Below, in pieces: positions 1-58,897 of a stretch of DNA of 58,897 nt (position 1 is its first letter; the number at the start of each line of letters is the position of its first letter). The stretch is taken from positions 1 through 58,897 of the forward strand of contig JBKHAC010000004.1 in the NCBI GenBank assembly GCA_046543095.1, in the 5' to 3' direction. Position numbers and translations under genes: made by a program. The notes beneath the pieces were generated by a model. It was not told where the DNA came from. It made no database searches and was given only the letters and a program-made list of their open reading frames with translations. The DNA is from Candidatus Woesearchaeota archaeon (GTDB lineage Archaea > Nanobdellota > Nanobdellia > Woesearchaeales > 21-14-0-10-32-9).

Positions 1-2
1 AA

Positions 3-287
3 AATTCATCTAACCTCGAAGTTAATACTTTGCGTCAAGCAGATGTTTTGATTTTAAAGAGGCATTCTTTGCTTCAAAAGAGTTTTGAGCGTAAAATCAT
101 AGCGAAGCTTTATGATGAGCACGAGGATTTATTTAAGGAGTTTCAAGATCTCAAGGGTTCCTCGTTAGTTGTTTCAGATAAATTTGTTGGTTTCTTGGAT
201 GTTTCTTTGCCTAGTTTTTGGTCAAGTAAGACTAGTAAAAGTTTTGAGAATATTCACTCTAGTGATTCGAAGACTTCATCAAAATAA
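3..287 (+). CDS. C-terminal part of a hypothetical protein whose gene starts upstream of the window
   Basis: The frame of the listed 30..287 ORF stays open back to base 3, so the TTG at 30 is probably internal. Stop at 285-287. No recognisable motif. Confidence 0.4.
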   Translation, partial: NSSNLEVNTLRQADVLILKRHSLLQKSFERKIIAKLYDEHEDLFKEFQDLKGSSLVVSDKFVGFLDVSLPSFWSSKTSKSFENIHSSDSKTSSK

Positions 288-1204
288 TTTTTGTATTCCT
301 TAACTATTTCTTTTTGTTTTATTATTAGTATATTTTCATCATTTATTGTGTTTGCTGCGTTTGTTGGGTTATAGCTTCCTGTTATAACTAAATCATCTAT
401 GATTATTATTTTGTTGTGTTGTAAATTTTTTTGTGAATGTATTTTTATTGTTATGTTGTTTTTTTCAAATAATGGTACTTGCCAGTATTTTTTGTTTTGA
501 AAGTTTTCTATTATGCCTTTTACTTTTATGCCTTCGTTGTGTTTTTGTATTATTGCGTGAGCTATATCTTGATCGGTGAATGTGAATAGCATAAATTTTA
601 TTGTTTGGTTTGCATTATTTATTTTTTGTAATATTTGTTTTTTGCATTCATCTTGTGGGCAGAAATAATTTTCAAGTGAGTAATTATTAAATATTATTTT
701 TGTTGTTTTTGTTTTTGTTTTTTTGGTTTGTTTTTGTTTATTTAATTTTATTATTTCGTTATATTCTTGTAAATAATTGTTTGCTATCGTCGGAGATTCT
801 ATTATTATTATGTTTTCATGATGGTTATTTATTTGTGTTGGATTATAGCTCCCCGTTATTATATATGTGTTATTTATTACGCAAAACTTGTGGTGCATTA
901 GTCCTTTTGTGTTTATTTTTTCGAATTCTTTATTATTGTGTGTTATTATTTTCGCATTTTCTTTTTTTAGGTGTTGAATTATTTTTTCGTTTGTTAGGTC
1001 ATAAAATGCACAAAAGAGTGTTTTTGAGTTATTTGTTATTTTTATGAGTTCGTGTTCGCAGTCTTGTATTTTGCAAAAATATGTTTCTATTAGGCCTGTT
1101 TCTTCGAGGATTTTTTCTTGATTTGTGTAGACAAATATATCTAAATATATTATTGTAAGTACAATAAATAAACTTAAGCATATTAATTTTTTATTTGTTT
1201 GCAT
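254..1204 (-). CDS. Membrane-anchored phospholipase D / Nuc-like nuclease superfamily protein (two HKD-type motifs)
   Basis: Two HKD-type motifs: MHHKFCVINN..TGSYNPT (the D position is N) and LQHNKIIIIDD..TGSYNPT. N-terminal hydrophobic helix LICLSLFIVLTIIYLDIFVY. Confidence 0.75.
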   Translation of the reverse strand: MQTNKKLICLSLFIVLTIIYLDIFVYTNQEKILEETGLIETYFCKIQDCEHELIKITNNSKTLFCAFYDLTNEKIIQHLKKENAKIITHNNKEFEKINTKGLMHHKFCVINNTYIITGSYNPTQINNHHENIIIIESPTIANNYLQEYNEIIKLNKQKQTKKTKTKTTKIIFNNYSLENYFCPQDECKKQILQKINNANQTIKFMLFTFTDQDIAHAIIQKHNEGIKVKGIIENFQNKKYWQVPLFEKNNITIKIHSQKNLQHNKIIIIDDLVITGSYNPTNAANTINDENILIIKQKEIVKEYKNYFDEVFESLE

Positions 1205-1312
1205 AAGAAGATTTATTTTATTTTATTAAAAAAAGTATTTGTGAAAAAACCGGAAAAAAAACAAAAAGTATTTAAATAATTAATTCAATAAAAATATTCG
1301 AGGTGTATATTA

Positions 1313-1546
1313 ATGGCAGCTAAAAAGAAAACAGTAAAGAAAGCAGCTAAAAAAGCAGCCCCTAAAAAAACTACTAAAAAAGCAGCTCCTAAAAAAGCAG
1401 CAAAAAAAGTAGTTAAAAAGGCAGCAAAAAAAGTTGTAAAAAAAACTAAGAAAGTAGCAAAAAAAGCAGCTCCTAAAAAAGCAGCAAAAAAAGCAGCTCC
1501 TAAAAAAGCAGCAAAAAAAACTACTAAAAAAGCTAAGAAAAAGTAA
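1313..1546 (+). CDS. Small Lys/Ala/Pro-rich basic protein (H1-tail-like AKP repeats), probably nucleic-acid binding
   Basis: 77 aa made almost only of A/K/P/V/T. KKAAPKK occurs 4 times, and the DNA unit AAAAAAGCAGC(T/C)CCTAAAAAA occurs 4 times. TATA-like GTATTTAAATAA at 1268-1279; GAGGTG at 1300-1305, 7 nt before the ATG. Confidence 0.6.
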   Translation: MAAKKKTVKKAAKKAAPKKTTKKAAPKKAAKKVVKKAAKKVVKKTKKVAKKAAPKKAAKKAAPKKAAKKTTKKAKKK

Positions 1547-1586
1547 GTTCTTAGTTTAGATTATTTTTTTTATTTTTTTTATTTTT

Positions 1587-2102
1587 TCAAGAATTGTTTT
1601 TTCTAGAATCTATGAATTTTTTTGATTTTTGCATCGAGAACAATAATTGTGGATCTTTTTTTGTGAGCTCTAAGTGTTTTTTTGGTGTTATTTTAATATC
1701 AAATTTGAGTATTTTCGCTATTGTTTTTGCTTCTTCATCTGCAATTACGCTTAGTAAGTTTATTTCATCACTTGCATAAATGTTTGTTTGTAGGAAATAG
1801 TCAAGCAGATTTTGTGCATCGTCATCCATTGTTTTTGATATTATTTGCGGGGCGTTTTTATTTTTAGTTATTTTTATTCTGTCTTCAAATATTTTTTTGA
1901 GGAAGTATTTTGTTATTTTGTATTTTTTATTTTCATCTTCTATTAAATAGTATTCTTTTTTTATATTTATTAGTTTGTTTACTCTAAGGTGTTTTCTTAT
2001 TCGTCTCTCTATTTGTTCTAGAAAGTGTGTTTTGCACATGTTTTTGTTTGTGTAATCTGTCCAGATTGCATCATTTGTGCATTTAGTGCATTTTTTGTTC
2101 AT
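1587..2102 (-). CDS. Zinc-ribbon protein resembling the N-terminus of TtuA/NcsA-type tRNA thiolases but lacking the PP-loop
   Basis: CTKC..CKTHFLEQIERRIRKHL resembles the zinc finger plus helix that precedes SGGKDS in TtuA/NcsA. Here that position reads IEDENKKY, and the protein is only 171 aa. Confidence 0.45.
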   Translation of the reverse strand: MNKKCTKCTNDAIWTDYTNKNMCKTHFLEQIERRIRKHLRVNKLINIKKEYYLIEDENKKYKITKYFLKKIFEDRIKITKNKNAPQIISKTMDDDAQNLLDYFLQTNIYASDEINLLSVIADEEAKTIAKILKFDIKITPKKHLELTKKDPQLLFSMQKSKKFIDSRKNNS

Positions 2103-2126
2103 TTTAGTTATATGGAAAGAAAAAAG

Positions 2127-2135
2127 TTTATATTA
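2127..2135 (+). promoter_or_regulatory. TATA-box-like element for the C/D box sRNA
   Basis: TTTATATTA is centred about 26 nt upstream of the predicted sRNA 5' end, matching archaeal TATA-to-TSS spacing. Confidence 0.4.
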
Positions 2136-2156
2136 AGTTATTCTTTTCTTAAATTT

Positions 2157-2215
2157 GCAATGATGAGGTGAACACCCGCTGAACTCAATATGATGAACGG
2201 AAGTAACTGCTGAGC
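2157..2215 (+). ncRNA. C/D box sRNA (2'-O-methylation guide RNA)
   Basis: C box ATGATGA 2160-2166; 12-nt guide GGTGAACACCCG; D' box CTGA 2179-2182; 7-nt spacer; C' box ATGATGA 2190-2196; 13-nt guide ACGGAAGTAACTG; D box CTGA 2210-2213. Short GC/GC terminal pairing. Confidence 0.75.
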
Positions 2216-2249
2216 ATCTTATATTTATTATATATTTCTTCTAAGTATT

Positions 2250-2951
2250 TTATGTTTTTTCATACACTCCTATTTTTTGATTTGAGTATAGTTTTAGATT
2301 ATGTTTTTCTTTTAAATAATTAATATTTGTTTTGTTGAAATATTTATGCTCATCCAAAGTAAATATTAGTTTTCCTCCTTTTTTTAGATTTTTTATTACA
2401 TTATCAACTGTTGCCATTGCATCAGAGACGTACCTAAACACCCAAACTGCTGTGATAAGATCCATTTTTTGATTAAGTTTTACTTTCATTATGTCTTCAA
2501 TGTATTCTTCTGGTGCATATTCTTGTTCAAATAATTTAACAAGTGCAAGTTTATCTTGAATTTTGTCTAAATCATCACTTATCCATTTGGTTCTTGATTG
2601 TAGTTTTAAGTCGGTTAATATTTTTTCATCTGAATCTCTTTCAAGTACATCTACTGCGTATGTTTTTAAATTTTTACCTAATGCGTACTTTGCTTCTCTT
2701 AATGCTATTTGGTTTCCTGCACCGAAGTCAGCCCATAAAAATTGTTTATTTAATTGAATATGCTGTGACATATAGTTGAAAAGGGTGTGGCCCAGAGTAT
2801 TTTGTGCATCAAGTATTGAGTTGTATACTGCGAGTTTTTTTGATCTATTTTTTCCTTTTTGTGTTTCTTCTTGTATTGCTATAATATCTTTGAGCTTCAT
2901 AATATTAGAATAAAGTCTTAATTTATAAATATTTTTAAATTTATTATTCAT
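2250..2951 (-). CDS. Class I SAM-dependent methyltransferase, substrate unknown
   Basis: Motif I-like WADFGAGNQIAL, acidic post-I residue (YAVDV), LKKGGKLIF. The start could also be the internal Met (MKLKDII). Confidence 0.6.
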   Translation of the reverse strand: MNNKFKNIYKLRLYSNIMKLKDIIAIQEETQKGKNRSKKLAVYNSILDAQNTLGHTLFNYMSQHIQLNKQFLWADFGAGNQIALREAKYALGKNLKTYAVDVLERDSDEKILTDLKLQSRTKWISDDLDKIQDKLALVKLFEQEYAPEEYIEDIMKVKLNQKMDLITAVWVFRYVSDAMATVDNVIKNLKKGGKLIFTLDEHKYFNKTNINYLKEKHNLKLYSNQKIGVYEKT

Positions 2952-2993
2952 TAGTAGTTAAATTTATATATTGTTTTTTATTTCTTTATATGA

Positions 2994-3599
2994 ATGGGAG
3001 AATTATTTATGAGTTTGGATCGTCAAAAAAGTATTTATACGCATTTAGCGCAATCAGGCACATTTAATTTAGAGCGTTTGTGCGATGACTATAAGCAAAT
3101 ATTAGGTTCGAATGTCATTAATACGACAAATAAAGATATTTTGTCATCTTCAGATATTTTATTTTCTGGTTCAATTAAAAATAGGACTTGTGGAGAGACT
3201 ATAAAGAATTTTGTTCAAACGCTAAGACCTGAAAGTGAGAATTTTAGAAATGGTGCAAGACTTATTTATAATGATGAGCTTGTAGGTTTTGCAAAGTTTA
3301 ATGAAAAAATTAATGTTCTTGCATCTTGCTCTGTTACAACTAGTTCAAGAAATTTTTTTAAGTTTCCTTTAATTAAACAAGGGATTTATTCTGTTGATGA
3401 GTCTTTATTTGACTATATAAGAAGTTTTGTTGATAAAAGAGAGGATGGTAAGTGGGTTGATATTGATTTGAATAAGCACAATAAGCAAATGTTTTTTGAT
3501 TTAAATCTTATAGTTCATCCTGTAGCTTTTGTATCAATTGATGATTATTATTCATTTCGTAATAATATCTTGGAAGAAATAAAAAATTATTCTTCTTAA
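2994..3599 (+). CDS. Hypothetical protein
   Basis: 201-aa ORF filling the gap between neighbouring genes. No motif recognised. Confidence 0.5.
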   Translation: MGELFMSLDRQKSIYTHLAQSGTFNLERLCDDYKQILGSNVINTTNKDILSSSDILFSGSIKNRTCGETIKNFVQTLRPESENFRNGARLIYNDELVGFAKFNEKINVLASCSVTTSSRNFFKFPLIKQGIYSVDESLFDYIRSFVDKREDGKWVDIDLNKHNKQMFFDLNLIVHPVAFVSIDDYYSFRNNILEEIKNYSS

Positions 3600-3604
3600 A
3601 TACT

Positions 3605-4747
3605 TTAGCCAAACATATATTTGTATGCTTCTGATTTGTTTTCGTCTTCGCCTTTGACTTTTGCTATTGCTTGTTCTAACTCTTTTTGCGTTATTTTTGT
3701 TTTGTTTTGTCTAATAGCAAAGTATCCTGCCTCTGTGCACACTGATTTTATGTCAGCTCCTGAGAATCCTTCCATTTTTTTAAGTATTTGATCCGTGTTT
3801 ATTTTTTTATCAAGCGTCATATTTTTTGTGTGTATTTTAAATATTTCTTTAAGTCCTTCAATGCCTGGAACTGGCACTTCTACGAGTCTGTCAAGTCTTC
3901 CTGGACGAAGTATTGCGGGGTCGAGTATGTCTTTTCTGTTTGTGCAGCCTATTATTTTAACGTTGTCTAGTGGTTTGAATCCGTCTATTTCTGCTAGGAA
4001 TTGCATGAATGTTCTCTGTACTTCTCTCTCGCCTGAGGTTCCTATTTCTATTCTTTTTGATGCTATTGCATCTATTTCATCTATGAATATTATAGCTGGC
4101 GCTCTCTCTCTTGCTATTTTGAATATGTCTTTTACAAGTTTTGCGCCTTCTCCTATAAATTTTTGTACAAGTTCAGAGCCTACTATTTCTATGAATGTGC
4201 TATTTGTTGATGCAGCTACTGCTTTTGCAAGCATTGTTTTTCCTGTTCCTGGTGGTCCGTGTAAGAGTACTCCTTTTGGTGGTGTGATTCCTACTTTTTT
4301 GAATAGTTCAGGTTTTGTTAGTGGAAGTTCTATTACTTCTTTGAGTTCATTTTCTTGTTTGTCAAGTCCCCCTATGTCTTTCCATGATGTTTGTGGATGA
4401 TCTATTATTACAAATTGTTCTACTTCAACTTTTTTATCTGATTTTATTTTGTCAACGACTGTCAGGTTTTTTTGTTCGACAGTGACTTGATCACCTGTAT
4501 TTAGGTCTTGGACTGTACTAGATACATTTACTAAGAATTTGTTTCCGTTTGGAACTTTTATAATCGCAGTATTTTCTACCAAATCAACTATTTCTGCTAT
4601 CATGAGTGCAGGAGATCTATATCTATCTACTTCCATTTTTAGTTGGAATACTGTCTCTCGTAATATTTTGTTTTCGTTTTCAAGATCATTCATCTCTTCG
4701 ATGTATTTTGTGTCTTGTTTTTCTTGTTTTTTTGATTCTGCTCCCAT
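3605..4747 (-). CDS. pan: Proteasome-activating nucleotidase (AAA+ ATPase, 26S Rpt-like)
   Basis: N-terminal coiled coil (ENENKILRETVFQLKMEVDRY), OB segment, Walker A GPPGTGKT, Walker B IIFIDEIDA, SRH region TNRKDILDPAILRPGRLDR. Confidence 0.9.
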   Translation of the reverse strand: MGAESKKQEKQDTKYIEEMNDLENENKILRETVFQLKMEVDRYRSPALMIAEIVDLVENTAIIKVPNGNKFLVNVSSTVQDLNTGDQVTVEQKNLTVVDKIKSDKKVEVEQFVIIDHPQTSWKDIGGLDKQENELKEVIELPLTKPELFKKVGITPPKGVLLHGPPGTGKTMLAKAVAASTNSTFIEIVGSELVQKFIGEGAKLVKDIFKIARERAPAIIFIDEIDAIASKRIEIGTSGEREVQRTFMQFLAEIDGFKPLDNVKIIGCTNRKDILDPAILRPGRLDRLVEVPVPGIEGLKEIFKIHTKNMTLDKKINTDQILKKMEGFSGADIKSVCTEAGYFAIRQNKTKITQKELEQAIAKVKGEDENKSEAYKYMFG

Positions 4748-4803
4748 TATAACTTAGAAAATATTTGGCTTATTTAAATATTAGGGTTGTTTTATCGAAT
4801 ATT

Positions 4804-4903
4804 TTGAAAAAGTTAGAGTGCGCTTCCTCGCCCTAAAGAGTTAACCTTCGGTTAACTTTTTAGCTAACGCTAAAAAGCGAGGATTCTTCCGCTCGTAATT
4901 TAA
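4804..4903 (+). repeat. Dispersed intergenic repeat, family 1, copy A
   Basis: About 100 nt, alignable to the reverse complement of 9068-9164 and to 57963-58051. Contains hairpins AGTTAACC-TTC-GGTTAACT (4839-4857) and TTTTTAGC-TAAC-GCTAAAAA (4857-4876). Confidence 0.7.
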
Positions 4904-4914
4904 ACTAATAGAAT

Positions 4915-5217
4915 TTAGCCCAAATTATATTTTATAATTGAGCCTAAGGTATATCCGCTACCAAAACCTGTTGCGACCATTGCTGAATTTTTAAGATATC
5001 CGTACATATTAGTTTTTGAGAGCTTATTATATGCCAAAGTTCCAAGTATGGTTCCAGCCATAATTTGATTTTCTTTACCAATTATTCCTGTAATTACTCC
5101 AGGAATGAATCCGATTCCTAAAGAAACGACGTCATCCATTGTTCTTCCGAATTTGGATTTTTCAGCCTTATTAATTTCTTGTTCAAGTTTTGAAATGATA
5201 TGGGTTCGCGTTTCCAT
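4915..5217 (-). CDS. Small glycine-zipper membrane protein, hypothetical
   Basis: 100 aa with G-rich hydrophobic segments (GIGFIPGVITGIIG, ATGFGSGYTLGSII). Confidence 0.5.
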   Translation of the reverse strand: METRTHIISKLEQEINKAEKSKFGRTMDDVVSLGIGFIPGVITGIIGKENQIMAGTILGTLAYNKLSKTNMYGYLKNSAMVATGFGSGYTLGSIIKYNLG

Positions 5218-5335
5218 TTTAATAGAGTGACATCACATTATTTAAAAAAGTTCGTATTAACTGATGGGAGACATAGAAAATTCGTACTGTCTATTTCATA
5301 AATACGAGAACAATAGACTCGAGTTTATGTCGAAT

Positions 5336-6373
5336 TTATTTGATTATTTTTAGTTTTTTTGTGGCTTTTTCAGTAAGTATTTGATTTTTTTGTCCTATAA
5401 GAATTGTGTCTTCTATTCTGATGCCGTATTTTTTTGTGTAGTATCCGGGTTCTATTGTGAGTACATTGTTTTGTCCTATTTTGTCTTCTGATTGTTCTAG
5501 TATGCTTGGTTTTTCGTGTATATATACTCCAACTCCGTGTCCGAGTCCATGTATAAATAATTCTTTATTTTTTCCCATTAGAGTTTGTGTTTCTTCTTGT
5601 AGTTTTTGTGCGGATTTTCCGGGTTTTGCACGTTTTATCATTTCTTTTTGTATATTTAGTAGTTCTTCGTAGATTTGTTTTTCTTCTTTTGTTATTTTTC
5701 CTAAATATATTGTTCTAGTCATGTCTGATTTATATCCTTCATATGTAAATCCCATATCTATTACTAGGAAGCCTTTCTTTAATTTTTTTTCGGGTTTGTG
5801 GTGTGGCACACTCGCATTGTTTCCTGATGCGACTACGGGACTAAATGCTAAATCTAAGTTGTTTTCGAGTGCGTATTTTTGTATGTGTGTTTCTATTTGT
5901 TTTTCTGATTTAAGTTCTTTGATCTCAAGTTTTTTTATTATATCCTTCCAGCATTTAACTGTATGGTTACAGGCTATTTTTATTTTTTTTATTTCATCAA
6001 GTGTTTTTGTTTGTCTGAGCTCTGCGAGTTCTTTTGTTATATTTTGTGTTTTTTTTATATTTAAATCGTGAAGATCTTTTAGTGTTGTTTCTGTGTAATT
6101 TAGAAGTGTTTTTCCTCGTATTTTATCTTTTGCGATCTTTTTTATCTCTGATGTTTTTTTTATTTTTATTACTTTTATTTGGTTTTGTAAATTCGAGGGT
6201 ATGTGTTCTAAGGGTTTTGCAATCAAAGTTGTATCTTTTTGTGTTATTATTAGTATTGCGCCAGTAATGTTTCGCTGTATTAACCAGTAAAAGTTCGGGT
6301 CTTTTGCTTGGATAACTATTTGATTTGCGTCGTATTTTTTTAATAATTTTTTTAATTGTTTGATTTTTTCCAT
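5336..6373 (-). CDS. Xaa-Pro aminopeptidase/dipeptidase (peptidase M24B)
   Basis: M24 metal-ligand motifs: VIDMGFTYEGYKSDMTRT, HGLGHGVGVYIHEKP, TIEPGYY, IRIEDT. Confidence 0.85.
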   Translation of the reverse strand: MEKIKQLKKLLKKYDANQIVIQAKDPNFYWLIQRNITGAILIITQKDTTLIAKPLEHIPSNLQNQIKVIKIKKTSEIKKIAKDKIRGKTLLNYTETTLKDLHDLNIKKTQNITKELAELRQTKTLDEIKKIKIACNHTVKCWKDIIKKLEIKELKSEKQIETHIQKYALENNLDLAFSPVVASGNNASVPHHKPEKKLKKGFLVIDMGFTYEGYKSDMTRTIYLGKITKEEKQIYEELLNIQKEMIKRAKPGKSAQKLQEETQTLMGKNKELFIHGLGHGVGVYIHEKPSILEQSEDKIGQNNVLTIEPGYYTKKYGIRIEDTILIGQKNQILTEKATKKLKIIK

Positions 6374-6611
6374 ATTTGTTTAGTTTTTTCGTTTCTTTAA
6401 ATATTTTATTTTTGTGAATTCATACATATTAAGTGTATGGGTTAACAGCGTTTTATTTAAGATTTGAGCCCGATATTTTAATTAAAACTTAATTGAATAA
6501 ACTAGACTCGTTTTCAAACATGAAATAAGACTTTTTGGTCGTTGCGCTATGTGTGTTCTTTAAATGCAAGGTTTTTTATATTCGTTTGTTCATCATATTC
6601 ATTGATTAATT

Positions 6612-8570
6612 ATGGATGAGATTAAATTTAAGGATTTTGTGCTTGATCGTTTTCAAATTGAGGCGATTGAGAGTATTGAGAAGAATAATTCTGTTGTTGT
6701 GAGTGCAGCAACAGGCACTGGTAAGACGCTTATTGCTGATTATGTTATTGATAAATATTTAAAGCGTGATAAGAAGATTGTTTATACTGCGCCGATTAAG
6801 GCTCTCTCTAATCAGAAGTATAATGATTTTAAGCGTGCTTATGGTGCTGATAGTGTTGGTATTTTAACTGGTGATGTGACTATTAATCATGAGGCGCCAT
6901 TGCTTATCATGACTACTGAGATTTATCGTAATATGCTTCTCAGTAACGATCCTTTTGTTGATGATGTTGCGTATGTTGTTTTTGATGAAATTCATTTCTT
7001 AGGTGATATTGAGCGTGGCACTGTTTGGGAGGAGAGTATTATTTTTAGTAAGGCGCATGTTCGTTTTTTGTGTCTTAGTGCGACCATTCCTAATGCGCGT
7101 CAGTTTGCTAATTGGATTAATCATGTTAAAGAGCATGATGTTGACGTTGTGACTGAGAAGAAGAGGGCTGTGCCTTTAAAGCATGAATTTTATGATACTG
7201 AGCATGGTTTTGCGTCGCTTAAACAAATTGGTGAGTGGAAAGATCTTGATAGATATCCTAAATATTATAAATCTATGAAAGATAAGCGTCGTGCTCGTGA
7301 GGAACGTATGACTATCAAAAAAAGATCGCATATTGATTTGCTTCGTGATATTCAGAGTAAAGGTATGCTTCCGTGTATTTATTTTTGTTTTTCTCGCGCG
7401 TTGACTGAGCAGAAAAGTGATTCTTTGAAGCGTTTTAAGAATTATTTATCTTCATCTGAGGGTGCTGATGCGGGGAAAATTATTCGTGAGCATTTATCTA
7501 ATGCTGATTCTAGTATTCGAGATTTGAAGACGACTAAGCTTCTTCGTGAGTGTCTTAGTCGAGGTATTGGTTTTCATCATGCTGGTCTTCTTAGTGCTTT
7601 AAAAGAACTTGTTGAGGATCTTTTTTCAAAAGGACTTGTTAAAGTTTTATTTGCGACTGAGACTTTCGCTGTCGGGATTAATATGCCTGCAAAAGCTGTT
7701 ATTTTTGATTCTCTTGAGAAATTTGATGGTATTAGTTTCCGTTATTTGAATAGTAAAGAGTATTTTCAGCTTGCAGGTCGTGCTGGTCGTAGGGGTATTG
7801 ATAAAGAAGGTCTTGCTGTGAGTGTGATTGAGCGTAGGGTTGCCGATATTCCTAAAATTAAGATTATAACTAGTGATGATAAGGAGCCTTTGAAATCTCA
7901 ATTTAAGGTTTCTTTTAATACTGTTTTGAATTTGCTAAGGAGTCATACGCCTGAGGAGCAGGCTTTGCTTTTGAAGAAGAGTTTTTATTCTTATCAGCAA
8001 GTTGGTAAGACTGGTGCGAGCAGGATTGTTGCGAGTTTTGAGAAGAAGAAAGGTAGGCTTTTGAGTAAGGGTTTTATTTACAAATCAGATGGTTCTTTTG
8101 AATTATCTGAGAAAGGTTTGTTTGCAAGTCGTATTTATAATGATGAGCTTGCAATCACTAATATGTTTTGTTCATCTAAAACAAGTGAGCTTGGTGAGCG
8201 TGAGATTATGTTGCTTGCGGGCGCGATTTCTTTTGAGGAGCGGCGTAATACTAAATTTAAGTCGAAGCATAAGAAGGTTACTGATAGGGTTTTTGATTTG
8301 TTTCGTGATGATAGAGATGTTTTTTTGTATTTGAAGAAAAAACCTGTGCAAAAGCTTGAGCAGTTTTTGATGAATTGGCTCGATGGTGCTGATTTTGTTG
8401 ATGTTATGGAGCTTACTAATATTCTTGAGGGAGACATTGTTAGGTTAATTAGGCAAATTATTGATTTACTTCAGCAAATTCAGCATGCGACGCTTGATGA
8501 TGTTCTTCGGAAAAAGGTTACTGATTTGAAGAAAAAGATTGATAGGGACGTTATTAGTGTTAGTTTTTAA
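6612..8570 (+). CDS. Ski2/Mtr4/HelY-type superfamily 2 RNA helicase with DSHCT-like C-terminus
   Basis: Walker A AATGTGKT, DEIH box, SAT, motif VI QLAGRAGRRG. C-terminal GADFVDVMELTNILEGDIVRLIRQIIDLLQQI resembles the DSHCT domain. Confidence 0.85.
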   Translation: MDEIKFKDFVLDRFQIEAIESIEKNNSVVVSAATGTGKTLIADYVIDKYLKRDKKIVYTAPIKALSNQKYNDFKRAYGADSVGILTGDVTINHEAPLLIMTTEIYRNMLLSNDPFVDDVAYVVFDEIHFLGDIERGTVWEESIIFSKAHVRFLCLSATIPNARQFANWINHVKEHDVDVVTEKKRAVPLKHEFYDTEHGFASLKQIGEWKDLDRYPKYYKSMKDKRRAREERMTIKKRSHIDLLRDIQSKGMLPCIYFCFSRALTEQKSDSLKRFKNYLSSSEGADAGKIIREHLSNADSSIRDLKTTKLLRECLSRGIGFHHAGLLSALKELVEDLFSKGLVKVLFATETFAVGINMPAKAVIFDSLEKFDGISFRYLNSKEYFQLAGRAGRRGIDKEGLAVSVIERRVADIPKIKIITSDDKEPLKSQFKVSFNTVLNLLRSHTPEEQALLLKKSFYSYQQVGKTGASRIVASFEKKKGRLLSKGFIYKSDGSFELSEKGLFASRIYNDELAITNMFCSSKTSELGEREIMLLAGAISFEERRNTKFKSKHKKVTDRVFDLFRDDRDVFLYLKKKPVQKLEQFLMNWLDGADFVDVMELTNILEGDIVRLIRQIIDLLQQIQHATLDDVLRKKVTDLKKKIDRDVISVSF

Positions 8571-8766
8571 TTTTTTTATTTTTTAGTTTGTGATAAACTG
8601 TTTTAATAATGCTGTAGTCACATATGCTTGAAGAATAATATATTCAATTGAGTGTATACTTATAAGTGTTTTAGTGGTGTGGCTCACTTAGGCATCATCG
8701 ACTTTTTATGCAATTAACTATTTTAAAATAGTATATTTTAAAAAAGTCATAGTTATTCTTTCGTGA

Positions 8767-9057
8767 ATGGTTTATGAATATGATGTTAAGATTTCTTTTT
8801 TAGAAGATAAAATTATTAATTTGTATTCTTATATTGAAGCAATTGGTTTTAAAAATACTTCTTTTGCGAATAATTATAGTGCTGCTTTTGATCTTATTGC
8901 TGAGGAGAAGAGATATGATTATTCTCGTTTAGTTAAGATTTATGAACATAAAGGTTATGTTCCAAAGCGCGTTAAAGATAAGTATTGGCACTCATCTCCT
9001 TGTGGTAAGCTTCAAGTATTTGCTATTAATTTAAGGCCTGTTTTGAGTAAATTTTAG
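8767..9057 (+). CDS. Hypothetical protein
   Basis: 96-aa ORF with no motif. Coding status rests only on length and position. Confidence 0.4.
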   Translation: MVYEYDVKISFLEDKIINLYSYIEAIGFKNTSFANNYSAAFDLIAEEKRYDYSRLVKIYEHKGYVPKRVKDKYWHSSPCGKLQVFAINLRPVLSKF

Positions 9058-9067
9058 CAGTTATTGT

Positions 9068-9164
9068 TTAAATTACGAGCGAGAGAATCATTGCTTTTAG
9101 CGTTAGCTAAAAAATTACAACGATTAACCCTTTAGGGCAGGTAGGTGTTCTCTAACTTTTTCAA
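9068..9164 (-). repeat. Dispersed intergenic repeat, family 1, copy B (inverted orientation)
   Basis: The reverse complement aligns with copy A along its length, including the TTTTAGC-TAAC-GCTAAAA hairpin and the GCTCGTAATTTAA end. Lies between convergent genes. Confidence 0.7.
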
Positions 9165-9209
9165 TTGAAGGTTAACATTTTAGGGGCTGGGACTTGCCTT
9201 TTAATTTTT

Positions 9210-10556
9210 TCAAATTATATTCAGAGTCAATTTTGCTATTATGAAGTATATTATGAGTCCGAATGCATCTACTATTGTTGTAATTAATGGTGAGCTTGCA
9301 ACTGCGGGGTCTATTTTTAGTTTTGAGAGTATGAATGGGAGTAGAGCACCTATTATGTTTGCGAATAATATTATCACCATCATTGAAAGTCCCACTATTA
9401 TTCCTATTTCATAGCCTACTCTAAATATTCCTATTGTTAGTGCTAGTATTCCTAGAGTTATGCCTATTAAAAGTCCCATTAGTATTTCTTTTATGAATAC
9501 TTTGAACCATTCGTTCATTTTTACATCCTCTGTTGCAAGGGCTCTTATCATAAGTGTTGCTGATTGTGAGCCTATGTTTCCTCCGCTTCCTATTAGGAGT
9601 GGTATGAAAAATGCGAGTGCTATTGCTGCGTTTAGTGTTTCTTCAAAGAATGCGATTACGCCTGATGATATTAAGCTTACAAATACTAGGAGGCTTAGCC
9701 AGATTATTCTTTTTTTGTATAATGTGAATATACTGACATTTTTGTAGCTTGTTTTTAGTGGTTCTACGGATGCTATTTTTTGTATATCTTCTGTAATTTC
9801 TTCTTCTGCTATATCAATTATGTCGTCTGCTGTGACTGCTCCTATTATTATTCCTTCTGAGTCAACTACTGGTATTGCTAGCACGTCATATTTTTTGAGT
9901 ATGTCTACTGCTTTTTCTTGGTCGTCGTATGCGCTTAAGCTAATTGGGTTGTATGTCATTAAGTCTTGTATTTTTTTATCTCGTTTTGCGATGACTATTT
10001 GTCTGAGTTTTATGCTGTCGAGTAATTTTTTGTTTTTATCTATTACATATACTCTGTTTAGTGTTTCTGTGTCTGTTCCTTTTTGTCTTATTCTATCAAG
10101 TGCTTCCTCTATTGTCATATCTTTGTAGACAGTTACATAATTTGAAGTTATTAATCGCCCAACACTCTCCTCAGGGTATCCGAGTAGATATCTTGTCTCT
10201 TTTAGATCTTCAGGAGTTAGTAGTTTGAATAGTTTCCGCGTGATTACTCCCGGTAGTTCTTCAAATAATGTTATTCTATCATCGGAGTCTAGTCCTGATA
10301 GTATGTGTTGTGTTTCTTGTTTTGTGAATGCTTTAAGTAAGGTTTCTTGATATTCTGGTTCGAGGTATGAGAATACATCCGTTGATTTATTTCTTTGGAG
10401 TGTTCTAAATACGAGTACTATTTGTGGTTCATCTATTTCATTCATAAGTTCTGCTATGTCTTGTACTTTCCAATCTACTAGTGCGTCTTTTACTTTTTTC
10501 CATTGTTTGTTTTCTATAAACTCTAGAACTTGTTCTTTGTTGTAGTATATTGTCAT
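9210..10556 (-). CDS. mgtE: Magnesium transporter MgtE
   Basis: MgtE N-domain, tandem CBS region and C-terminal 5-TM domain with the GSGGNIGSQS motif. Confidence 0.9.
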   Translation of the reverse strand: MTIYYNKEQVLEFIENKQWKKVKDALVDWKVQDIAELMNEIDEPQIVLVFRTLQRNKSTDVFSYLEPEYQETLLKAFTKQETQHILSGLDSDDRITLFEELPGVITRKLFKLLTPEDLKETRYLLGYPEESVGRLITSNYVTVYKDMTIEEALDRIRQKGTDTETLNRVYVIDKNKKLLDSIKLRQIVIAKRDKKIQDLMTYNPISLSAYDDQEKAVDILKKYDVLAIPVVDSEGIIIGAVTADDIIDIAEEEITEDIQKIASVEPLKTSYKNVSIFTLYKKRIIWLSLLVFVSLISSGVIAFFEETLNAAIALAFFIPLLIGSGGNIGSQSATLMIRALATEDVKMNEWFKVFIKEILMGLLIGITLGILALTIGIFRVGYEIGIIVGLSMMVIILFANIIGALLPFILSKLKIDPAVASSPLITTIVDAFGLIIYFIIAKLTLNII

Positions 10557-10602
10557 TTTGTTATGGGTGATTTTTGTTTATTATTATGTCTTTCTTATTA
10601 AC

Positions 10603-11592
10603 TCATTGTGAGAATTTTCTTGCTTGATTTATTATATAATCTTTCAGGCATGTGTGTCCTGAGAATTCTTGTATTTTTTGTTTTATTGTGCCATATTCTG
10701 TATCTTTTAGTTTGTTTGCTTGTTCTGCAAAAGGTATTATTATATCTTTATATTGTGCTATATTTTTTGCTATGTTTCTTTTTTCATCCCTGTATGCTCT
10801 AACAATAGTTGCATCTATTTTCTGTTTGTCTGCATAATGCATCAACAAGTGATTTCCTCTTTGACCTTTTTGTAATGGTTCAAAAATTGCATCAAAGTCA
10901 AATAAAACAGTTTTATATTGATTATCGACTATTCTGTTTCTCTCTGCTACCACGTCTTCATAAAGCCCCAAGAATTCTGATCTCGCTGCAGCACGTCCCA
11001 GTCCATCCCTATATTCAGGGAGTTCTAATAATAATTCATCATATTCTTCAAGTAAATTATTTCCTTTTATTTCTTGTTCAACAAATATTTTTTCATTATA
11101 TGCGAAATTTATTCGCGTATCATTTTGTATTAAATTATATAATGCTAATCCTATAAGCCTATTTGTGTCTGGTTTTTTTACATATGTTGATCGAGTTATT
11201 AAAGCATCATGTATAAAATTTATTTTTATAGGCATTGTAGCTCCGCTAAGCATAAGTTTTCGTTCTATTTTTGTTTCTTTTGGAATATCTTCGAAATATT
11301 GAGTTTGCATATATTTTATTATTTTTTGTACTTCTTGATCATTTTTAGAAATTAATAATTCTTCTGTATTAACTTTTGAAACGTCATGCGTATATCTTAA
11401 TATTTTCTCTGTGAGATTTACTATGCCTCGTCCCAGCACCCCATTATAACTAAGCTCCACACAATCTTTTCTTGATGAAGAAAATGGTTTGAAGTACACA
11501 CCTAAACCTGCTGAACTTAATATGTTTTTTAATTTCGAAGGCATAGTTATATCTTGTTTATTCGCAGCATATTTTTCAAAATACATATCCAT
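10603..11592 (-). CDS. Hypothetical protein, probably co-transcribed with mgtE
   Basis: 329-aa ORF ending 46 nt upstream of mgtE on the same strand. No confident motif. Confidence 0.55.
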   Translation of the reverse strand: MDMYFEKYAANKQDITMPSKLKNILSSAGLGVYFKPFSSSRKDCVELSYNGVLGRGIVNLTEKILRYTHDVSKVNTEELLISKNDQEVQKIIKYMQTQYFEDIPKETKIERKLMLSGATMPIKINFIHDALITRSTYVKKPDTNRLIGLALYNLIQNDTRINFAYNEKIFVEQEIKGNNLLEEYDELLLELPEYRDGLGRAAARSEFLGLYEDVVAERNRIVDNQYKTVLFDFDAIFEPLQKGQRGNHLLMHYADKQKIDATIVRAYRDEKRNIAKNIAQYKDIIIPFAEQANKLKDTEYGTIKQKIQEFSGHTCLKDYIINQARKFSQ

Positions 11593-11756
11593 GAATTTAT
11601 GTTATCTTAAACATTTATAAATGTTTCGGTTTTTGTTACTATTTAGTGAAAACTAATTGTTTTTTTTTTGATTTGTATTAACAGTTTATCAAAATAAAGT
11701 AGATTTATGCGTCAATTCAACAAATTATTTAAACAATAGCATCTCACTTGTAATTT

Positions 11757-12206
11757 ATGAAGCAAGCATTCATTTTTCTTGGCGTGATTTTAATTGTAAG
11801 TTTTGTCATAGTTATGAATTCCACTACTGCTTGTATCCTCTGCACTAATAAGAATGTAGAGCCCGATACTAGATCAGATATCAAGCCCATAATTAGAAGT
11901 GCCAGTACGTCAGAGTTTAATTCTATGTTAAATTCTAAAGATGTTGTTTTAATTGATATCAGAACACCTGATGAATTTAATTCAGGACACATTAATGGTG
12001 CAATGAATCTTGATTTTTATTCTTCTACTTTCAAAGAAGAATTAGATTTACTTGATAAATCTAAAACTTATCTTATTTATTGTAGGACAGGTTCTAGGAC
12101 TGGTCAGACTTTGAATATTATGAAGAATCTTGGATTTAGTGAAGTTTATGATCTTAGTGGTGGAATTGTTGCTTGGCAAAGTAATAATTTTCCTTTAGTC
12201 ACATAA
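11757..12206 (+). CDS. Rhodanese-domain sulfurtransferase with N-terminal signal/anchor
   Basis: Active-site loop YCRTGSRTG; rhodanese-like DIRTPDEFNSGHINGAMN; hydrophobic N-terminus. Confidence 0.75.
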   Translation: MKQAFIFLGVILIVSFVIVMNSTTACILCTNKNVEPDTRSDIKPIIRSASTSEFNSMLNSKDVVLIDIRTPDEFNSGHINGAMNLDFYSSTFKEELDLLDKSKTYLIYCRTGSRTGQTLNIMKNLGFSEVYDLSGGIVAWQSNNFPLVT

Positions 12207-12341
12207 TCTAATAATTTATGTTTGAAATATACATTTATATTTTTTCTAGAACTGATTTATTCATTAAGCTAGCAATTAAACTTTGAATCAAAGAATTTTT
12301 TTATTAATTATTAATTAAATTAAAAAAAAGGTTTGAAGACT

Positions 12342-12623
12342 TTATATGATGTCTTCTTCTGCAACTACCATGAAATCACCAATAGCGATTACTGCTGAGA
12401 ATGGGATTAGTGCGTCGCCTTCTTTGTTTTTTTCAAGTTCTAGTTTTTTTGCGTATGGTGTTGGATTTATTAGTACTATGTGTATTAATTCTCCTGAGCT
12501 TGTTTCAAATACTAGATCTCCGACTTCTCCAAATCTTTTACCTGTTTTTGATACTACTGTTTTTCCTATTAGTTGCTTTGAATATTTTTTTTCATCATCA
12601 GCCATTATAACACCCTCATTCAT
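12342..12623 (-). CDS. PRC-barrel domain protein
   Basis: LIGKTVVSKTGKRFGEVGDLVFETSSGELIHIVL is typical of PRC-barrel proteins. The start may be the internal MADDEKK. Confidence 0.6.
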   Translation of the reverse strand: MNEGVIMADDEKKYSKQLIGKTVVSKTGKRFGEVGDLVFETSSGELIHIVLINPTPYAKKLELEKNKEGDALIPFSAVIAIGDFMVVAEEDII

Positions 12624-12722
12624 ATAAGTATAATACTCTCTTAGAGTTGTTATTAATATTTAAAGGTTTTGTTTTTAGAGAGGTTTTGTGTTGTTTTTTG
12701 ACTTTTTTTGTTCTTTTTTTGT

Positions 12723-13535
12723 TTATTTCAGTATTTCTTTGATTTTTTTTACAATTAGTGTTATTGCGAATATTGCAAATGTTGTAAGTATTATTGTTCC
12801 TGATGTTGCAGCATCTATGTAATATGATAGTATTATTCCTGTAATTACTGAGATTGTGCTTATTATCATTGATAGCATTAGTGTTTGTTTGAAGCTTTTT
12901 GCTATTTTTGTCGCGGTGACTGGTGGTATGATTAATAGTGCTGATATTAAAAGCAAGCCTGTGATTCTCATAGATAGTGCGATTACTATCGCTGTGAGCA
13001 TCATTAGTGCGATGTTTAGTGTTTTTGTTTTTATTCCTGCAATTCTTGCGGCATCCTCATCGAATGTCATTGCTAGTAGTGCTTTGTAATTTATTGTAAC
13101 AAATAGTATTGTTGTTATTGCAAGGATTATTGCTGTTATTGTTTCTGTTTTTGTGATTGCGAGTATGCTTCCAAATAAGTAGCTCATAATATCTACATTT
13201 ACGCCTTGCGTGATGCTTATTATGAATATTCCAAGGCCTAGGCTTGTTTGGCTCAGTATCCCTATTGCGGCATCTCCGTGTATTTTTGCTTTTTCGACGA
13301 GTTTTAGTATTCCAAATGCGCCTAGTGCTGAGAATATTGCGGCTGCGAGTACTGGTTTTATTCCGAATATGAGTCCTGCTGCGACTCCGCCGAATGATAG
13401 GTGTGCTAGGCCATCTCCTATTAGTGCGTATCGTCTAAGTACGAGGAATACGCCGAGTAGTCCGCATATCATTGCAATTAGTGTGCCTGTAATTAGGGCA
13501 TTTTGCATGAATTCGTATTGTAGTAGTTCTATCAT
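12723..13535 (-). CDS. znuB: Zinc/manganese ABC transporter permease (ABC-3 family)
   Basis: 270-aa polytopic membrane protein directly downstream of the ATPase (the znuC stop codon ends one base before the znuB start). Confidence 0.85.
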   Translation of the reverse strand: MIELLQYEFMQNALITGTLIAMICGLLGVFLVLRRYALIGDGLAHLSFGGVAAGLIFGIKPVLAAAIFSALGAFGILKLVEKAKIHGDAAIGILSQTSLGLGIFIISITQGVNVDIMSYLFGSILAITKTETITAIILAITTILFVTINYKALLAMTFDEDAARIAGIKTKTLNIALMMLTAIVIALSMRITGLLLISALLIIPPVTATKIAKSFKQTLMLSMIISTISVITGIILSYYIDAATSGTIILTTFAIFAITLIVKKIKEILK

Positions 13536-13536
13536 T

Positions 13537-14256
13537 TTAATGTTCGTGGTTTATTAGGTGATATTTTTCTAGTGTTTGTCCTTCTTCGTGTGCGCAGAAT
13601 TCTTTGTGTGTTCCGTGGAAATGTAATGTTTTGTTTATGCATGCGACTTTGTTTACGTATTTCGTGATTATTCCTGTGTCGTGCGATACTAGTATTATTG
13701 TTATTCCTTTTTTGTTTAGTTTGTTTAATAATTCGTAGAAGTTGTCTTTACTCTCTTTGTCTATTCCTGTTGTTGGTTCGTCTAGTATTAGGAGTTCAGG
13801 TTTTTTGAGTAGTGCGCGTGCAATAAAAACGCGTTGTTGCTCGCCTCCTGAGAGTTCTCCTATTTTTTGTTTTGTGTATTGTTGCATTTTTACTATTTTG
13901 AGGACTTCTTGTATTTGTTGATTTGTTATTTTTTTTGTTGTAGCAGTTGATATTATTTCATCTACTGTTGCTGGAAATGTTTGGTCTATATTTGTTGCTT
14001 TTTGTGATACGTATCCTATTTTTTGCCATTCTTTAAATTGTGTTATGTCGCGTCCTAGAATTGTTATTTTTCCTTTTTGTGTTTTGTTTAATCCAAGTAT
14101 TGTTCTTAGAAGTGTTGTTTTTCCTGAGCCGTTTGGTCCTATAAGTCCGAGGAAGTCGCCTCTTTTAACTTCGAAGTTTATATTTTGAAGTACTATTGTC
14201 TCGCCGTAGTTAAAGTTTAGGTTTTTTACTTCTATTAGGTTTTCTTGTTTTCTCAT
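13537..14256 (-). CDS. znuC: Zinc/manganese ABC transporter ATP-binding protein
   Basis: Walker A GPNGSGKTT, signature LSGGEQQR, Walker B LLILDEPT. Confidence 0.9.
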   Translation of the reverse strand: MRKQENLIEVKNLNFNYGETIVLQNINFEVKRGDFLGLIGPNGSGKTTLLRTILGLNKTQKGKITILGRDITQFKEWQKIGYVSQKATNIDQTFPATVDEIISTATTKKITNQQIQEVLKIVKMQQYTKQKIGELSGGEQQRVFIARALLKKPELLILDEPTTGIDKESKDNFYELLNKLNKKGITIILVSHDTGIITKYVNKVACINKTLHFHGTHKEFCAHEEGQTLEKYHLINHEH

Positions 14257-14363
14257 TTTATTTTTTTGTTAGTTTTTTAATGAAGTGTTATCTTTTGTGT
14301 ATTAAATGTTTTTCTATATGAGTGAAAAAATTGAATAAAAAGATAAAAAAAGTATTTTTTGTT

Positions 14364-15647
14364 TTAATTGCATCGAAGTCCTATTTTAAGGTTTTCAAGA
14401 TTTTCATTCATTATTTCTATGAATGTTTTTTGTCCGAAATCTCTTGCGGGGATGTTTTCTGCAGGTGTTAGCATTAGTGTTTCTGCTCCGATTTCGTTCG
14501 CGATTGCATTTGATACTCTTGGACTTGCAAGTTCTTCGAAGAATACGTGTCTAATATTATGTTCTCTTGCTTCATTTATTATGTTTGCAATTGTTCTTGG
14601 GCTTGGTTCTTGTTCTGCGCTAAGTCCTCTTATTGGTATTTGTTTTAAGTCATATTTTTGTGCGATGTATCTAAATGAGTCATGGTTTGTTATGAATTCT
14701 CTAATTTCACATGTTTTTAATGCTTGTTTGTAGTTTTGATCTAACTCTCTTAGTTTCGCGATGTATGCGTCTGCATTTTGTCTGTATTCCTCTGCATTTT
14801 CTGGTTTCATGTTTGAGAGTTTCAAGGCTATCGCATTCACTATTTCTATGCTGTTTTCAAAATTGAGCCATACGTGTGGGTCGTATTCTGAGTCGTGTGC
14901 GTGATCATCTTCATCATCATGGCCATGTTCTAAGTAGCCATGTATTAAACCTTCTGTCTCTTCTAATGCGTTCTCAGCAGTTATATCTCCATCGCCTCTT
15001 TCATGAATAATATGATCTATTTTTTCTATTAAGTAGTCTAATTCGTGTTCGTGTTCTTCATCATGTTCTTCATCATGTTCTTCATCATGTTCTTCATTAT
15101 GTTCTTCATTATGTTCTTCATCAGGTTCATCTTCATGTCCATGTTCTAAGTAGCCGAGTATTAAACCTTCTATTGCATCAATTGCATCTTCTGCTGTAAT
15201 AACTCCCTCTTCCCATTCATGAATCATATAATCTATTTCATCTATTAGATTTTCTAGTTCTTCATCGTGTTCATGGTCGTGGCTGTGTCCATGTTCTGTT
15301 TTGATTAGTTGTGTGTGTTTTGTTGCTTGAATAGTGTTATCTTTGTGTTTTCCGTCTAATTTTAGAACTGAATCAAGCCATGGCTCCATTTCCTCTCCTG
15401 TGAATATTATGAGGTCTGCTTGATCTAATTTTATTAAATCGCTAGGTCTCAAATCATAATGGTGTACATCAACTCCTGGCAGGATTAGCATTTGTACATC
15501 TTCTTGTGGCGCGATTTCTCGTGCGAATTCATACAGCGGGAATGTTGATGCAAGTATTGTTAATTGTTCTTCATCTCTTTGTGTTTGTGTGCATCCTGCA
15601 AGTACTGCCAGTGCAAGTATTGTTATCGTTAGAATTATTTTTTTCAT
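14364..15647 (-). CDS. znuA: Metal (Zn/Mn) ABC transporter substrate-binding lipoprotein with enlarged His/Asp/Glu-rich insert
   Basis: Lipobox LAGC. ZnuA/TroA-like N and C lobes (DADLIIFTG.., DPHVWL, FITNHDSFRY). Central insert rich in H/D/E. Confidence 0.85.
   Translation of the reverse strand: MKKIILTITILALAVLAGCTQTQRDEEQLTILASTFPLYEFAREIAPQEDVQMLILPGVDVHHYDLRPSDLIKLDQADLIIFTGEEMEPWLDSVLKLDGKHKDNTIQATKHTQLIKTEHGHSHDHEHDEELENLIDEIDYMIHEWEEGVITAEDAIDAIEGLILGYLEHGHEDEPDEEHNEEHNEEHDEEHDEEHDEEHEHELDYLIEKIDHIIHERGDGDITAENALEETEGLIHGYLEHGHDDEDDHAHDSEYDPHVWLNFENSIEIVNAIALKLSNMKPENAEEYRQNADAYIAKLRELDQNYKQALKTCEIREFITNHDSFRYIAQKYDLKQIPIRGLSAEQEPSPRTIANIINEAREHNIRHVFFEELASPRVSNAIANEIGAETLMLTPAENIPARDFGQKTFIEIMNENLENLKIGLRCN
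15053..15124. repeat. Six tandem 12-bp units inside znuA
   Basis: GTTCTTCATCAT x3, GTTCTTCATTAT x2 and GTTCTTCATCAG x1, encoding (D/N)EEH tetrapeptide repeats on the - strand. Confidence 0.85.
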
Positions 15648-15717
15648 TTTTTTAAATCTCCTAATTTGTTTTTTTAGCTTGTTTTTATTTTTAGAAATAT
15701 TTTTTTATTTAAATACC

Positions 15718-15740
15718 TTATTGATTGCCATTATCAATAA
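15718..15740. promoter_or_regulatory. 8-7-8 inverted repeat, candidate operator in the znuA / GH57 divergent intergenic region
   Basis: TTATTGAT-TGCCATT-ATCAATAA is a perfect 8-bp inverted repeat, about 70-90 nt upstream of the znuA start. Confidence 0.3.
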
Positions 15741-15844
15741 TAATCATATTTGCTTATTTAACTAAGCGTGCGAATAATTTTTCCTATTTAGTAGTTAAAT
15801 CAGATAATTTTTATAAACTCTTATTCATTACCTATTAAAATAAA

Positions 15845-18592
15845 ATGAAAAAAACAATAATAAATTTTAATTTACATCAACCATTGAGGTTGAGTCCCGA
15901 CAGAACTTCGTTTTTATGGGATAGTAAAAATAAAAAACAATTTTTAGATTCAAGTAAAAAGTTTTATGAGCCAACCCTCGATTTTTTGGGGAATTTGCTT
16001 TCAAAAGAATCTAGTTTTAAATTTAATTTAGGTATGTCTGGGACTTTTATTGAGCAAGCCAAAGAATATTCGCCTAATTTGTTGAATAGTTTAAAAGATG
16101 TTGTAGTTCAAGGTAATGGTTCAAATCAATTAGAGCTTTTAGGTGAAACTTACTATGATTCTGTCGCTGAGTTTTTTAAAAACCCCTCTGAATTTAATAG
16201 GCAAGTATCTAAACATAGAGATTTATTAAAACAAGAATTTGATATTACGCCAACCTCCTACAAGCACACAAAGCGTCCTTTTAATAATTTCATTGCAAAT
16301 CAATTAAGGCAAAATAATTTTAGTGTTATGCTCTCAGATATTAGAGATGATTCTTTTAAAAAGTCAGCATATAATTTAAATGGAGATGATAATGGTTTTT
16401 TGATTTTGAAACGTAATGTTGAGTTTAGTCATTTGTTTTCAAGAGGCATGGTTAAAGATCCCGTTAATTATCTTTCAATTCTTCGCGAAGGCGTAGATCC
16501 TATTGTTTTGAGTTATGCCATAGGTCGCGTTGGCAATTCTTCTTTTAATGATTTTTGGTCTAACTTAGTTGAGTCAAGTAAAGGTTATTTAGATTTCAAT
16601 CTTGCGCGCAACATTTATTCTAAACAGGAAATTTCTGGTTTGGATGAAATTAATATTTCAAGAAATCAAGCTTTAAGTAATGGTGATTGGAAAAATGCTA
16701 AGCACATCACTAATGATTTAATTACGACTAAAACTGAGTTCGAATTATTTAAGCAAATTGAGCACTTATTCGAGTTTCCTGCTTCTGCTTTGAGCAGAGA
16801 AGATAAACATAGACGAGATGTTTTGACATCTTATGCTAATTTCAGGTTTTTGAGAGGTGATGATGATTCGCCTGATATTCGCAGTAATCCTTATGGTAAT
16901 GCAATTGATGCTACTTATTTTTTTACGAGGAAAGTTGATGATTTGGAGAATGTTTTAAATAAAAATACAATTAAATTTGAAATTTTAAAAAGACGCAAGA
17001 AAGACATTATTTTAAATGAAAGTCCTGAGTTTGCGAGAATTTCTCCGAGTATTGCGCATCAGGGCGCAGTTCCTATTAATACTTTTGGCGGGATGGCTAT
17101 TGTTGCATCTTCTATAGCAAATTATTTGGCTGAGCAAGGTTTTGATTCTCGTATTTTAACTCTTGATTTAACTCAAAATTATGATGTGCGTGCAAGAGAC
17201 GAGTATCGTCAAAAAATTGCTGCGGATATGAATGTTCATGAAGATAAAATTTATCTTGTTCGCAGTTTTGCATTCGAGTCGATTAAAAATCCTTATGATA
17301 AAGTTCCTAACGAGTTTTTGGCATCTGAGGCTCAAAACTACAAAATGAAATATGTTTTTCCTAAGTTATTGAATGAAAATAGGTCGATCATAGATGTCTA
17401 TCATGATCAAATTTTTGGTGGTGTTAGTAGCGCGGAGTTTAAACAAATAAAGTTAAGTCTAAAAAAACTAAAAGATCCCCGAATACTAAAAAATGTTCAG
17501 TATTCACACAACATTCACGATGTGCTTTTAAACATCGAAGACTTCAAGGATTTGCCTGAAGAAACTAAGCAAAATCACTTATTTTATTCGAATGGTAAAA
17601 TCGCGTCGCTTCTAACTGGTATTAAAAATGCTGATGGTGTTTTCATGGTGTCTGAGCAGTGGCTTCGTGAAGTTAAGGAAAGGTATTTTCCCAATAGGGT
17701 TCCTGAGGATTTTGCTCGCGAGATAGATATTCAAGCGTCTTTTGGTAAGGTTTATGCTTTTTTGAATGGTCTTCCGCGTGATAGGTATCCTGAGTTTGCT
17801 GAGAGTTTGAAGCATCCTGATTTGTATTTCAAGAATGCTGATAAAAAGACGTTATCTTTGATTAATTCGTTTGGTCCCGATAGCAACATATTAGAAGCTA
17901 AGTTAAAAAATAAGTCGGCATTTCAAAGGCTTGTTGGGTTAAATGAGGATCCTAATGCGTTGCTTGCTGTTTATAGTGGGCGTTTTGATTTTTATCAAAA
18001 GCAGTGCCACATTTTAACTGAAATAATACCTCATCTTCAAAATAATTTAAAAGAGCAAGGAATTAATATGCAATTTGCATATATTAGTAATCCTGTTGAG
18101 GATATTGATGTTCTTAGTGCATATCGTGCTGTTGGCGGGCAAACTATGAATTCTAACGGCTCTATTTCTTTGAGTCCTTTCACATTAGAACTTGAGCTTT
18201 TAGGTAATGCTGGCGCTGATGTTGCTGTTGGTACTAGTTATATTGAGATGTGTGGTTTAAATGATGCTCTTGCTCTAATGCACGGAGCAATTCCTGCATT
18301 TACTGCAACTGGGGGCATAATCGATAAGTTAATTAATTATTCTGTTGCAGGTTTTAAAGGTGATTATAGTACTCACGGTAATGGCGTTTTGTTTAACTCT
18401 GATCACGATAGTATTTGGCATGGTTTAAAGCGCGCATTTGAGCTTGCTGATTATTTGCAAAAAAGACCTGAATTAAATAGAGAGCTTATGTATACGCGAA
18501 TGGTTGATGCTCGCGACAAATTATCTGTTGATAGGCAAGGCGAGTTGTTTGTTAAATATTTATCTGATATTATGGGTAGACAGTTACAGTGA
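15845..18592 (+). CDS. Fusion protein: N-terminal GH57-like domain plus C-terminal glycogen-synthase-like GT-B glycosyltransferase domain
   Basis: N-terminus has INFNLHQP and LELLGETYYDS (GH57-like). The C-terminal half has FGGMAIVASSIANYLAEQGFDSRILT and SYIEMCGLNDALALMHGAIPAFTATGGIIDKL (GT5-like E-x-CGL / GG motifs). Confidence 0.6.
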   Translation: MKKTIINFNLHQPLRLSPDRTSFLWDSKNKKQFLDSSKKFYEPTLDFLGNLLSKESSFKFNLGMSGTFIEQAKEYSPNLLNSLKDVVVQGNGSNQLELLGETYYDSVAEFFKNPSEFNRQVSKHRDLLKQEFDITPTSYKHTKRPFNNFIANQLRQNNFSVMLSDIRDDSFKKSAYNLNGDDNGFLILKRNVEFSHLFSRGMVKDPVNYLSILREGVDPIVLSYAIGRVGNSSFNDFWSNLVESSKGYLDFNLARNIYSKQEISGLDEINISRNQALSNGDWKNAKHITNDLITTKTEFELFKQIEHLFEFPASALSREDKHRRDVLTSYANFRFLRGDDDSPDIRSNPYGNAIDATYFFTRKVDDLENVLNKNTIKFEILKRRKKDIILNESPEFARISPSIAHQGAVPINTFGGMAIVASSIANYLAEQGFDSRILTLDLTQNYDVRARDEYRQKIAADMNVHEDKIYLVRSFAFESIKNPYDKVPNEFLASEAQNYKMKYVFPKLLNENRSIIDVYHDQIFGGVSSAEFKQIKLSLKKLKDPRILKNVQYSHNIHDVLLNIEDFKDLPEETKQNHLFYSNGKIASLLTGIKNADGVFMVSEQWLREVKERYFPNRVPEDFAREIDIQASFGKVYAFLNGLPRDRYPEFAESLKHPDLYFKNADKKTLSLINSFGPDSNILEAKLKNKSAFQRLVGLNEDPNALLAVYSGRFDFYQKQCHILTEIIPHLQNNLKEQGINMQFAYISNPVEDIDVLSAYRAVGGQTMNSNGSISLSPFTLELELLGNAGADVAVGTSYIEMCGLNDALALMHGAIPAFTATGGIIDKLINYSVAGFKGDYSTHGNGVLFNSDHDSIWHGLKRAFELADYLQKRPELNRELMYTRMVDARDKLSVDRQGELFVKYLSDIMGRQLQ

Positions 18593-18682
18593 ATAAAACC
18601 CACAACATCAATCAAATTTAATAATCACCGAATAATAGTAAAAAAAGAAAAGTTTTTAAATGAATTTCGATTAACCAATACT

Positions 18683-19279
18683 ATGAGTAATGTCATTAAT
18701 TTAGATTCTATTTTAGTAAAAGATTATGATTTTGCTAAAGAAAAGCTTGGACAGTTCGATGTAATTAAAAATTTGTCAATCGGTGATGTAATTAGAAAAG
18801 GTCATGGTCTCAGTTATACACTTGATTCTTCCTCATTTGTAAATACACTTCAAGTAAAAGGCAGTAAATTAGATTTTGAAAAAGTTTACAAAGCATTTTC
18901 AGGAGGTATGCTTGAAGTTAAAAATTTATTTAAAGACAAGAGAACAGTTCCTTTTAGCGAAGCAATTAATAAATGTATCGGAGAGTGTCTTGAAAAAAGT
19001 ATTATGACTTATTTGCTTTTAGATAATGTTGTTGGTATCGAGGAAAATATGATTGTTAATGGAAGTTTAAGTGCTGTAGGCTCAGGCAAGGTAGGTCAGC
19101 ATTCATTTAATGTTACAAAAGTTAAAGATTCTTGGTATTTGATTGATAGTCATAATCCTTTGCAAGTAGAACCTTTTGTTCCGTTTTATAACGTTGTTCA
19201 AGGGATTAAAATAAACCCAGGTTTACCTTTTGTTTTTGATGAATCTGTTAATACTAACAGAAATTATTATTTGAAATAA
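18683..19279 (+). CDS. Hypothetical protein with possible transglutaminase-like Cys-His-Asp core
   Basis: CIGECLEKS ... GQHSFNVTKVKDSWYLIDSHNP mimics the C..H..W..D pattern of transglutaminase-like cysteine peptidases. Weak. Confidence 0.5.
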   Translation: MSNVINLDSILVKDYDFAKEKLGQFDVIKNLSIGDVIRKGHGLSYTLDSSSFVNTLQVKGSKLDFEKVYKAFSGGMLEVKNLFKDKRTVPFSEAINKCIGECLEKSIMTYLLLDNVVGIEENMIVNGSLSAVGSGKVGQHSFNVTKVKDSWYLIDSHNPLQVEPFVPFYNVVQGIKINPGLPFVFDESVNTNRNYYLK

Positions 19280-19311
19280 AATTTCTACGTGTTTTTTAAT
19301 TCATTATGTTC

Positions 19312-19482
19312 TTATTTTTTCTTGTAAATTTGAGCAATAACTAGTGGAAATAAGACTAGTATAATTAGCAAGATTAACGGCACCAATATATGAATATATT
19401 GATTTGTTAAATTATTTTGGTTTAAATTATTTTGGTTTAAATAATAAATAAATATGGCACACATAATAAAAATGCTCACCAT
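19312..19482 (-). CDS. Possible small membrane protein (below the ORF-track threshold)
   Basis: ATG-initiated ORF MVSIFIMCAIFIYLNQNNLNQNNL..ILVPLILLIILVLFPLVIAQIYKKK with two hydrophobic segments. The NQNNL duplication corresponds to the 15-bp tandem repeat. Confidence 0.3.
   Translation of the reverse strand: MVSIFIMCAIFIYYLNQNNLNQNNLTNQYIHILVPLILLIILVLFPLVIAQIYKKK
19409..19438. repeat. 2 x 15-bp tandem repeat
   Basis: AAATTATTTTGGTTT appears twice in direct succession. Confidence 0.8.
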
Positions 19483-19551
19483 AATGGTCGTTATTCTAGG
19501 CGATATTTTTAGATGTTCATCGTTTTTTTAAGTTGAATCTTAACACAATCA

Positions 19552-19578
19552 TTGTATTTATTGTATTTATTGTATTTA
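19552..19578. repeat. 3 x 9-bp tandem repeat
   Basis: TTGTATTTA appears three times in direct succession. Confidence 0.8.
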
Positions 19579-19677
19579 TTGGAAAAATGTTTTTTAGTTT
19601 TTTGTTTTTAGAAAATATTGATAATAAACCTATTATCATCAAGTAACTTGACAATAAAAATAAAGAAATTAGGACAT

Positions 19678-20709
19678 TCATTTTTCAGAGTATGCCGCGT
19701 TGATTAATTCTTGGTTTTCTTCAAGTACTGATCTTATTGGCGCGATGAGTTTTATCATTTCATCTGCGATGCCTTGTTTGAGATCTATCGAAGATAGTTT
19801 CTTTTCTGCAAAATCGCGTTCGACATCGTTGTATTTTTCATAGGTTATTTTTCCGCCGTACTCATCAGGCCTGTTTATCTCGAATGGTCTTTTTTCTTGT
19901 TCGAGGAATTTGAATAAGACATATTTAGTTAATGCAAGTAGCCCATTTCCTTCAATAACGCCGTCTACTGAGTATGCTTTGTTTATTTTTTTTCTTATTT
20001 GTTTGTCTGTATCCTCAAAATCTATTTTCGAATTTGGTTCACTGCTACTCATTTTTCCGCTCTCACCTAGACCTGGTACAAGTGGGTTCATTAAGTGTAT
20101 TCTTTTGTTGTATCCTATTTTTGGCAAGAATTCTCGTGCGAGCATGAATATTTTTCTTTGGTCGACTCCGCCAAATTGCGCGTCAACTTCAAGGTATTCT
20201 TCATCTAGTGCTTGGAGTATTGGGTATAGTAGTCCTGACATTTTTGGGTTGTCTGTTTGTTTGACGACGTCAGCGCCAGCTCTTTGTGTGTCTCTCGTAG
20301 TAGTTAGTGCTGATAATTTATACATGTCAAGAGTGTATTTTTCTTGTAGTTGGAAGTCTGTTCCCCTGATAAATTTTAATTTATTAAGTGGCGCGCCTAC
20401 TATTTTTAGCATTTCTCTTATTAATAATTCGTAGAATTCTGTTCTTTTTTCAAGTAAGTCCCAAGATGTTTTCATATTATCTAAGTATGCATGCATATTT
20501 GCAAATAATATTGTAACCTCACATTCTGCTTTGAGAAGGTCTGCTATTTTGAACATAGGGACGAAATATCCTGCGTGTGGTTTTCCTGTTGGTGCTGTAC
20601 CCCAGTATATTTTGAGGTTTCGCCCGGCGAGTATTTCGAGGATTTTTTCTTCGCCAACTACTTCTTGTAAGTCTCTTATTATTAGTTCTTTTTTTTCTTG
20701 CGGCGTCAT
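19678..20709 (-). CDS. tyrS: Tyrosyl-tRNA synthetase, archaeal/eukaryal type
   Basis: Class I HIGH-like TAPTGKPHAGY and KMSKS-like GKMSSS. About 340 aa with no bacterial C-terminal S4-like domain. Confidence 0.92.
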   Translation of the reverse strand: MTPQEKKELIIRDLQEVVGEEKILEILAGRNLKIYWGTAPTGKPHAGYFVPMFKIADLLKAECEVTILFANMHAYLDNMKTSWDLLEKRTEFYELLIREMLKIVGAPLNKLKFIRGTDFQLQEKYTLDMYKLSALTTTRDTQRAGADVVKQTDNPKMSGLLYPILQALDEEYLEVDAQFGGVDQRKIFMLAREFLPKIGYNKRIHLMNPLVPGLGESGKMSSSEPNSKIDFEDTDKQIRKKINKAYSVDGVIEGNGLLALTKYVLFKFLEQEKRPFEINRPDEYGGKITYEKYNDVERDFAEKKLSSIDLKQGIADEMIKLIAPIRSVLEENQELINAAYSEK

Positions 20710-20746
20710 TTTAGTAATTGTAAAGTGTTTTCCTTTATATTTTTAT

Positions 20747-21250
20747 TTATATTGTGGTTAGTTCATATTGTTGTTTTTCGCGTTTAGATTCTATTTCCCA
20801 GTGTTTGTTTATTTTTTCTTTAAATTCTATAAGTCTTGTTTTATTTTGTTGCCATAACTTTAGTGAGTCGTCAAAAAATTGTCCTTCTTCGATTTTGTTT
20901 TTTGTAAGTCCAATAACGCTATTTTTTGATACATGTGCCATAAATTGTTTCATCATTTGCATCATTTCATTTTTTTCTTTTTCTGTAAATATTTTACTCT
21001 CCTCGACATTTATCATTGATGAGGGATTTGGCATTATAATTGAGTGCATAAAATTTATCCATGAGCTGTATGTTTCAACCATTCTTCCGCATAGTGTTCT
21101 TGATAGTTGTGGACTCATATAATTTACGTGAAGAATGTAGTCTGTATAATAGAATATTTCATCAAGTTCTTCTAGTGTTGCTTTAAATTTTAATTCTTTT
21201 TTTATTTTTTCAAATTCTTGTTTGAATTCTTGTCTTAATATATTCGTCAT
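20747..21250 (-). CDS. Hypothetical protein
   Basis: 167-aa ORF with no motif. Confidence 0.5.
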   Translation of the reverse strand: MTNILRQEFKQEFEKIKKELKFKATLEELDEIFYYTDYILHVNYMSPQLSRTLCGRMVETYSSWINFMHSIIMPNPSSMINVEESKIFTEKEKNEMMQMMKQFMAHVSKNSVIGLTKNKIEEGQFFDDSLKLWQQNKTRLIEFKEKINKHWEIESKREKQQYELTTI

Positions 21251-21273
21251 ATTATCAATTTATATTTCTTTAT

Positions 21274-21618
21274 TTAAAAATCTTTGTTGTAGCCTGTAAA
21301 TATGAATCCTTGGTAGAATTCGTTTATTTCTTGTATTTTTTCATGTTTTTCAGGTATTAATTCATACTGTTCAGCGCAGATTAATTCTTCTATTTGTTTT
21401 TCTTGTTCGAGTATTTCTATGAAATAATTTTGGATGAATGCTGTAAATCTTAGAGAATCAAGTGTTGAGTTTAATTCTGTTTTTTCGAACAGTTTTTCTT
21501 GTTTGAAGTGTTTTTGTTGTAAATATTCTAAATTGCTCGCATATTGAGTTATTTCATCTAATGTGTTTCTTGAGGGTCGTTTGCATATTCGTATGCTTGG
21601 ATTAGATTTAAAAGTACT
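21274..21618 (-). pseudogene. Start-less open frame (114 sense codons) abutting the upstream ORF; frameshifted or split gene
   Basis: The frame is open from 21618 to the stop at 21274-21276 and has no in-frame ATG, GTG or TTG. It overlaps the last 20 codons of ORF 21558..21917 in the -1 frame. Its E/K/Q-rich composition resembles neighbouring genes. Confidence 0.35.
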
Positions 21619-21917
21619 TCATGTGCGCAGTCTTTGGCATGTTCTTTTATGTTCTTTGCATTTGGAGCGTAATTAATTAGTATGTTATATGCTTCCTCGT
21701 ATTCGCCTTTTCGCTTTAGTTCAGATGCTGCTTTTTCTGCGAGATCTTCTTGATTTTTTATATATTTATTGGGTTTTATGGTTAAATTGTGTGTTTGTGC
21801 AAAAGTTAATGCTTTAGCATATTTTTGTTTTTCTAGAAATTTTGCAAATTCTAATTTTAAGTCCATCTCATCCTCAAAATAATTTTCATCTGTCATTTTC
21901 ATATGTTTAAAACCCAA
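21558..21917 (-). CDS. Hypothetical helical protein (possibly the N-terminal part of a longer frameshifted gene)
   Basis: 119-aa ORF with helical repeat-like composition. Confidence 0.5.
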   Translation of the reverse strand: MGFKHMKMTDENYFEDEMDLKLEFAKFLEKQKYAKALTFAQTHNLTIKPNKYIKNQEDLAEKAASELKRKGEYEEAYNILINYAPNAKNIKEHAKDCAHEVLLNLIQAYEYANDPQETH

Positions 21918-22058
21918 GTTTGTTTTTTATCATTTATTTTATTTAAGTTATTTGTTTCGTAAATCAACAAACATATATAAATTTTACTACTTTTTAGTCA
22001 TACAAAAACTTGTTTTTATTTATTTAGATATGATAAGTTTTTTATATTTTGTTTCTTT

Positions 22059-22520
22059 TTGGCTATTGGTGATTTAATTATGAGTAAACTTACTTTTTCA
22101 AATAGACAAGATTTAGAGATAAAAGCTAAAGAAGATTTGTTAAACACATATGAAACCTTTTCTGAATTGGACATATCATATTCTAAGCCGAACAATTTTA
22201 TTGTAACACTACTTGATTGTAATTCTGGCAAGATTAATTCTGACACTAATTCTTTAATAAATCAAGATTTTGATTTAATTTTAAAACAGAGCAAAGAACC
22301 TTTTTATTTGAAAGATTTCATTGTGAATAAAACTTGGTCTTATGTTAAATTAAAATCTGGCGTAGACAATAACTATATTTTAAGATTTGATTTAACTAGC
22401 GTTGGCTCTAGCTTAAGATCTAATTTTCATGTGGATCCGAGAGATTTTTATGGTCTTAATTTTAGAAAAGATGAGTTGTCCATTAAATTAGAGGATAAAG
22501 TTTTAACTTATTCTAAATAG
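22059..22520 (+). CDS. Hypothetical protein
   Basis: 153-aa ORF with no motif. Confidence 0.5.
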   Translation: MAIGDLIMSKLTFSNRQDLEIKAKEDLLNTYETFSELDISYSKPNNFIVTLLDCNSGKINSDTNSLINQDFDLILKQSKEPFYLKDFIVNKTWSYVKLKSGVDNNYILRFDLTSVGSSLRSNFHVDPRDFYGLNFRKDELSIKLEDKVLTYSK

Positions 22521-22562
22521 TTTTATATAATTCTAGTTATTTTTTATATTTGTATTAATCGT

Positions 22563-22961
22563 ATGGTGTGCCACATGGAAAAATTAGAGACTTTAATTGA
22601 AAACAAATCAAGTATCCGCTTTGATGTTTTTAATAATTACGAAGCAAGACAAGGCATTAAATCGATGATTAAGAATTATTCTAAAATGGAATTGCCGAAA
22701 TTAGAACAAGCAGTTCATAAAAATAAATTTGTTGAATTTTATCTTGTTACAGGGAGCATCCTTGAAAAAAAAGACATCGATCTCGCCATTGAAACATATA
22801 ATAAAGCTTTAAATTTAAACACGCCCACCTCAGGTGCTCTTTTTGAGGTTTCTAGTTTGAATAGACCTTGTTATGATTTAAGTGTTCGATTTATTGCTGA
22901 AAATAGACTTGCTCGAATAAAAAAAAAGTTTGTTAATAGCAATTTCAAGTATTATGGATAA
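22563..22961 (+). CDS. Hypothetical protein with a TPR-like segment
   Basis: The segment DIDLAIETYNKALNLN is TPR-like. The start may be the internal MEKLE. Confidence 0.5.
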   Translation: MVCHMEKLETLIENKSSIRFDVFNNYEARQGIKSMIKNYSKMELPKLEQAVHKNKFVEFYLVTGSILEKKDIDLAIETYNKALNLNTPTSGALFEVSSLNRPCYDLSVRFIAENRLARIKKKFVNSNFKYYG

Positions 22962-23072
22962 CTACCCAAGTACTTATTTTAACTCATTGTTGTTTTTGTT
23001 TTTTTAATTAAATTATTACATTTGTCCAGTACACATATAAAAATTTATAAGTTCTGATAGGTTTAGAGAATT

Positions 23073-23723
23073 ATGATGAATAAGAAACTTGTTTGTTTTG
23101 ATATGGATGGCGTAATTTTTCGTAAGCGTAATTTTTGGCTTGAGCTTCATAAGATATATGGTACGTTTGATGAGGGTGTGCGTTTAACTGAGAAATATTT
23201 GTATTCTGATTATGATAAGCTTGTTGAGGAAGTTGTAGTTAAACTTTGGTGTAATATGCCTGAGAACAAATATTTGGAGCTTGTTGAAAGTTATGAATAT
23301 TTAGAAGGTGTGCAAGAAATTTTTAGTTTTTTAAAAGAAAATAATTGTTTGTCTGCGATTATTAGCGCATCGAGTATTGATGTCGCGCGCAGGGTTCAAC
23401 GCGATTTCGGTGTTGATTTTTTATTTGCTAATTCTTTAATTTTTGAAGATGGTAAAGTGTCAGGCAAATTTGATTGGCCTGTTGGTGCAGGCAGTGGTGC
23501 TAAAGCAAGAATTATTCGAGATCTTCGTAAAAAATTAAATATTAATTCAGCGGACTTAATTTATGTAGGCGACAGTAAAAATGATGTTGAGGCTTTCAAG
23601 GAGGCTTCGATAAGTATTGCTTTTAATTGTTCTTATAATCCGTTAAAAGAACTTGCATCACACATTGTTGATTCTGATAATTTGAATGATATTTTGCCTA
23701 TTTTAAAAAAGAAATTAGCTTAA
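23073..23723 (+). CDS. HAD-superfamily hydrolase, phosphoserine-phosphatase-like
   Basis: HAD motif I CFDMDGV, motif II ISASS, motif III/IV K..(n)..YVGDSKNDVEAF. Confidence 0.75.
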   Translation: MMNKKLVCFDMDGVIFRKRNFWLELHKIYGTFDEGVRLTEKYLYSDYDKLVEEVVVKLWCNMPENKYLELVESYEYLEGVQEIFSFLKENNCLSAIISASSIDVARRVQRDFGVDFLFANSLIFEDGKVSGKFDWPVGAGSGAKARIIRDLRKKLNINSADLIYVGDSKNDVEAFKEASISIAFNCSYNPLKELASHIVDSDNLNDILPILKKKLA

Positions 23724-23749
23724 TTTTTATATTTTTTATCAATATTTTT

Positions 23750-24103
23750 TTAATTTTTAGTTTTTACACTTAATACTTGGAATGTTTGGTTTCCTAATTT
23801 TTTTTCTAAGTTTTCGAATTGTTCTGATTTGGATGTTGGTTGTATTATTATTCTATCTTCGGGTTGTGCTTTAAAATAAGCCATACCTATGTGATTAGTA
23901 TAATATGTCATTGTATCAAGTTCATTTATATGTGTTATTTTTGCGTTTTCTTGTAGATTAAATTGTTCTTTATCTATCACTATAGTGTAATTTTGCTTTT
24001 CTTTATCATTTTGTATTTCTTGATGTATCGTTGTTGTATTTGAAAACGCACCATGAGGCATTAAACTTGTTAATATGTAAGGCATTATTTTTTTAAAAGT
24101 CAT
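23750..24103 (-). CDS. Hypothetical secreted/membrane-anchored protein
   Basis: 117-aa ORF with a mildly hydrophobic N-terminus and no motif. Confidence 0.45.
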   Translation of the reverse strand: MTFKKIMPYILTSLMPHGAFSNTTTIHQEIQNDKEKQNYTIVIDKEQFNLQENAKITHINELDTMTYYTNHIGMAYFKAQPEDRIIIQPTSKSEQFENLEKKLGNQTFQVLSVKTKN

Positions 24104-24127
24104 AATTTAAATAAATCACACAAATAA

Positions 24128-24179
24128 TATATACTTTTGCCATATAAAGTATATACTTTTACAAATATTTATATACTTT
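24128..24179. promoter_or_regulatory. Three phased direct repeats TATATACTTT in a divergent promoter region
   Basis: Copies start at 24128, 24150 and 24170 (spacing 22 and 20 bp), 18-69 nt upstream of the AbrB-PhoU gene. Confidence 0.45.
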
Positions 24180-24196
24180 GCTTTATTTTTTAGATT

Positions 24197-25069
24197 ATGA
24201 TTTCCAGAAAAATACAACTCATCGGAAATAAATCTTATTCTGTTTCTCTTCCAAAAGACTGGGTCAGACAGCATAATTTAAAAGAAAAAAATATTTTGTT
24301 TATTGAGAGAACAAAGAATGATGATTTAATAATAAAACCTATTCACACGCCAAAGAAAAATAGTTTTAAATTTGACATAGATAAAATAGAAAATATCTCT
24401 GAATTTGTAATGTTTTGTTACATAAAAAATATAAATTATTTTACTTTAATATCTAAAGAATTTTCTTATGAACAAGTATCTAAAATAAGAAAGATTATAA
24501 CTTTTCTGGAAGGCTACGAAATAGTTAATGAAACTAAAACCAGCATAGAAATAGTTTTTTTATTTAAAGAAATAGATATAAAAATAAAAGATATACATAG
24601 AAGAATTGTTTTCATCCTAAAAGTCATGGTGGATGCTTTAGAAAAAAAAGATTATCAAACTTTAGAAGAATCTGAAAAGAATGTAGACAAATTATATCAC
24701 CTATCTAAGCGAATTATTTTTTCTTGTTATAATAATAAACAACTTAGAGAAGAAAATGATATTTCTGGCTGGGAAGATCTATTTTTTATGAAAGATATTT
24801 CTAAAAAGCTTGAAAAAATAGGCGATAATTTATTTGAATACAAAGCTAATATTACTTCTTCGGCTAATCAAATCATTAAAGTCCAATTAGATGTTGTAAA
24901 TAAAATTATTAGCAAGAAAGATCTCAATAACCTTAAGCTTAATTTAAAAAACAAATATAAAAACAGTGTTTCTGAAGAAAATGTTTTGATAAATAAGGTT
25001 AATGAGCGTTGTTTGGATATTTTAGAGAATGCTTTAGCTTTAGAATATAACAAAAAGTATTTTTATTAA
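24197..25069 (+). CDS. AbrB/SpoVT-type DNA-binding domain fused to a PhoU-like domain (archaeal phosphate uptake regulator-like)
   Basis: The N-terminus SYSVSLPKDWVRQHNLKEKNILFIE matches the AbrB swapped-hairpin. The C-terminal helical repeats are PhoU-like. Confidence 0.7.
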   Translation: MISRKIQLIGNKSYSVSLPKDWVRQHNLKEKNILFIERTKNDDLIIKPIHTPKKNSFKFDIDKIENISEFVMFCYIKNINYFTLISKEFSYEQVSKIRKIITFLEGYEIVNETKTSIEIVFLFKEIDIKIKDIHRRIVFILKVMVDALEKKDYQTLEESEKNVDKLYHLSKRIIFSCYNNKQLREENDISGWEDLFFMKDISKKLEKIGDNLFEYKANITSSANQIIKVQLDVVNKIISKKDLNNLKLNLKNKYKNSVSEENVLINKVNERCLDILENALALEYNKKYFY

Positions 25070-25335
25070 ATTGTAAAATTTTTCTTAAGTAGACAAGCCC
25101 TGACCTTAACTGGATAGCTTTAAAATTATTACGATCTGGCTAAAAATAAAAATCTTTGATAGCTTAAAATTTTCAGATATTTATTAAAGTACTCTCAAAT
25201 AATTTAGCAAATCATTGGAAAAATTTGAGGGTGCAGCTCCAATAAAATATTAATTTTTATTTAACTTTTTGTCTAATGATAAAAAGTAAAGAGTCTATCA
25301 TTTTAAATTTAGAGAATTAGCAAGAAACTTCCTCA

Positions 25336-25400
25336 GCCTAAGAAGACATTTTTTTGCTAGACTCAAAAAATCAAGGATTTCTTCCACTCCTAATTTATAA
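25336..25400 (+). repeat. Family 1 repeat, 3'-half copy D
   Basis: GCCTAAGAAGACATTTTTTTGCTAGACTCAAAAAATCAAGGATTTCTTCCACTCCTAATTTATAA aligns with 58090-58170 and with the 3' end of copy A. Confidence 0.5.
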
Positions 25401-25415
25401 TTTATCATATTTTTT

Positions 25416-26150
25416 TCATTCGTCCCAGGGAAAAACAATCCATGTTTTTTGACCTATTATCTTCGAGTGGTGTGTCGGTTTTGTTTTTGAGTCTTTTTTG
25501 TAAAATATCGTGTATGAGTCATTATCCGAGTATTTGCTAAGTGTTTGGCCACTATCACATATATCATCTACTATTAGTGTTTGTTTTGTTATTTCTTTTT
25601 CATTTAAAAGTAATGGTTTGTTTAATTTATAGGATAGAATTGTTGCTATTATGATTCCACCTCTAGGGATGCCAAATATGTTTTCATATTTATTTAGTTT
25701 TGACAGTATTTGATCCACATAATTAATTATATCGCGCCATGTGTAGTGTTCCTTTTCTTGGTCTGATCTTTTATGTACTGTGCTTATGTTATCTTGTATT
25801 TCTTTTTGTATTTCTTGTTTTTGTTTTTTCTTTATCTCAGCCCACAGAGTTTTATTTTCTATTCCGTTAATTCTTTCAGTGTATTTTTTCTCTGACCTCT
25901 CAAATACTCGCTCAATTTTTATTTTTTCCTCATTTTCTAAATTAACCAATACATTAAGATAATCCCACAATATATCTCCTAGTTCATCTTCGAGTTTTAC
26001 GTGGTTGTTTGTTTTGTTTTCATCTTCGGTTTCTTGTATTTCTTTTTTTAGTTCGTTAAAATATGTCGTACTACCTTTTGACCAATCGCTTTTTTTATCT
26101 ATTAGAAGTTTTCTTTTTGCAAGTTCTATTATTTTTTTTATTTCATTCAT
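25416..26150 (-). CDS. Fusion of a MazG-like NTP pyrophosphohydrolase domain with a xanthine-guanine-type phosphoribosyltransferase domain
   Basis: The N-terminus has KKEIQETEDE..LEDELGDILWDYLNV (MazG E-x2-E / E-x2-D pattern). The C-terminus has IPRGGIIIATILS, the PRPP motif LIVDDICDSGQT and a Gpt-like end TWIVFPWDE. Confidence 0.65.
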   Translation of the reverse strand: MNEIKKIIELAKRKLLIDKKSDWSKGSTTYFNELKKEIQETEDENKTNNHVKLEDELGDILWDYLNVLVNLENEEKIKIERVFERSEKKYTERINGIENKTLWAEIKKKQKQEIQKEIQDNISTVHKRSDQEKEHYTWRDIINYVDQILSKLNKYENIFGIPRGGIIIATILSYKLNKPLLLNEKEITKQTLIVDDICDSGQTLSKYSDNDSYTIFYKKDSKTKPTHHSKIIGQKTWIVFPWDE

Positions 26151-27231
26151 TTTCTTGAAATAATTTTGTTTCTTGAAATATTAATTTTTTTTGCCAGTTC
26201 CTAAGAGACTCATAATTTTTGTTTCGGACAATATCGTGTACTTGGTCTTTTGTCATTATTAAGTATGGTTCTATATTAAATTTTTCGCCTAGTTTTACTC
26301 GTATATTTTCTAATTCTTGTAGTTCTTCTTTTTGTTTTTCTGTGTATTTTTTTAAATCTTTTTTAATTGTATTTGTTTGCATAGGTGTTATTTTTTTTGA
26401 TTGGTAGTATATTGTTTCAAGTTTTGCTTTGAGTGCTGGGTGTACTCCTTTTATTTTCTTCCAACCATCATGTTCTTGAGGCGGGTTTTGTGCAAGTTCT
26501 ATTATTCTTCTATTTGGCATTATTCTATGTATTGGTTTATTTGTTCTTTTTGCTATTATTTCTCTTGCATCGTATATTTTTTGTGCAAATATTTTTTCTT
26601 TAGCTGTGAGTTTTGTGATGCCTTTCATATCTTCGAATACTAGTTCCCTGTATTCATAATCTTTTTCATCTAAATGTTCAAGTTCTTCTTTGAGCCACTC
26701 TTCTCGTCCGAGTTTTTTTATTTCAGTCTCAATTAAGTCTTTTAGTTGTATTAAATAAGCTGTATCTTTTACTGCATAACTCATCATCTCAGGATTTATT
26801 GGACGCACTGTCCAATCTGCCATTTGGAATTTTGATTCTTTTTTGACGTTGAAGAATTTTTCAAGTAGTGAACCAAGTCCGACGTTTCGCTCACCTATAA
26901 GCAGTGCTGCTATTTGTGTGTCGAATAGGTTTTTTGGTTTTATTTGAAATTCGAAGTTCAGTATTCGAAGGTCGAAGCTTACGTCGTGAAATATTTTTTG
27001 TATGTTATTATTTTCTAATATTTTTTTAAGTGGCATTATTTCTTTAAGCTCTATTACATCCACTACGTAGTTTTTGTTTTTTGTTGATATTTGTATTATT
27101 GATATGTATGATCCATAGTGGTGGAGATTATTTTCACATTCGATATCTATCGCGATTGTTTTTTCTTCTTCAAGTATTTTGCACATCGCGTCTAATTCTT
27201 GTTTTGTTTTTATGTATTCGTATTGTATCAA
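26143..27231 (-). CDS. rnd: RNase D-like DEDDy 3'-5' exoribonuclease with HRDC domain
   Basis: Exo motifs IAIDIECEN, KIFHDVSFDLR and YAVKDTAYL. Also DTQIAALL and ADWTVRP. An HRDC-like segment (FAQKIYDAREIIAKRTNKPIHRIMPNRRIIELA) follows. Confidence 0.8.
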   Translation of the reverse strand: MIQYEYIKTKQELDAMCKILEEEKTIAIDIECENNLHHYGSYISIIQISTKNKNYVVDVIELKEIMPLKKILENNNIQKIFHDVSFDLRILNFEFQIKPKNLFDTQIAALLIGERNVGLGSLLEKFFNVKKESKFQMADWTVRPINPEMMSYAVKDTAYLIQLKDLIETEIKKLGREEWLKEELEHLDEKDYEYRELVFEDMKGITKLTAKEKIFAQKIYDAREIIAKRTNKPIHRIMPNRRIIELAQNPPQEHDGWKKIKGVHPALKAKLETIYYQSKKITPMQTNTIKKDLKKYTEKQKEELQELENIRVKLGEKFNIEPYLIMTKDQVHDIVRNKNYESLRNWQKKLIFQETKLFQENE

Positions 27232-27296
27232 TTAAATCACTAATTTGTTGAAACGTTGTTTTCTTTATATTTTTTTGTAAATAAATATACTCACTA

Positions 27297-27875
27297 ATGA
27301 GTGGCGAAAAAGAGAAAGGTTTATATAGTTTTTTTATGTTTCTAAATTTTATGCGCATAGACCCTTTAACAAAAAAAGAACCTTTAGTAGGAGATGTAAT
27401 ATTAAAAAAATATAGACCTTTAAATAAATTATTAGAAGACATTTATGGAGTATCTCATTTAAGTTTGCCTATGTTCAATAAAGTTTATTCTTTACTTGAG
27501 CCTAAAGATAAGCACATTTTAGAGCTTGGTTGCGGCAGCATAGATTATTCATCTACAAGGAATTTTGAGCCTTGGCTTGCGAGGGCTCTAACGCTTGATG
27601 GTGCGAGAGTTACAGGCATTGATATTGGCGAATTGTCTGATGAGCCATTTGAACATTATAAATTAGATTTGAAAAATCCTGAATCTTTATCTATTTTTAA
27701 AAATTCGTCATTTGATTTAGTTATAGCTGATTCTTTTTTTAATTCTTATAAATTGTCTGTTTGTGATAACGAGAGAATTAAGATTTTTAATGATTTGCTT
27801 CCTCAACTTAGTAGAATTTTGAAAAAAGATGGTTTTTTTACGTATGATTCTTCGTTTGATAATTATATTATTTGA
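27297..27875 (+). CDS. Class I SAM-dependent methyltransferase
   Basis: Motif I ILELGCGS, acidic post-I GIDIG, and FDLVIADS. Confidence 0.6.
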   Translation: MSGEKEKGLYSFFMFLNFMRIDPLTKKEPLVGDVILKKYRPLNKLLEDIYGVSHLSLPMFNKVYSLLEPKDKHILELGCGSIDYSSTRNFEPWLARALTLDGARVTGIDIGELSDEPFEHYKLDLKNPESLSIFKNSSFDLVIADSFFNSYKLSVCDNERIKIFNDLLPQLSRILKKDGFFTYDSSFDNYII

Positions 27876-27913
27876 TTAATCAATCACTCAACAAACTTAT
27901 TTGATTGCTTTTT

Positions 27914-28492
27914 TTAATTATTAATATTAAAGATTATTTTTGCAGCAGCATATTTTTTCTCCACGAATGGTTTCGCTTCAGCTAGTTCTATTTTATTCCA
28001 GCCTCGAGTAATTTTGTCCCTCATCCAAAGCATTGCATCTTCATAAGTCATAGTTTTGCATTTTCTATAAAACATGTGTGGGAATCTGCTTATATGGTCC
28101 ATCGCGTCTGCGCAAGATATTATTTTTTCTTCGATGCTGTTTCTTTTTTGTTTTTTGCTTCCGCGGTGATTTAGCATGCATTCATAAATTAAATTAATTT
28201 CTTCTTCTGGCAAGTTGTATTTTGATAATAATTTTTTAGAGAACTTCGCGCCTTCAATTTCGTGTATGTCGTGGTTTTTTGTTTGTATATAATAAATATC
28301 GTGCAAATAAGCTGAAATTATAACGACGAAAAGATTTGCATTATATATTTTTGCTAATTTAACAGCGTGGTTTTTAACACCTAATATGTGATTTTCAAAG
28401 ACGTCGTCTTCGGCAAAGCCTATTGATTCGTTTTTGACAAAATTGTGTATTTCTAATATTATTTCTTTTTGTTTTTTTGTTAAAGTCATCAT
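27914..28492 (-). CDS. HD-domain phosphohydrolase
   Basis: H..HD signature (NHAVKLAKIY .. AYLHDIYY). I moved the start to the ATG 8 nt after AAGGTGA; the listed TTG at 28513 lies upstream of that SD. Confidence 0.7.
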   Translation of the reverse strand: MMTLTKKQKEIILEIHNFVKNESIGFAEDDVFENHILGVKNHAVKLAKIYNANLFVVIISAYLHDIYYIQTKNHDIHEIEGAKFSKKLLSKYNLPEEEINLIYECMLNHRGSKKQKRNSIEEKIISCADAMDHISRFPHMFYRKCKTMTYEDAMLWMRDKITRGWNKIELAEAKPFVEKKYAAAKIIFNINN

Positions 28493-28607
28493 TAATTTGC
28501 AATCACCTTGCAAGTTTATTAACTTTGTGTTAATTGAGAATTTAGTTTTTTTATTAAATTTTTTTTAGTGCTTTTTATTAATTATAAGAAAAAAGAAAAA
28601 AGAGTAA

Positions 28608-28784
28608 TTATTTTTTTTCGACGAAATAGTATATTATCGCTGTTATTATGCTAAAAAATATTGCGACGACTGTCCAGAGTATTTTTCGTCCTTGAGTTAT
28701 TTGTTTTTGGTTTGCCCAAACATCATATATTACCCATACTGCGCATATTAGCGCAATTAATCCTAATAAGCTTTCTCCTAACAT
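28608..28784 (-). CDS. 58-aa two-helix membrane protein, PLD-nuclease N-terminal (PLDc_N)-like; not in the ORF track
   Basis: MLGESLLGLIALICAVWVIYDVWANQKQITQGRKILWTVVAIFFSIITAIIYYFVEKK, preceded by the strong SD GGGGGGTGG. Confidence 0.55.
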   Translation of the reverse strand: MLGESLLGLIALICAVWVIYDVWANQKQITQGRKILWTVVAIFFSIITAIIYYFVEKK

Positions 28785-28880
28785 AATACCACCCCCCTTA
28801 TTTGTTTGCAGGTTTTAATTACAAACTTTATTTTAAGATATTTATAAATATTTATAAAGTTTTTTGGTGTTCTGAAAAAA

Positions 28881-30203
28881 ATGCTTGAAATTATTCCTGT
28901 TGGCGGTTTTGGAGAAGTTGGTCGTAATTGTGTTCTTGTTAAATGGAAATCTGAAGGTGTTTTACTTGATTTGGGTCTTGAGCTTGATAATTTTATTAAG
29001 TTAAATGAAGATAATCCAAATCCGAGATTTAAGCCAAGTTTCGATGAAGTCGTATTGTCTGGTAGCGTACCTGATGTTTTGTCTTTGTCTAAATTTGATT
29101 TGAAATCTATTAATGCTGTTTGTATTAGTCATGGTCATTTAGATCATGTTGGAGGCGTTCCTTATTTTATTAGGAAGCTTGGTGTTGAGGTTCATAGTTC
29201 TAAGTTCACTATCGAGGTTTTGAAGAGTTTGCTTGATGATAAAAAGGTTGATGCTTTAAATTTGTTAAAGTCGCATAGTGCTAATGCCCCTTTTAGAGTT
29301 TCTAAAAATATTGAAATTGAGTTTTTGAGTATTACTCATAGTATTCCTCAGGCTTTTGTTATTGTTGTTCGGACTCCTTCGGGTAGTGTTGTTTATGCTA
29401 ATGATTTTAAGATAGATACAACGCCTACTTTAGGGGATGTTTTTGATAAAGTTCCTTTTGAAAAAGTTCGTGATTGTAAAGTTTTAATTATTGATTCTCT
29501 TTATGCTGGTGTTCCTGGCACATCTGGTTCTGAGGATTTGGCGCGTCATTTGCTTCATGATGCTTTGCTTCGTAAATCTTATAGTGGTAAGAATATTTTG
29601 GTAACGACGTTTTCAAGTCATATTGCTCGTGTTAAAACTTTAGTTGAGCTTGCGCGTTCAATGAAGCGTCAGCCTGTTTTAATTGGTCGTTCTTTATTGA
29701 AATATGTTGAGGCTGCAAGGAGTGCTGGTGTTGCTGATTTGCTTGAAGGTGTTGAGTTCGTGAAGTATGGTTCTGGTGTTGAGGAGTATTTTAAAAACAC
29801 TAAAAGAACTGTTGATAAGTTTTTTATTGTGACTGGTCATCAAGGTGAGCCTAAAGCTGTGCTCTCTCGTTTGGTTTTTGGTAAATTATTTTCGTTCAAA
29901 GAGGATGATCTCGTGGTTTTTTCATCGAAGGTTATTCCCTCTGGTGAGAATGAGGAGAATGTGCGGTCGCTTGAGCGTGGTTTGCGTCAGCTTAAAGTTG
30001 AGGTTTTAAAAGAGCTTCATGTATCTGGTCATGCGCATAGTGCGGAGCATAAAGTGTTAATTGATTTGCTCAGGCCTGAATTTATTATTCCGACGCATGG
30101 TGAGATTGATATGCTTTTGGCTCAAAAAGAGTTTTGCATGAGTTTAGGTTATGAGGATGATAAAGTTCTTATTTTGAAGAATTTTGATAGAGTTAAGTTT
30201 TAG
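28881..30203 (+). CDS. rnj: Archaeal RNase J (metallo-beta-lactamase / beta-CASP ribonuclease)
   Basis: MBL motif ISHGHLDHVGG; beta-CASP motifs (IIDSLYAG, ..HVSGHA..). About 440 aa, without the bacterial C-terminal domain. Confidence 0.85.
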   Translation: MLEIIPVGGFGEVGRNCVLVKWKSEGVLLDLGLELDNFIKLNEDNPNPRFKPSFDEVVLSGSVPDVLSLSKFDLKSINAVCISHGHLDHVGGVPYFIRKLGVEVHSSKFTIEVLKSLLDDKKVDALNLLKSHSANAPFRVSKNIEIEFLSITHSIPQAFVIVVRTPSGSVVYANDFKIDTTPTLGDVFDKVPFEKVRDCKVLIIDSLYAGVPGTSGSEDLARHLLHDALLRKSYSGKNILVTTFSSHIARVKTLVELARSMKRQPVLIGRSLLKYVEAARSAGVADLLEGVEFVKYGSGVEEYFKNTKRTVDKFFIVTGHQGEPKAVLSRLVFGKLFSFKEDDLVVFSSKVIPSGENEENVRSLERGLRQLKVEVLKELHVSGHAHSAEHKVLIDLLRPEFIIPTHGEIDMLLAQKEFCMSLGYEDDKVLILKNFDRVKF

Positions 30204-30215
30204 TTTTATTATTTT

Positions 30216-31331
30216 TTATTTTATTATATTTGTTGCATAATCTATTCTTTTTATTTTGTAATCAGGCGTGGTTTTATTTGGGAAGTTTGATTTTATTCTT
30301 ATTGTTTTAAGTCCTATGTTTTGTCCTGCGAGTATGTCTGAATCCATGTCGCCTATCATGTAGCTTTTTGTTGTATCTATGTTGTATTTTTGTATTATTT
30401 TTTCAAATAGTCTTGTTTGTGGTTTTTTATCTGGGCAGTTTTCATCTCGTCTGTGTTCGCAGTATCCCCAGTCTTGAATTGTTATTCCTTTATCTTTGTA
30501 TTGTGCGGCGACTGATTTGAATACGTCTTCAACTTCATTTAGTGTCATTCTTCCTCGAGCAACCCAAGGTTGTGATGATATTATGAATAATTTGTAGCCT
30601 TTTTTTTGAAAATCAGATAGTGCTTTAAATGACTCTTCATATAGCTTGTCTGTAGGTATTATTTCAGGGTATTTTGAGTTGTCTGCTATTGTTCCGTCTT
30701 TATCGAGGAATATTGCTTTATTCATTTCTATTCCTAGGTAATTGTTTAAGTGAGATTGCATAACTAGGTTTATCGCTTCAGGTCGTCCATTCGTGTTTAT
30801 TATTCGCGAGTATGGCAGGTCTTTTGAAATTTCTAAGTATTTGTCTCTGAGTTTAGTTATTTTTTCTAGTTGTTCGTCTAAATTTAGTTGTTTTCCTTCT
30901 TCTTCATTTCTTTTATTTATTCTTTGAAGTGCTATTTCTGGGTCGCATAAAAGTATCATTGCAAGTCCTGGTGTTGGGTAAAAAGAGTTTAGTTCTCTTA
31001 TTTTTTTTATTGGTATTCCTTGTAGTGATTGGTATACTTCTGTTGATATGAATCCTCTATTTCCTATTATTAATGTATTTTGTTCATTTAGTAAATGTTC
31101 GTAGTCTTTTAATCCTTTTTTTCTGCTTTTAATGAATAACTCTAATTCTTTTTCAGGATTTCTTTGGGGCATATTTTTTATTTTTAAGATTTCATCTCTA
31201 AAGTAGTGTGGTTCTTGAAAAGTTATCACATCTAATCCTAAGTTTTTTTCTGCGTAGTTTTTTAAATCTTCTATTCTGTTATCTTTTCCAGATCCGCTTA
31301 TCCCATCTATCATTATGAGATTGTTAGTCAT
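30216..31331 (-). CDS. Fusion of a thymidylate/dNMP-kinase-like P-loop domain with a HAD-IIIA (GmhB/PNKP-type) phosphatase domain
   Basis: N-terminus: P-loop IDGISGSGKD, Tmk-like IIGNRGFISTEVYQ and a lid-like QRINKRNEE. C-terminus: HAD motif I FLDKDGT, IISSQP, CEHRRDENCPDKKPQ and GDMDSDILAG. Confidence 0.65.
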   Translation of the reverse strand: MTNNLIMIDGISGSGKDNRIEDLKNYAEKNLGLDVITFQEPHYFRDEILKIKNMPQRNPEKELELFIKSRKKGLKDYEHLLNEQNTLIIGNRGFISTEVYQSLQGIPIKKIRELNSFYPTPGLAMILLCDPEIALQRINKRNEEEGKQLNLDEQLEKITKLRDKYLEISKDLPYSRIINTNGRPEAINLVMQSHLNNYLGIEMNKAIFLDKDGTIADNSKYPEIIPTDKLYEESFKALSDFQKKGYKLFIISSQPWVARGRMTLNEVEDVFKSVAAQYKDKGITIQDWGYCEHRRDENCPDKKPQTRLFEKIIQKYNIDTTKSYMIGDMDSDILAGQNIGLKTIRIKSNFPNKTTPDYKIKRIDYATNIIK

Positions 31332-31978
31332 TTACCTGTTCCTCTAGGTGCTCCGCATCCGAGTATTCCGAAGTTTCTGTATAGTGCGTAGCAGTTTTCT
31401 TTTGAATAGAATTTTTTTTCTTCTTTTGTTGCAGGAGTGTCTTGTACTACGTTAACATCTGTCCATGAATTTGGGTGTGCGTAAAATGGGAAGTGTTTGT
31501 TTGGATTTGATATGAATACACCTGTAAATGTTTCGTTTTGCTCTAATGCTGTATATACTCTGTGTGCGCCATCGTTTATTATTGGTATTTGTATTCTAAC
31601 TTCATCATCGTATTTTATTTCTGATTTATGTGTTATGTATTTCACTGTTCTAGGCGTTATTTCTATTATTGGTGGTGTGATTGTCCAGATTTCGTCGTTT
31701 TCATTTTTTAGTTCATATGCTGCATCTAAGTGCAGAGAATCTATTCCAAAATTTTTCATTAAGTGTTCTCTTAGTTCATGTTGGAATTTTAAATTTTTTT
31801 CAATTAAATAAAATGTTGTTGGGTTAACTTCAAATGGAGAAAGTTCTCTAAATGATATATTTGCGTTTTCATAGACAAATATGTCTTTGTCATTTTCATC
31901 TTTTTGCATTAGTGGTACTTTTCTTATTTTTTGTTCTAACTCTGAAAATGGTATTTTATTTATTGGTTCTAGTCTCAT
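31328..31978 (-). CDS. ParB/sulfiredoxin (Srx)-fold-like protein, function unknown
   Basis: IPIINDGAHRVYTAL matches the core (I/V)-x-D-G-x-H-R motif of ParB N-terminal/Srx-like domains. Its stop overlaps the next start (ATGA). Confidence 0.45.
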   Translation of the reverse strand: MRLEPINKIPFSELEQKIRKVPLMQKDENDKDIFVYENANISFRELSPFEVNPTTFYLIEKNLKFQHELREHLMKNFGIDSLHLDAAYELKNENDEIWTITPPIIEITPRTVKYITHKSEIKYDDEVRIQIPIINDGAHRVYTALEQNETFTGVFISNPNKHFPFYAHPNSWTDVNVVQDTPATKEEKKFYSKENCYALYRNFGILGCGAPRGTGK

Positions 31979-32086
31979 TTATTTTTTCACCCTTAATGTT
32001 TACCCACCTTTTTTTATAAAAAAATAATTAAATAAAAAATAAATAATTTTTATAATAGTTAAATTTAATTAACGTATTATGCTTTT

Positions 32087-33775
32087 TTATTTTCTTTTCT
32101 CTTGGTCATACCAAGTTCTTGCGTTTTTTATTAAGTGTTGAGGATATGTTTGTTTGTCGACTTTTAAGTATTGTCCGAATGTTGGTGCTTTTTCTTTTAC
32201 TTTGTCTGCAACATCCCACGCAATTTCTCTATATGAGTCATGCCCTGGGCTTTTGCTTCTAAGTTCTATGTAGTATCCGTCTTGTCCTGCTGACCAGTTT
32301 ATTAGTCGTCTGCATTTAAATGCGAATGGAACGATTAGTTGTGCCACATATTTGTTATCTGCATGTATATTATTGAATGTTGTTGAAATCTCATTTAATA
32401 TTTGGTTATATTCTTTTTCAAGGCCTGCTGTTTTTATCATTTGTGGCATTTCAAATCCATGTTCTGTTGTGAGTGTTTGTCTAAGCCATGCTCCTCGTCT
32501 GTGTCTGTGATTGTCTCTATCTGCACCGTAATCTATTAGTGTTTCAAATATTGGCGTATCTATTAGTGTTGGTTTTGGGAATGGGTCGAATTTTCCTCTG
32601 TTTTTGAATGTTTGATGTATTATTTCTTGTGCTTTTTTTGGATTTTTTGTTAATTCATCATGATATTGTTCAAATGATCCGTTTCCGTAGTGCCACGCCA
32701 TTGATGATGCTATGAATACGTCAGTAAAGCTTTCAACATTTTCAACAAAGTTTGTTCTTGGTGTTACCTCAAATTTTCTGTTTTTTTCAAATTCGAATAG
32801 TTTCGGTAATGCTTCATCAAAGTAATCTCTAAGTGCTAATTGGTATTCGTTTATTTTTGCATGTGATTTCTCACCCATTAATACAGGTACTACTTTTTGT
32901 GCTTCTTCAATTATTGTTTTTCCTATTTCTCTATCTTGTTTTAGTGGACTCGATAAGAAGTCTGTTACAACTTCCTCTAGTGCTCTAACTTCCATTGATA
33001 CCCCTACTGATGTGAGCATGGAAGGTGTTAGTAAGTATCTTGAATAATCAAGCATCGATTTTCGTGCATTGGCATCGTATGCATTTATTATTTGTTCTTT
33101 TGTTTTACTTGTATCGTTATTTAGCATGTGGCTTAAGAATTCTTGATTTAGTGGATGGTTTCCTGTGAATGTTTCTAGTTTGTGTGTTATTTCTTGATAG
33201 CTATTTATTATTTTTTTTAATGAGGTAAATATTTCCTCTGCGTGTTTTGAGTTTTTTAAATCTAAGTTATCTTCTGATTTTGCAAGAACGTTTTTCCAAT
33301 CTATATATCTTGATGATTTTACTTGTGGGTGTGCAAGGGGGTGCCCTGTTATTAATTTTCCTGATAAGTCAGGTATATTTTCACATACAAATCGTACATT
33401 TCCAAGTTCTTTTATTGAATTATGTCCGTAGCTTTGTGCCCATTTTTGTATAAATTGTTTATTTTTTTCTGTAGGTAATCTCCAGTTTTCTGTGAAGTCA
33501 GAATATGCCTTTTTTAATTGTTCAACATCTATTCCCGTTATATCTTGTGGTATTGAGTCCATTTTTGGAAGTGGCAAGTCTTCTGATTCTATGCTTAATA
33601 GTAATCTTTTTTGAAATGGTTCGTGTGTTCTGCTGTATGCTGCTGCAAGTGTTGCGAATTGTTCTGGAGGGATTGTGTCATATACGAAGAATATGTCTGA
33701 GAATGGTTTTGATACGTATAGCGATAGTATTGCTTCTTCTTGTTCTTCTGTAAATTTTTCTGTAAATTTCCCCAT
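32087..33775 (-). CDS. Tandem-domain ThyX (Thy1, flavin-dependent thymidylate synthase)-like protein
   Basis: Half 1: VRFVCEN..GHPLAHPQVKSSRY and SRYLLTPSMLTSVGVSMEVRALEEV..QDREI. Half 2: GADRDNHRHRRGAW and AQLIVPFAFKCRR..YIELRSKSPGHDSYREIA. Both align by eye to ThyX motifs. Confidence 0.55.
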   Translation of the reverse strand: MGKFTEKFTEEQEEAILSLYVSKPFSDIFFVYDTIPPEQFATLAAAYSRTHEPFQKRLLLSIESEDLPLPKMDSIPQDITGIDVEQLKKAYSDFTENWRLPTEKNKQFIQKWAQSYGHNSIKELGNVRFVCENIPDLSGKLITGHPLAHPQVKSSRYIDWKNVLAKSEDNLDLKNSKHAEEIFTSLKKIINSYQEITHKLETFTGNHPLNQEFLSHMLNNDTSKTKEQIINAYDANARKSMLDYSRYLLTPSMLTSVGVSMEVRALEEVVTDFLSSPLKQDREIGKTIIEEAQKVVPVLMGEKSHAKINEYQLALRDYFDEALPKLFEFEKNRKFEVTPRTNFVENVESFTDVFIASSMAWHYGNGSFEQYHDELTKNPKKAQEIIHQTFKNRGKFDPFPKPTLIDTPIFETLIDYGADRDNHRHRRGAWLRQTLTTEHGFEMPQMIKTAGLEKEYNQILNEISTTFNNIHADNKYVAQLIVPFAFKCRRLINWSAGQDGYYIELRSKSPGHDSYREIAWDVADKVKEKAPTFGQYLKVDKQTYPQHLIKNARTWYDQEKRK

Positions 33776-34079
33776 TCTAAATATTCCCCCTGAATTAAAA
33801 GTTATCTTAACATATTAAAAATTATTAAAAAATCATAATTTTGTTTTTGTTACTACTATGAAATCCAGATATTATTTAAATGTTTTTATTGACGAGAAAA
33901 TATGTTTGTTTTTGTCACTTAGTTGTTATTAAAACCCAGATAAAATGTGACTTTGAACAATATTTGAATAATTAGTTTATTTTTTTATTTATTTTTTATT
34001 TGAAACTATTTGTTTTAATTTTAATTATTTGTTTATTTTAAAGTTACTTTTTTAAACGAGTGTTTATTCTTCCATTGTT

Positions 34080-35198
34080 ATGGAACCTAGATGTAAATAC
34101 TTCGGCGTGTGTGGTGGTTGTTCTAATCAGCACGTTCCGTATAGTGTTCAGCTTGAAAATAAGCGTAAGAATCTTGCAATTTTTACTAATTTTCCGGAGG
34201 ATGAAATAAGTGTAATTTCTGGTGATGATTTTAATTATCGTAATCGTATGGATTTTGTTTTTTCAAATAATAAAATTGGTTTTCGAAAAAAGGGTGTGTG
34301 GCATAGCGTGGTTGATATCGATGTGTGTCCTATTTCTAATGAGAAATTGAATTTATTACTCAGAGAAGTTCGGGATTTCTTTTTACCGTATAAGGCTGAT
34401 TTTTTTGATTTGAAATCTCAGGTTGGTCTTTTTCGTTATGCTGTAATTCGCACTCCATCTAATACGAGTTCTATCACTATTATTTTAAATGATGATTCTC
34501 CTGATAAATCTCGCGGCAGGGTGCTTGTTGAGAAATTTGCGGAAGTGACTAGTGCTGAGAATGTTCTTGTGGGTTATAATCATAAGCAGAGCGATGTTAG
34601 TGTGACGACTAATTTTGAGGTTTTGAAAGGCTCTGAATTTCTTGATGAAGAAATTCTTGGCAGAAAGTTAAGGTTTCACTCACAGGCTTTTTTTCAAAAT
34701 AACACCGAGATGGCTCGCGCTCTTGTGAGTGTTGTGCGAGGCATTTTGGAGCGTCAGAGGAATAATTGTAATTTGCTTGATTTGTATGGCGGTGTTGGGA
34801 CTTTTGGTGTTTGCTTAAGTGATTTGTTTCGTAAAGTTACAGTAGTTGAGTGCGTTGAGCCTGCAATCATTGCTGCTAAGAAAAATGCTGAATTAAACAA
34901 TATAACTAACCTTGATGGCTTTGTTCTTGATGCTCAGCAGATTAATCGTCTTAATTTATTGAAGCCTTTAAAAGTTATTACTGATCCTCCTCGTAGTGGT
35001 ATGACTCCGAAGGCTATTGAGCGTTTGCGTGCTCTTGGTGCAGATAGTATTATTTATGTTTCGTGTAATGCGCGTCAGCTTCAGCGTGAGCTTTCTAAAT
35101 TTAAAGAGTATGAGGTTAAATCAGTTTTTTTAGTTGATTTGTTTCCGCAGACTAATCATTTTGAAGCAGTTATTGAGCTTTGTAAAAAATATGTGTAA
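34080..35198 (+). CDS. RumA/RumB/TrmA-family RNA (uracil-5-)-methyltransferase with Fe-S cysteine cluster
   Basis: N-terminal CKYFGVCGGC plus DVCPIS cysteines. SAM motif LLDLYGGVGTFG, ITDPPRSG, and the catalytic region YVSCNARQL. Confidence 0.85.
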   Translation: MEPRCKYFGVCGGCSNQHVPYSVQLENKRKNLAIFTNFPEDEISVISGDDFNYRNRMDFVFSNNKIGFRKKGVWHSVVDIDVCPISNEKLNLLLREVRDFFLPYKADFFDLKSQVGLFRYAVIRTPSNTSSITIILNDDSPDKSRGRVLVEKFAEVTSAENVLVGYNHKQSDVSVTTNFEVLKGSEFLDEEILGRKLRFHSQAFFQNNTEMARALVSVVRGILERQRNNCNLLDLYGGVGTFGVCLSDLFRKVTVVECVEPAIIAAKKNAELNNITNLDGFVLDAQQINRLNLLKPLKVITDPPRSGMTPKAIERLRALGADSIIYVSCNARQLQRELSKFKEYEVKSVFLVDLFPQTNHFEAVIELCKKYV

Positions 35199-35250
35199 TG
35201 TTGTATTTTTTGTGTCGTTATTGTTTTTTAGTTGAATTTATTTTTAGGAT

Positions 35251-35955
35251 TTATTTTTTTATTTTGTATTTTATTATTACATATATTGCTCTAAATCCGT
35301 CTTTCCAGTTTATTTTTTTTCCGTCTATTTTTGTTCGTCCTTCGTATTTTATTGGTATTTCTTGTATTTTTATGTTTTTTATTCTCGCAATTTTTGCTGT
35401 TATTTCGGGTTCTATTCCAAAGCGGCTTTCTTCTAATTTGATTTTTTTTATTATTTTTGTTTCAAATAATTTATAGCAAGTTTCCATATCTGTTAATTTT
35501 AGTCCTGTCATCATATTTGAGAAATTTGTTAGTATTTTGTTGCCTAAGGTGTGGAATTTGAATGGTTGTTTGTTTTTGTTTATTTGTAAGAATCTTGATC
35601 CGTAAACAACATTTGCATTTCCCGTAATTAGAGGTTTTAATAATTTGTTATAATCATTTGGGTCATATTCTAGGTCTGCGTCTTGTATTATTATGTATTT
35701 TCCTGTTGCTTGTTTTATTCCTTTTTTTATTGCTGCTCCTTTTCCTTTATTTTCGTTATGTTTTTTTATTTTTATATTAAGTGTTGTGTTTTTTTTGAAT
35801 TCTTCTATTTTTTTTATGGTATCATCTTTTGATGCATCATCTATTATTATTATTTCTTTGTTTAGTGGTATTTTTGTTTGTTCTACTTTTTTTAATATTT
35901 TTTTTATTGTTTTTTGTTCATTATATGTGGGTATTATTATTGTTAGTGTTTCCAT
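35251..35955 (-). CDS. GT2 glycosyltransferase (dolichyl/polyprenyl-phosphate sugar synthase-like)
   Basis: IIIPTYNE, IIIDDASKDDT and IIQDADLEYDP. Confidence 0.8.
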   Translation of the reverse strand: METLTIIIPTYNEQKTIKKILKKVEQTKIPLNKEIIIIDDASKDDTIKKIEEFKKNTTLNIKIKKHNENKGKGAAIKKGIKQATGKYIIIQDADLEYDPNDYNKLLKPLITGNANVVYGSRFLQINKNKQPFKFHTLGNKILTNFSNMMTGLKLTDMETCYKLFETKIIKKIKLEESRFGIEPEITAKIARIKNIKIQEIPIKYEGRTKIDGKKINWKDGFRAIYVIIKYKIKK

Positions 35956-35964
35956 GTTTTTTCA

Positions 35965-37524
35965 TCACCATGTCTCTCTATTTTGGTCTAATTTAAATCC
36001 TTGAAGATTTAGGAGGTTGCAAGTTTTTTCTGCAAATCCATATTTTTCAAATAAAATAAAACAAGGATTTGTATTTATTGATATATTTTTTGTATTTTGA
36101 ATATGAGTTTGTAGTTCTATTAAATAGCTATTTGTGTATTTTGTTTTTTGTGTGCAATTTTGATTGCCTAGTATAATTATATTTTCATTTTCATAAATTA
36201 TTGGTAGATGGTTCATTATTGTTCTGTTTTGTGTATATTCTGGTTCGTTTGTTTTTTTGTATAATGCAATTATTGTTCCTTCGTTAATTGTTTGGTTTAA
36301 TTGTTGTTGTCTTGGTGAAGGTTTTGTTGCAACATTTATATAATTTAATTGAGGCCAGTTGTTTGAGGCAAGTTGGCAATGTGTTAAGTTTAATTGTTCT
36401 AGTTGTTTCTTTGTTTGTTCGTATTGGGTTTGTGTTTCTCTATTTGTTAAATCATATATTGAATACCCTAAGCTAATTATAAACATACTTATTATTAAGA
36501 TTGTTTTTAATTTTGTTTTGGCTTTGTTTGTTATTTTTGATTTTGTTTTTATTAAGTCTGATAATTTATTTAGTCCTATGTAGCTGTAGTATATTGTTGG
36601 AAATGTCATTAGAAAAAGGTATCTTGAATATTTATGGGGTGTTGTTATATATGCTTGTATGACTAGTATTAATATGGTAATCATTATTAGTTCTTGTTTA
36701 TTTTCTTTTAGGTATTTTTTTAGTTGTTTTAATCTTATTTTTTTTATTATTTGATTTATTGTTATGAAAATCCCTATCAATATTAAAGGTAATAAAATGT
36801 TTATGGTTTCTAGGAAGTGTTGTATTTGTATTGGTTGTGTTTGTTCTCTTGCAAGTATGTTTAGTGCGTATTGATTCGCTATGCTTTGAAATAGATTTCC
36901 ATATTCTATTAGATTATAAATTAACCAAGTTAGAATTATTATAGAATACAATATTATGCTTTTTATTATTTTTTTTATATTATAATGAAATATTAACAAA
37001 GGTGCCATTGCAATTGTAGTATATCTTGTAAGACTCATTAGGCCTAAGTATATTCCTGATGTCTCTTTATTTTTTAGTATTTGTGTTGTTGTTATTATTA
37101 AAAGTGTTAATGCTAAAAGTTCTGTTCCTACTGATAATCCTTGTGTTAGTACATATGCATTTAGGCCTAAGGCGTATAAAACGAATGGTTCGTATTTTAA
37201 TTTCTTTGCGAATTTGTATATTGCGTACGCGTATAATATTGAAGTTGATATTATGAATATTAATTCAGCTATTTTTAATCCTGTGATTAGACTTATTATT
37301 CCTATTATTATAGAGATTAGTGGGGGTCTTCCTATTTCGCTGTAATAGCTGTCTTGGAATATTTCTTTTGCATTTAGCACATATACTGACAAATCCCAGC
37401 TAGTTGTTGTTTGGTTTTCTATTATGAAATAGCTTGTTGATATTAGTAATAGAATTAAAAATAAAATATTGGTTTTGGTGAATTTTTTTATTTTTAATAA
37501 GTAAGATGTTTTTTTTGAGTTCAT
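35965..37524 (-). CDS. Polytopic membrane glycosyltransferase (GT-C fold, ArnT/PMT-like) with soluble C-terminal domain
   Basis: More than 10 predicted TM helices in the first ~330 aa, followed by a hydrophilic C-terminal domain. The GT-C family assignment is tentative. Confidence 0.5.
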   Translation of the reverse strand: MNSKKTSYLLKIKKFTKTNILFLILLLISTSYFIIENQTTTSWDLSVYVLNAKEIFQDSYYSEIGRPPLISIIIGIISLITGLKIAELIFIISTSILYAYAIYKFAKKLKYEPFVLYALGLNAYVLTQGLSVGTELLALTLLIITTTQILKNKETSGIYLGLMSLTRYTTIAMAPLLIFHYNIKKIIKSIILYSIIILTWLIYNLIEYGNLFQSIANQYALNILAREQTQPIQIQHFLETINILLPLILIGIFITINQIIKKIRLKQLKKYLKENKQELIMITILILVIQAYITTPHKYSRYLFLMTFPTIYYSYIGLNKLSDLIKTKSKITNKAKTKLKTILIISMFIISLGYSIYDLTNRETQTQYEQTKKQLEQLNLTHCQLASNNWPQLNYINVATKPSPRQQQLNQTINEGTIIALYKKTNEPEYTQNRTIMNHLPIIYENENIIILGNQNCTQKTKYTNSYLIELQTHIQNTKNISINTNPCFILFEKYGFAEKTCNLLNLQGFKLDQNRETW

Positions 37525-37554
37525 TTTTTTGTTCTATCTTCTTCATGCAAGTGT

Positions 37555-38199
37555 TTAATTTAAAACAGCTCTTATTTTTTCTTCATTAGATATCCCTTCT
37601 AATTTTAAATCGTAGTTTATAATTAGTGCAGGTAAGTTTTGTATTTTGTAGTATTCATAGAAGTAGTATATATGGTTTGTGTATCCGTAGTCCATTGGCA
37701 GTATTGCCACATTTTCTGTTTCTAGTATTTTTTCGAGTATTAATCCTTGTTTTTTTGCATCTTCTGGTTTTTTTCCGTCAAAAAAGAATAAAATTACATC
37801 CTTTTCATAATTGCAGTTTTCTCTGTATTGTTTTAGTTTTGAGTAGAATATTACTTGGTTTATATTGTGTTTTTGTTTTAGTAATTCGTATTTTGGTGTG
37901 TCTAATTGGTCTTCTTGTTCCATTTCATCGAGAGTTATTCCGCTATCATACATTTTGTTGTTTAATTGTTCTATAAATGTTTCGTCGCAACTATTTATTT
38001 CGAAAGCTTCGGCAAATAATAAATATTCTCTAAAGCTTCTAAGGTCTAGGTTTAAGTTTTCAAGTTCTAATTCTAATTCTGTTTGTGTTGTTCTAGTTGT
38101 TATATATCCTAGTAGTGTGCCTAGTATGAATGCGATTAATATTAAAAGAAGTGTTAGTTTGTATCTTTTTTTATTTTTATTGAATACTTTATTAGTCAT
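37555..38199 (-). CDS. Membrane-anchored protein, paralog of 39456..40130
   Basis: Single N-terminal TM; conserved Cys pair and a FFFDG..QGLILE block shared with the paralog. I set the start at the ATG that overlaps the upstream TGA (ATGA) instead of the listed TTG at 38214. Confidence 0.5.
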   Translation of the reverse strand: MTNKVFNKNKKRYKLTLLLILIAFILGTLLGYITTRTTQTELELELENLNLDLRSFREYLLFAEAFEINSCDETFIEQLNNKMYDSGITLDEMEQEDQLDTPKYELLKQKHNINQVIFYSKLKQYRENCNYEKDVILFFFDGKKPEDAKKQGLILEKILETENVAILPMDYGYTNHIYYFYEYYKIQNLPALIINYDLKLEGISNEEKIRAVLN

Positions 38200-39455
38200 T
38201 TTTTTGTTCCCCAATCATATTTTTTTCCTTTTAGCTCTAAATATATGCTCTTTGGTATTATATATACGTAAATGTAGTTATATATCATTATATATAAAAA
38301 TAGTGCAATTATTTTTTTTGGTAAATTTTTTGTGAAGAAATTTGATTCGTAAAATTTTATTGTTGTTCTCACCATGAATAGTGTTATTATTAAAAGCAAT
38401 AATATTGGCATAATTATTGTTATATCTGTTGTTAATAAATAGTCTTGTATTGGTTTAATTTCGAACCAGACTATTACATCGGGTGTGTAGATTAGTTTGA
38501 ATAAAAATTGAGTTATTGCTTTGTATATATTGTATGAGAGTATTGTAATGCCTATAAATAGCATCATTAGCCCAAATACTGTTATTGGGAATTCGTATAA
38601 TCCGAATAGTCCGTGTTTTTTGTTAAAATGTATGTCTTTATGTTTGATGTGTGTTCTGAAAAATCCTCTAAACCATCTGATTCTTTGGTTTATTATTTGG
38701 TTTAGAGTATTTGGTGTTTTTGTATATGCTAGACTTTCATGTGCGTAGTCTATTAAATAGCCGTTTTTTTTTAATCTTACGCCTAACTCGAAGTCTTCAG
38801 TTAGGTTTTTTGTATCAAATCCGCCTATTTTTTTAATTATATATGTTTTATATGCGCTTAGCACTCCTGGTGCTATGTGTAGAAATCTGAGGCTTGCCGA
38901 TAGTGCTCTCATCAATCCCACTATTAAATATTCTATTACTTGTATTCGTTCATATACATTTGTATCTTCATTTTCTGGTTTTAATTTGCTCATCACTGCA
39001 CCTACAGGTTCTCCTCGGTCCATATAGAAGTGTGTCATTAATTTTTTTAAGCTTTTTTTATCTACTACGCTATCAGCATCTAGTACTGCGAAGTATTCGG
39101 TTTTTACTTGTTTTAGTGCGTAGTTCATAGCGTTTGCTTTGCCTTGATTTTTTGGGAGTTGTATTAATTTTATTGTATCTTCAATTAGATATTTTTTAGC
39201 GATTTCGGCGGTTTTATCCTTTGATGCGTCATCTATTATTATTATGTGTACTTTCCCCGGATAATCTAAGTTTTTTGCGCTCTCAATTGTTCTTTGTATG
39301 CCTTGTTCTTCATTATATGCTGGTATTAATATTGTAACTTCTGGGTATTCCTTGATATTTTTTGGTTTGTATTCTGATTTGATGAGTGTTATTACATAAA
39401 ACGTTATTATGAATAAACTTATGAGTATTATTGTTTTGACAATTAGTTCTATCAT
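38196..39455 (-). CDS. Processive GT2 polysaccharide synthase (cellulose/chitin/hyaluronan-synthase-like)
   Basis: PAYNEE, IIDDASKD, LDADS, the QxxRW motif (NQRIRWFRG), and flanking N- and C-terminal TM helices. Confidence 0.75.
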   Translation of the reverse strand: MIELIVKTIILISLFIITFYVITLIKSEYKPKNIKEYPEVTILIPAYNEEQGIQRTIESAKNLDYPGKVHIIIIDDASKDKTAEIAKKYLIEDTIKLIQLPKNQGKANAMNYALKQVKTEYFAVLDADSVVDKKSLKKLMTHFYMDRGEPVGAVMSKLKPENEDTNVYERIQVIEYLIVGLMRALSASLRFLHIAPGVLSAYKTYIIKKIGGFDTKNLTEDFELGVRLKKNGYLIDYAHESLAYTKTPNTLNQIINQRIRWFRGFFRTHIKHKDIHFNKKHGLFGLYEFPITVFGLMMLFIGITILSYNIYKAITQFLFKLIYTPDVIVWFEIKPIQDYLLTTDITIIMPILLLLIITLFMVRTTIKFYESNFFTKNLPKKIIALFLYIMIYNYIYVYIIPKSIYLELKGKKYDWGTKK

Positions 39456-40130
39456 TTAGTTGTTCCTCATTTTGTTAAATTCTGATGTGAGTTTTGCAAG
39501 TGATGTTTGTCCTTCTTCGCTATTTGAATAATTTCCTAATATTATTGTGTTGTGTTTTGTTATATTATAACGAGTCATTAATGCATTTACTATGAATTCT
39601 TCTTTGAAATTTATATCTATTGTATAAGTTATTATTTCATCTTTGTGATTTAGTAAAAATTGTTGTAAAATTAGTGCTTGTTCGTTAAATCCTGTGATTT
39701 CTCCATCTATGAAATATAGTACAAAGTATATTTTTTGTTCGCAGTTTTCATTATGTATTTGTAATTTGTTTAGATTTTCTGCTTGGGCTATTAAATATTC
39801 TCTTTTTTTTATTTCGTGATTTTTTTCATTAATTTTTAGCATTCTATTTTTATATGAGTTTATGTCTATTCCTAGTTCTCTTAATTTCTTATAGTCTTCA
39901 GTTATTAATTCTCTGCTAAATTCGCAGTTTTCTAGTCCCATTGAATGGTAGAAGCTCTTTGATGCTGCGTATGATTCATATCTTATATTTTGTGTTTGTA
40001 TCTTTAAATCTAGTGAATTTATTCGCCAAATATCCATTATGTATGTTGTGCTCATAATTATTGCATATATTATTAATATTAGTATTGTTGTTTCTACAAA
40101 TATTAATTTTCTTGATTTCTTAGTTAGCAT
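39456..40130 (-). CDS. Membrane-anchored protein, paralog of 37555..38199
   Basis: Single N-terminal TM, conserved Cys pair, and a YFIDG..QALILQ block. The gene ends immediately before the synthase start. Confidence 0.5.
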   Translation of the reverse strand: MLTKKSRKLIFVETTILILIIYAIIMSTTYIMDIWRINSLDLKIQTQNIRYESYAASKSFYHSMGLENCEFSRELITEDYKKLRELGIDINSYKNRMLKINEKNHEIKKREYLIAQAENLNKLQIHNENCEQKIYFVLYFIDGEITGFNEQALILQQFLLNHKDEIITYTIDINFKEEFIVNALMTRYNITKHNTIILGNYSNSEEGQTSLAKLTSEFNKMRNN

Positions 40131-40179
40131 TTTTTGAGTATACCTTGTTTTTTTAAATATTTATTTTTTTTTAAATATT

Positions 40180-40324
40180 GGCTCTGTCCCAAATAGTTGT
40201 TTTTTGTATACTGCCTAGCAAACCACTCAAACTAAACATTGGTTTTTATAGACTCGGATTTGAAATCTGGTGAACATTGTTCGGTTTGCGCAGTATACAA
40301 TTTATTGTTATTTGGGACAGAGCC
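40180..40324 (+). mobile_element. 145-bp MITE, copy 1
   Basis: Terminal inverted repeats GGCTCTGTCCCAAATA / TATTTGGGACAGAGCC plus an inner TTGTATACTG / CAGTATACAA pairing. Flanked by a perfect 8-bp direct duplication, TAAATATT (40172-40179 and 40325-40332). Confidence 0.8.
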
Positions 40325-40334
40325 TAAATATTTA

Positions 40335-40748
40335 TTACTTATTTTTTTGTTTCTCGTTAAATATAATGTTATTATATAATATATAAGTTATTATTGAAAA
40401 TGTTAATATTATTGTTGCTTTTATTATAATTAAGTAGTTTATTCCTATGAGGGGTGTTATGTTTTTGATTATTGTTTCTTGGATTGCTGATATGGTTAGT
40501 GTATATATTGTAAATATTGCCAGTCTTTGTTTGTGTTTGTTTTTTGTTTTAAATGTTATTTTGGTGTGCATGTAAAAATTATATATTAAATTTGTGGCTG
40601 TTCCTATTATTGATGCTATATAAAAGTTTTGAGGTTTTAATATTAATTGTAATAATCCTGTAACTATTAAATTTATCAATACACCTGTAGCGCCTATAAA
40701 GAAGAATTTGGTGTATTTTTTTGTAATTATTTTTTTTAAATATGTCAT
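40335..40748 (-). CDS. GtrA-like small membrane protein (glycan/lipid-linked sugar translocation family)
   Basis: 137 aa with 4 TM helices and a FFIGATGVLINL start typical of the GtrA family. Confidence 0.65.
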   Translation of the reverse strand: MTYLKKIITKKYTKFFFIGATGVLINLIVTGLLQLILKPQNFYIASIIGTATNLIYNFYMHTKITFKTKNKHKQRLAIFTIYTLTISAIQETIIKNITPLIGINYLIIIKATIILTFSIITYILYNNIIFNEKQKNK

Positions 40749-41165
40749 ATGTGCTCACTTAAAGCTTGGGTCGCTATATTTCTTAGTTTATTAATCTTAT
40801 TAAACTAGGATTTTTAGGTTGAATCTTGGCTTTGCACTCTGTAATATTGTTTGTTTTTTAAAGATATTTATTTTTTATGGAGGTGTAATTAGCACATAAG
40901 AGTTCTTTGTTCATAGGTGCAAGTATAGTGGTGGATTTGGTTTTAATACGTGAAATAATGCTCTTTGCGTGTCTTTGCTATGCAAGTACTATTTTTTTGT
41001 ATATTTTTTTGGAGCTCAGAAATTGTTTTAAGAATAATTGTAGAAAATTTAATAAAATATTTTTAATAATTGTTTAATCTTTGCGAATTATGTGGATAAA
41101 TTACTCTCTGATATGCGTCTTATAACATAAAAAAAGAAAGAGTTTAAGAAAAAAAGAAAAAAGTT

Positions 41166-42986
41166 TTAGTATTCGCATCCTGATATTTTTGCGAGGTTGT
41201 TTAGGTTTTGGTAGCCTTCGTGTAGTTTTCCGTTAATTTGCCATGTTGGCCATGTTGGGAATTCTTTGTTTAGTGTGTTTTTGCATTCGGTTATTTTTGG
41301 GTTTATACCTTCAGGGTCGCATTCTATTATTTTTAGGTGTTCGGCGTATTCTCCGAATATTTCTTTTTGGTCTTGGCTGTGCGGGCTCCAGAATACTGTG
41401 TATACTTTTGCATTCATATCTGAGAGGCATTTTGCAAGTCTTAGTGCTTTTGTATCTTCGTCTTCTAGGATTATTGGTTCTGTGTATGTTATTTCTGTAT
41501 TTTCTTGTGTTTGTTCTTCTTGAATATTAGTTGTTTCATTTTCTGTTAATTCTTGTGTGTCTTCAAGTGCGTTTTCTGTTATATTTGTGGTGTTTTCGAT
41601 TGTTTCTTTTATGTCTTCGTCTATTTCTTCAATTATATCTTCTGCATCCTCAGTTATATTTTCTATTTTATCTGTTAATTTTTGTGTGGTGTTTTGGGTT
41701 TTATTATCTATTTCTTGTATTGTGTTGTTAATTTTTTGACCTATTATTGGTTCGTCTTGTGTTTGTTGTTCTGTGTATTTTTCTATTGTTGCGTTTGCTC
41801 TGAGTTGTTCTAGTAATATAATGTATTGTTCTTCTGATTTTTGTTTTTCAAGTTGTGCTTCGACTATTTCTTGAACATCTTCAAATGAGCTTATTCCTGC
41901 ATTTATTTTTTCTTTTTTTAGTAGTACGTGGTATCCGAATGTTGTTTTTACTATCGCGGTTTCATTTTCGTTTAATTCAAAGCTTTTATTTGTTAAATTA
42001 TCTTCGTATTGGTTTTGTTTTTCAAATATGTATTCTCCGCATGTTTGGATTGTGTTTAAGTCGTTGGTGTGTTCTTGGACGAGTTCGCAGAAATTTGTTT
42101 GGTTGTCATGTATCATATCTTTTATTTCTTGTGCTTTTGCGAGTGTTTCTTCCTCTGTTTTGTTTTCGAAGTTTATTTGTATGTGTCTAATTCTTGCAAG
42201 TTCATCGTGGACAAATAATTGAGGATTTTTTTCGTAGTAATCTCTTAGCTCTGCTTCTGTTAATTCTGTGTTTGTTTCTTGTTCTATTAATTTACCTGCT
42301 ATCATTTCTTTTTTTATTATTGTTCTGAGTATTTTTGTGTTAAGTTCTAAATCTTCAAAGAATTCAGTTAATTCTGTTTGTGTGAGTCCTCCGCTAAGTG
42401 CCATTTGGTTGAATATTTCATCTATTTCATCTTCTGTTACACTTATATTTTGTTTTTTTGCTTCTCTGTATAATAGCTCTATATCTGTTGATAAATCTAT
42501 TGCTTGTTCATCTGTTATTGGCATTCCATTTATTAGTCTGAGCCATTGTGCTCTTGTTTGTATTTCATCTTGATGTAGTGCCTCGCCATTTATTAGGACT
42601 GATACTCTCTGTTCTGTTATTTCTTCCTCTGGCATTGTTAATCTCACTATTAGTATTATTGCTATTGCAAGGAGTATTAATCCTATTAGTAAATATATTA
42701 TTTTATTTGAATTTTGTTTTTTTGGTTTTGTTTTTTTAATGTTTGTGTTTACTTTTTTTGTTTTAGTTGTCTTTTTTGCTGTTTGTGTTTTAGTTGCCTT
42801 TGTTGTTTTTTTGGTTACTTTTGTGTTTTGTGATATTTTTTTCTCTGCAGGTATTTGTTTTTTTTCTGCGATTGTGCTCTCTTGTATGTTTTTTTCTTCT
42901 TTAGGAAGTCCTGGTACGTCTTTTCCGTTTGGAGATACGTTTATTTTATCAAGATCTATATATTCGTCTTCTTTCATGAAATTCAC
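41166..42986 (-). CDS. Membrane-anchored parvulin-type peptidyl-prolyl isomerase with acidic linker and C-terminal VKOR-type thioredoxin-like domain (CxxC replaced by SxxS)
   Basis: K-rich N-terminus, one TM, a SurA-N-like helical region, and a PpiC region (RIRHIQINF..GYHVLLKKE). C-terminus: FWSPHSQDQKEIFG..ECDPEG..EC..FPTWPTWQING..LAKISG. Confidence 0.65.
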   Translation of the reverse strand: MNFMKEDEYIDLDKINVSPNGKDVPGLPKEEKNIQESTIAEKKQIPAEKKISQNTKVTKKTTKATKTQTAKKTTKTKKVNTNIKKTKPKKQNSNKIIYLLIGLILLAIAIILIVRLTMPEEEITEQRVSVLINGEALHQDEIQTRAQWLRLINGMPITDEQAIDLSTDIELLYREAKKQNISVTEDEIDEIFNQMALSGGLTQTELTEFFEDLELNTKILRTIIKKEMIAGKLIEQETNTELTEAELRDYYEKNPQLFVHDELARIRHIQINFENKTEEETLAKAQEIKDMIHDNQTNFCELVQEHTNDLNTIQTCGEYIFEKQNQYEDNLTNKSFELNENETAIVKTTFGYHVLLKKEKINAGISSFEDVQEIVEAQLEKQKSEEQYIILLEQLRANATIEKYTEQQTQDEPIIGQKINNTIQEIDNKTQNTTQKLTDKIENITEDAEDIIEEIDEDIKETIENTTNITENALEDTQELTENETTNIQEEQTQENTEITYTEPIILEDEDTKALRLAKCLSDMNAKVYTVFWSPHSQDQKEIFGEYAEHLKIIECDPEGINPKITECKNTLNKEFPTWPTWQINGKLHEGYQNLNNLAKISGCEY

Positions 42987-43204
42987 CCTCTAACTTTTAA
43001 GTTATTTATTTTATTTTTTTAATCAGTCATAATAGATTAATATTCCATTATTCATCTTAGTGAGAGTTCTCTTTTTTTAAAATTATCGTTTTTATTTTTA
43101 TTTTATAATAGTAACACTGGCTTTTGATTCGTGTTTTTTCGTTAATTTAAAGAAAAAGTATATAAAGCATAATTCTTTTTTAATTTTATTGAAGGTGGTT
43201 ATTT

Positions 43205-43942
43205 ATGAAACTTACATTAGCTGAGCCTAAATTGTTGAAAGAGAGTATATCTGTTATCTCAGAGCTTGTTTCTGAGACGAAGTTCCGTGTTGGTAAAGAT
43301 TTTGTTGAAATTGTTGCTATGGATCCTGCGAATGTTGCCATGATTGTATTTAGGATGCCTAGTAATTCTTTTGCTGAGTATAAAGTTGAAGAGGAGACTA
43401 CTCTTGCTATGAATCTTGCAAGTTTTAAGCAAGTTCTTCGTAGGGCGAAGCCTAATGATGTTTTGACGTTGGAGAAGACTGATAATAAGCTCAAGATTAT
43501 TTTAAAAGAGAAGAATACTAGAACTTTTTATTTGCCTTTAATTGATATTGATGATAAGCCTCAGAAAATTCCTCAGCTTAATGCGTTGGCGTCTGTTAAT
43601 TTGCCTAGTTCTGTTTTAAGTGAGGCTATTGAGGATATGGATATTGTAAGTGAGAGTGTTACGTTTAAGGTTGATTCGAATGCTTTAACTATTCTTGCTG
43701 CTGGTGATTTGAAGAATGCTGATGTTGTAATTGAGAAGGATGATTCTATAAAAATTGTTGTTGAGGGCGAGCATAAAAGTAAGTATAGTATTGAGTATTT
43801 GAAGAAGATGATTCAGGGTGGGAAGCTTGTGTCTAATGCGACTTTGAAGTTTAGTAATGATTATCCTTTGACTTTGGAGTTTGCTGAGCCTGATAAGCTT
43901 TCTTTAATGTTTATTTTGGCGCCTCGTGTTGATAATGATTAA
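43205..43942 (+). CDS. pcn: DNA polymerase sliding clamp PCNA
   Basis: 245 aa. The archaeal PCNA pattern is present (ISELVSETKFRVGKDFVEIVAMDPANVAMIVFRM.., C-terminal LMFILAPRV). TATA-like GTATATAAAG and SD GAAGGTGG lie upstream. Confidence 0.9.
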   Translation: MKLTLAEPKLLKESISVISELVSETKFRVGKDFVEIVAMDPANVAMIVFRMPSNSFAEYKVEEETTLAMNLASFKQVLRRAKPNDVLTLEKTDNKLKIILKEKNTRTFYLPLIDIDDKPQKIPQLNALASVNLPSSVLSEAIEDMDIVSESVTFKVDSNALTILAAGDLKNADVVIEKDDSIKIVVEGEHKSKYSIEYLKKMIQGGKLVSNATLKFSNDYPLTLEFAEPDKLSLMFILAPRVDND

Positions 43943-43993
43943 CTACTTATTTTTTCTTATTTTGGTGTTTTTTGGTTTCTTTTTAGTAATTTA

Positions 43994-44138
43994 AGCTTTG
44001 TCCCGAATAGTTGTTTTTTGTATGGTGTCTAGCAAACCACTCAAAATAAGCATTGGTTTTTATAGACTCGGATTTAAACTCGGGTAAACATTGTTTGGTT
44101 TGCGTAGTATACAATTCGTTGTTATTTAGGACAGAGTT
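43994..44138 (+). mobile_element. 145-bp MITE, copy 2
   Basis: Same length as copy 1, with about 20 mismatches and no indels by eye. Flanked by a perfect 8-bp duplication, GTAATTTA (43986-43993 and 44139-44146). Confidence 0.8.
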
Positions 44139-44160
44139 GTAATTTAGATTTTTTTTTATT

Positions 44161-45750
44161 TCATAAAATGTGTTTTTCTATTATTTTGATTATTTTATTG
44201 AAATCTTTTTTATTTGCTTCATATTTCGCGAATTCTACTAATGAACATAAATCGAAGCATTCTTTTGCTTCTTTGTAATTTTTTTTGTGTTTTTTTAGGT
44301 AGTCTATGATTTCGTCATTTGTTATTTCTTTATTGAGTTTGTTTTCATAGCTTAAATATAATCTTAGTGCTTGTCCTGCTGCGCCGTATGCGTCTTTGTA
44401 TTCTTCTTTTTCGAATAGTTTCTTTGATTTTTGAAGTAATAGTAAGCTTTCTTTTTTGTAATCAAATGGTTTTTCTGTTTTCTTTTCAGCGTTTGATTTT
44501 TCAGGTTTTGATTTTTTGTGAATTTTTTTGTATGCGAAATAGCTTAGTATTGTTATTAATGATATAATTATTAGGAGTTGCCAGTAGTTTTTCTTTTCTT
44601 TTTTTCCGTTTTTAAGTTCAACATTTTGAATTGTATTGTTCATAATTTCAGCCATTATGCTTGCAGTTTCATTATTTTCATTAAAATAGTTTAGTTGCAC
44701 ATTTGTTTTATTTTGTTCTTGGTAAAATTGTGTATTTTGTTGAGAATAACCTTGATCTTGTAGTTGTTGGTGGTATTTTTGAAATTGTTTATTTTCTTGT
44801 AGTTCGTTCAGTATTTGTTGTCTTGATTCAGCTGTGTTTTTCTGAATGTTTTGTATCTTGCTATTATTCATTTGACCTAAGAGTGTTGCTTGTTCATTTT
44901 TTTGGTTTTGATATTCTAACTCAAAATCTCCTGTGTTATTAGAACTTGGATTAAACTTTGCATTAGTCAGATTATATCCTTGATTTAGTAGTTCTTGATG
45001 CTCTTTTTGGAATTCTTGATTTTGTGCTAATTCTTTTTGAAATTCTTCTTTCATTTGTTGTTGTTCTTGGAATTGATTTTGCATTTGTTGTTTTAGAGCA
45101 GAGCTGTCTTGAGATAATTGGTTGTTTTGCAGTCTTTGTTCTGTTCTTTGTGGTTGTTGTTGCTCCTGTCCAAAGATTTGATTTGTCATTTGTTGCATTC
45201 TTTGTTGTTGTTGAGTGAATGGATTGTTTTGTTGTTTAGTTTCTTGTGAAGTTTCTTGTGATGAACTACTTATTTGATTTTGTTGGTTGTTTTTTTGTGA
45301 ATCTTTGTTTATAAAATGTATTTTAATATTGTTTAAATTTACAGATTTTGATTTGTTTTTTGTATAAGAAAATTGTAAGTCTATATCTAATACTATTGGC
45401 GTGTCTGATGTTCCAAAATTAATGGGAGTTTGTGTTTTTCCTTGGTTTATTGAAAAAGAAGTTGATTTCATGTTTGTGCTTGAATATTGAAAATTACCTT
45501 GGTTTATTGATTGGGTTATGGTGTAGCTTAACATCCCGTTTATTTGTTCTTTGTAATTATTTTCTGATTGTAAATTTATTATTGCATTTTCTCCTGTTTT
45601 AAAATAATATTCGGATTGTTCTAGAGATAAAATTATATCTTTAGCAGAAACTAAAGGTATTGCGAGTATAAAAATTAGTAGGCTGAATATTATTTTTTGA
45701 CTCATTGTGTGAATTTTTGATTTATGTTTGAAATTTTGGAAAAAGTTCAT
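44161..45750 (-). CDS. Membrane protein with extracellular beta-rich domain, long Gln-rich region, TM helix and DUF4129-like cytoplasmic tail
   Basis: N-terminal signal/anchor; Q-rich low-complexity core; TM helix WQLLIIISLITILSYFAY. The C-terminal helical segment ..EITNDEIIDYL..CSLVEFAKYEANKKDF is DUF4129-like. Confidence 0.5.
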   Translation of the reverse strand: MNFFQNFKHKSKIHTMSQKIIFSLLIFILAIPLVSAKDIILSLEQSEYYFKTGENAIINLQSENNYKEQINGMLSYTITQSINQGNFQYSSTNMKSTSFSINQGKTQTPINFGTSDTPIVLDIDLQFSYTKNKSKSVNLNNIKIHFINKDSQKNNQQNQISSSSQETSQETKQQNNPFTQQQQRMQQMTNQIFGQEQQQPQRTEQRLQNNQLSQDSSALKQQMQNQFQEQQQMKEEFQKELAQNQEFQKEHQELLNQGYNLTNAKFNPSSNNTGDFELEYQNQKNEQATLLGQMNNSKIQNIQKNTAESRQQILNELQENKQFQKYHQQLQDQGYSQQNTQFYQEQNKTNVQLNYFNENNETASIMAEIMNNTIQNVELKNGKKEKKNYWQLLIIISLITILSYFAYKKIHKKSKPEKSNAEKKTEKPFDYKKESLLLLQKSKKLFEKEEYKDAYGAAGQALRLYLSYENKLNKEITNDEIIDYLKKHKKNYKEAKECFDLCSLVEFAKYEANKKDFNKIIKIIEKHIL

Positions 45751-46697
45751 TGTATTATCCTCCTCCCTCCATAACGCAAGTATAGATATATTAAGAATGT
45801 AATTAATGATGCGATGAAGAACCAGTCTTTTATGTTGGTTTCTTCTTTTTCTCTTTCAATATCTTGGCTGATGTTTTTGTATATTTCATTAAGTGTTTTT
45901 TCGTCTACTGATTTAAAATAATTTCCTCCTGTTTCCTTTGCAATTGTTTTTAGTGTTTCTTCATCAAGTTCTGCATATTGAGGTCGTCCAAACCAGTCAT
46001 AACCTAAAACTACTTGATCTTCCGAACCCATTCCAATGGTATATACTTGAATATTATTTGCTTTGGCGAATGCTATTCCTTCTGCGGGACTTATCACTCC
46101 CGCGTTGCTTACGCCGTCTGAGAGCAGGATTACTACTTTTTTTTTGTTAGGAATAGATGTTGCCATATCAATTCCAAGAGATAATCCATCGCCTATTGCT
46201 GTTTTTCCTTCTCTTGGAGCTATGCTTCTAAGTTTTTCTATAACTTTTTCTTTATAAGGACTAAGGTATGCTGCAGTTGTTGCTCCTGATTCAAAAGTTA
46301 TAATTCCGGTATGATCTTTTTGTTTTAGGGAGTCTAGTAGTATTTCAGCTGATTTTTTTGCGGCTTCAAGTCTTGTAGGTTGATAATCAGTTGCTTGCAT
46401 GCTTCCAGAAATATCCATTACTAAAACAACATTAACGCCTTCTTTTGCTTGTTTTAATGGTATGTGAGGATTGGCAAATCCGATAATCATAAATATTAAA
46501 ACTAAAAGTGCAACATAAAATAACACATCATTTCTTTTTGATTTCTTTTTATCTCCAAGAGCTGATTTGATGAATCCTATATTGCTAAATTTTATGGCAT
46601 CTTTTTTCTTTTTATCAATAATTAATTTGTATACATAATATATTATAGGTATGGAAATTAGGAATAATAAAATCCATGGAGATTCAAATCCTGTCAT
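45747..46697 (-). CDS. von Willebrand factor A domain membrane protein (BatA-like)
   Basis: MIDAS motif VMDISGSM .. LLSDG; N- and C-terminal TM helices; 4-nt overlap with the next gene. Confidence 0.8.
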   Translation of the reverse strand: MTGFESPWILLFLISIPIIYYVYKLIIDKKKKDAIKFSNIGFIKSALGDKKKSKRNDVLFYVALLVLIFMIIGFANPHIPLKQAKEGVNVVLVMDISGSMQATDYQPTRLEAAKKSAEILLDSLKQKDHTGIITFESGATTAAYLSPYKEKVIEKLRSIAPREGKTAIGDGLSLGIDMATSIPNKKKVVILLSDGVSNAGVISPAEGIAFAKANNIQVYTIGMGSEDQVVLGYDWFGRPQYAELDEETLKTIAKETGGNYFKSVDEKTLNEIYKNISQDIEREKEETNIKDWFFIASLITFLIYLYLRYGGRRIIQ

Positions 46698-47578
46698 TAT
46701 GCTATCACCTTTTTTTGTCTTGTTTTAAAGAATTTGCGTAGAGGGATTTCGTATGCTTGATTAGTTGTTATTTCTACTGTGTCTATTTTATGTTTCTTAA
46801 AAAGAGTGTTTAATTTATTGTTTTGTGTTTTGATTATTTTTGAATAATTTTCTCTGAATTCTTTATCTGATGTGTCAATAAGTATTTGTTCGTCTGTTTC
46901 TTCATCTTCTAATTGTATAAGTCCTATATCTGGGAGTTCTGTTTCTCTTGTATCTGCTATTTTTATTGCTATAACGTCGTGTTTGTTTTTTAGGGCGGTT
47001 AGTGGTTGTGTGAAATCGTCCGAGTAAAAATCAGATATTACAAATAATATGCTTCTTTTTTTAATTATATTAGCTATATAGGTTAAAGATTTTTTTAGAT
47101 TGGTTTCTTTTGATTGTGGTTTGTGTGTGATTAATTTGCTGATGATTTTTAGGATGTGTCTTCTTCCTTTTCTTTCAGGAATGTATTTTTCAACGCTGTT
47201 TGTGAATATGAATAAACCAACATTATCATTATTTCTTAATGCGGAGAACATTAATGTTGCGGTTAATTCAATTGCTTTTTTTCTTTTTTCAATGAGATTT
47301 CCAAAGTTTCCTGAGGCTGAGAAATCAAATGCGAAAAAAACTCTTAAATCTCTTTCTTCAATAAATTCTTTGATGAATGGGTGGTTGAATCTTGCTGTTA
47401 CTTTCCAGTCAATTGCGCGTATATCATCTCCGGGTCGGTAATCTCTAATTTCAGAAAATTCTATTCCTTGTCCTTTAAAAATGGAGTGGTAGTTGCCTGC
47501 TATTAATCCGTCGACTAAATGTTTGGTTTTAAGTTCTATTTTTTTTATTTGAGCAATTACTTCTTTCATTTGTTGCAT
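46697..47578 (-). CDS. DUF58-family protein (MoxR-associated)
   Basis: IRAIDWKVTAR motif and the degenerate VWA-like core FAFDFSASG. Shares one base with the downstream start. Confidence 0.75.
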   Translation of the reverse strand: MQQMKEVIAQIKKIELKTKHLVDGLIAGNYHSIFKGQGIEFSEIRDYRPGDDIRAIDWKVTARFNHPFIKEFIEERDLRVFFAFDFSASGNFGNLIEKRKKAIELTATLMFSALRNNDNVGLFIFTNSVEKYIPERKGRRHILKIISKLITHKPQSKETNLKKSLTYIANIIKKRSILFVISDFYSDDFTQPLTALKNKHDVIAIKIADTRETELPDIGLIQLEDEETDEQILIDTSDKEFRENYSKIIKTQNNKLNTLFKKHKIDTVEITTNQAYEIPLRKFFKTRQKKVIA

Positions 47579-47597
47579 TCTAAAAGACCTCTTTTTT

Positions 47598-48587
47598 TTA
47601 AGGAATTTTTATTTTGTTTAGTATTTTAGTTATTATTTCATCACTTGTTTTTTGTTCTGCTTCAGCTTCATATGTTAAGAGAATTCTATGTCTTAGGACG
47701 TCATAGGCGATTGTTTTTACATCTTCAGGTTTTACATATCCTCTCCCTTTCATCATTGCATGAGCTTTAGCAGCTAATATTAACCAAAGTGATGCTCTTG
47801 GAGACGCTCCGTATTCGATGCTTCCGTTTATATCAAGTTCGTATTTTTCAGGGTGTCTTGTTGCATCTACGATTTCTGCGACATATTTTTTTATTTTGTT
47901 ATCAGCATATATTTTTTGGTTGAATTCTTGCATTTCAAGTATTTCTTTAGTGGTTAATTTTTTTATTATGTTTATTTTAATGCCTTCTGTAAATCGTTCA
48001 ATTATTTCTTCTTCTCCGTATATATCAGGGTAGCCTATTAATATTTTAAACATGAAACGGTCTACTTGTGCTTCTGGTAATTTATAGGTTCCTTCGCTTT
48101 CTATGGGGTTTTGTGTTGCAAGTACCATGAATGGTTTTGGTAATTTTATTGTGTCTCCTTGAATGCTTACTTGTTTTTCTTGCATTGCTTCAAGGAGGGC
48201 TGATTGGACTTTTGGGGGAGCTCTATTTATTTCATCTGCTAGGATGAAATTTGTAAATATAGGTCCTTGAACTGTTTTGAAAGTTCCATTTTTATGATCG
48301 TAAATTTTTGTTCCAGTTATATCTGCGGGAAGAAGGTCTGGTGTAAATTGCAGTCGTGCAAAGCCACTATCAAGGCATTCAGATAGTGTTTTTATCATTA
48401 AGGTTTTTGCAAGTCCTGGTACGCCTTCAATGAGAACGTGTCCGTTAGAAATTAAGGCTATGAGCATTTTTTCTATGATGTTGTCTTGGCCTACTATTAC
48501 TTTGCTTATTTCAGAATGGACTTTTTGTAATTTTTCTGAATATTTTTCTGCTTTTTCATTTAAATTTTTTATTTCATTATTCATCAA
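47598..48587 (-). CDS. moxR: MoxR-family AAA+ ATPase
   Basis: Walker A GVPGLAKT, Walker B ILADEINRAPPKVQSALLEAMQE, and a perfect AGGAGGTG SD upstream. Confidence 0.9.
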   Translation of the reverse strand: MMNNEIKNLNEKAEKYSEKLQKVHSEISKVIVGQDNIIEKMLIALISNGHVLIEGVPGLAKTLMIKTLSECLDSGFARLQFTPDLLPADITGTKIYDHKNGTFKTVQGPIFTNFILADEINRAPPKVQSALLEAMQEKQVSIQGDTIKLPKPFMVLATQNPIESEGTYKLPEAQVDRFMFKILIGYPDIYGEEEIIERFTEGIKINIIKKLTTKEILEMQEFNQKIYADNKIKKYVAEIVDATRHPEKYELDINGSIEYGASPRASLWLILAAKAHAMMKGRGYVKPEDVKTIAYDVLRHRILLTYEAEAEQKTSDEIITKILNKIKIP

Positions 48588-48789
48588 TACGCACCTCCTG
48601 AGTCTTAGAGAAAATGCTAAGCAAGTTTAGTTTTATTTATAAAAATAATGGGTTTTTGGTCTGTGGCGTAAAGAATTAGTTATGTCAAGTGAGATATAGG
48701 AATTTGAATGTGCTCTCAATAGACTCAATGTTGTATGTGTCTTATTAATTGTATCTCACAACATTACTAAAGCTTTTGCCTAAGACTAT

Positions 48790-49197
48790 TTATCGGTTTT
48801 TAAATCCGAGTGCTTCATCTATTTCTTCTCCTATTTTTGATAGGTTGTCAAATATTCTATTTACATCTCGTCTCATTTCTTCAATAGCTGACCTCACGCT
48901 TCCTTGTCTGACAAAGATAAGTCTTTTTTCTCTAAGTAAAAATCCTGCATCTATGAAAGTTCTTAAATGATAATTCACTCTTTGTATGGATAAGTCAAGG
49001 TCTTGGGATATATTTTCTGTTGAAGTAAATCCTTCAGATGCTACTTCTTGAAGTACATTTTTTAAAATTTGAGATGTTATTTTTTCTGTGTCTCTTCCTG
49101 CGCTAAAGCCAAAGCTATTTCCTAACCATTCTATATCATCGATTACGTCTATTTTTTTTGGTTTTTGCAAATTTCTAAGTATGATTTGTTGAGGCAC
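48790..49197 (-). CDS. Winged helix-turn-helix transcription regulator, divergent from hsp20 (candidate heat-shock regulator)
   Basis: The wHTH-like segment TENISQDLDLSIQRVNYHLRTFIDAGFLLREKR, and its position head-to-head with hsp20. Confidence 0.6.
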   Translation of the reverse strand: MPQQIILRNLQKPKKIDVIDDIEWLGNSFGFSAGRDTEKITSQILKNVLQEVASEGFTSTENISQDLDLSIQRVNYHLRTFIDAGFLLREKRLIFVRQGSVRSAIEEMRRDVNRIFDNLSKIGEEIDEALGFKNR

Positions 49198-49316
49198 AAT
49201 TATGTTAGTTCATAAGTTATATTTAAATGTTTCGCTAAAATAATGAAATCATTTAATTAAAACGTAATTTATTAGATTAAAAATGGAAAAATTTAAATAA
49301 AAGTTAGTTTTTACTA

Positions 49317-49339
49317 TTTGTTGAGCTTAAATCAACAAA
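49317..49339. promoter_or_regulatory. 8-7-8 inverted repeat, candidate operator overlapping the predicted hsp20 transcription start
   Basis: TTTGTTGA-GCTTAAA-TCAACAAA begins 18 nt downstream of the TATA-like TTTAAATA (49292-49299). Confidence 0.45.
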
Positions 49340-49377
49340 GAATTGAGGTGGCTCAAAAAAAATGGAGGTGCATTACT

Positions 49378-49869
49378 ATGCGAAGAAGATATTCGATTTG
49401 GGATGAAATGAGAAGAATGCAAGAACAAATGGATTCTGTGTTTAGTAATTTTTTTGACATCGAACCACTAATAGGAGATAATTTTTTATTAGAAGACAGA
49501 TCAGGTAAAAACAAAGAATTAATATCAAGTAATTATAAAGCGCCTGTATCTGATATTTATGAAACAGACAAAGAAGTTGTTGCAGAGGTAGATATGCCTG
49601 GTGTTGATAAAAAAGACATCAAAGTAAATATTACTGAAGAAGCTATTGAAATTAAAGCAGAAAAGAAAAACGAAGTCAAGCAAGAAGATAAGAAAAAAGG
49701 AATGTTTAGACTTGAGCGAAGCTTCGCAGGATTCTACAGAAGCTTTGCACTACCAAATAGTGTGGACCCTGACAAAGCAAATGCAGAATACAAAGATGGC
49801 GTTTTAAAAATAACTGTTCCGAAACTAAAAGTTGAAGAGAAGAAAAAGAAACTTTTAGAAATCAAATAA
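49378..49869 (+). CDS. hsp20: Small heat-shock protein (Hsp20/alpha-crystallin family)
   Basis: Alpha-crystallin domain (..PVSDIYETDKEVVAEVDMPGVDKKDIKVNI.. AEYKDGVLKITVPK). The start is set at the ATG 7 nt after GGAGGTG; the listed TTG at 49318 lies inside the operator. Confidence 0.85.
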   Translation: MRRRYSIWDEMRRMQEQMDSVFSNFFDIEPLIGDNFLLEDRSGKNKELISSNYKAPVSDIYETDKEVVAEVDMPGVDKKDIKVNITEEAIEIKAEKKNEVKQEDKKKGMFRLERSFAGFYRSFALPNSVDPDKANAEYKDGVLKITVPKLKVEEKKKKLLEIK

Positions 49870-49968
49870 ATGGATTAGGACAACATTATCAGATCGGAGG
49901 TAAAAATTTAAATCTTGATTTAAAGGTTTAAAATTGAAACTTTCCAATCTTTGTAAAGAATTTTAGCG

Positions 49969-50001
49969 AAGCAGAATTTATTTCTGCTTTTATGCTTTTT
50001 T
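49969..50001 (+). terminator. Hairpin plus T-tract downstream of hsp20
   Basis: AAGCAGAA-TTTAT-TTCTGCTT is followed by TTATGCTTTTTTT. Confidence 0.4.
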
Positions 50002-50040
50002 TGAAATATATGAAATCATAAAATTACGAGGTGGTTTTAT

Positions 50041-50460
50041 ATGACTCAATTAATGCAATCACGAAGTGTAAAGCAAATAATTCAAAGATCGTATTCTCCA
50101 ATAAATATGGAAATAAAAACAGAAGTTCCTGCTATTGATTATGTTTGGGTTGAACAAACCATTAAGGAGTTCTTGGAAGAACAAAGACTTCTCAGTTCAC
50201 TTAAAAATATCTCTATTTATTTTACTTATCAGCCTGTTAGAAGAAAAATCATTAAATGTGTTGCTAATGTGAAAATGAAGAGCAAGAGCAATACTTTGAC
50301 TGTTACTGGTCATGGGATTGATGAATATCAAGCAGTATATGATTTATTGGAGAAATTAGAATTCAAAGTATTGTTAGATTCAAATCTTCAAAAATCAATA
50401 TCGGGTTTCTTTTTTTCAAATTCAATGAATCAATTTCAAAGAGGTGATCAATGTGCGTGA
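50041..50460 (+). CDS. HPF/RaiA (ribosome hibernation factor, S30AE)-like protein
   Basis: From the internal Met (MEIKTE..), the sequence aligns by eye with bacterial HPF: I-x-I start, helix EQTIKEFLEE, and the signature-like GHGIDEYQAVYDLLEKLEFKV (compare EGQDMYAAIDGLIDKLARQL). SD GAGGTGG upstream. Confidence 0.45.
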   Translation: MTQLMQSRSVKQIIQRSYSPINMEIKTEVPAIDYVWVEQTIKEFLEEQRLLSSLKNISIYFTYQPVRRKIIKCVANVKMKSKSNTLTVTGHGIDEYQAVYDLLEKLEFKVLLDSNLQKSISGFFFSNSMNQFQRGDQCA

Positions 50461-50619
50461 GTAAAAAAATGTTAGTGTGCAAGAAATTTTACATAAAAAT
50501 TGCATAATAAGCAATTATTTAATTTTGAATTCAAGATGTTTGAAGAAGTTGATGTCTGAGAGCAGATGTCATTTTAATAGGAATTGTACATCTGGAAAAA
50601 ATAAATGGAGGTATAAACT

Positions 50620-52517
<1,898 letters not shown>

Positions 52518-52527
52518 GGTTGATTAA

Positions 52528-52544
52528 TTTTTTTTGTTTTTTTT
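52528..52544 (+). terminator. Oligo-T tract downstream of groEL
   Basis: T8-G-T8 lies 11 nt after the stop codon. Archaeal termination typically uses oligo-T. Confidence 0.35.
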
Positions 52545-52976
52545 ATTTATATTTTTCAGAAAATGTATTTCAGTCAAGTTGTTTTTGGCGTTTTAGGAAA
52601 GTTCATATTTTGCTGAGGATTTGTTTATAAGAAAAATGAGCGAAGTATGAGGGTATGCAGGATTTATTGCGTGAGTAAAAAAATATTTTCAAGTTTTAAA
52701 GATAAATTTCAAATAATTTTTGAGTAGTTGTTTGATTTTTTTGTGAGTTTTTGTTTTGTTGATTGTGTCGGGTTTGATGTGTGTAAAAATCATGATTTTA
52801 GAATTTTTAATAATTTTTAAGGTCTTGAAATTGAGTTAAGTTTAAATAAGATGAGAAATACAATAATTTAAATTCTTTAAAAAGTCAAATTCTTCAAACA
52901 ATCCCGCCATTCAAAATAAATAAATACTACTAAATAATAGTAAATTATATAAATGATTATTTTTTATTAATTCAAA

Positions 52977-53252
52977 ATGAATATAGATAATGCAATAACG
53001 GACATAAAAGTTCATAGAGAACTTGATTTGTATAAATCTATTTTAGATACTGATTTAAAATTAAATAAACCCTTTTCTTATCTTGAATTAATTGCTGATA
53101 AATATAACTTAGATAAAACTGTTGTTATTGATAGAAGTCTTGATTCTTATAATTTTTATAGAAATAAGTGTGATAAATCCCACGATGATGCTTTGTACAA
53201 AAGTATAATTGACACCCATTATTTTATTGCGTCAAGTTTCTTAGATCAATAA
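52977..53252 (+). CDS. Hypothetical small protein, paralog of 53555..53848
   Basis: LDLYKSILDTDLKLNKPFSYLELIADKYNLDKTVVIDRSLDSYNFY aligns with IDKFKDLLNHSLDENRPFDYLVAVSKSYNVPSSTVFDIALDSFNYY. Confidence 0.45.
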   Translation: MNIDNAITDIKVHRELDLYKSILDTDLKLNKPFSYLELIADKYNLDKTVVIDRSLDSYNFYRNKCDKSHDDALYKSIIDTHYFIASSFLDQ

Positions 53253-53554
53253 GGCAAAACATCTGATTTTAATTAGGATATAAAAAGTTAGTACTGGTTA
53301 AATGAGCAATATGAATTGAATGATGAAATTAATATGCTCAGTGCCACACATATTAAGTGGGAATTGTATTATCACCCAAAACTTTTGTTTGTGAATATTT
53401 ATCAATTAATTTTTTATATCTCTTGAATTTTCTTCAATAAATTATGGCATTTATAGTTGGCGACATAAAAAATTTGTAATGCCTAAAAGAGCCTTAGGTT
53501 CGCACTCGTTAACACTAGACTCGGTTTATAAAGCGAGGATCAAAGCGATGCTCT

Positions 53555-53848
53555 TTGCATTACAAAAAAATTTTGTCGCAGACTATTACAAAATCTTCAA
53601 GTTTGGATAATTTTATTTTAGAAGAGATTGATAAATTTAAGGATCTTTTGAATCATTCGTTAGATGAGAATAGGCCTTTTGATTATCTTGTTGCTGTATC
53701 TAAATCATATAATGTTCCTAGTAGTACTGTTTTTGATATTGCGCTTGATTCTTTTAATTATTATATGCGAAGAGGAGTTACTAGTTCTCTTGCAAAGAAA
53801 TGGAGTTTAGGTTATGCTCATGAATTTATCTTAATAAATTATTATTGA
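53555..53848 (+). CDS. Hypothetical small protein, paralog of 52977..53252 (start uncertain)
   Basis: See the paralog alignment. The listed start is a TTG, so the true start may be further downstream. Confidence 0.4.
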   Translation: MHYKKILSQTITKSSSLDNFILEEIDKFKDLLNHSLDENRPFDYLVAVSKSYNVPSSTVFDIALDSFNYYMRRGVTSSLAKKWSLGYAHEFILINYY

Positions 53849-53866
53849 GTCACATTATTAAATTTA

Positions 53867-55846
53867 TTATTTTTTTGTCTTTCTTATCTTTTTATCTTTT
53901 TTGTGTTGGTATTTTTCCAGTAATTCTATTACTTTTGAGAGTTTTTTGTTTTTTAGTCTGTATGCGAGCATATTCTTTTTTAAATTATTTTTGAGCCATA
54001 ATCTTATTGGGTTTTCTCGCTTAATTAGATCTTGATACTGTTCGTCAGTCATTTTTTTAAGTACAGCTAGCAATTCAGGCATGTTTTTTATTACTTTAAC
54101 TTCTTCATCCATTTCAAGTATTAGATTTTCAGGTTCTGTTACGAGTAGGTTTTTTCTGTGTCTTCTTGATGCAATATAGTGTTTGAATCCGAGTTGATTT
54201 ATTATTATCATCAGAGTCATTATTATTGCTATGTATGCTGAAAGCATTATTATATCAGGATATACTTGTTCAAATCCTGCATCAAATAGCATGGCACGTC
54301 TGAGGCTCTCAGACACTATTACATATGGGTTGAATGAAGCTATTTTCGCAACTATTGGAGATAGTGTTTCTAGAGGGAGTATTAGGTTTGATAAGAATAA
54401 GAATACTGAGCCTATCACTATGTTGCTCATTGTGACTGCTTCTGATGTTGATGATACTGTTCCTATAAGTAAGCCCATGCTTATGAATAATGTTATTCCA
54501 AGCAGTAGTATCATTATTGTAACTATTGGATTTGTGAGTATTGGTACACTTAAAGTATAATGTGCAATAGCGAGTATTATTATTGTTTGTAGTGCTATTA
54601 TTATTAGTGCTGTAAGATAATTTATGTACATGAAATATTTTTGGGTTGTTGGTGTTGTGAAATTGCGGAAAAATGCTTTTGAGTCTTTTTCCATATATAC
54701 TAGTGTGCTTGCAAGCATTAAACCTATAAATAATATTGCAAGTGTTAGGAGATATGAAAATGAGTAAGTCAATCTTGTGTTTGTTGATGATACTGATTGC
54801 ACATTTGTTGTAACTGGATTTGTTATGCTTCTTGCGGATCTTAGTTCAAATGATTGTATTTCTGCAAGAATTTCTTCTTGTTTTGTTTTTAATTCATCTG
54901 TATTTTGAGATATTGTATTTATTGAGGTTTGTAGTTGATTTAAGTCATTTGTTATTTCTTGTTTTGATTTGTCTGCTTTATCTATTCTGTCTGTGATTTT
55001 AGTTATACTTACTGAAAGAGTTGCAAGTGCTGTTTGCAGCTCATCTATTCTTTCAGTTCCTTTTGAATTATATATTGTTGTGTTTAGTGTATCTATCGCG
55101 TTTTCAAGTTCTGTTTGGGTCTCATTAAATTCTATTTCTAATGCCTCATTTACAACTGTTTGTGCTTTTGATTTTATATCGTCAAATTCGGTTTCTACAG
55201 TATTTAGTTTTGTTTGTATATTTGATGTGCTAATCGTCTCTTTTGTTGTGTCCATCGCGTTTGTTTCTTTTTTAGCAGTGTCGATGTTGTTTGTTGCTGT
55301 TTGTATTTGGGCTCTTGTTGTTATTATGTTTGCTAGGCTCTCTTCTGCTTTCTTATTTGCGACTTCCACTATATTTATTAATTGGTTTGCAAGTTCTTCG
55401 CTAATCTCTGATGATTCGGTTCCTAGTGATGTCGAAAATGAAGATATTAGTCTGTCAACGAGATTCATTCTTGATTCATCTACATAGAATATGAGTTCGT
55501 TTTTCGCGCCGTCTCTAATCTCAAAGTCCTCCGAGAATACTGCGCATAAAACTGTTATTCCTTCCTCTATTGAGCTTGCGCATAATTTCTCTGAGTCATA
55601 TATTATTATGTTATGTTCTGTTGTGTTGAATGATTGAATATATCTATCTGCGAGTGTTGATGATTCTTTTGTATGAACACCTATATTTAATTTTTGATCT
55701 ACATCTTCCATGAAGCCAAGTCCTATTATGAATACTATTATCAGTGGTGCGAGTAATACAACTAATGCCGAACCTTTTGATCGTGCAAGTATTTTCATAT
55801 TTTTTTTAAGGCATCTAATTAGTTTCATTTTTTTGTTGTCCTGCAA
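53867..55846 (-). CDS. ABC-2/YhgE-Pip-like transporter permease with long extracellular coiled-coil insert and cytoplasmic C-terminal extension
   Basis: One N-terminal TM, a ~300-aa T/N/E/Q-rich helical region, 5 C-terminal TMs, then a basic helical tail. Overlaps the ATPase gene. Confidence 0.7.
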   Translation of the reverse strand: MQDNKKMKLIRCLKKNMKILARSKGSALVVLLAPLIIVFIIGLGFMEDVDQKLNIGVHTKESSTLADRYIQSFNTTEHNIIIYDSEKLCASSIEEGITVLCAVFSEDFEIRDGAKNELIFYVDESRMNLVDRLISSFSTSLGTESSEISEELANQLINIVEVANKKAEESLANIITTRAQIQTATNNIDTAKKETNAMDTTKETISTSNIQTKLNTVETEFDDIKSKAQTVVNEALEIEFNETQTELENAIDTLNTTIYNSKGTERIDELQTALATLSVSITKITDRIDKADKSKQEITNDLNQLQTSINTISQNTDELKTKQEEILAEIQSFELRSARSITNPVTTNVQSVSSTNTRLTYSFSYLLTLAILFIGLMLASTLVYMEKDSKAFFRNFTTPTTQKYFMYINYLTALIIIALQTIIILAIAHYTLSVPILTNPIVTIMILLLGITLFISMGLLIGTVSSTSEAVTMSNIVIGSVFLFLSNLILPLETLSPIVAKIASFNPYVIVSESLRRAMLFDAGFEQVYPDIIMLSAYIAIIMTLMIIINQLGFKHYIASRRHRKNLLVTEPENLILEMDEEVKVIKNMPELLAVLKKMTDEQYQDLIKRENPIRLWLKNNLKKNMLAYRLKNKKLSKVIELLEKYQHKKDKKIRKTKK

Positions 55847-56801
55847 GGTTTAAGAACACTTGGTTCAGGCTTGGTTTTATTAGTTTTAATTCTATTATTT
55901 TTTCTTTGTTTTTCTCTATTAGTTTCACTATTTGATCTAATATGTTTTTGTGATCTTGACAGAGTAATATCAATTCAGGTCCTCTTATTTCTATTTTTTT
56001 TATTTCTTTTGAGAATTTGCGTTTTAGTGATGCAGATAATTCTTCATAATTTCCTGGGCTCGACTCTATTCTTATTTCGTGATGTTTTAAGTATTTTGAT
56101 TTTAAGTTTTCAGGAGTGTCTATATCAATCATAGTTCCATCTTTTATGAGTGCGATTCTGTGGCATAATGTTTCTAGTTCATTTAGGTGATGGCTTGAGA
56201 CTACTACTGTTGTGCCTCTTGAATTTATTTGTTTAATTAAGCTCCATATGCTTCGTCTGAGTATTGGGTCAAGGTCGGATGTTGGTTCGTCCATGAATAG
56301 TACTTGGGGGTTGTGTATGAGTGAGCAGGCTATATCGAGTCGTCTCTCCATTCCTCCTGATAGGTTTTTTGCATGTATGTTTGATGATGTTTCAAGATCT
56401 ATTAGTTTCAATAGTGAGTATACATTTGAGTGGAGTACTTCTTTTGATAGTTTGTATAATTCTCCGAAGTAATATAGGTTTTCTTTTACTGTTAGTTTTT
56501 CATAGAAACTCGGCATTTGTGCGGCGAAGCCGTATATTTTTTTGAATCTTCTTTGTTGTTTGAATACTGATTTATAACTTGGTTTATCTGCTATTACTCT
56601 TGATTCTTTGTATTTGACATCTCCTGTGTCTGGTGAGACGAATCCAATCATCATGTTTAAAAGAGTTGTTTTGCCAGATCCGCTCGCGCCGATCAGACCT
56701 ATTATCTCACCTGGTTTTATTTCGAAATTTACATTGCTTAGAACTTTTTTTGTCCCGAATGATTTTCCTATTTTTTCTACTTTTAGTAGTGGGTCTTGCA
56801 T
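55815..56801 (-). CDS. ABC transporter ATP-binding protein
   Basis: Walker A GASGSGKTT, signature LSGGMERR, Walker B LFMDEPTSDLD, H-loop SSHH. Confidence 0.9.
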   Translation of the reverse strand: MQDPLLKVEKIGKSFGTKKVLSNVNFEIKPGEIIGLIGASGSGKTTLLNMMIGFVSPDTGDVKYKESRVIADKPSYKSVFKQQRRFKKIYGFAAQMPSFYEKLTVKENLYYFGELYKLSKEVLHSNVYSLLKLIDLETSSNIHAKNLSGGMERRLDIACSLIHNPQVLFMDEPTSDLDPILRRSIWSLIKQINSRGTTVVVSSHHLNELETLCHRIALIKDGTMIDIDTPENLKSKYLKHHEIRIESSPGNYEELSASLKRKFSKEIKKIEIRGPELILLCQDHKNILDQIVKLIEKNKEKIIELKLIKPSLNQVFLNLAGQQKNETN

Positions 56802-56935
56802 TAGTTTTTAAAGAATAATTGTTATTTTTAAACTTTATGTTTTATTCTCCTCTGAGTCTTTGCTTTTTGTATCTATTTTTTAGTAAGTATTTTTTAGTAA
56901 TGTTTTTATATTTCTTTAAGTTTTCTTATCTAATT

Positions 56936-57952
56936 ATGTTGAATTTGGATGATTTGAAATCGAGAAATATTTTAATTGATGAGTCTGCTAATTATTTTTT
57001 TTGTTCTGATTTGTTTAATTTTTTGAATAATAATTTTGATGAGTATAGTGATGTTCTTTCTTCTTTTGAGAAGCGTTTTAAATCTTCAGGTGCGTTTGGT
57101 CGTGTTTTAAATAATAAAATTAGATTTTTGATGAAGGATTCGCTTGAGCAATATTTAGTTGATGATGTTAAAAGAGATTTGTTTAATTCTAATGTGTTGT
57201 TATTTAAGCAAACGTTAGATGTTTCTTTTCAGGGCGTGGTTAATTATAATATTTCTGAGAATAATTGGTTTGACTTGTGGGAGTTTGATGACTTGTTTAT
57301 GAAAACTAATTTTAAAAAAGTGGTTGGTGATTCTTTTTTCATTCATAACATAATTGATTTTTCTCAGGATGTTAGGACTTATTTTTCTCAGTTTAATTCT
57401 TGGAAAGTTAGGTCTTTTTATTCTAAGCTTGACATTGAGGAACTTTCTTTGTTAGTTGAAACGCGGGCAAGTAATACATCTGATGATTTTGTTAAGAAAT
57501 CAAAAGTGGGTAAAACTCATAATTTAGAAGTTGGGAGTGAATTTTATTTTAGTAGTGCAAGTAAGGATGATTCTCTTAATTTAGCCGGAGTTGAGTCTAA
57601 TTACATAGATACTTTTAATAAGCTTTATCCTGAAACTAAGGATTTTGTTAATGTGGATGAGGATAGTCTATATAAGATTAAGGAAATTTATGAGGTTTGT
57701 AAATTAGCAGATTATAAGCGTGGAGGTAATAAGATTTCTGAGGAGAAGATTCCTTTTTATTTGGATGTTTTATTTGGTAAGAACTGTGATGGTTTAATTT
57801 CTTTTTTATCCACTAATATAGGTGTTGCTTTTCTTTCATATGACGGGCAAGTAACAGATAGTTTTTTAAGACGTATTTATGAGCGAAGAGAACGTATTTT
57901 GTCTGTATTTAATAAAGATTTGAATAATGATGAGAAATATAGAATTTTCTAG
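56936..57952 (+). CDS. Hypothetical protein
   Basis: The start is set at the first ATG (MLNLDDLKSR). The listed TTG start at 56819 adds 39 Phe/Leu-rich residues read from promoter-like T-rich DNA. Confidence 0.5.
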   Translation: MLNLDDLKSRNILIDESANYFFCSDLFNFLNNNFDEYSDVLSSFEKRFKSSGAFGRVLNNKIRFLMKDSLEQYLVDDVKRDLFNSNVLLFKQTLDVSFQGVVNYNISENNWFDLWEFDDLFMKTNFKKVVGDSFFIHNIIDFSQDVRTYFSQFNSWKVRSFYSKLDIEELSLLVETRASNTSDDFVKKSKVGKTHNLEVGSEFYFSSASKDDSLNLAGVESNYIDTFNKLYPETKDFVNVDEDSLYKIKEIYEVCKLADYKRGGNKISEEKIPFYLDVLFGKNCDGLISFLSTNIGVAFLSYDGQVTDSFLRRIYERRERILSVFNKDLNNDEKYRIF

Positions 57953-57962
57953 TTCTTAAAAA

Positions 57963-58051
57963 TTGAGAAAGTTAGAAGGCACATCCCATCCTTAAAGGGT
58001 TACTTTTCGGTTAACTTTTTAGCTAACGCTAAAAAGCGAGGATTCATCCAT
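57963..58051 (+). repeat. Family 1 repeat, copy C1
   Basis: Aligns with copy A from TTGAGAAAGTTAGA through TTTTTAGCTAACGCTAAAAAGCGAGGATTC. Confidence 0.65.
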
Positions 58052-58089
58052 CTAGAATTTTGGCAAATTAGCGAGGGAAAACATCTAAA

Positions 58090-58170
58090 GCCTAAAGGCG
58101 ACATTTTTTTGGGCGACATTTTTTTGTTTGACGCGAAAAAATCGAGGATTTGTTCAGCTCGTAATTTAAG
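58090..58170 (+). repeat. Family 1 repeat, 3'-half copy C2, with internal 15-bp tandem duplication
   Basis: GCCTAAAGG..AAAAAATCGAGGATTTGTTCAGCTCGTAATTTAAG matches the 3' module of copy A and copy D. GGCGACATTTTTTTG is duplicated at 58097-58126. Confidence 0.5.
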
Positions 58171-58390
58171 CTAGGACTCATTTAACTTGTGCGTGGAAGA
58201 ATTTATTAAATTTTTTTTGTATCAATCAAAAAAATCATATTTATCCAAAGGATACTTTCTTGTGATTGATTCACTAAAGTTAGCTTAGCCGAATTTTTGC
58301 TTTTTGGGATTTACTAAAATGTCACTCTAAGATTAACGTTTTAGACAAGGGTTTTCGCCCTCCGCGTTTTTTTTTGGATTCAATTAATTA

Positions 58391-58897
58391 TTATATATCT
58401 TCTTCTAGGTCTTCTATATCTTCAAGTGAGAGTAAGTCGTCATCGTCTTGGTTTTCTTCTTTTTTAGTTTCTTTTTTCTCAGGTTTAGTTTCAGCTTGTT
58501 TTTCTTTTATTTCTTGTTTTTCTTCTGGTTTGGTCTCTGTTTGTTTTTCTTCTTGTTTTTTTATTTCATCTTCTGGTTTTACATCTGTAAGTACAACATT
58601 TGCTACGAATTCTAGTTTTCCGAACATCTCGTTTTTTGTGACTCGTCCAATGAATTTCATCATTGCGCCTAGCATTTTGTTTTTGTAGTCTTCGAAGCTT
58701 TGTGTGTCTTCTCTGAATGATTGTAGTTCTTCTTCGTTTACGTTTAAGAAATTTAGTATTTGGTTTTTCCAGAGGACTACTCGTATGTTATCTGAGCCGT
58801 CATCTACGAATACGTTTAGTACTGCGCCGTATGTTGCGCCTTCGGGGTTTTCGTCTTCTCTTATTCTTTTGCCTTCAGAGTTTACTTTGAAGAATTT
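58391..58897 (-). CDS. C-terminal part of an OB-fold ssDNA-binding (RPA/SSB-like) protein with an acidic tail; the gene starts beyond the window
   Basis: The frame stays open to base 58897. VFVDDGSDNIRVVLWKNQ and KFIGRVTKNEMFGKLEFVANVV resemble RPA-type OB strands. K/E-rich linker, then DDDDLLSLEDIEDLEEDI. Confidence 0.5.
   Translation of the reverse strand, partial: KFFKVNSEGKRIREDENPEGATYGAVLNVFVDDGSDNIRVVLWKNQILNFLNVNEEELQSFREDTQSFEDYKNKMLGAMMKFIGRVTKNEMFGKLEFVANVVLTDVKPEDEIKKQEEKQTETKPEEKQEIKEKQAETKPEKKETKKEENQDDDDLLSLEDIEDLEEDI

What the first reader, a model, noticed from the sequence alone, without database searches (positions are those of the whole stretch)
30216..33775. Co-oriented cluster: tandem ThyX-like protein, ParB/Srx-like protein and kinase-phosphatase fusion (candidate uncharacterised pyrimidine or nucleic-acid-modification/repair module)
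Three - strand genes lie in a row. The first is a 562-aa protein with two Thy1/ThyX-like halves. After a 108-nt spacer containing TATA-like and SD-like sequences comes a 216-aa protein with a ParB/sulfiredoxin-type DGxHR core. It is translationally coupled (ATGA overlap) to a 371-aa fusion of a Tmk-like P-loop kinase and a HAD-IIIA phosphatase. ThyX plus Tmk alone would be ordinary dTMP to dTDP synthesis. The ParB/Srx-fold protein, the phosphatase fused to the kinase, and the degenerate tandem ThyX are not part of that textbook pathway. One alternative is a pyrimidine (hyper)modification or salvage pathway working on nucleotides or DNA. Another is a PNKP-like end-healing cassette with a ParB-like NTPase/nuclease. 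I cannot assign it to any described system from sequence alone.
Basis: partly seen in the sequence, partly recalled or inferred. Interest (0 to 1): 0.72.

Follow-up and report, generated by a model that had tools for sequence, protein, structure and literature searches.

The report
Conserved thymidylate operon with unknown ParB-like enzyme
The three genes are real and belong to a widely conserved four-part operon for making the DNA building block thymidylate in tiny symbiotic archaea and bacteria; one part is an uncharacterised ParB/sulfiredoxin-fold protein whose job in that essential pathway is unknown.

Summary
The window (a DPANN/Woesearchaeota-like chromosome) encodes a tandem ThyX-like protein, a 216-aa ParB/Srx-fold protein (Pfam PF24392, "ParB catalytic effector", ParB-CE) and a Tmk + HAD-IIIA fusion. 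In 25 species-level genomes the same row recurs: about 20 of 22 informative loci hold all four functions. The phosphatase is either fused (HAD-IIIA) or a separate capped HAD gene. Elsewhere ParB-CE is fused to HAD, HD or NUDIX hydrolases. It sits beside dCTP deaminase, a DCD-NUDIX fusion, NrdR plus ribonucleotide reductase, and NT5C. In about 35 of 80 bacterial loci it directly follows a dCMP deaminase. This is deoxypyrimidine (dUMP to dTMP to dTDP) metabolism. It is not PNKP-like end healing, and I found no sign of DNA hypermodification. The two ThyX halves keep complementary, invariant subsets of the canonical catalytic residues, which suggests an active enzyme with fewer composite sites. 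ParB-CE keeps the SerK/SbnI kinase-type D-G-x-H-R motif but lacks ParB's hydrolytic Glu and Srx's Cys. I favour a pyrimidine deoxynucleoside/-tide phosphotransferase paired with the nucleotidase. An NTP-sensing regulator and a dNTP hydrolase remain live rivals. I found no publication describing this linkage.

The parts
32087..33775 (-). Tandem (two-domain) ThyX-like flavin-dependent thymidylate synthase homologue, 562 aa
   Evidence: ORF. Pfam Thy1 matches in 2 stretches, 66.5 bits against a cut-off of 24.8. TIGR02170 scores only 28 against 87.9. AF2 pLDDT is 91.6 and the Foldseek top 50 are all ThyX at probability 1.0. 35 homologues of 547-619 aa were found.
32846..33775 (-). N-terminal ThyX half (residues 1-310). 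It keeps the equivalents of T. maritima H53, H79, S88, R90, Y91 (S154, R156, Y157), E144/R147 (D243/R246). It loses R78 (G144), R80 (P146), E86 (V152) and R174 (L274).
   Evidence: HMM alignment to H. pylori ThyX, hhalign to TM0449, family invariants.
32087..32845 (-). C-terminal ThyX half (residues 311-562). It keeps R74 (R420), R78-H79-R80 (R424-H425-R426) and R174 (R506). The S88-G-R90-Y91 segment is deleted and R147 is replaced by Q479.
   Evidence: hhalign to TM0449, E 5e-5; invariant columns R420, D421, R424, H425, R426, Q433.
31979..32086 (-). 108-nt A+T-rich spacer with a TATA-like TTTATAAAAA and a Shine-Dalgarno-like AAGGGTGA before the ParB-CE start
   Evidence: Sequence read directly. 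In most related loci this gap is absent (overlaps of 4 nt) or under 70 nt.
31328..31978 (-). ParB/Srx-fold 'ParB catalytic effector' (ParB-CE, PF24392) protein, 216 aa, stand-alone, without HTH or dimerisation domain
   Evidence: Pfam 57.8 bits against a cut-off of 23. AF2 pLDDT 93.8. Foldseek top hits are pNOB8 ParB-N, Noc, Srx, SerK, Atu1540, SbnI and PadC. hhalign to SbnI/SerK gives E 4.6e-5. The family has 654 clusters at 50% identity.
31559..31573 (-). D136-G-A-H139-R140 nucleotide-phosphate motif of ParB-CE (GAT GGC GCA CAC AGA)
   Evidence: Invariant in 145 family representatives. It aligns with D58-G-V-H-R of SbnI and D-G-H-H-R of SerK.
31328..31331 (-). ATGA stop/start overlap coupling ParB-CE to the kinase-phosphatase gene
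   Evidence: Sequence. The same -4 or -1 overlaps occur in many related loci.
30732..31331 (-). Tmk-like P-loop kinase domain (residues 1-200) of the 371-aa fusion
   Evidence: PF02223 70.6 bits. TIGR00041 scores 83.2 against a cut-off of 83.25. Motifs GxxGxGK, EP, F..R, R of the DR motif, YQ and the LID arginines are conserved. The residue after the P-loop Lys is Asp and DR is NR in the window protein.
30216..30731 (-). HAD-IIIA phosphatase domain (residues 201-371) of the fusion
   Evidence: TIGR01656 scores 100 against 84.15 and TIGR01662 scores 93.2 against 44.6. Motifs I-IV (FLDKDGT, SSQP, KKP, GDMDSD) are intact and conserved in 10 fused orthologues.
33776..34079 (.). 304-nt divergent intergenic region upstream of the ThyX-like gene (AGGGGG before the ATG; A+T-rich), shared with a tRNA(U5)-methyltransferase-like gene
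   Evidence: Sequence; Pfam tRNA_U5-meth_tr for 34080-35198.

Best explanation
The cluster is the window's copy of a conserved four-function deoxypyrimidine operon that supplies and buffers thymidylate. Step 1 (inferred from fold and invariant residues): the tandem ThyX-like protein is an active flavin-dependent thymidylate synthase. Its two fused halves have each kept a complementary subset of the catalytic residues, so a dimer of the fusion would build about two complete composite active sites instead of four. It converts dUMP to dTMP. Step 2 (inferred from family membership and motifs): the Tmk-like domain phosphorylates dTMP to dTDP. Step 3 (inferred from three interchangeable HAD types, including NT5C): the HAD phosphatase is a pyrimidine deoxynucleoside-monophosphate nucleotidase. 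Step 4 (least certain): ParB-CE is an NTP-using enzyme of the SerK/SbnI (small-molecule kinase) branch of the ParB/Srx fold. I favour a phosphotransferase acting on a pyrimidine deoxynucleoside or deoxynucleotide, for example dU/dC/dT to the 5'-monophosphate. That would feed dCMP deaminase or ThyX and, with the nucleotidase, form a kinase/nucleotidase substrate cycle that sets the dUMP/dTMP pool. Upstream, dCTP deaminase plus NUDIX, or dCMP deaminase, supply dUMP, and RNR supplies the deoxyribonucleotides. My sub-confidences are: module is deoxypyrimidine/thymidylate metabolism, about 0.85; tandem ThyX is the cell's dTMP synthase, about 0.75; ParB-CE is a catalytic phosphotransferase, about 0.45; ParB-CE is specifically a deoxynucleoside kinase, about 0.3.
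For: Synteny: ThyX-like, ParB-CE, Tmk and HAD co-occur in about 20 of 22 informative species-level loci, although the ThyX-like proteins share only 28-31% identity. Even a 29%-identical ThyX-like has the same row, followed by NrdR and class II RNR. The phosphatase function is kept through replacement: fused HAD-IIIA in 10 loci, a separate capped HAD in 11, NT5C in L036. Fusions link the components: Tmk-HAD, Tmk-ThyX (L011), ParB-CE-HAD, HD-ParB-CE, ParB-CE-NUDIX and HD-Tmk. Pathway neighbours: dCTP deaminase plus Tmk in a CPR-like bacterium; a DCD-NUDIX fusion and recurrent NUDIX; SHMT, dCMP deaminase, HAD, ParB-CE in Desulfofundulus; dCMP deaminase directly upstream of ParB-CE in about 35 of 80 bacterial loci. 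ThyX: every canonical residue that is retained is invariant in the family, and the losses are complementary between the halves. [quoted passage not shown] ParB-CE: the invariant set is Y36, Y57, E106, D136, G137, H139, R140, W172, R201. DGxHR aligns to the SerK/SbnI kinase motif. ParB/Srx-fold small-molecule kinases are established (PMC5120207; PDB 5x0b, 5uje). ParB-CE is the best-conserved protein of the module, at 44-58% identity. The kinase and HAD motifs are intact.
Against: No activity was measured, so the ParB-CE substrate is inferred only from neighbours. ParB-CE's invariant E106 aligns with a hydrophobic strand residue of SbnI/SerK, not with their catalytic Glu20/Glu30, so a shared kinase mechanism is not shown. 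Fold matches are weak (Foldseek E 0.03-0.9). A kinase encoded or fused with a phosphatase that reverses it looks futile unless it is regulated. ParB-CE fused to NUDIX or HD fits sequential hydrolysis or sensor-effector logic at least as well. The ThyX-ParB-CE link is not obligatory. A UGA-recoded CPR lineage has the tandem ThyX alone, and most bacterial ParB-CE genes have no ThyX nearby. Neither ThyX half alone carries the RHR-X7-S motif, and the protein is far below the TIGR02170 cut-off. The kinase has Asp after the P-loop Lys and NR for DR. I could not test whether these genomes lack tdk/dNK, ndk or dut.
Confidence: 0.5

Rival explanations
1. ParB-CE is not a metabolic enzyme but an NTP-binding (dCTP/CTP or dTTP) sensor or switch subunit. 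It would gate the partner enzymes (dCMP deaminase, nucleotidase, ThyX, Tmk) and so provide the dCTP/dTTP feedback that allosteric dCMP deaminases have built in.
For: The ParB fold is the classic CTP switch and binds CTP, ATP or GTP in different families (PMC12704722). A phage ParB-like protein lacking a DNA-binding domain is an obligatory activator of a thymine C5-methyl dioxygenase, with NTP-site mutants still active (PMC13229309). Fusions to HAD, HD and NUDIX look like sensor-effector architectures. The partner varies (deaminase, HAD, ThyX) while ParB-CE stays constant. ParB-CE is very highly conserved and translationally coupled to its neighbours.
Against: Nine invariant polar or aromatic residues beyond the NTP motif suggest a second, specific ligand pocket. 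ParB's hydrolytic Glu is absent. ParB-CE is fused to phosphohydrolases only, never to the deaminase or ThyX that it would regulate. Curators named the family 'catalytic effector'.
Confidence: 0.25
2. ParB-CE is a pyrimidine (d)NTP gamma-phosphohydrolase (dCTP or dUTP to the diphosphate). Together with the HAD, HD or NUDIX partner it would produce dCMP or dUMP for the deaminase or ThyX, acting as a two-step dCTPase/dUTPase.
For: ParB hydrolyses CTP to CDP (PMC13229309). ParB-CE is fused or adjacent to three unrelated phosphohydrolase superfamilies, as expected for consecutive hydrolytic steps. It is placed right after dCMP deaminase, or beside dCTP deaminase, where a source of dCMP/dUMP is needed. 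This reading gives every gene a productive, non-futile role.
Against: The Glu of ParB's GERR that drives CTP hydrolysis is a variable Ala/Leu/Met in ParB-CE. NUDIX alone can convert dNTP to dNMP, and NUDIX co-occurs with HAD and ParB-CE in L013 and L015. HAD enzymes are mainly monoester phosphatases, and NT5C is a dNMP nucleotidase.
Confidence: 0.13
3. The module makes a non-canonical pyrimidine nucleotide. For example, the divergent ThyX-like enzyme hydroxymethylates or methylates dUMP/dCMP, ParB-CE and Tmk phosphorylate the product, and HAD trims it, for DNA (hyper)modification.
For: The ThyX-like protein is very divergent (TIGR02170 28 bits; profile E about 1e-3 to PDB ThyX), with a remodelled active site. 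ThyX homologues with other substrates exist (PolB UMP methylase, PMC5003785, listed). ParB-like proteins accompany thymine hypermodification in phages. L029 combines HD-ParB-CE, HD-Tmk, NUDIX and a Dam-type methyltransferase.
Against: The module sits in housekeeping chromosome next to ribosomal-protein genes, RNR, SerRS and the atp operon. No transferase, glycosylase or DNA-binding partner is present, and there are no viral homologues. The bacterial clade pairs ParB-CE with ordinary dCMP deaminase and SHMT. No second, canonical thymidylate synthase was seen in any locus.
Confidence: 0.06
4. The module is a PNKP-like nucleic-acid end-healing cassette (5'-kinase + 3'-phosphatase) with a ParB-like nuclease/NTPase.
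For: A kinase + HAD-IIIA fusion has the same domain logic as PNKP. There are faint Pfam hits to PNK3P and HAD_PNKP (E 0.009 and 0.03, both below cut-off). Some ParB-like proteins have been reported as nucleases (PMC5120207 text).
Against: The kinase is Tmk-type with dTMP-binding motifs. TIGR01663 PNK-3'Pase scores 15.6 against 502.8. In 11 loci the HAD is a separate capped non-IIIA enzyme, and in one it is NT5C. All conserved neighbours are nucleotide-pool enzymes, with no ligase or RNA-repair partner.
Confidence: 0.02
5. ParB-CE is a nucleoside-diphosphate kinase analogue (dTDP to dTTP) that completes the route from dUMP to dTTP within the operon.
For: It would complete a linear pathway with ThyX and Tmk. 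The ParB/Srx fold transfers the terminal phosphate of ATP/ADP to oxyanion acceptors.
Against: It does not explain the dominant pairing with dCMP deaminase and with nucleotidases in bacteria, where Tmk is not adjacent. NDP kinase is not pathway-specific. The phyletic absence of ndk was not tested.
Confidence: 0.04

Closest known systems
Flavin-dependent thymidylate synthase ThyX (Pfam Thy1 PF02511; T. maritima TM0449, M. tuberculosis and H. pylori ThyX)
   Same: Same fold in both halves (Foldseek probability 1.0). It retains the equivalents of H53, R74, R78-H79-R80, S88, R90, Y91, R147 and R174, all invariant in the family. It sits in a dUMP/dTMP pathway context.
   Different: It is a single 562-aa chain with two fused domains instead of a roughly 220-aa subunit forming a homotetramer. 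The RHR-X7-S signature is split: RHR only in the C-half, S-x-R-Y only in the N-half. It is far below the TIGR02170 equivalog cut-off (28 against 87.9). Large helical insertions are present. Activity is untested.
Free serine kinases SerK (T. kodakarensis TK0378; PDB 5x0b) and SbnI (S. aureus; PDB 5uje), the ParB/Srx-fold small-molecule kinases
   Same: A stand-alone ParB/Srx core without HTH. The D-G-x-H-R motif is aligned by profile comparison (E 4.6e-5). They appear among the top structural matches. They are metabolic enzymes rather than DNA clamps.
   Different: About 10% identity. The catalytic Glu (E30/E20) has no aligned invariant counterpart. ParB-CE has its own invariant set (Y36, Y57, E106, W172, R201, R212) and extra N- and C-terminal elements. 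Its genomic context is deoxypyrimidine metabolism, not serine/cysteine or siderophore metabolism.
Canonical ParB/Noc CTPase clamps and sulfiredoxin
   Same: Shared nucleotide-binding fold and the H/R-R phosphate-binding dyad.
   Different: ParB-CE has no HTH, no C-terminal dimerisation domain and no ParA partner. ParB's GERR Glu and Srx's catalytic Cys are replaced by a variable hydrophobic residue, and the cysteines of ParB-CE are not conserved.
Phage ParB-like activator of thymine dioxygenase (5mYOX), PMC13229309
   Same: A ParB-fold protein without a DNA-binding domain, genetically coupled to an enzyme acting at C5 of a pyrimidine, alongside P-loop kinases.
   Different: That system is viral, post-replicative and acts on DNA, and its ParB belongs to PF02195 with a dimerisation domain. 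ParB-CE is cellular, absent from viral contigs, and sits among nucleotide-pool enzymes.
Mammalian/mitochondrial thymidine-nucleotide substrate cycle (TK1/TK2 + cdN/mdN of the NT5C family + TMPK). This comparison rests on my own knowledge, not on a tool result.
   Same: It combines a deoxynucleoside kinase, a HAD-superfamily 5'(3')-deoxyribonucleotidase and dTMP kinase acting on dU/dT nucleotides. NT5C itself is the ParB-CE/Tmk neighbour in L036.
   Different: There the kinase is a P-loop or TK1-type enzyme and the genes are unlinked. Here the kinase role of ParB-CE is only hypothesised.
Polynucleotide kinase-phosphatase (PNKP / T4 Pnkp)
   Same: A P-loop kinase fused to a HAD-IIIA phosphatase.
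   Different: The domain order and families differ (a Tmk-type kinase; the HAD is closest to the histidinol-phosphatase/GmhB group). PNKP models are far below cut-off. The context is nucleotide metabolism.

Membership tests
ThyX / flavin-dependent thymidylate synthase | Thy1 fold | tested here: met
   Pfam PF02511 scores 66.5 bits against 24.8, in two stretches. The Foldseek top 50 are all ThyX at probability 1.0 with TM (target) about 0.55.
ThyX / flavin-dependent thymidylate synthase | ThyX signature RHR-X7-S (followed by x-R-Y) within one domain | tested here: not met
   The N-half has G-H-P...S-S-R-Y. The C-half has R-H-R with the S-G-R-Y segment deleted. The signature exists only when the two halves are combined.
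ThyX / flavin-dependent thymidylate synthase | NCBIfam equivalog TIGR02170 score above cut-off | tested here: not met
   28 bits against a cut-off of 87.9.
ThyX / flavin-dependent thymidylate synthase | FAD/NADPH/methylene-folate-dependent conversion of dUMP to dTMP; composite active sites at subunit interfaces | not testable with these tools
   No coordinates or multimer prediction were available, and no assay. The context (DCD, dCMP deaminase, Tmk, RNR) is consistent.
ParB/Srx superfamily | ParB/Srx nucleotide-binding fold | tested here: met
   Foldseek top 29 hits are all ParB-N, Noc, Srx, SerK, Atu1540 or SbnI, with PadC following at rank 31 (E 0.03-0.9, probability up to 0.96). hhalign to SbnI/SerK gives E 4.6e-5. 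The matches are weak, so this is a divergent member.
ParB/Srx superfamily | Phosphate-binding motif (GxxR/GGCHR/DGxHR) at the N-terminus of the core helix | tested here: met
   D136-G-A-H-R140 is invariant in 145 representatives and aligns to SbnI D58-G-V-H-R.
Canonical chromosome-partition ParB (TIGR00180 type) | HTH DNA-binding domain, C-terminal dimerisation domain, GERR with hydrolytic Glu, ParA partner | tested here: not met
   The protein is 216 aa with only PF24392. The Glu position is Ala or another variable residue. No ParA was seen in any locus.
Sulfiredoxin | Catalytic Cys in F-G-G-C-H-R | tested here: not met
   The position is Ala138. The family cysteines C196 and C208 are conserved in under 15% of representatives.
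SerK/SbnI free serine kinases | Catalytic Glu (E30/E20) about 38 residues before D-G-x-H-R | tested here: inconclusive
   D-G-x-H-R is shared. E20 of SbnI falls in a gap after L84 of ParB-CE. The nearby E89 is not invariant, and the invariant E106 aligns to SbnI V46.
Pfam PF24392 ParB-CE ('ParB-like catalytic effector') | Score above the gathering threshold | tested here: met
   57.8 bits against 23. All 87 close homologues carry PF24392. The name comes from UniRef.
dTMP kinase (Tmk; PF02223 / TIGR00041) | Family model scores | tested here: inconclusive
   PF02223 scores 70.6 against 27 (met). TIGR00041 scores 83.2 against 83.25, just below the equivalog cut-off.
dTMP kinase (Tmk; PF02223 / TIGR00041) | P-loop GxxGxGK(S/T), DR(Y/H) motif, thymine-stacking Phe, LID arginines | tested here: inconclusive
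   GxxGxGK, EP, F..R, the motif Arg, YQ and the LID R..R are conserved. However, the residue after Lys is Asp/Gly in the fused forms and the DR Asp is variable (Asn in the window). The E. coli reference was recalled from memory.
HAD-IIIA phosphatase | Subfamily models and catalytic motifs I-IV (DxDxT, S/T, K, GDxxxD), no large cap | tested here: met
   TIGR01662 scores 93.2 against 44.6 and TIGR01656 scores 100 against 84.15. FLDKDGT, SSQP, KKP and GDMDSD are conserved in 10 orthologues.
PNKP (polynucleotide kinase 3'-phosphatase) | PNK-type kinase plus DNA 3'-phosphatase models above cut-off | tested here: not met
   TIGR01663 scores 15.6 against 502.8. TIGR01664 scores 18.8 against 107.65. 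PF08645 scores 16.1 against 22.
Phage thymidine-hypermodification cassettes | Viral location; hydroxymethylase/5mYOX plus 5-HMUDK kinase plus amino-acid:DNA transferase or glycosyltransferase partners | tested here: not met
   No ParB-CE relatives in IMG/VR contigs. No such partner families among recurrent neighbours. The context is housekeeping chromosome.

The most novel reading that the evidence does not exclude
ParB-CE (PF24392) is a previously unrecognised, non-P-loop class of pyrimidine deoxynucleoside/deoxynucleotide phosphotransferase, or an NTP-gated catalytic partner of dNMP phosphohydrolases. On this reading it is a core component of dUMP/dTMP supply in DPANN archaea, CPR bacteria and many anaerobic bacteria. 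It works beside a tandem ThyX whose two halves have subfunctionalised into half-site composite active centres.
Probability: 0.35. Interest if true: 0.78.

Novelty: new variant of a known kind. Interest (0 to 1): 0.62.

Why it matters
dTTP supply is essential, and it is a drug-target pathway because ThyX is absent from humans. DPANN archaea and CPR bacteria make up a large share of microbial diversity. They cannot make nucleotides de novo, and how they balance deoxynucleotide pools is poorly understood. This work defines a four-function operon conserved across both groups. It shows that a catalogued but unstudied ParB/Srx-fold family (654 clusters at 50% identity) is tied to the dCMP/dUMP/dTMP node in many lineages. 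That gives a concrete, testable candidate for a missing activity in pyrimidine deoxynucleotide metabolism: a kinase, a regulator or a hydrolase. It would also add a third enzymatic use of the ParB fold after sulfiredoxin and serine kinase. The tandem ThyX with complementary half-sites is a natural experiment on how many active sites a flavin-dependent thymidylate synthase needs.

Tried and rejected
1. Redox or thiol-nucleophile role for the C-terminal 'LGCGxPR' tail. Rejected: C196 and C208 are conserved only within the DPANN clade and in under 15% of 145 family representatives.
2. E106 as the equivalent of SerK's catalytic Glu30. Rejected by profile alignment, where E106 aligns to a strand Val.
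3. ParB-CE as an obligate subunit of tandem ThyX. Weakened: a UGA=Gly CPR lineage has the tandem ThyX alone, and most bacterial ParB-CE genes lack a nearby ThyX.
4. Flavin-cofactor idea (riboflavin kinase/FMN hydrolase/FAD pyrophosphatase) and serine kinase/phosphoserine phosphatase idea. Dropped: ParB-CE also occurs with Tmk + NT5C or with dCMP deaminase and no flavoenzyme.
5. Viral origin. No relatives in IMG/VR.
6. Sequence searches of the PDB with single proteins or profiles gave nothing useful for ParB-CE, and only E about 1e-3 for ThyX.
7. Literature searches for 'ParB-CE', 'PF24392', 'HD-CE', 'catalytic effector', and ThyX+ParB found no description. Two papers that might be relevant (Iyer et al. 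2013 NAR; the SbnI JBC paper) are not held.
8. tRNA and Rfam scans of the window found nothing.
9. I could not map which subunit contributes which residue to the ThyX site, because the models are returned without coordinates.
10. I could not test genome-wide absence of tdk, ndk or dut, because only the loci are available.

Full report
OBSERVATION. The 108-nt spacer (31979-32086) contains TTTATAAAAA about 35 nt, and AAGGGTGA about 8 nt, upstream of the second gene's ATG. The second and third genes overlap as ATGA. Pfam and NCBIfam confirm the domain calls. Thy1 (PF02511) matches in two stretches (E 3e-18). PF24392 'ParB CE' matches at E 1.6e-15. Thymidylate_kin matches at E 1.8e-19. A HAD-IIIA domain matches TIGR01662 at 93 bits against 44.6 and TIGR01656 at 100 against 84. 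The window is ordinary archaeal chromosome: PAN ATPase, PCNA, thermosome, a Ski2-type helicase, an aminoacyl-tRNA synthetase and ABC transporters. Its closest relatives are named Candidatus Woesearchaeota.

STRUCTURES. An 80-sequence alignment gave a confident model of the 216-aa protein (pLDDT 93.8). Its only meaningful structural neighbours are ParB/Srx-superfamily members: pNOB8 ParB-N, Noc, sulfiredoxin, the free serine kinases SerK and SbnI, Atu1540 and PadC. Scores are weak (E 0.03-0.9, probability up to 0.96), so it is a divergent ParB/Srx core with large additions. The 562-aa protein modelled at pLDDT 91.6. The top 50 PDB matches are all ThyX (probability 1.0). By sequence it is remote: a family profile reaches PDB ThyX only at E about 1e-3, and TIGR02170 scores 28 against a cut-off of 87.9.

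SYNTENY: THE MODULE HAS FOUR PARTS. I fetched 25 loci from different species-level genomes through the ParB-like protein. These are Woesearchaeota, Pacearchaeota, Micrarchaeota and unclassified archaea. I scored them with tblastn and local HMMs. The ThyX-like gene lies directly upstream on the same strand in 19 loci. It is separated by one gene in L014 and L011, and is divergent in L022. Two loci are cut at that end, and one (L024) lacks it. A Tmk-like kinase follows ParB-like in about 20 loci.

A phosphatase is always present too. It is either the fused HAD-IIIA domain (9 loci plus the window) or a separate capped HAD gene of about 215 aa directly after a kinase of about 210 aa (10 loci; L011 and L016 also have this capped HAD but no free kinase in front of it). 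Pfam confirms these calls. In L011 the kinase is fused to the N-terminus of the ThyX-like protein. Gene junctions are mostly -4 or -1 overlaps. No other neighbouring family occurs in more than 6 loci. Across these loci the ThyX-like proteins share only 28-31% identity, whereas ParB-like shares 44-58%, which makes it the most conserved member. A ThyX-like protein only 29% identical (P0122) has the same row, followed by NrdR and an intein-containing class II ribonucleotide reductase.

THE WIDER ParB-CE FAMILY. An exhaustive profile search found 654 clusters at 50% identity (488 at E no greater than 1e-10). Nearly all are stand-alone proteins of 190-230 aa. UniRef calls them 'ParB-like catalytic effector domain-containing protein'. 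The rare longer members are fusions to HAD (P0131), HD (P0240) and NUDIX (P0264), which are three unrelated nucleotide-phosphohydrolase superfamilies. The contexts are as follows.
- A CPR-like bacterium has Tmk and dCTP deaminase placed divergently from tandem-Thy1, ParB-CE and HAD, inside the rplKAJL-nusG-secE cluster.
- L031 has ParB-CE, then a ParB-CE-HAD fusion, then Tmk.
- L036 has NT5C (5'(3')-deoxyribonucleotidase family) and Tmk placed divergently from ParB-CE, IMPDH and GMP synthase.
- L021 has Tmk-HAD followed by a dCTP-deaminase-NUDIX fusion. The same NUDIX family recurs in four other archaeal loci.
- The cultured Firmicute Desulfofundulus thermosubterraneus has SHMT, a ComEB-like dCMP deaminase, HAD and ParB-CE in a row.
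- In 80 metagenomic loci of the bacterial clade, the gene directly upstream of ParB-CE is a dCMP-deaminase-type protein of about 205 aa in about 35 loci. It is a HAD in about 17 loci, often preceded by a 149-aa deaminase and SHMT.
- No relatives occur in viral contigs.

All of this places ParB-CE at the dCMP/dUMP/dTMP node of deoxynucleotide metabolism. Its most constant companions are a dNMP-type phosphohydrolase, dCMP deaminase and Tmk.

THE TANDEM ThyX. I recalled the T. maritima TM0449 sequence and validated it against the residue numbers in PDB entry titles (H53, S88, R90, E144, R174). The N-half keeps the equivalents of H53 (mostly), H79, S88, R90, Y91 (S154, R156, Y157), E144/R147 (D243/R246). 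It has G, P, V and L at the positions of R78, R80, E86 and R174. The C-half keeps R74 (R420), R78-H79-R80 (R424-426) and R174 (R506). It has deleted S88-R90-Y91 and has Gln at the position of R147. Every retained canonical residue is invariant or nearly so across 34 family members.

[quoted passage not shown] The complementary pattern is what would be expected if, after duplication and fusion, half of the composite sites were kept intact and the other half decayed. I infer an active enzyme with fewer sites. I could not verify the geometry, because coordinates are not returned. A CPR subgroup that reads UGA as Gly carries the tandem ThyX without any ParB-CE nearby. It has 14 in-frame TGA codons, and at the best-conserved of these columns the relatives have Gly. 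The tandem enzyme is therefore probably self-sufficient and ParB-CE is not its obligate subunit. This was a prediction of mine that failed.

WHAT ParB-CE MIGHT DO. Across 145 representatives (median 30% identity) the invariant residues are Y36, Y57, P102, P103, E106, D136, G137, H139, R140, W172 and R201 (R212 at about 88%). Both cysteines are poorly conserved, which rules out sulfiredoxin-like or thiol chemistry. Real SbnI and SerK sequences recovered from the PDB show 'HE(20/30) ... DGxHR'. Profile-profile alignment (E 4.6e-5) superposes ParB-CE D136-G-A-H-R140 on SbnI D58-G-V-H-R. The position of ParB's hydrolytic Glu (GERR) and of Srx's Cys is a variable hydrophobic residue. The motif is therefore of the kinase branch, not the CTPase-clamp or Srx type. 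E106, however, aligns to a strand Val rather than to the kinases' catalytic Glu, so a shared catalytic base is not shown. Small-molecule kinase activity in this fold is established for SerK (PMC5120207).

I weigh the contexts as follows.
- Favoured: a phosphotransferase on a pyrimidine deoxynucleoside/-tide, opposing or cooperating with the HAD nucleotidase. This mirrors the TK/dCK, cdN/mdN and TMPK substrate cycle known in mammals (my own knowledge), and NT5C itself is the partner in L036.
- Rival 1: an NTP (dCTP/dTTP)-sensing regulatory subunit. The phage ParB-like activator of thymine dioxygenase is a precedent (PMC13229309).
- Rival 2: a dCTP/dUTP gamma-phosphohydrolase that works before HAD, HD or NUDIX.
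- An NDP-kinase role fits the bacterial contexts poorly.

THE KINASE-PHOSPHATASE. The kinase domain has the Tmk hallmarks: GxxGxGK, EP, F..R, the motif Arg, YQ and the LID arginines. It sits exactly at the TIGR00041 threshold (83.2 against 83.25). In the fused forms the residue after the P-loop Lys is Asp or Gly, and the DR Asp is Asn in the window protein. HAD-IIIA motifs I-IV are intact and conserved. PNKP models score far below cut-off. The HAD is replaced by other HAD types in half the loci. The PNKP-like reading is therefore rejected.

COMPARISON AND NOVELTY. Each domain family is known, and PF24392 is catalogued. I found no paper describing ParB-CE, its linkage to ThyX, Tmk, HAD and dCMP deaminase, or the complementary half-site tandem ThyX. 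A 2025 survey of the ParB-CTPase fold does not mention thymidylate. I classify this as a new variant of a known kind: a thymidylate/deoxypyrimidine operon containing an uncharacterised ParB/Srx-fold component and an unusual tandem ThyX.

CAVEATS. Loci were retrieved through ParB-CE, so the frequencies are conditional on its presence. My ORF calling in the loci was simple. The E. coli Tmk reference was recalled from memory. TM0449 and SbnI were also recalled, but both were validated. No whole-genome absence or presence test, multimer model or assay was possible.

VERDICT. My best explanation is a thymidylate supply and buffering operon. Confidence is about 0.85 for the pathway assignment and about 0.3-0.45 for the specific ParB-CE chemistry. 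Interest is 0.62.

Noticed in passing
L122:6001-7656 (and proteins P0104, P0109-P0111, P0115, P0117, P0118): This subgroup of tandem ThyX-like genes has 14 in-frame TGA codons. At the best-conserved of these columns the relatives have Gly, so the lineage reads UGA as Gly (code 25, Gracilibacteria/Absconditabacteria-like; locus GC 24%). The database proteins carry Trp at these sites because the wrong code was used. This ThyX has no ParB-CE within 6 kb.
   Followed up: partly
window 25416-26150 (-), 27914-28513 (-), 26143-27231 (-): About 4-5 kb from the module lie a MazG-type NTP pyrophosphohydrolase with a faint C-terminal PRTase motif (244 aa), a stand-alone HD-domain protein (199 aa) and an RNase D-like 3'-5' exonuclease/HRDC protein. 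These are further nucleotide house-cleaning or salvage candidates that could supply dUMP. A separate 216-aa HAD lies at about 23073-23723 (+).
   Followed up: partly
window 34080-35198 (+): A tRNA/rRNA (uracil-5)-methyltransferase-like gene (PF05958) is transcribed divergently from the ThyX-like gene across a 304-nt intergenic region, so two uracil-C5 methylating enzymes sit back to back. tblastn found no homologue of it in the 25 related loci, so the pairing looks local.
   Followed up: partly
L014:2632-3336, L017:137-622, L022:7167-7892: A CARF/Csa3_N-like Rossmann domain (HFX_2341_N) with a probable winged-helix C-terminus is inserted between the ThyX-like and ParB-CE genes in three archaeal genomes. 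It may be a ligand-sensing transcription regulator of the operon.
   Followed up: partly
L021:9823-11655: A 610-aa fusion of a long-form dCTP deaminase (DCD_N + DCD_C) with a NUDIX domain sits directly after Tmk-HAD. The same NUDIX family is free-standing in L011, L013, L015 and L023. It is a candidate dCTP to dUTP to dUMP bifunctional enzyme, that is, a NUDIX-type dUTPase.
   Followed up: partly
L029:1-9352: This contig combines a Tmk fragment, a 426-aa protein without a Pfam match, an HD-ParB-CE fusion, a Dam-type (D12) methyltransferase, an HD-Tmk fusion and a NUDIX protein. It is a different, possibly mobile, nucleotide-metabolism variant of the ParB-CE theme.
   Followed up: no
L034:11882-16873: NrdR and an intein-containing (LAGLIDADG) class II ribonucleotide reductase of 1513 aa lie immediately downstream of the ThyX-like, ParB-CE, Tmk-HAD row in a Woesearchaeota genome.
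   Followed up: no
window 15845-18592 (+): A 915-aa protein combines a GH57 glycoside hydrolase domain with a starch/glycogen-synthase (Glyco_transf_5) domain, which is an unusual fusion of glycogen-metabolism functions.
   Followed up: no
window 45747-48587 (-): A MoxR AAA+ ATPase, DUF58 and BatA/VWA three-gene cluster. A similar MoxR-VWA cluster also lies near the ParB-CE genes in L031.
   Followed up: no
window 1-58897: No tRNA, tmRNA or Rfam family was detected anywhere in the 58.9-kb window. GC is 26-34%, and AT skew is strongly negative over most of the window.
   Followed up: no
window 31328-31978 and L001-L025: Within the DPANN clade only, ParB-CE ends in a near-invariant 'LGCGxPR' tail (C208) preceded by 'DCYALYRDFG' (C196). 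These cysteines are not conserved in the wider family, so any role would be clade-specific.
   Followed up: yes
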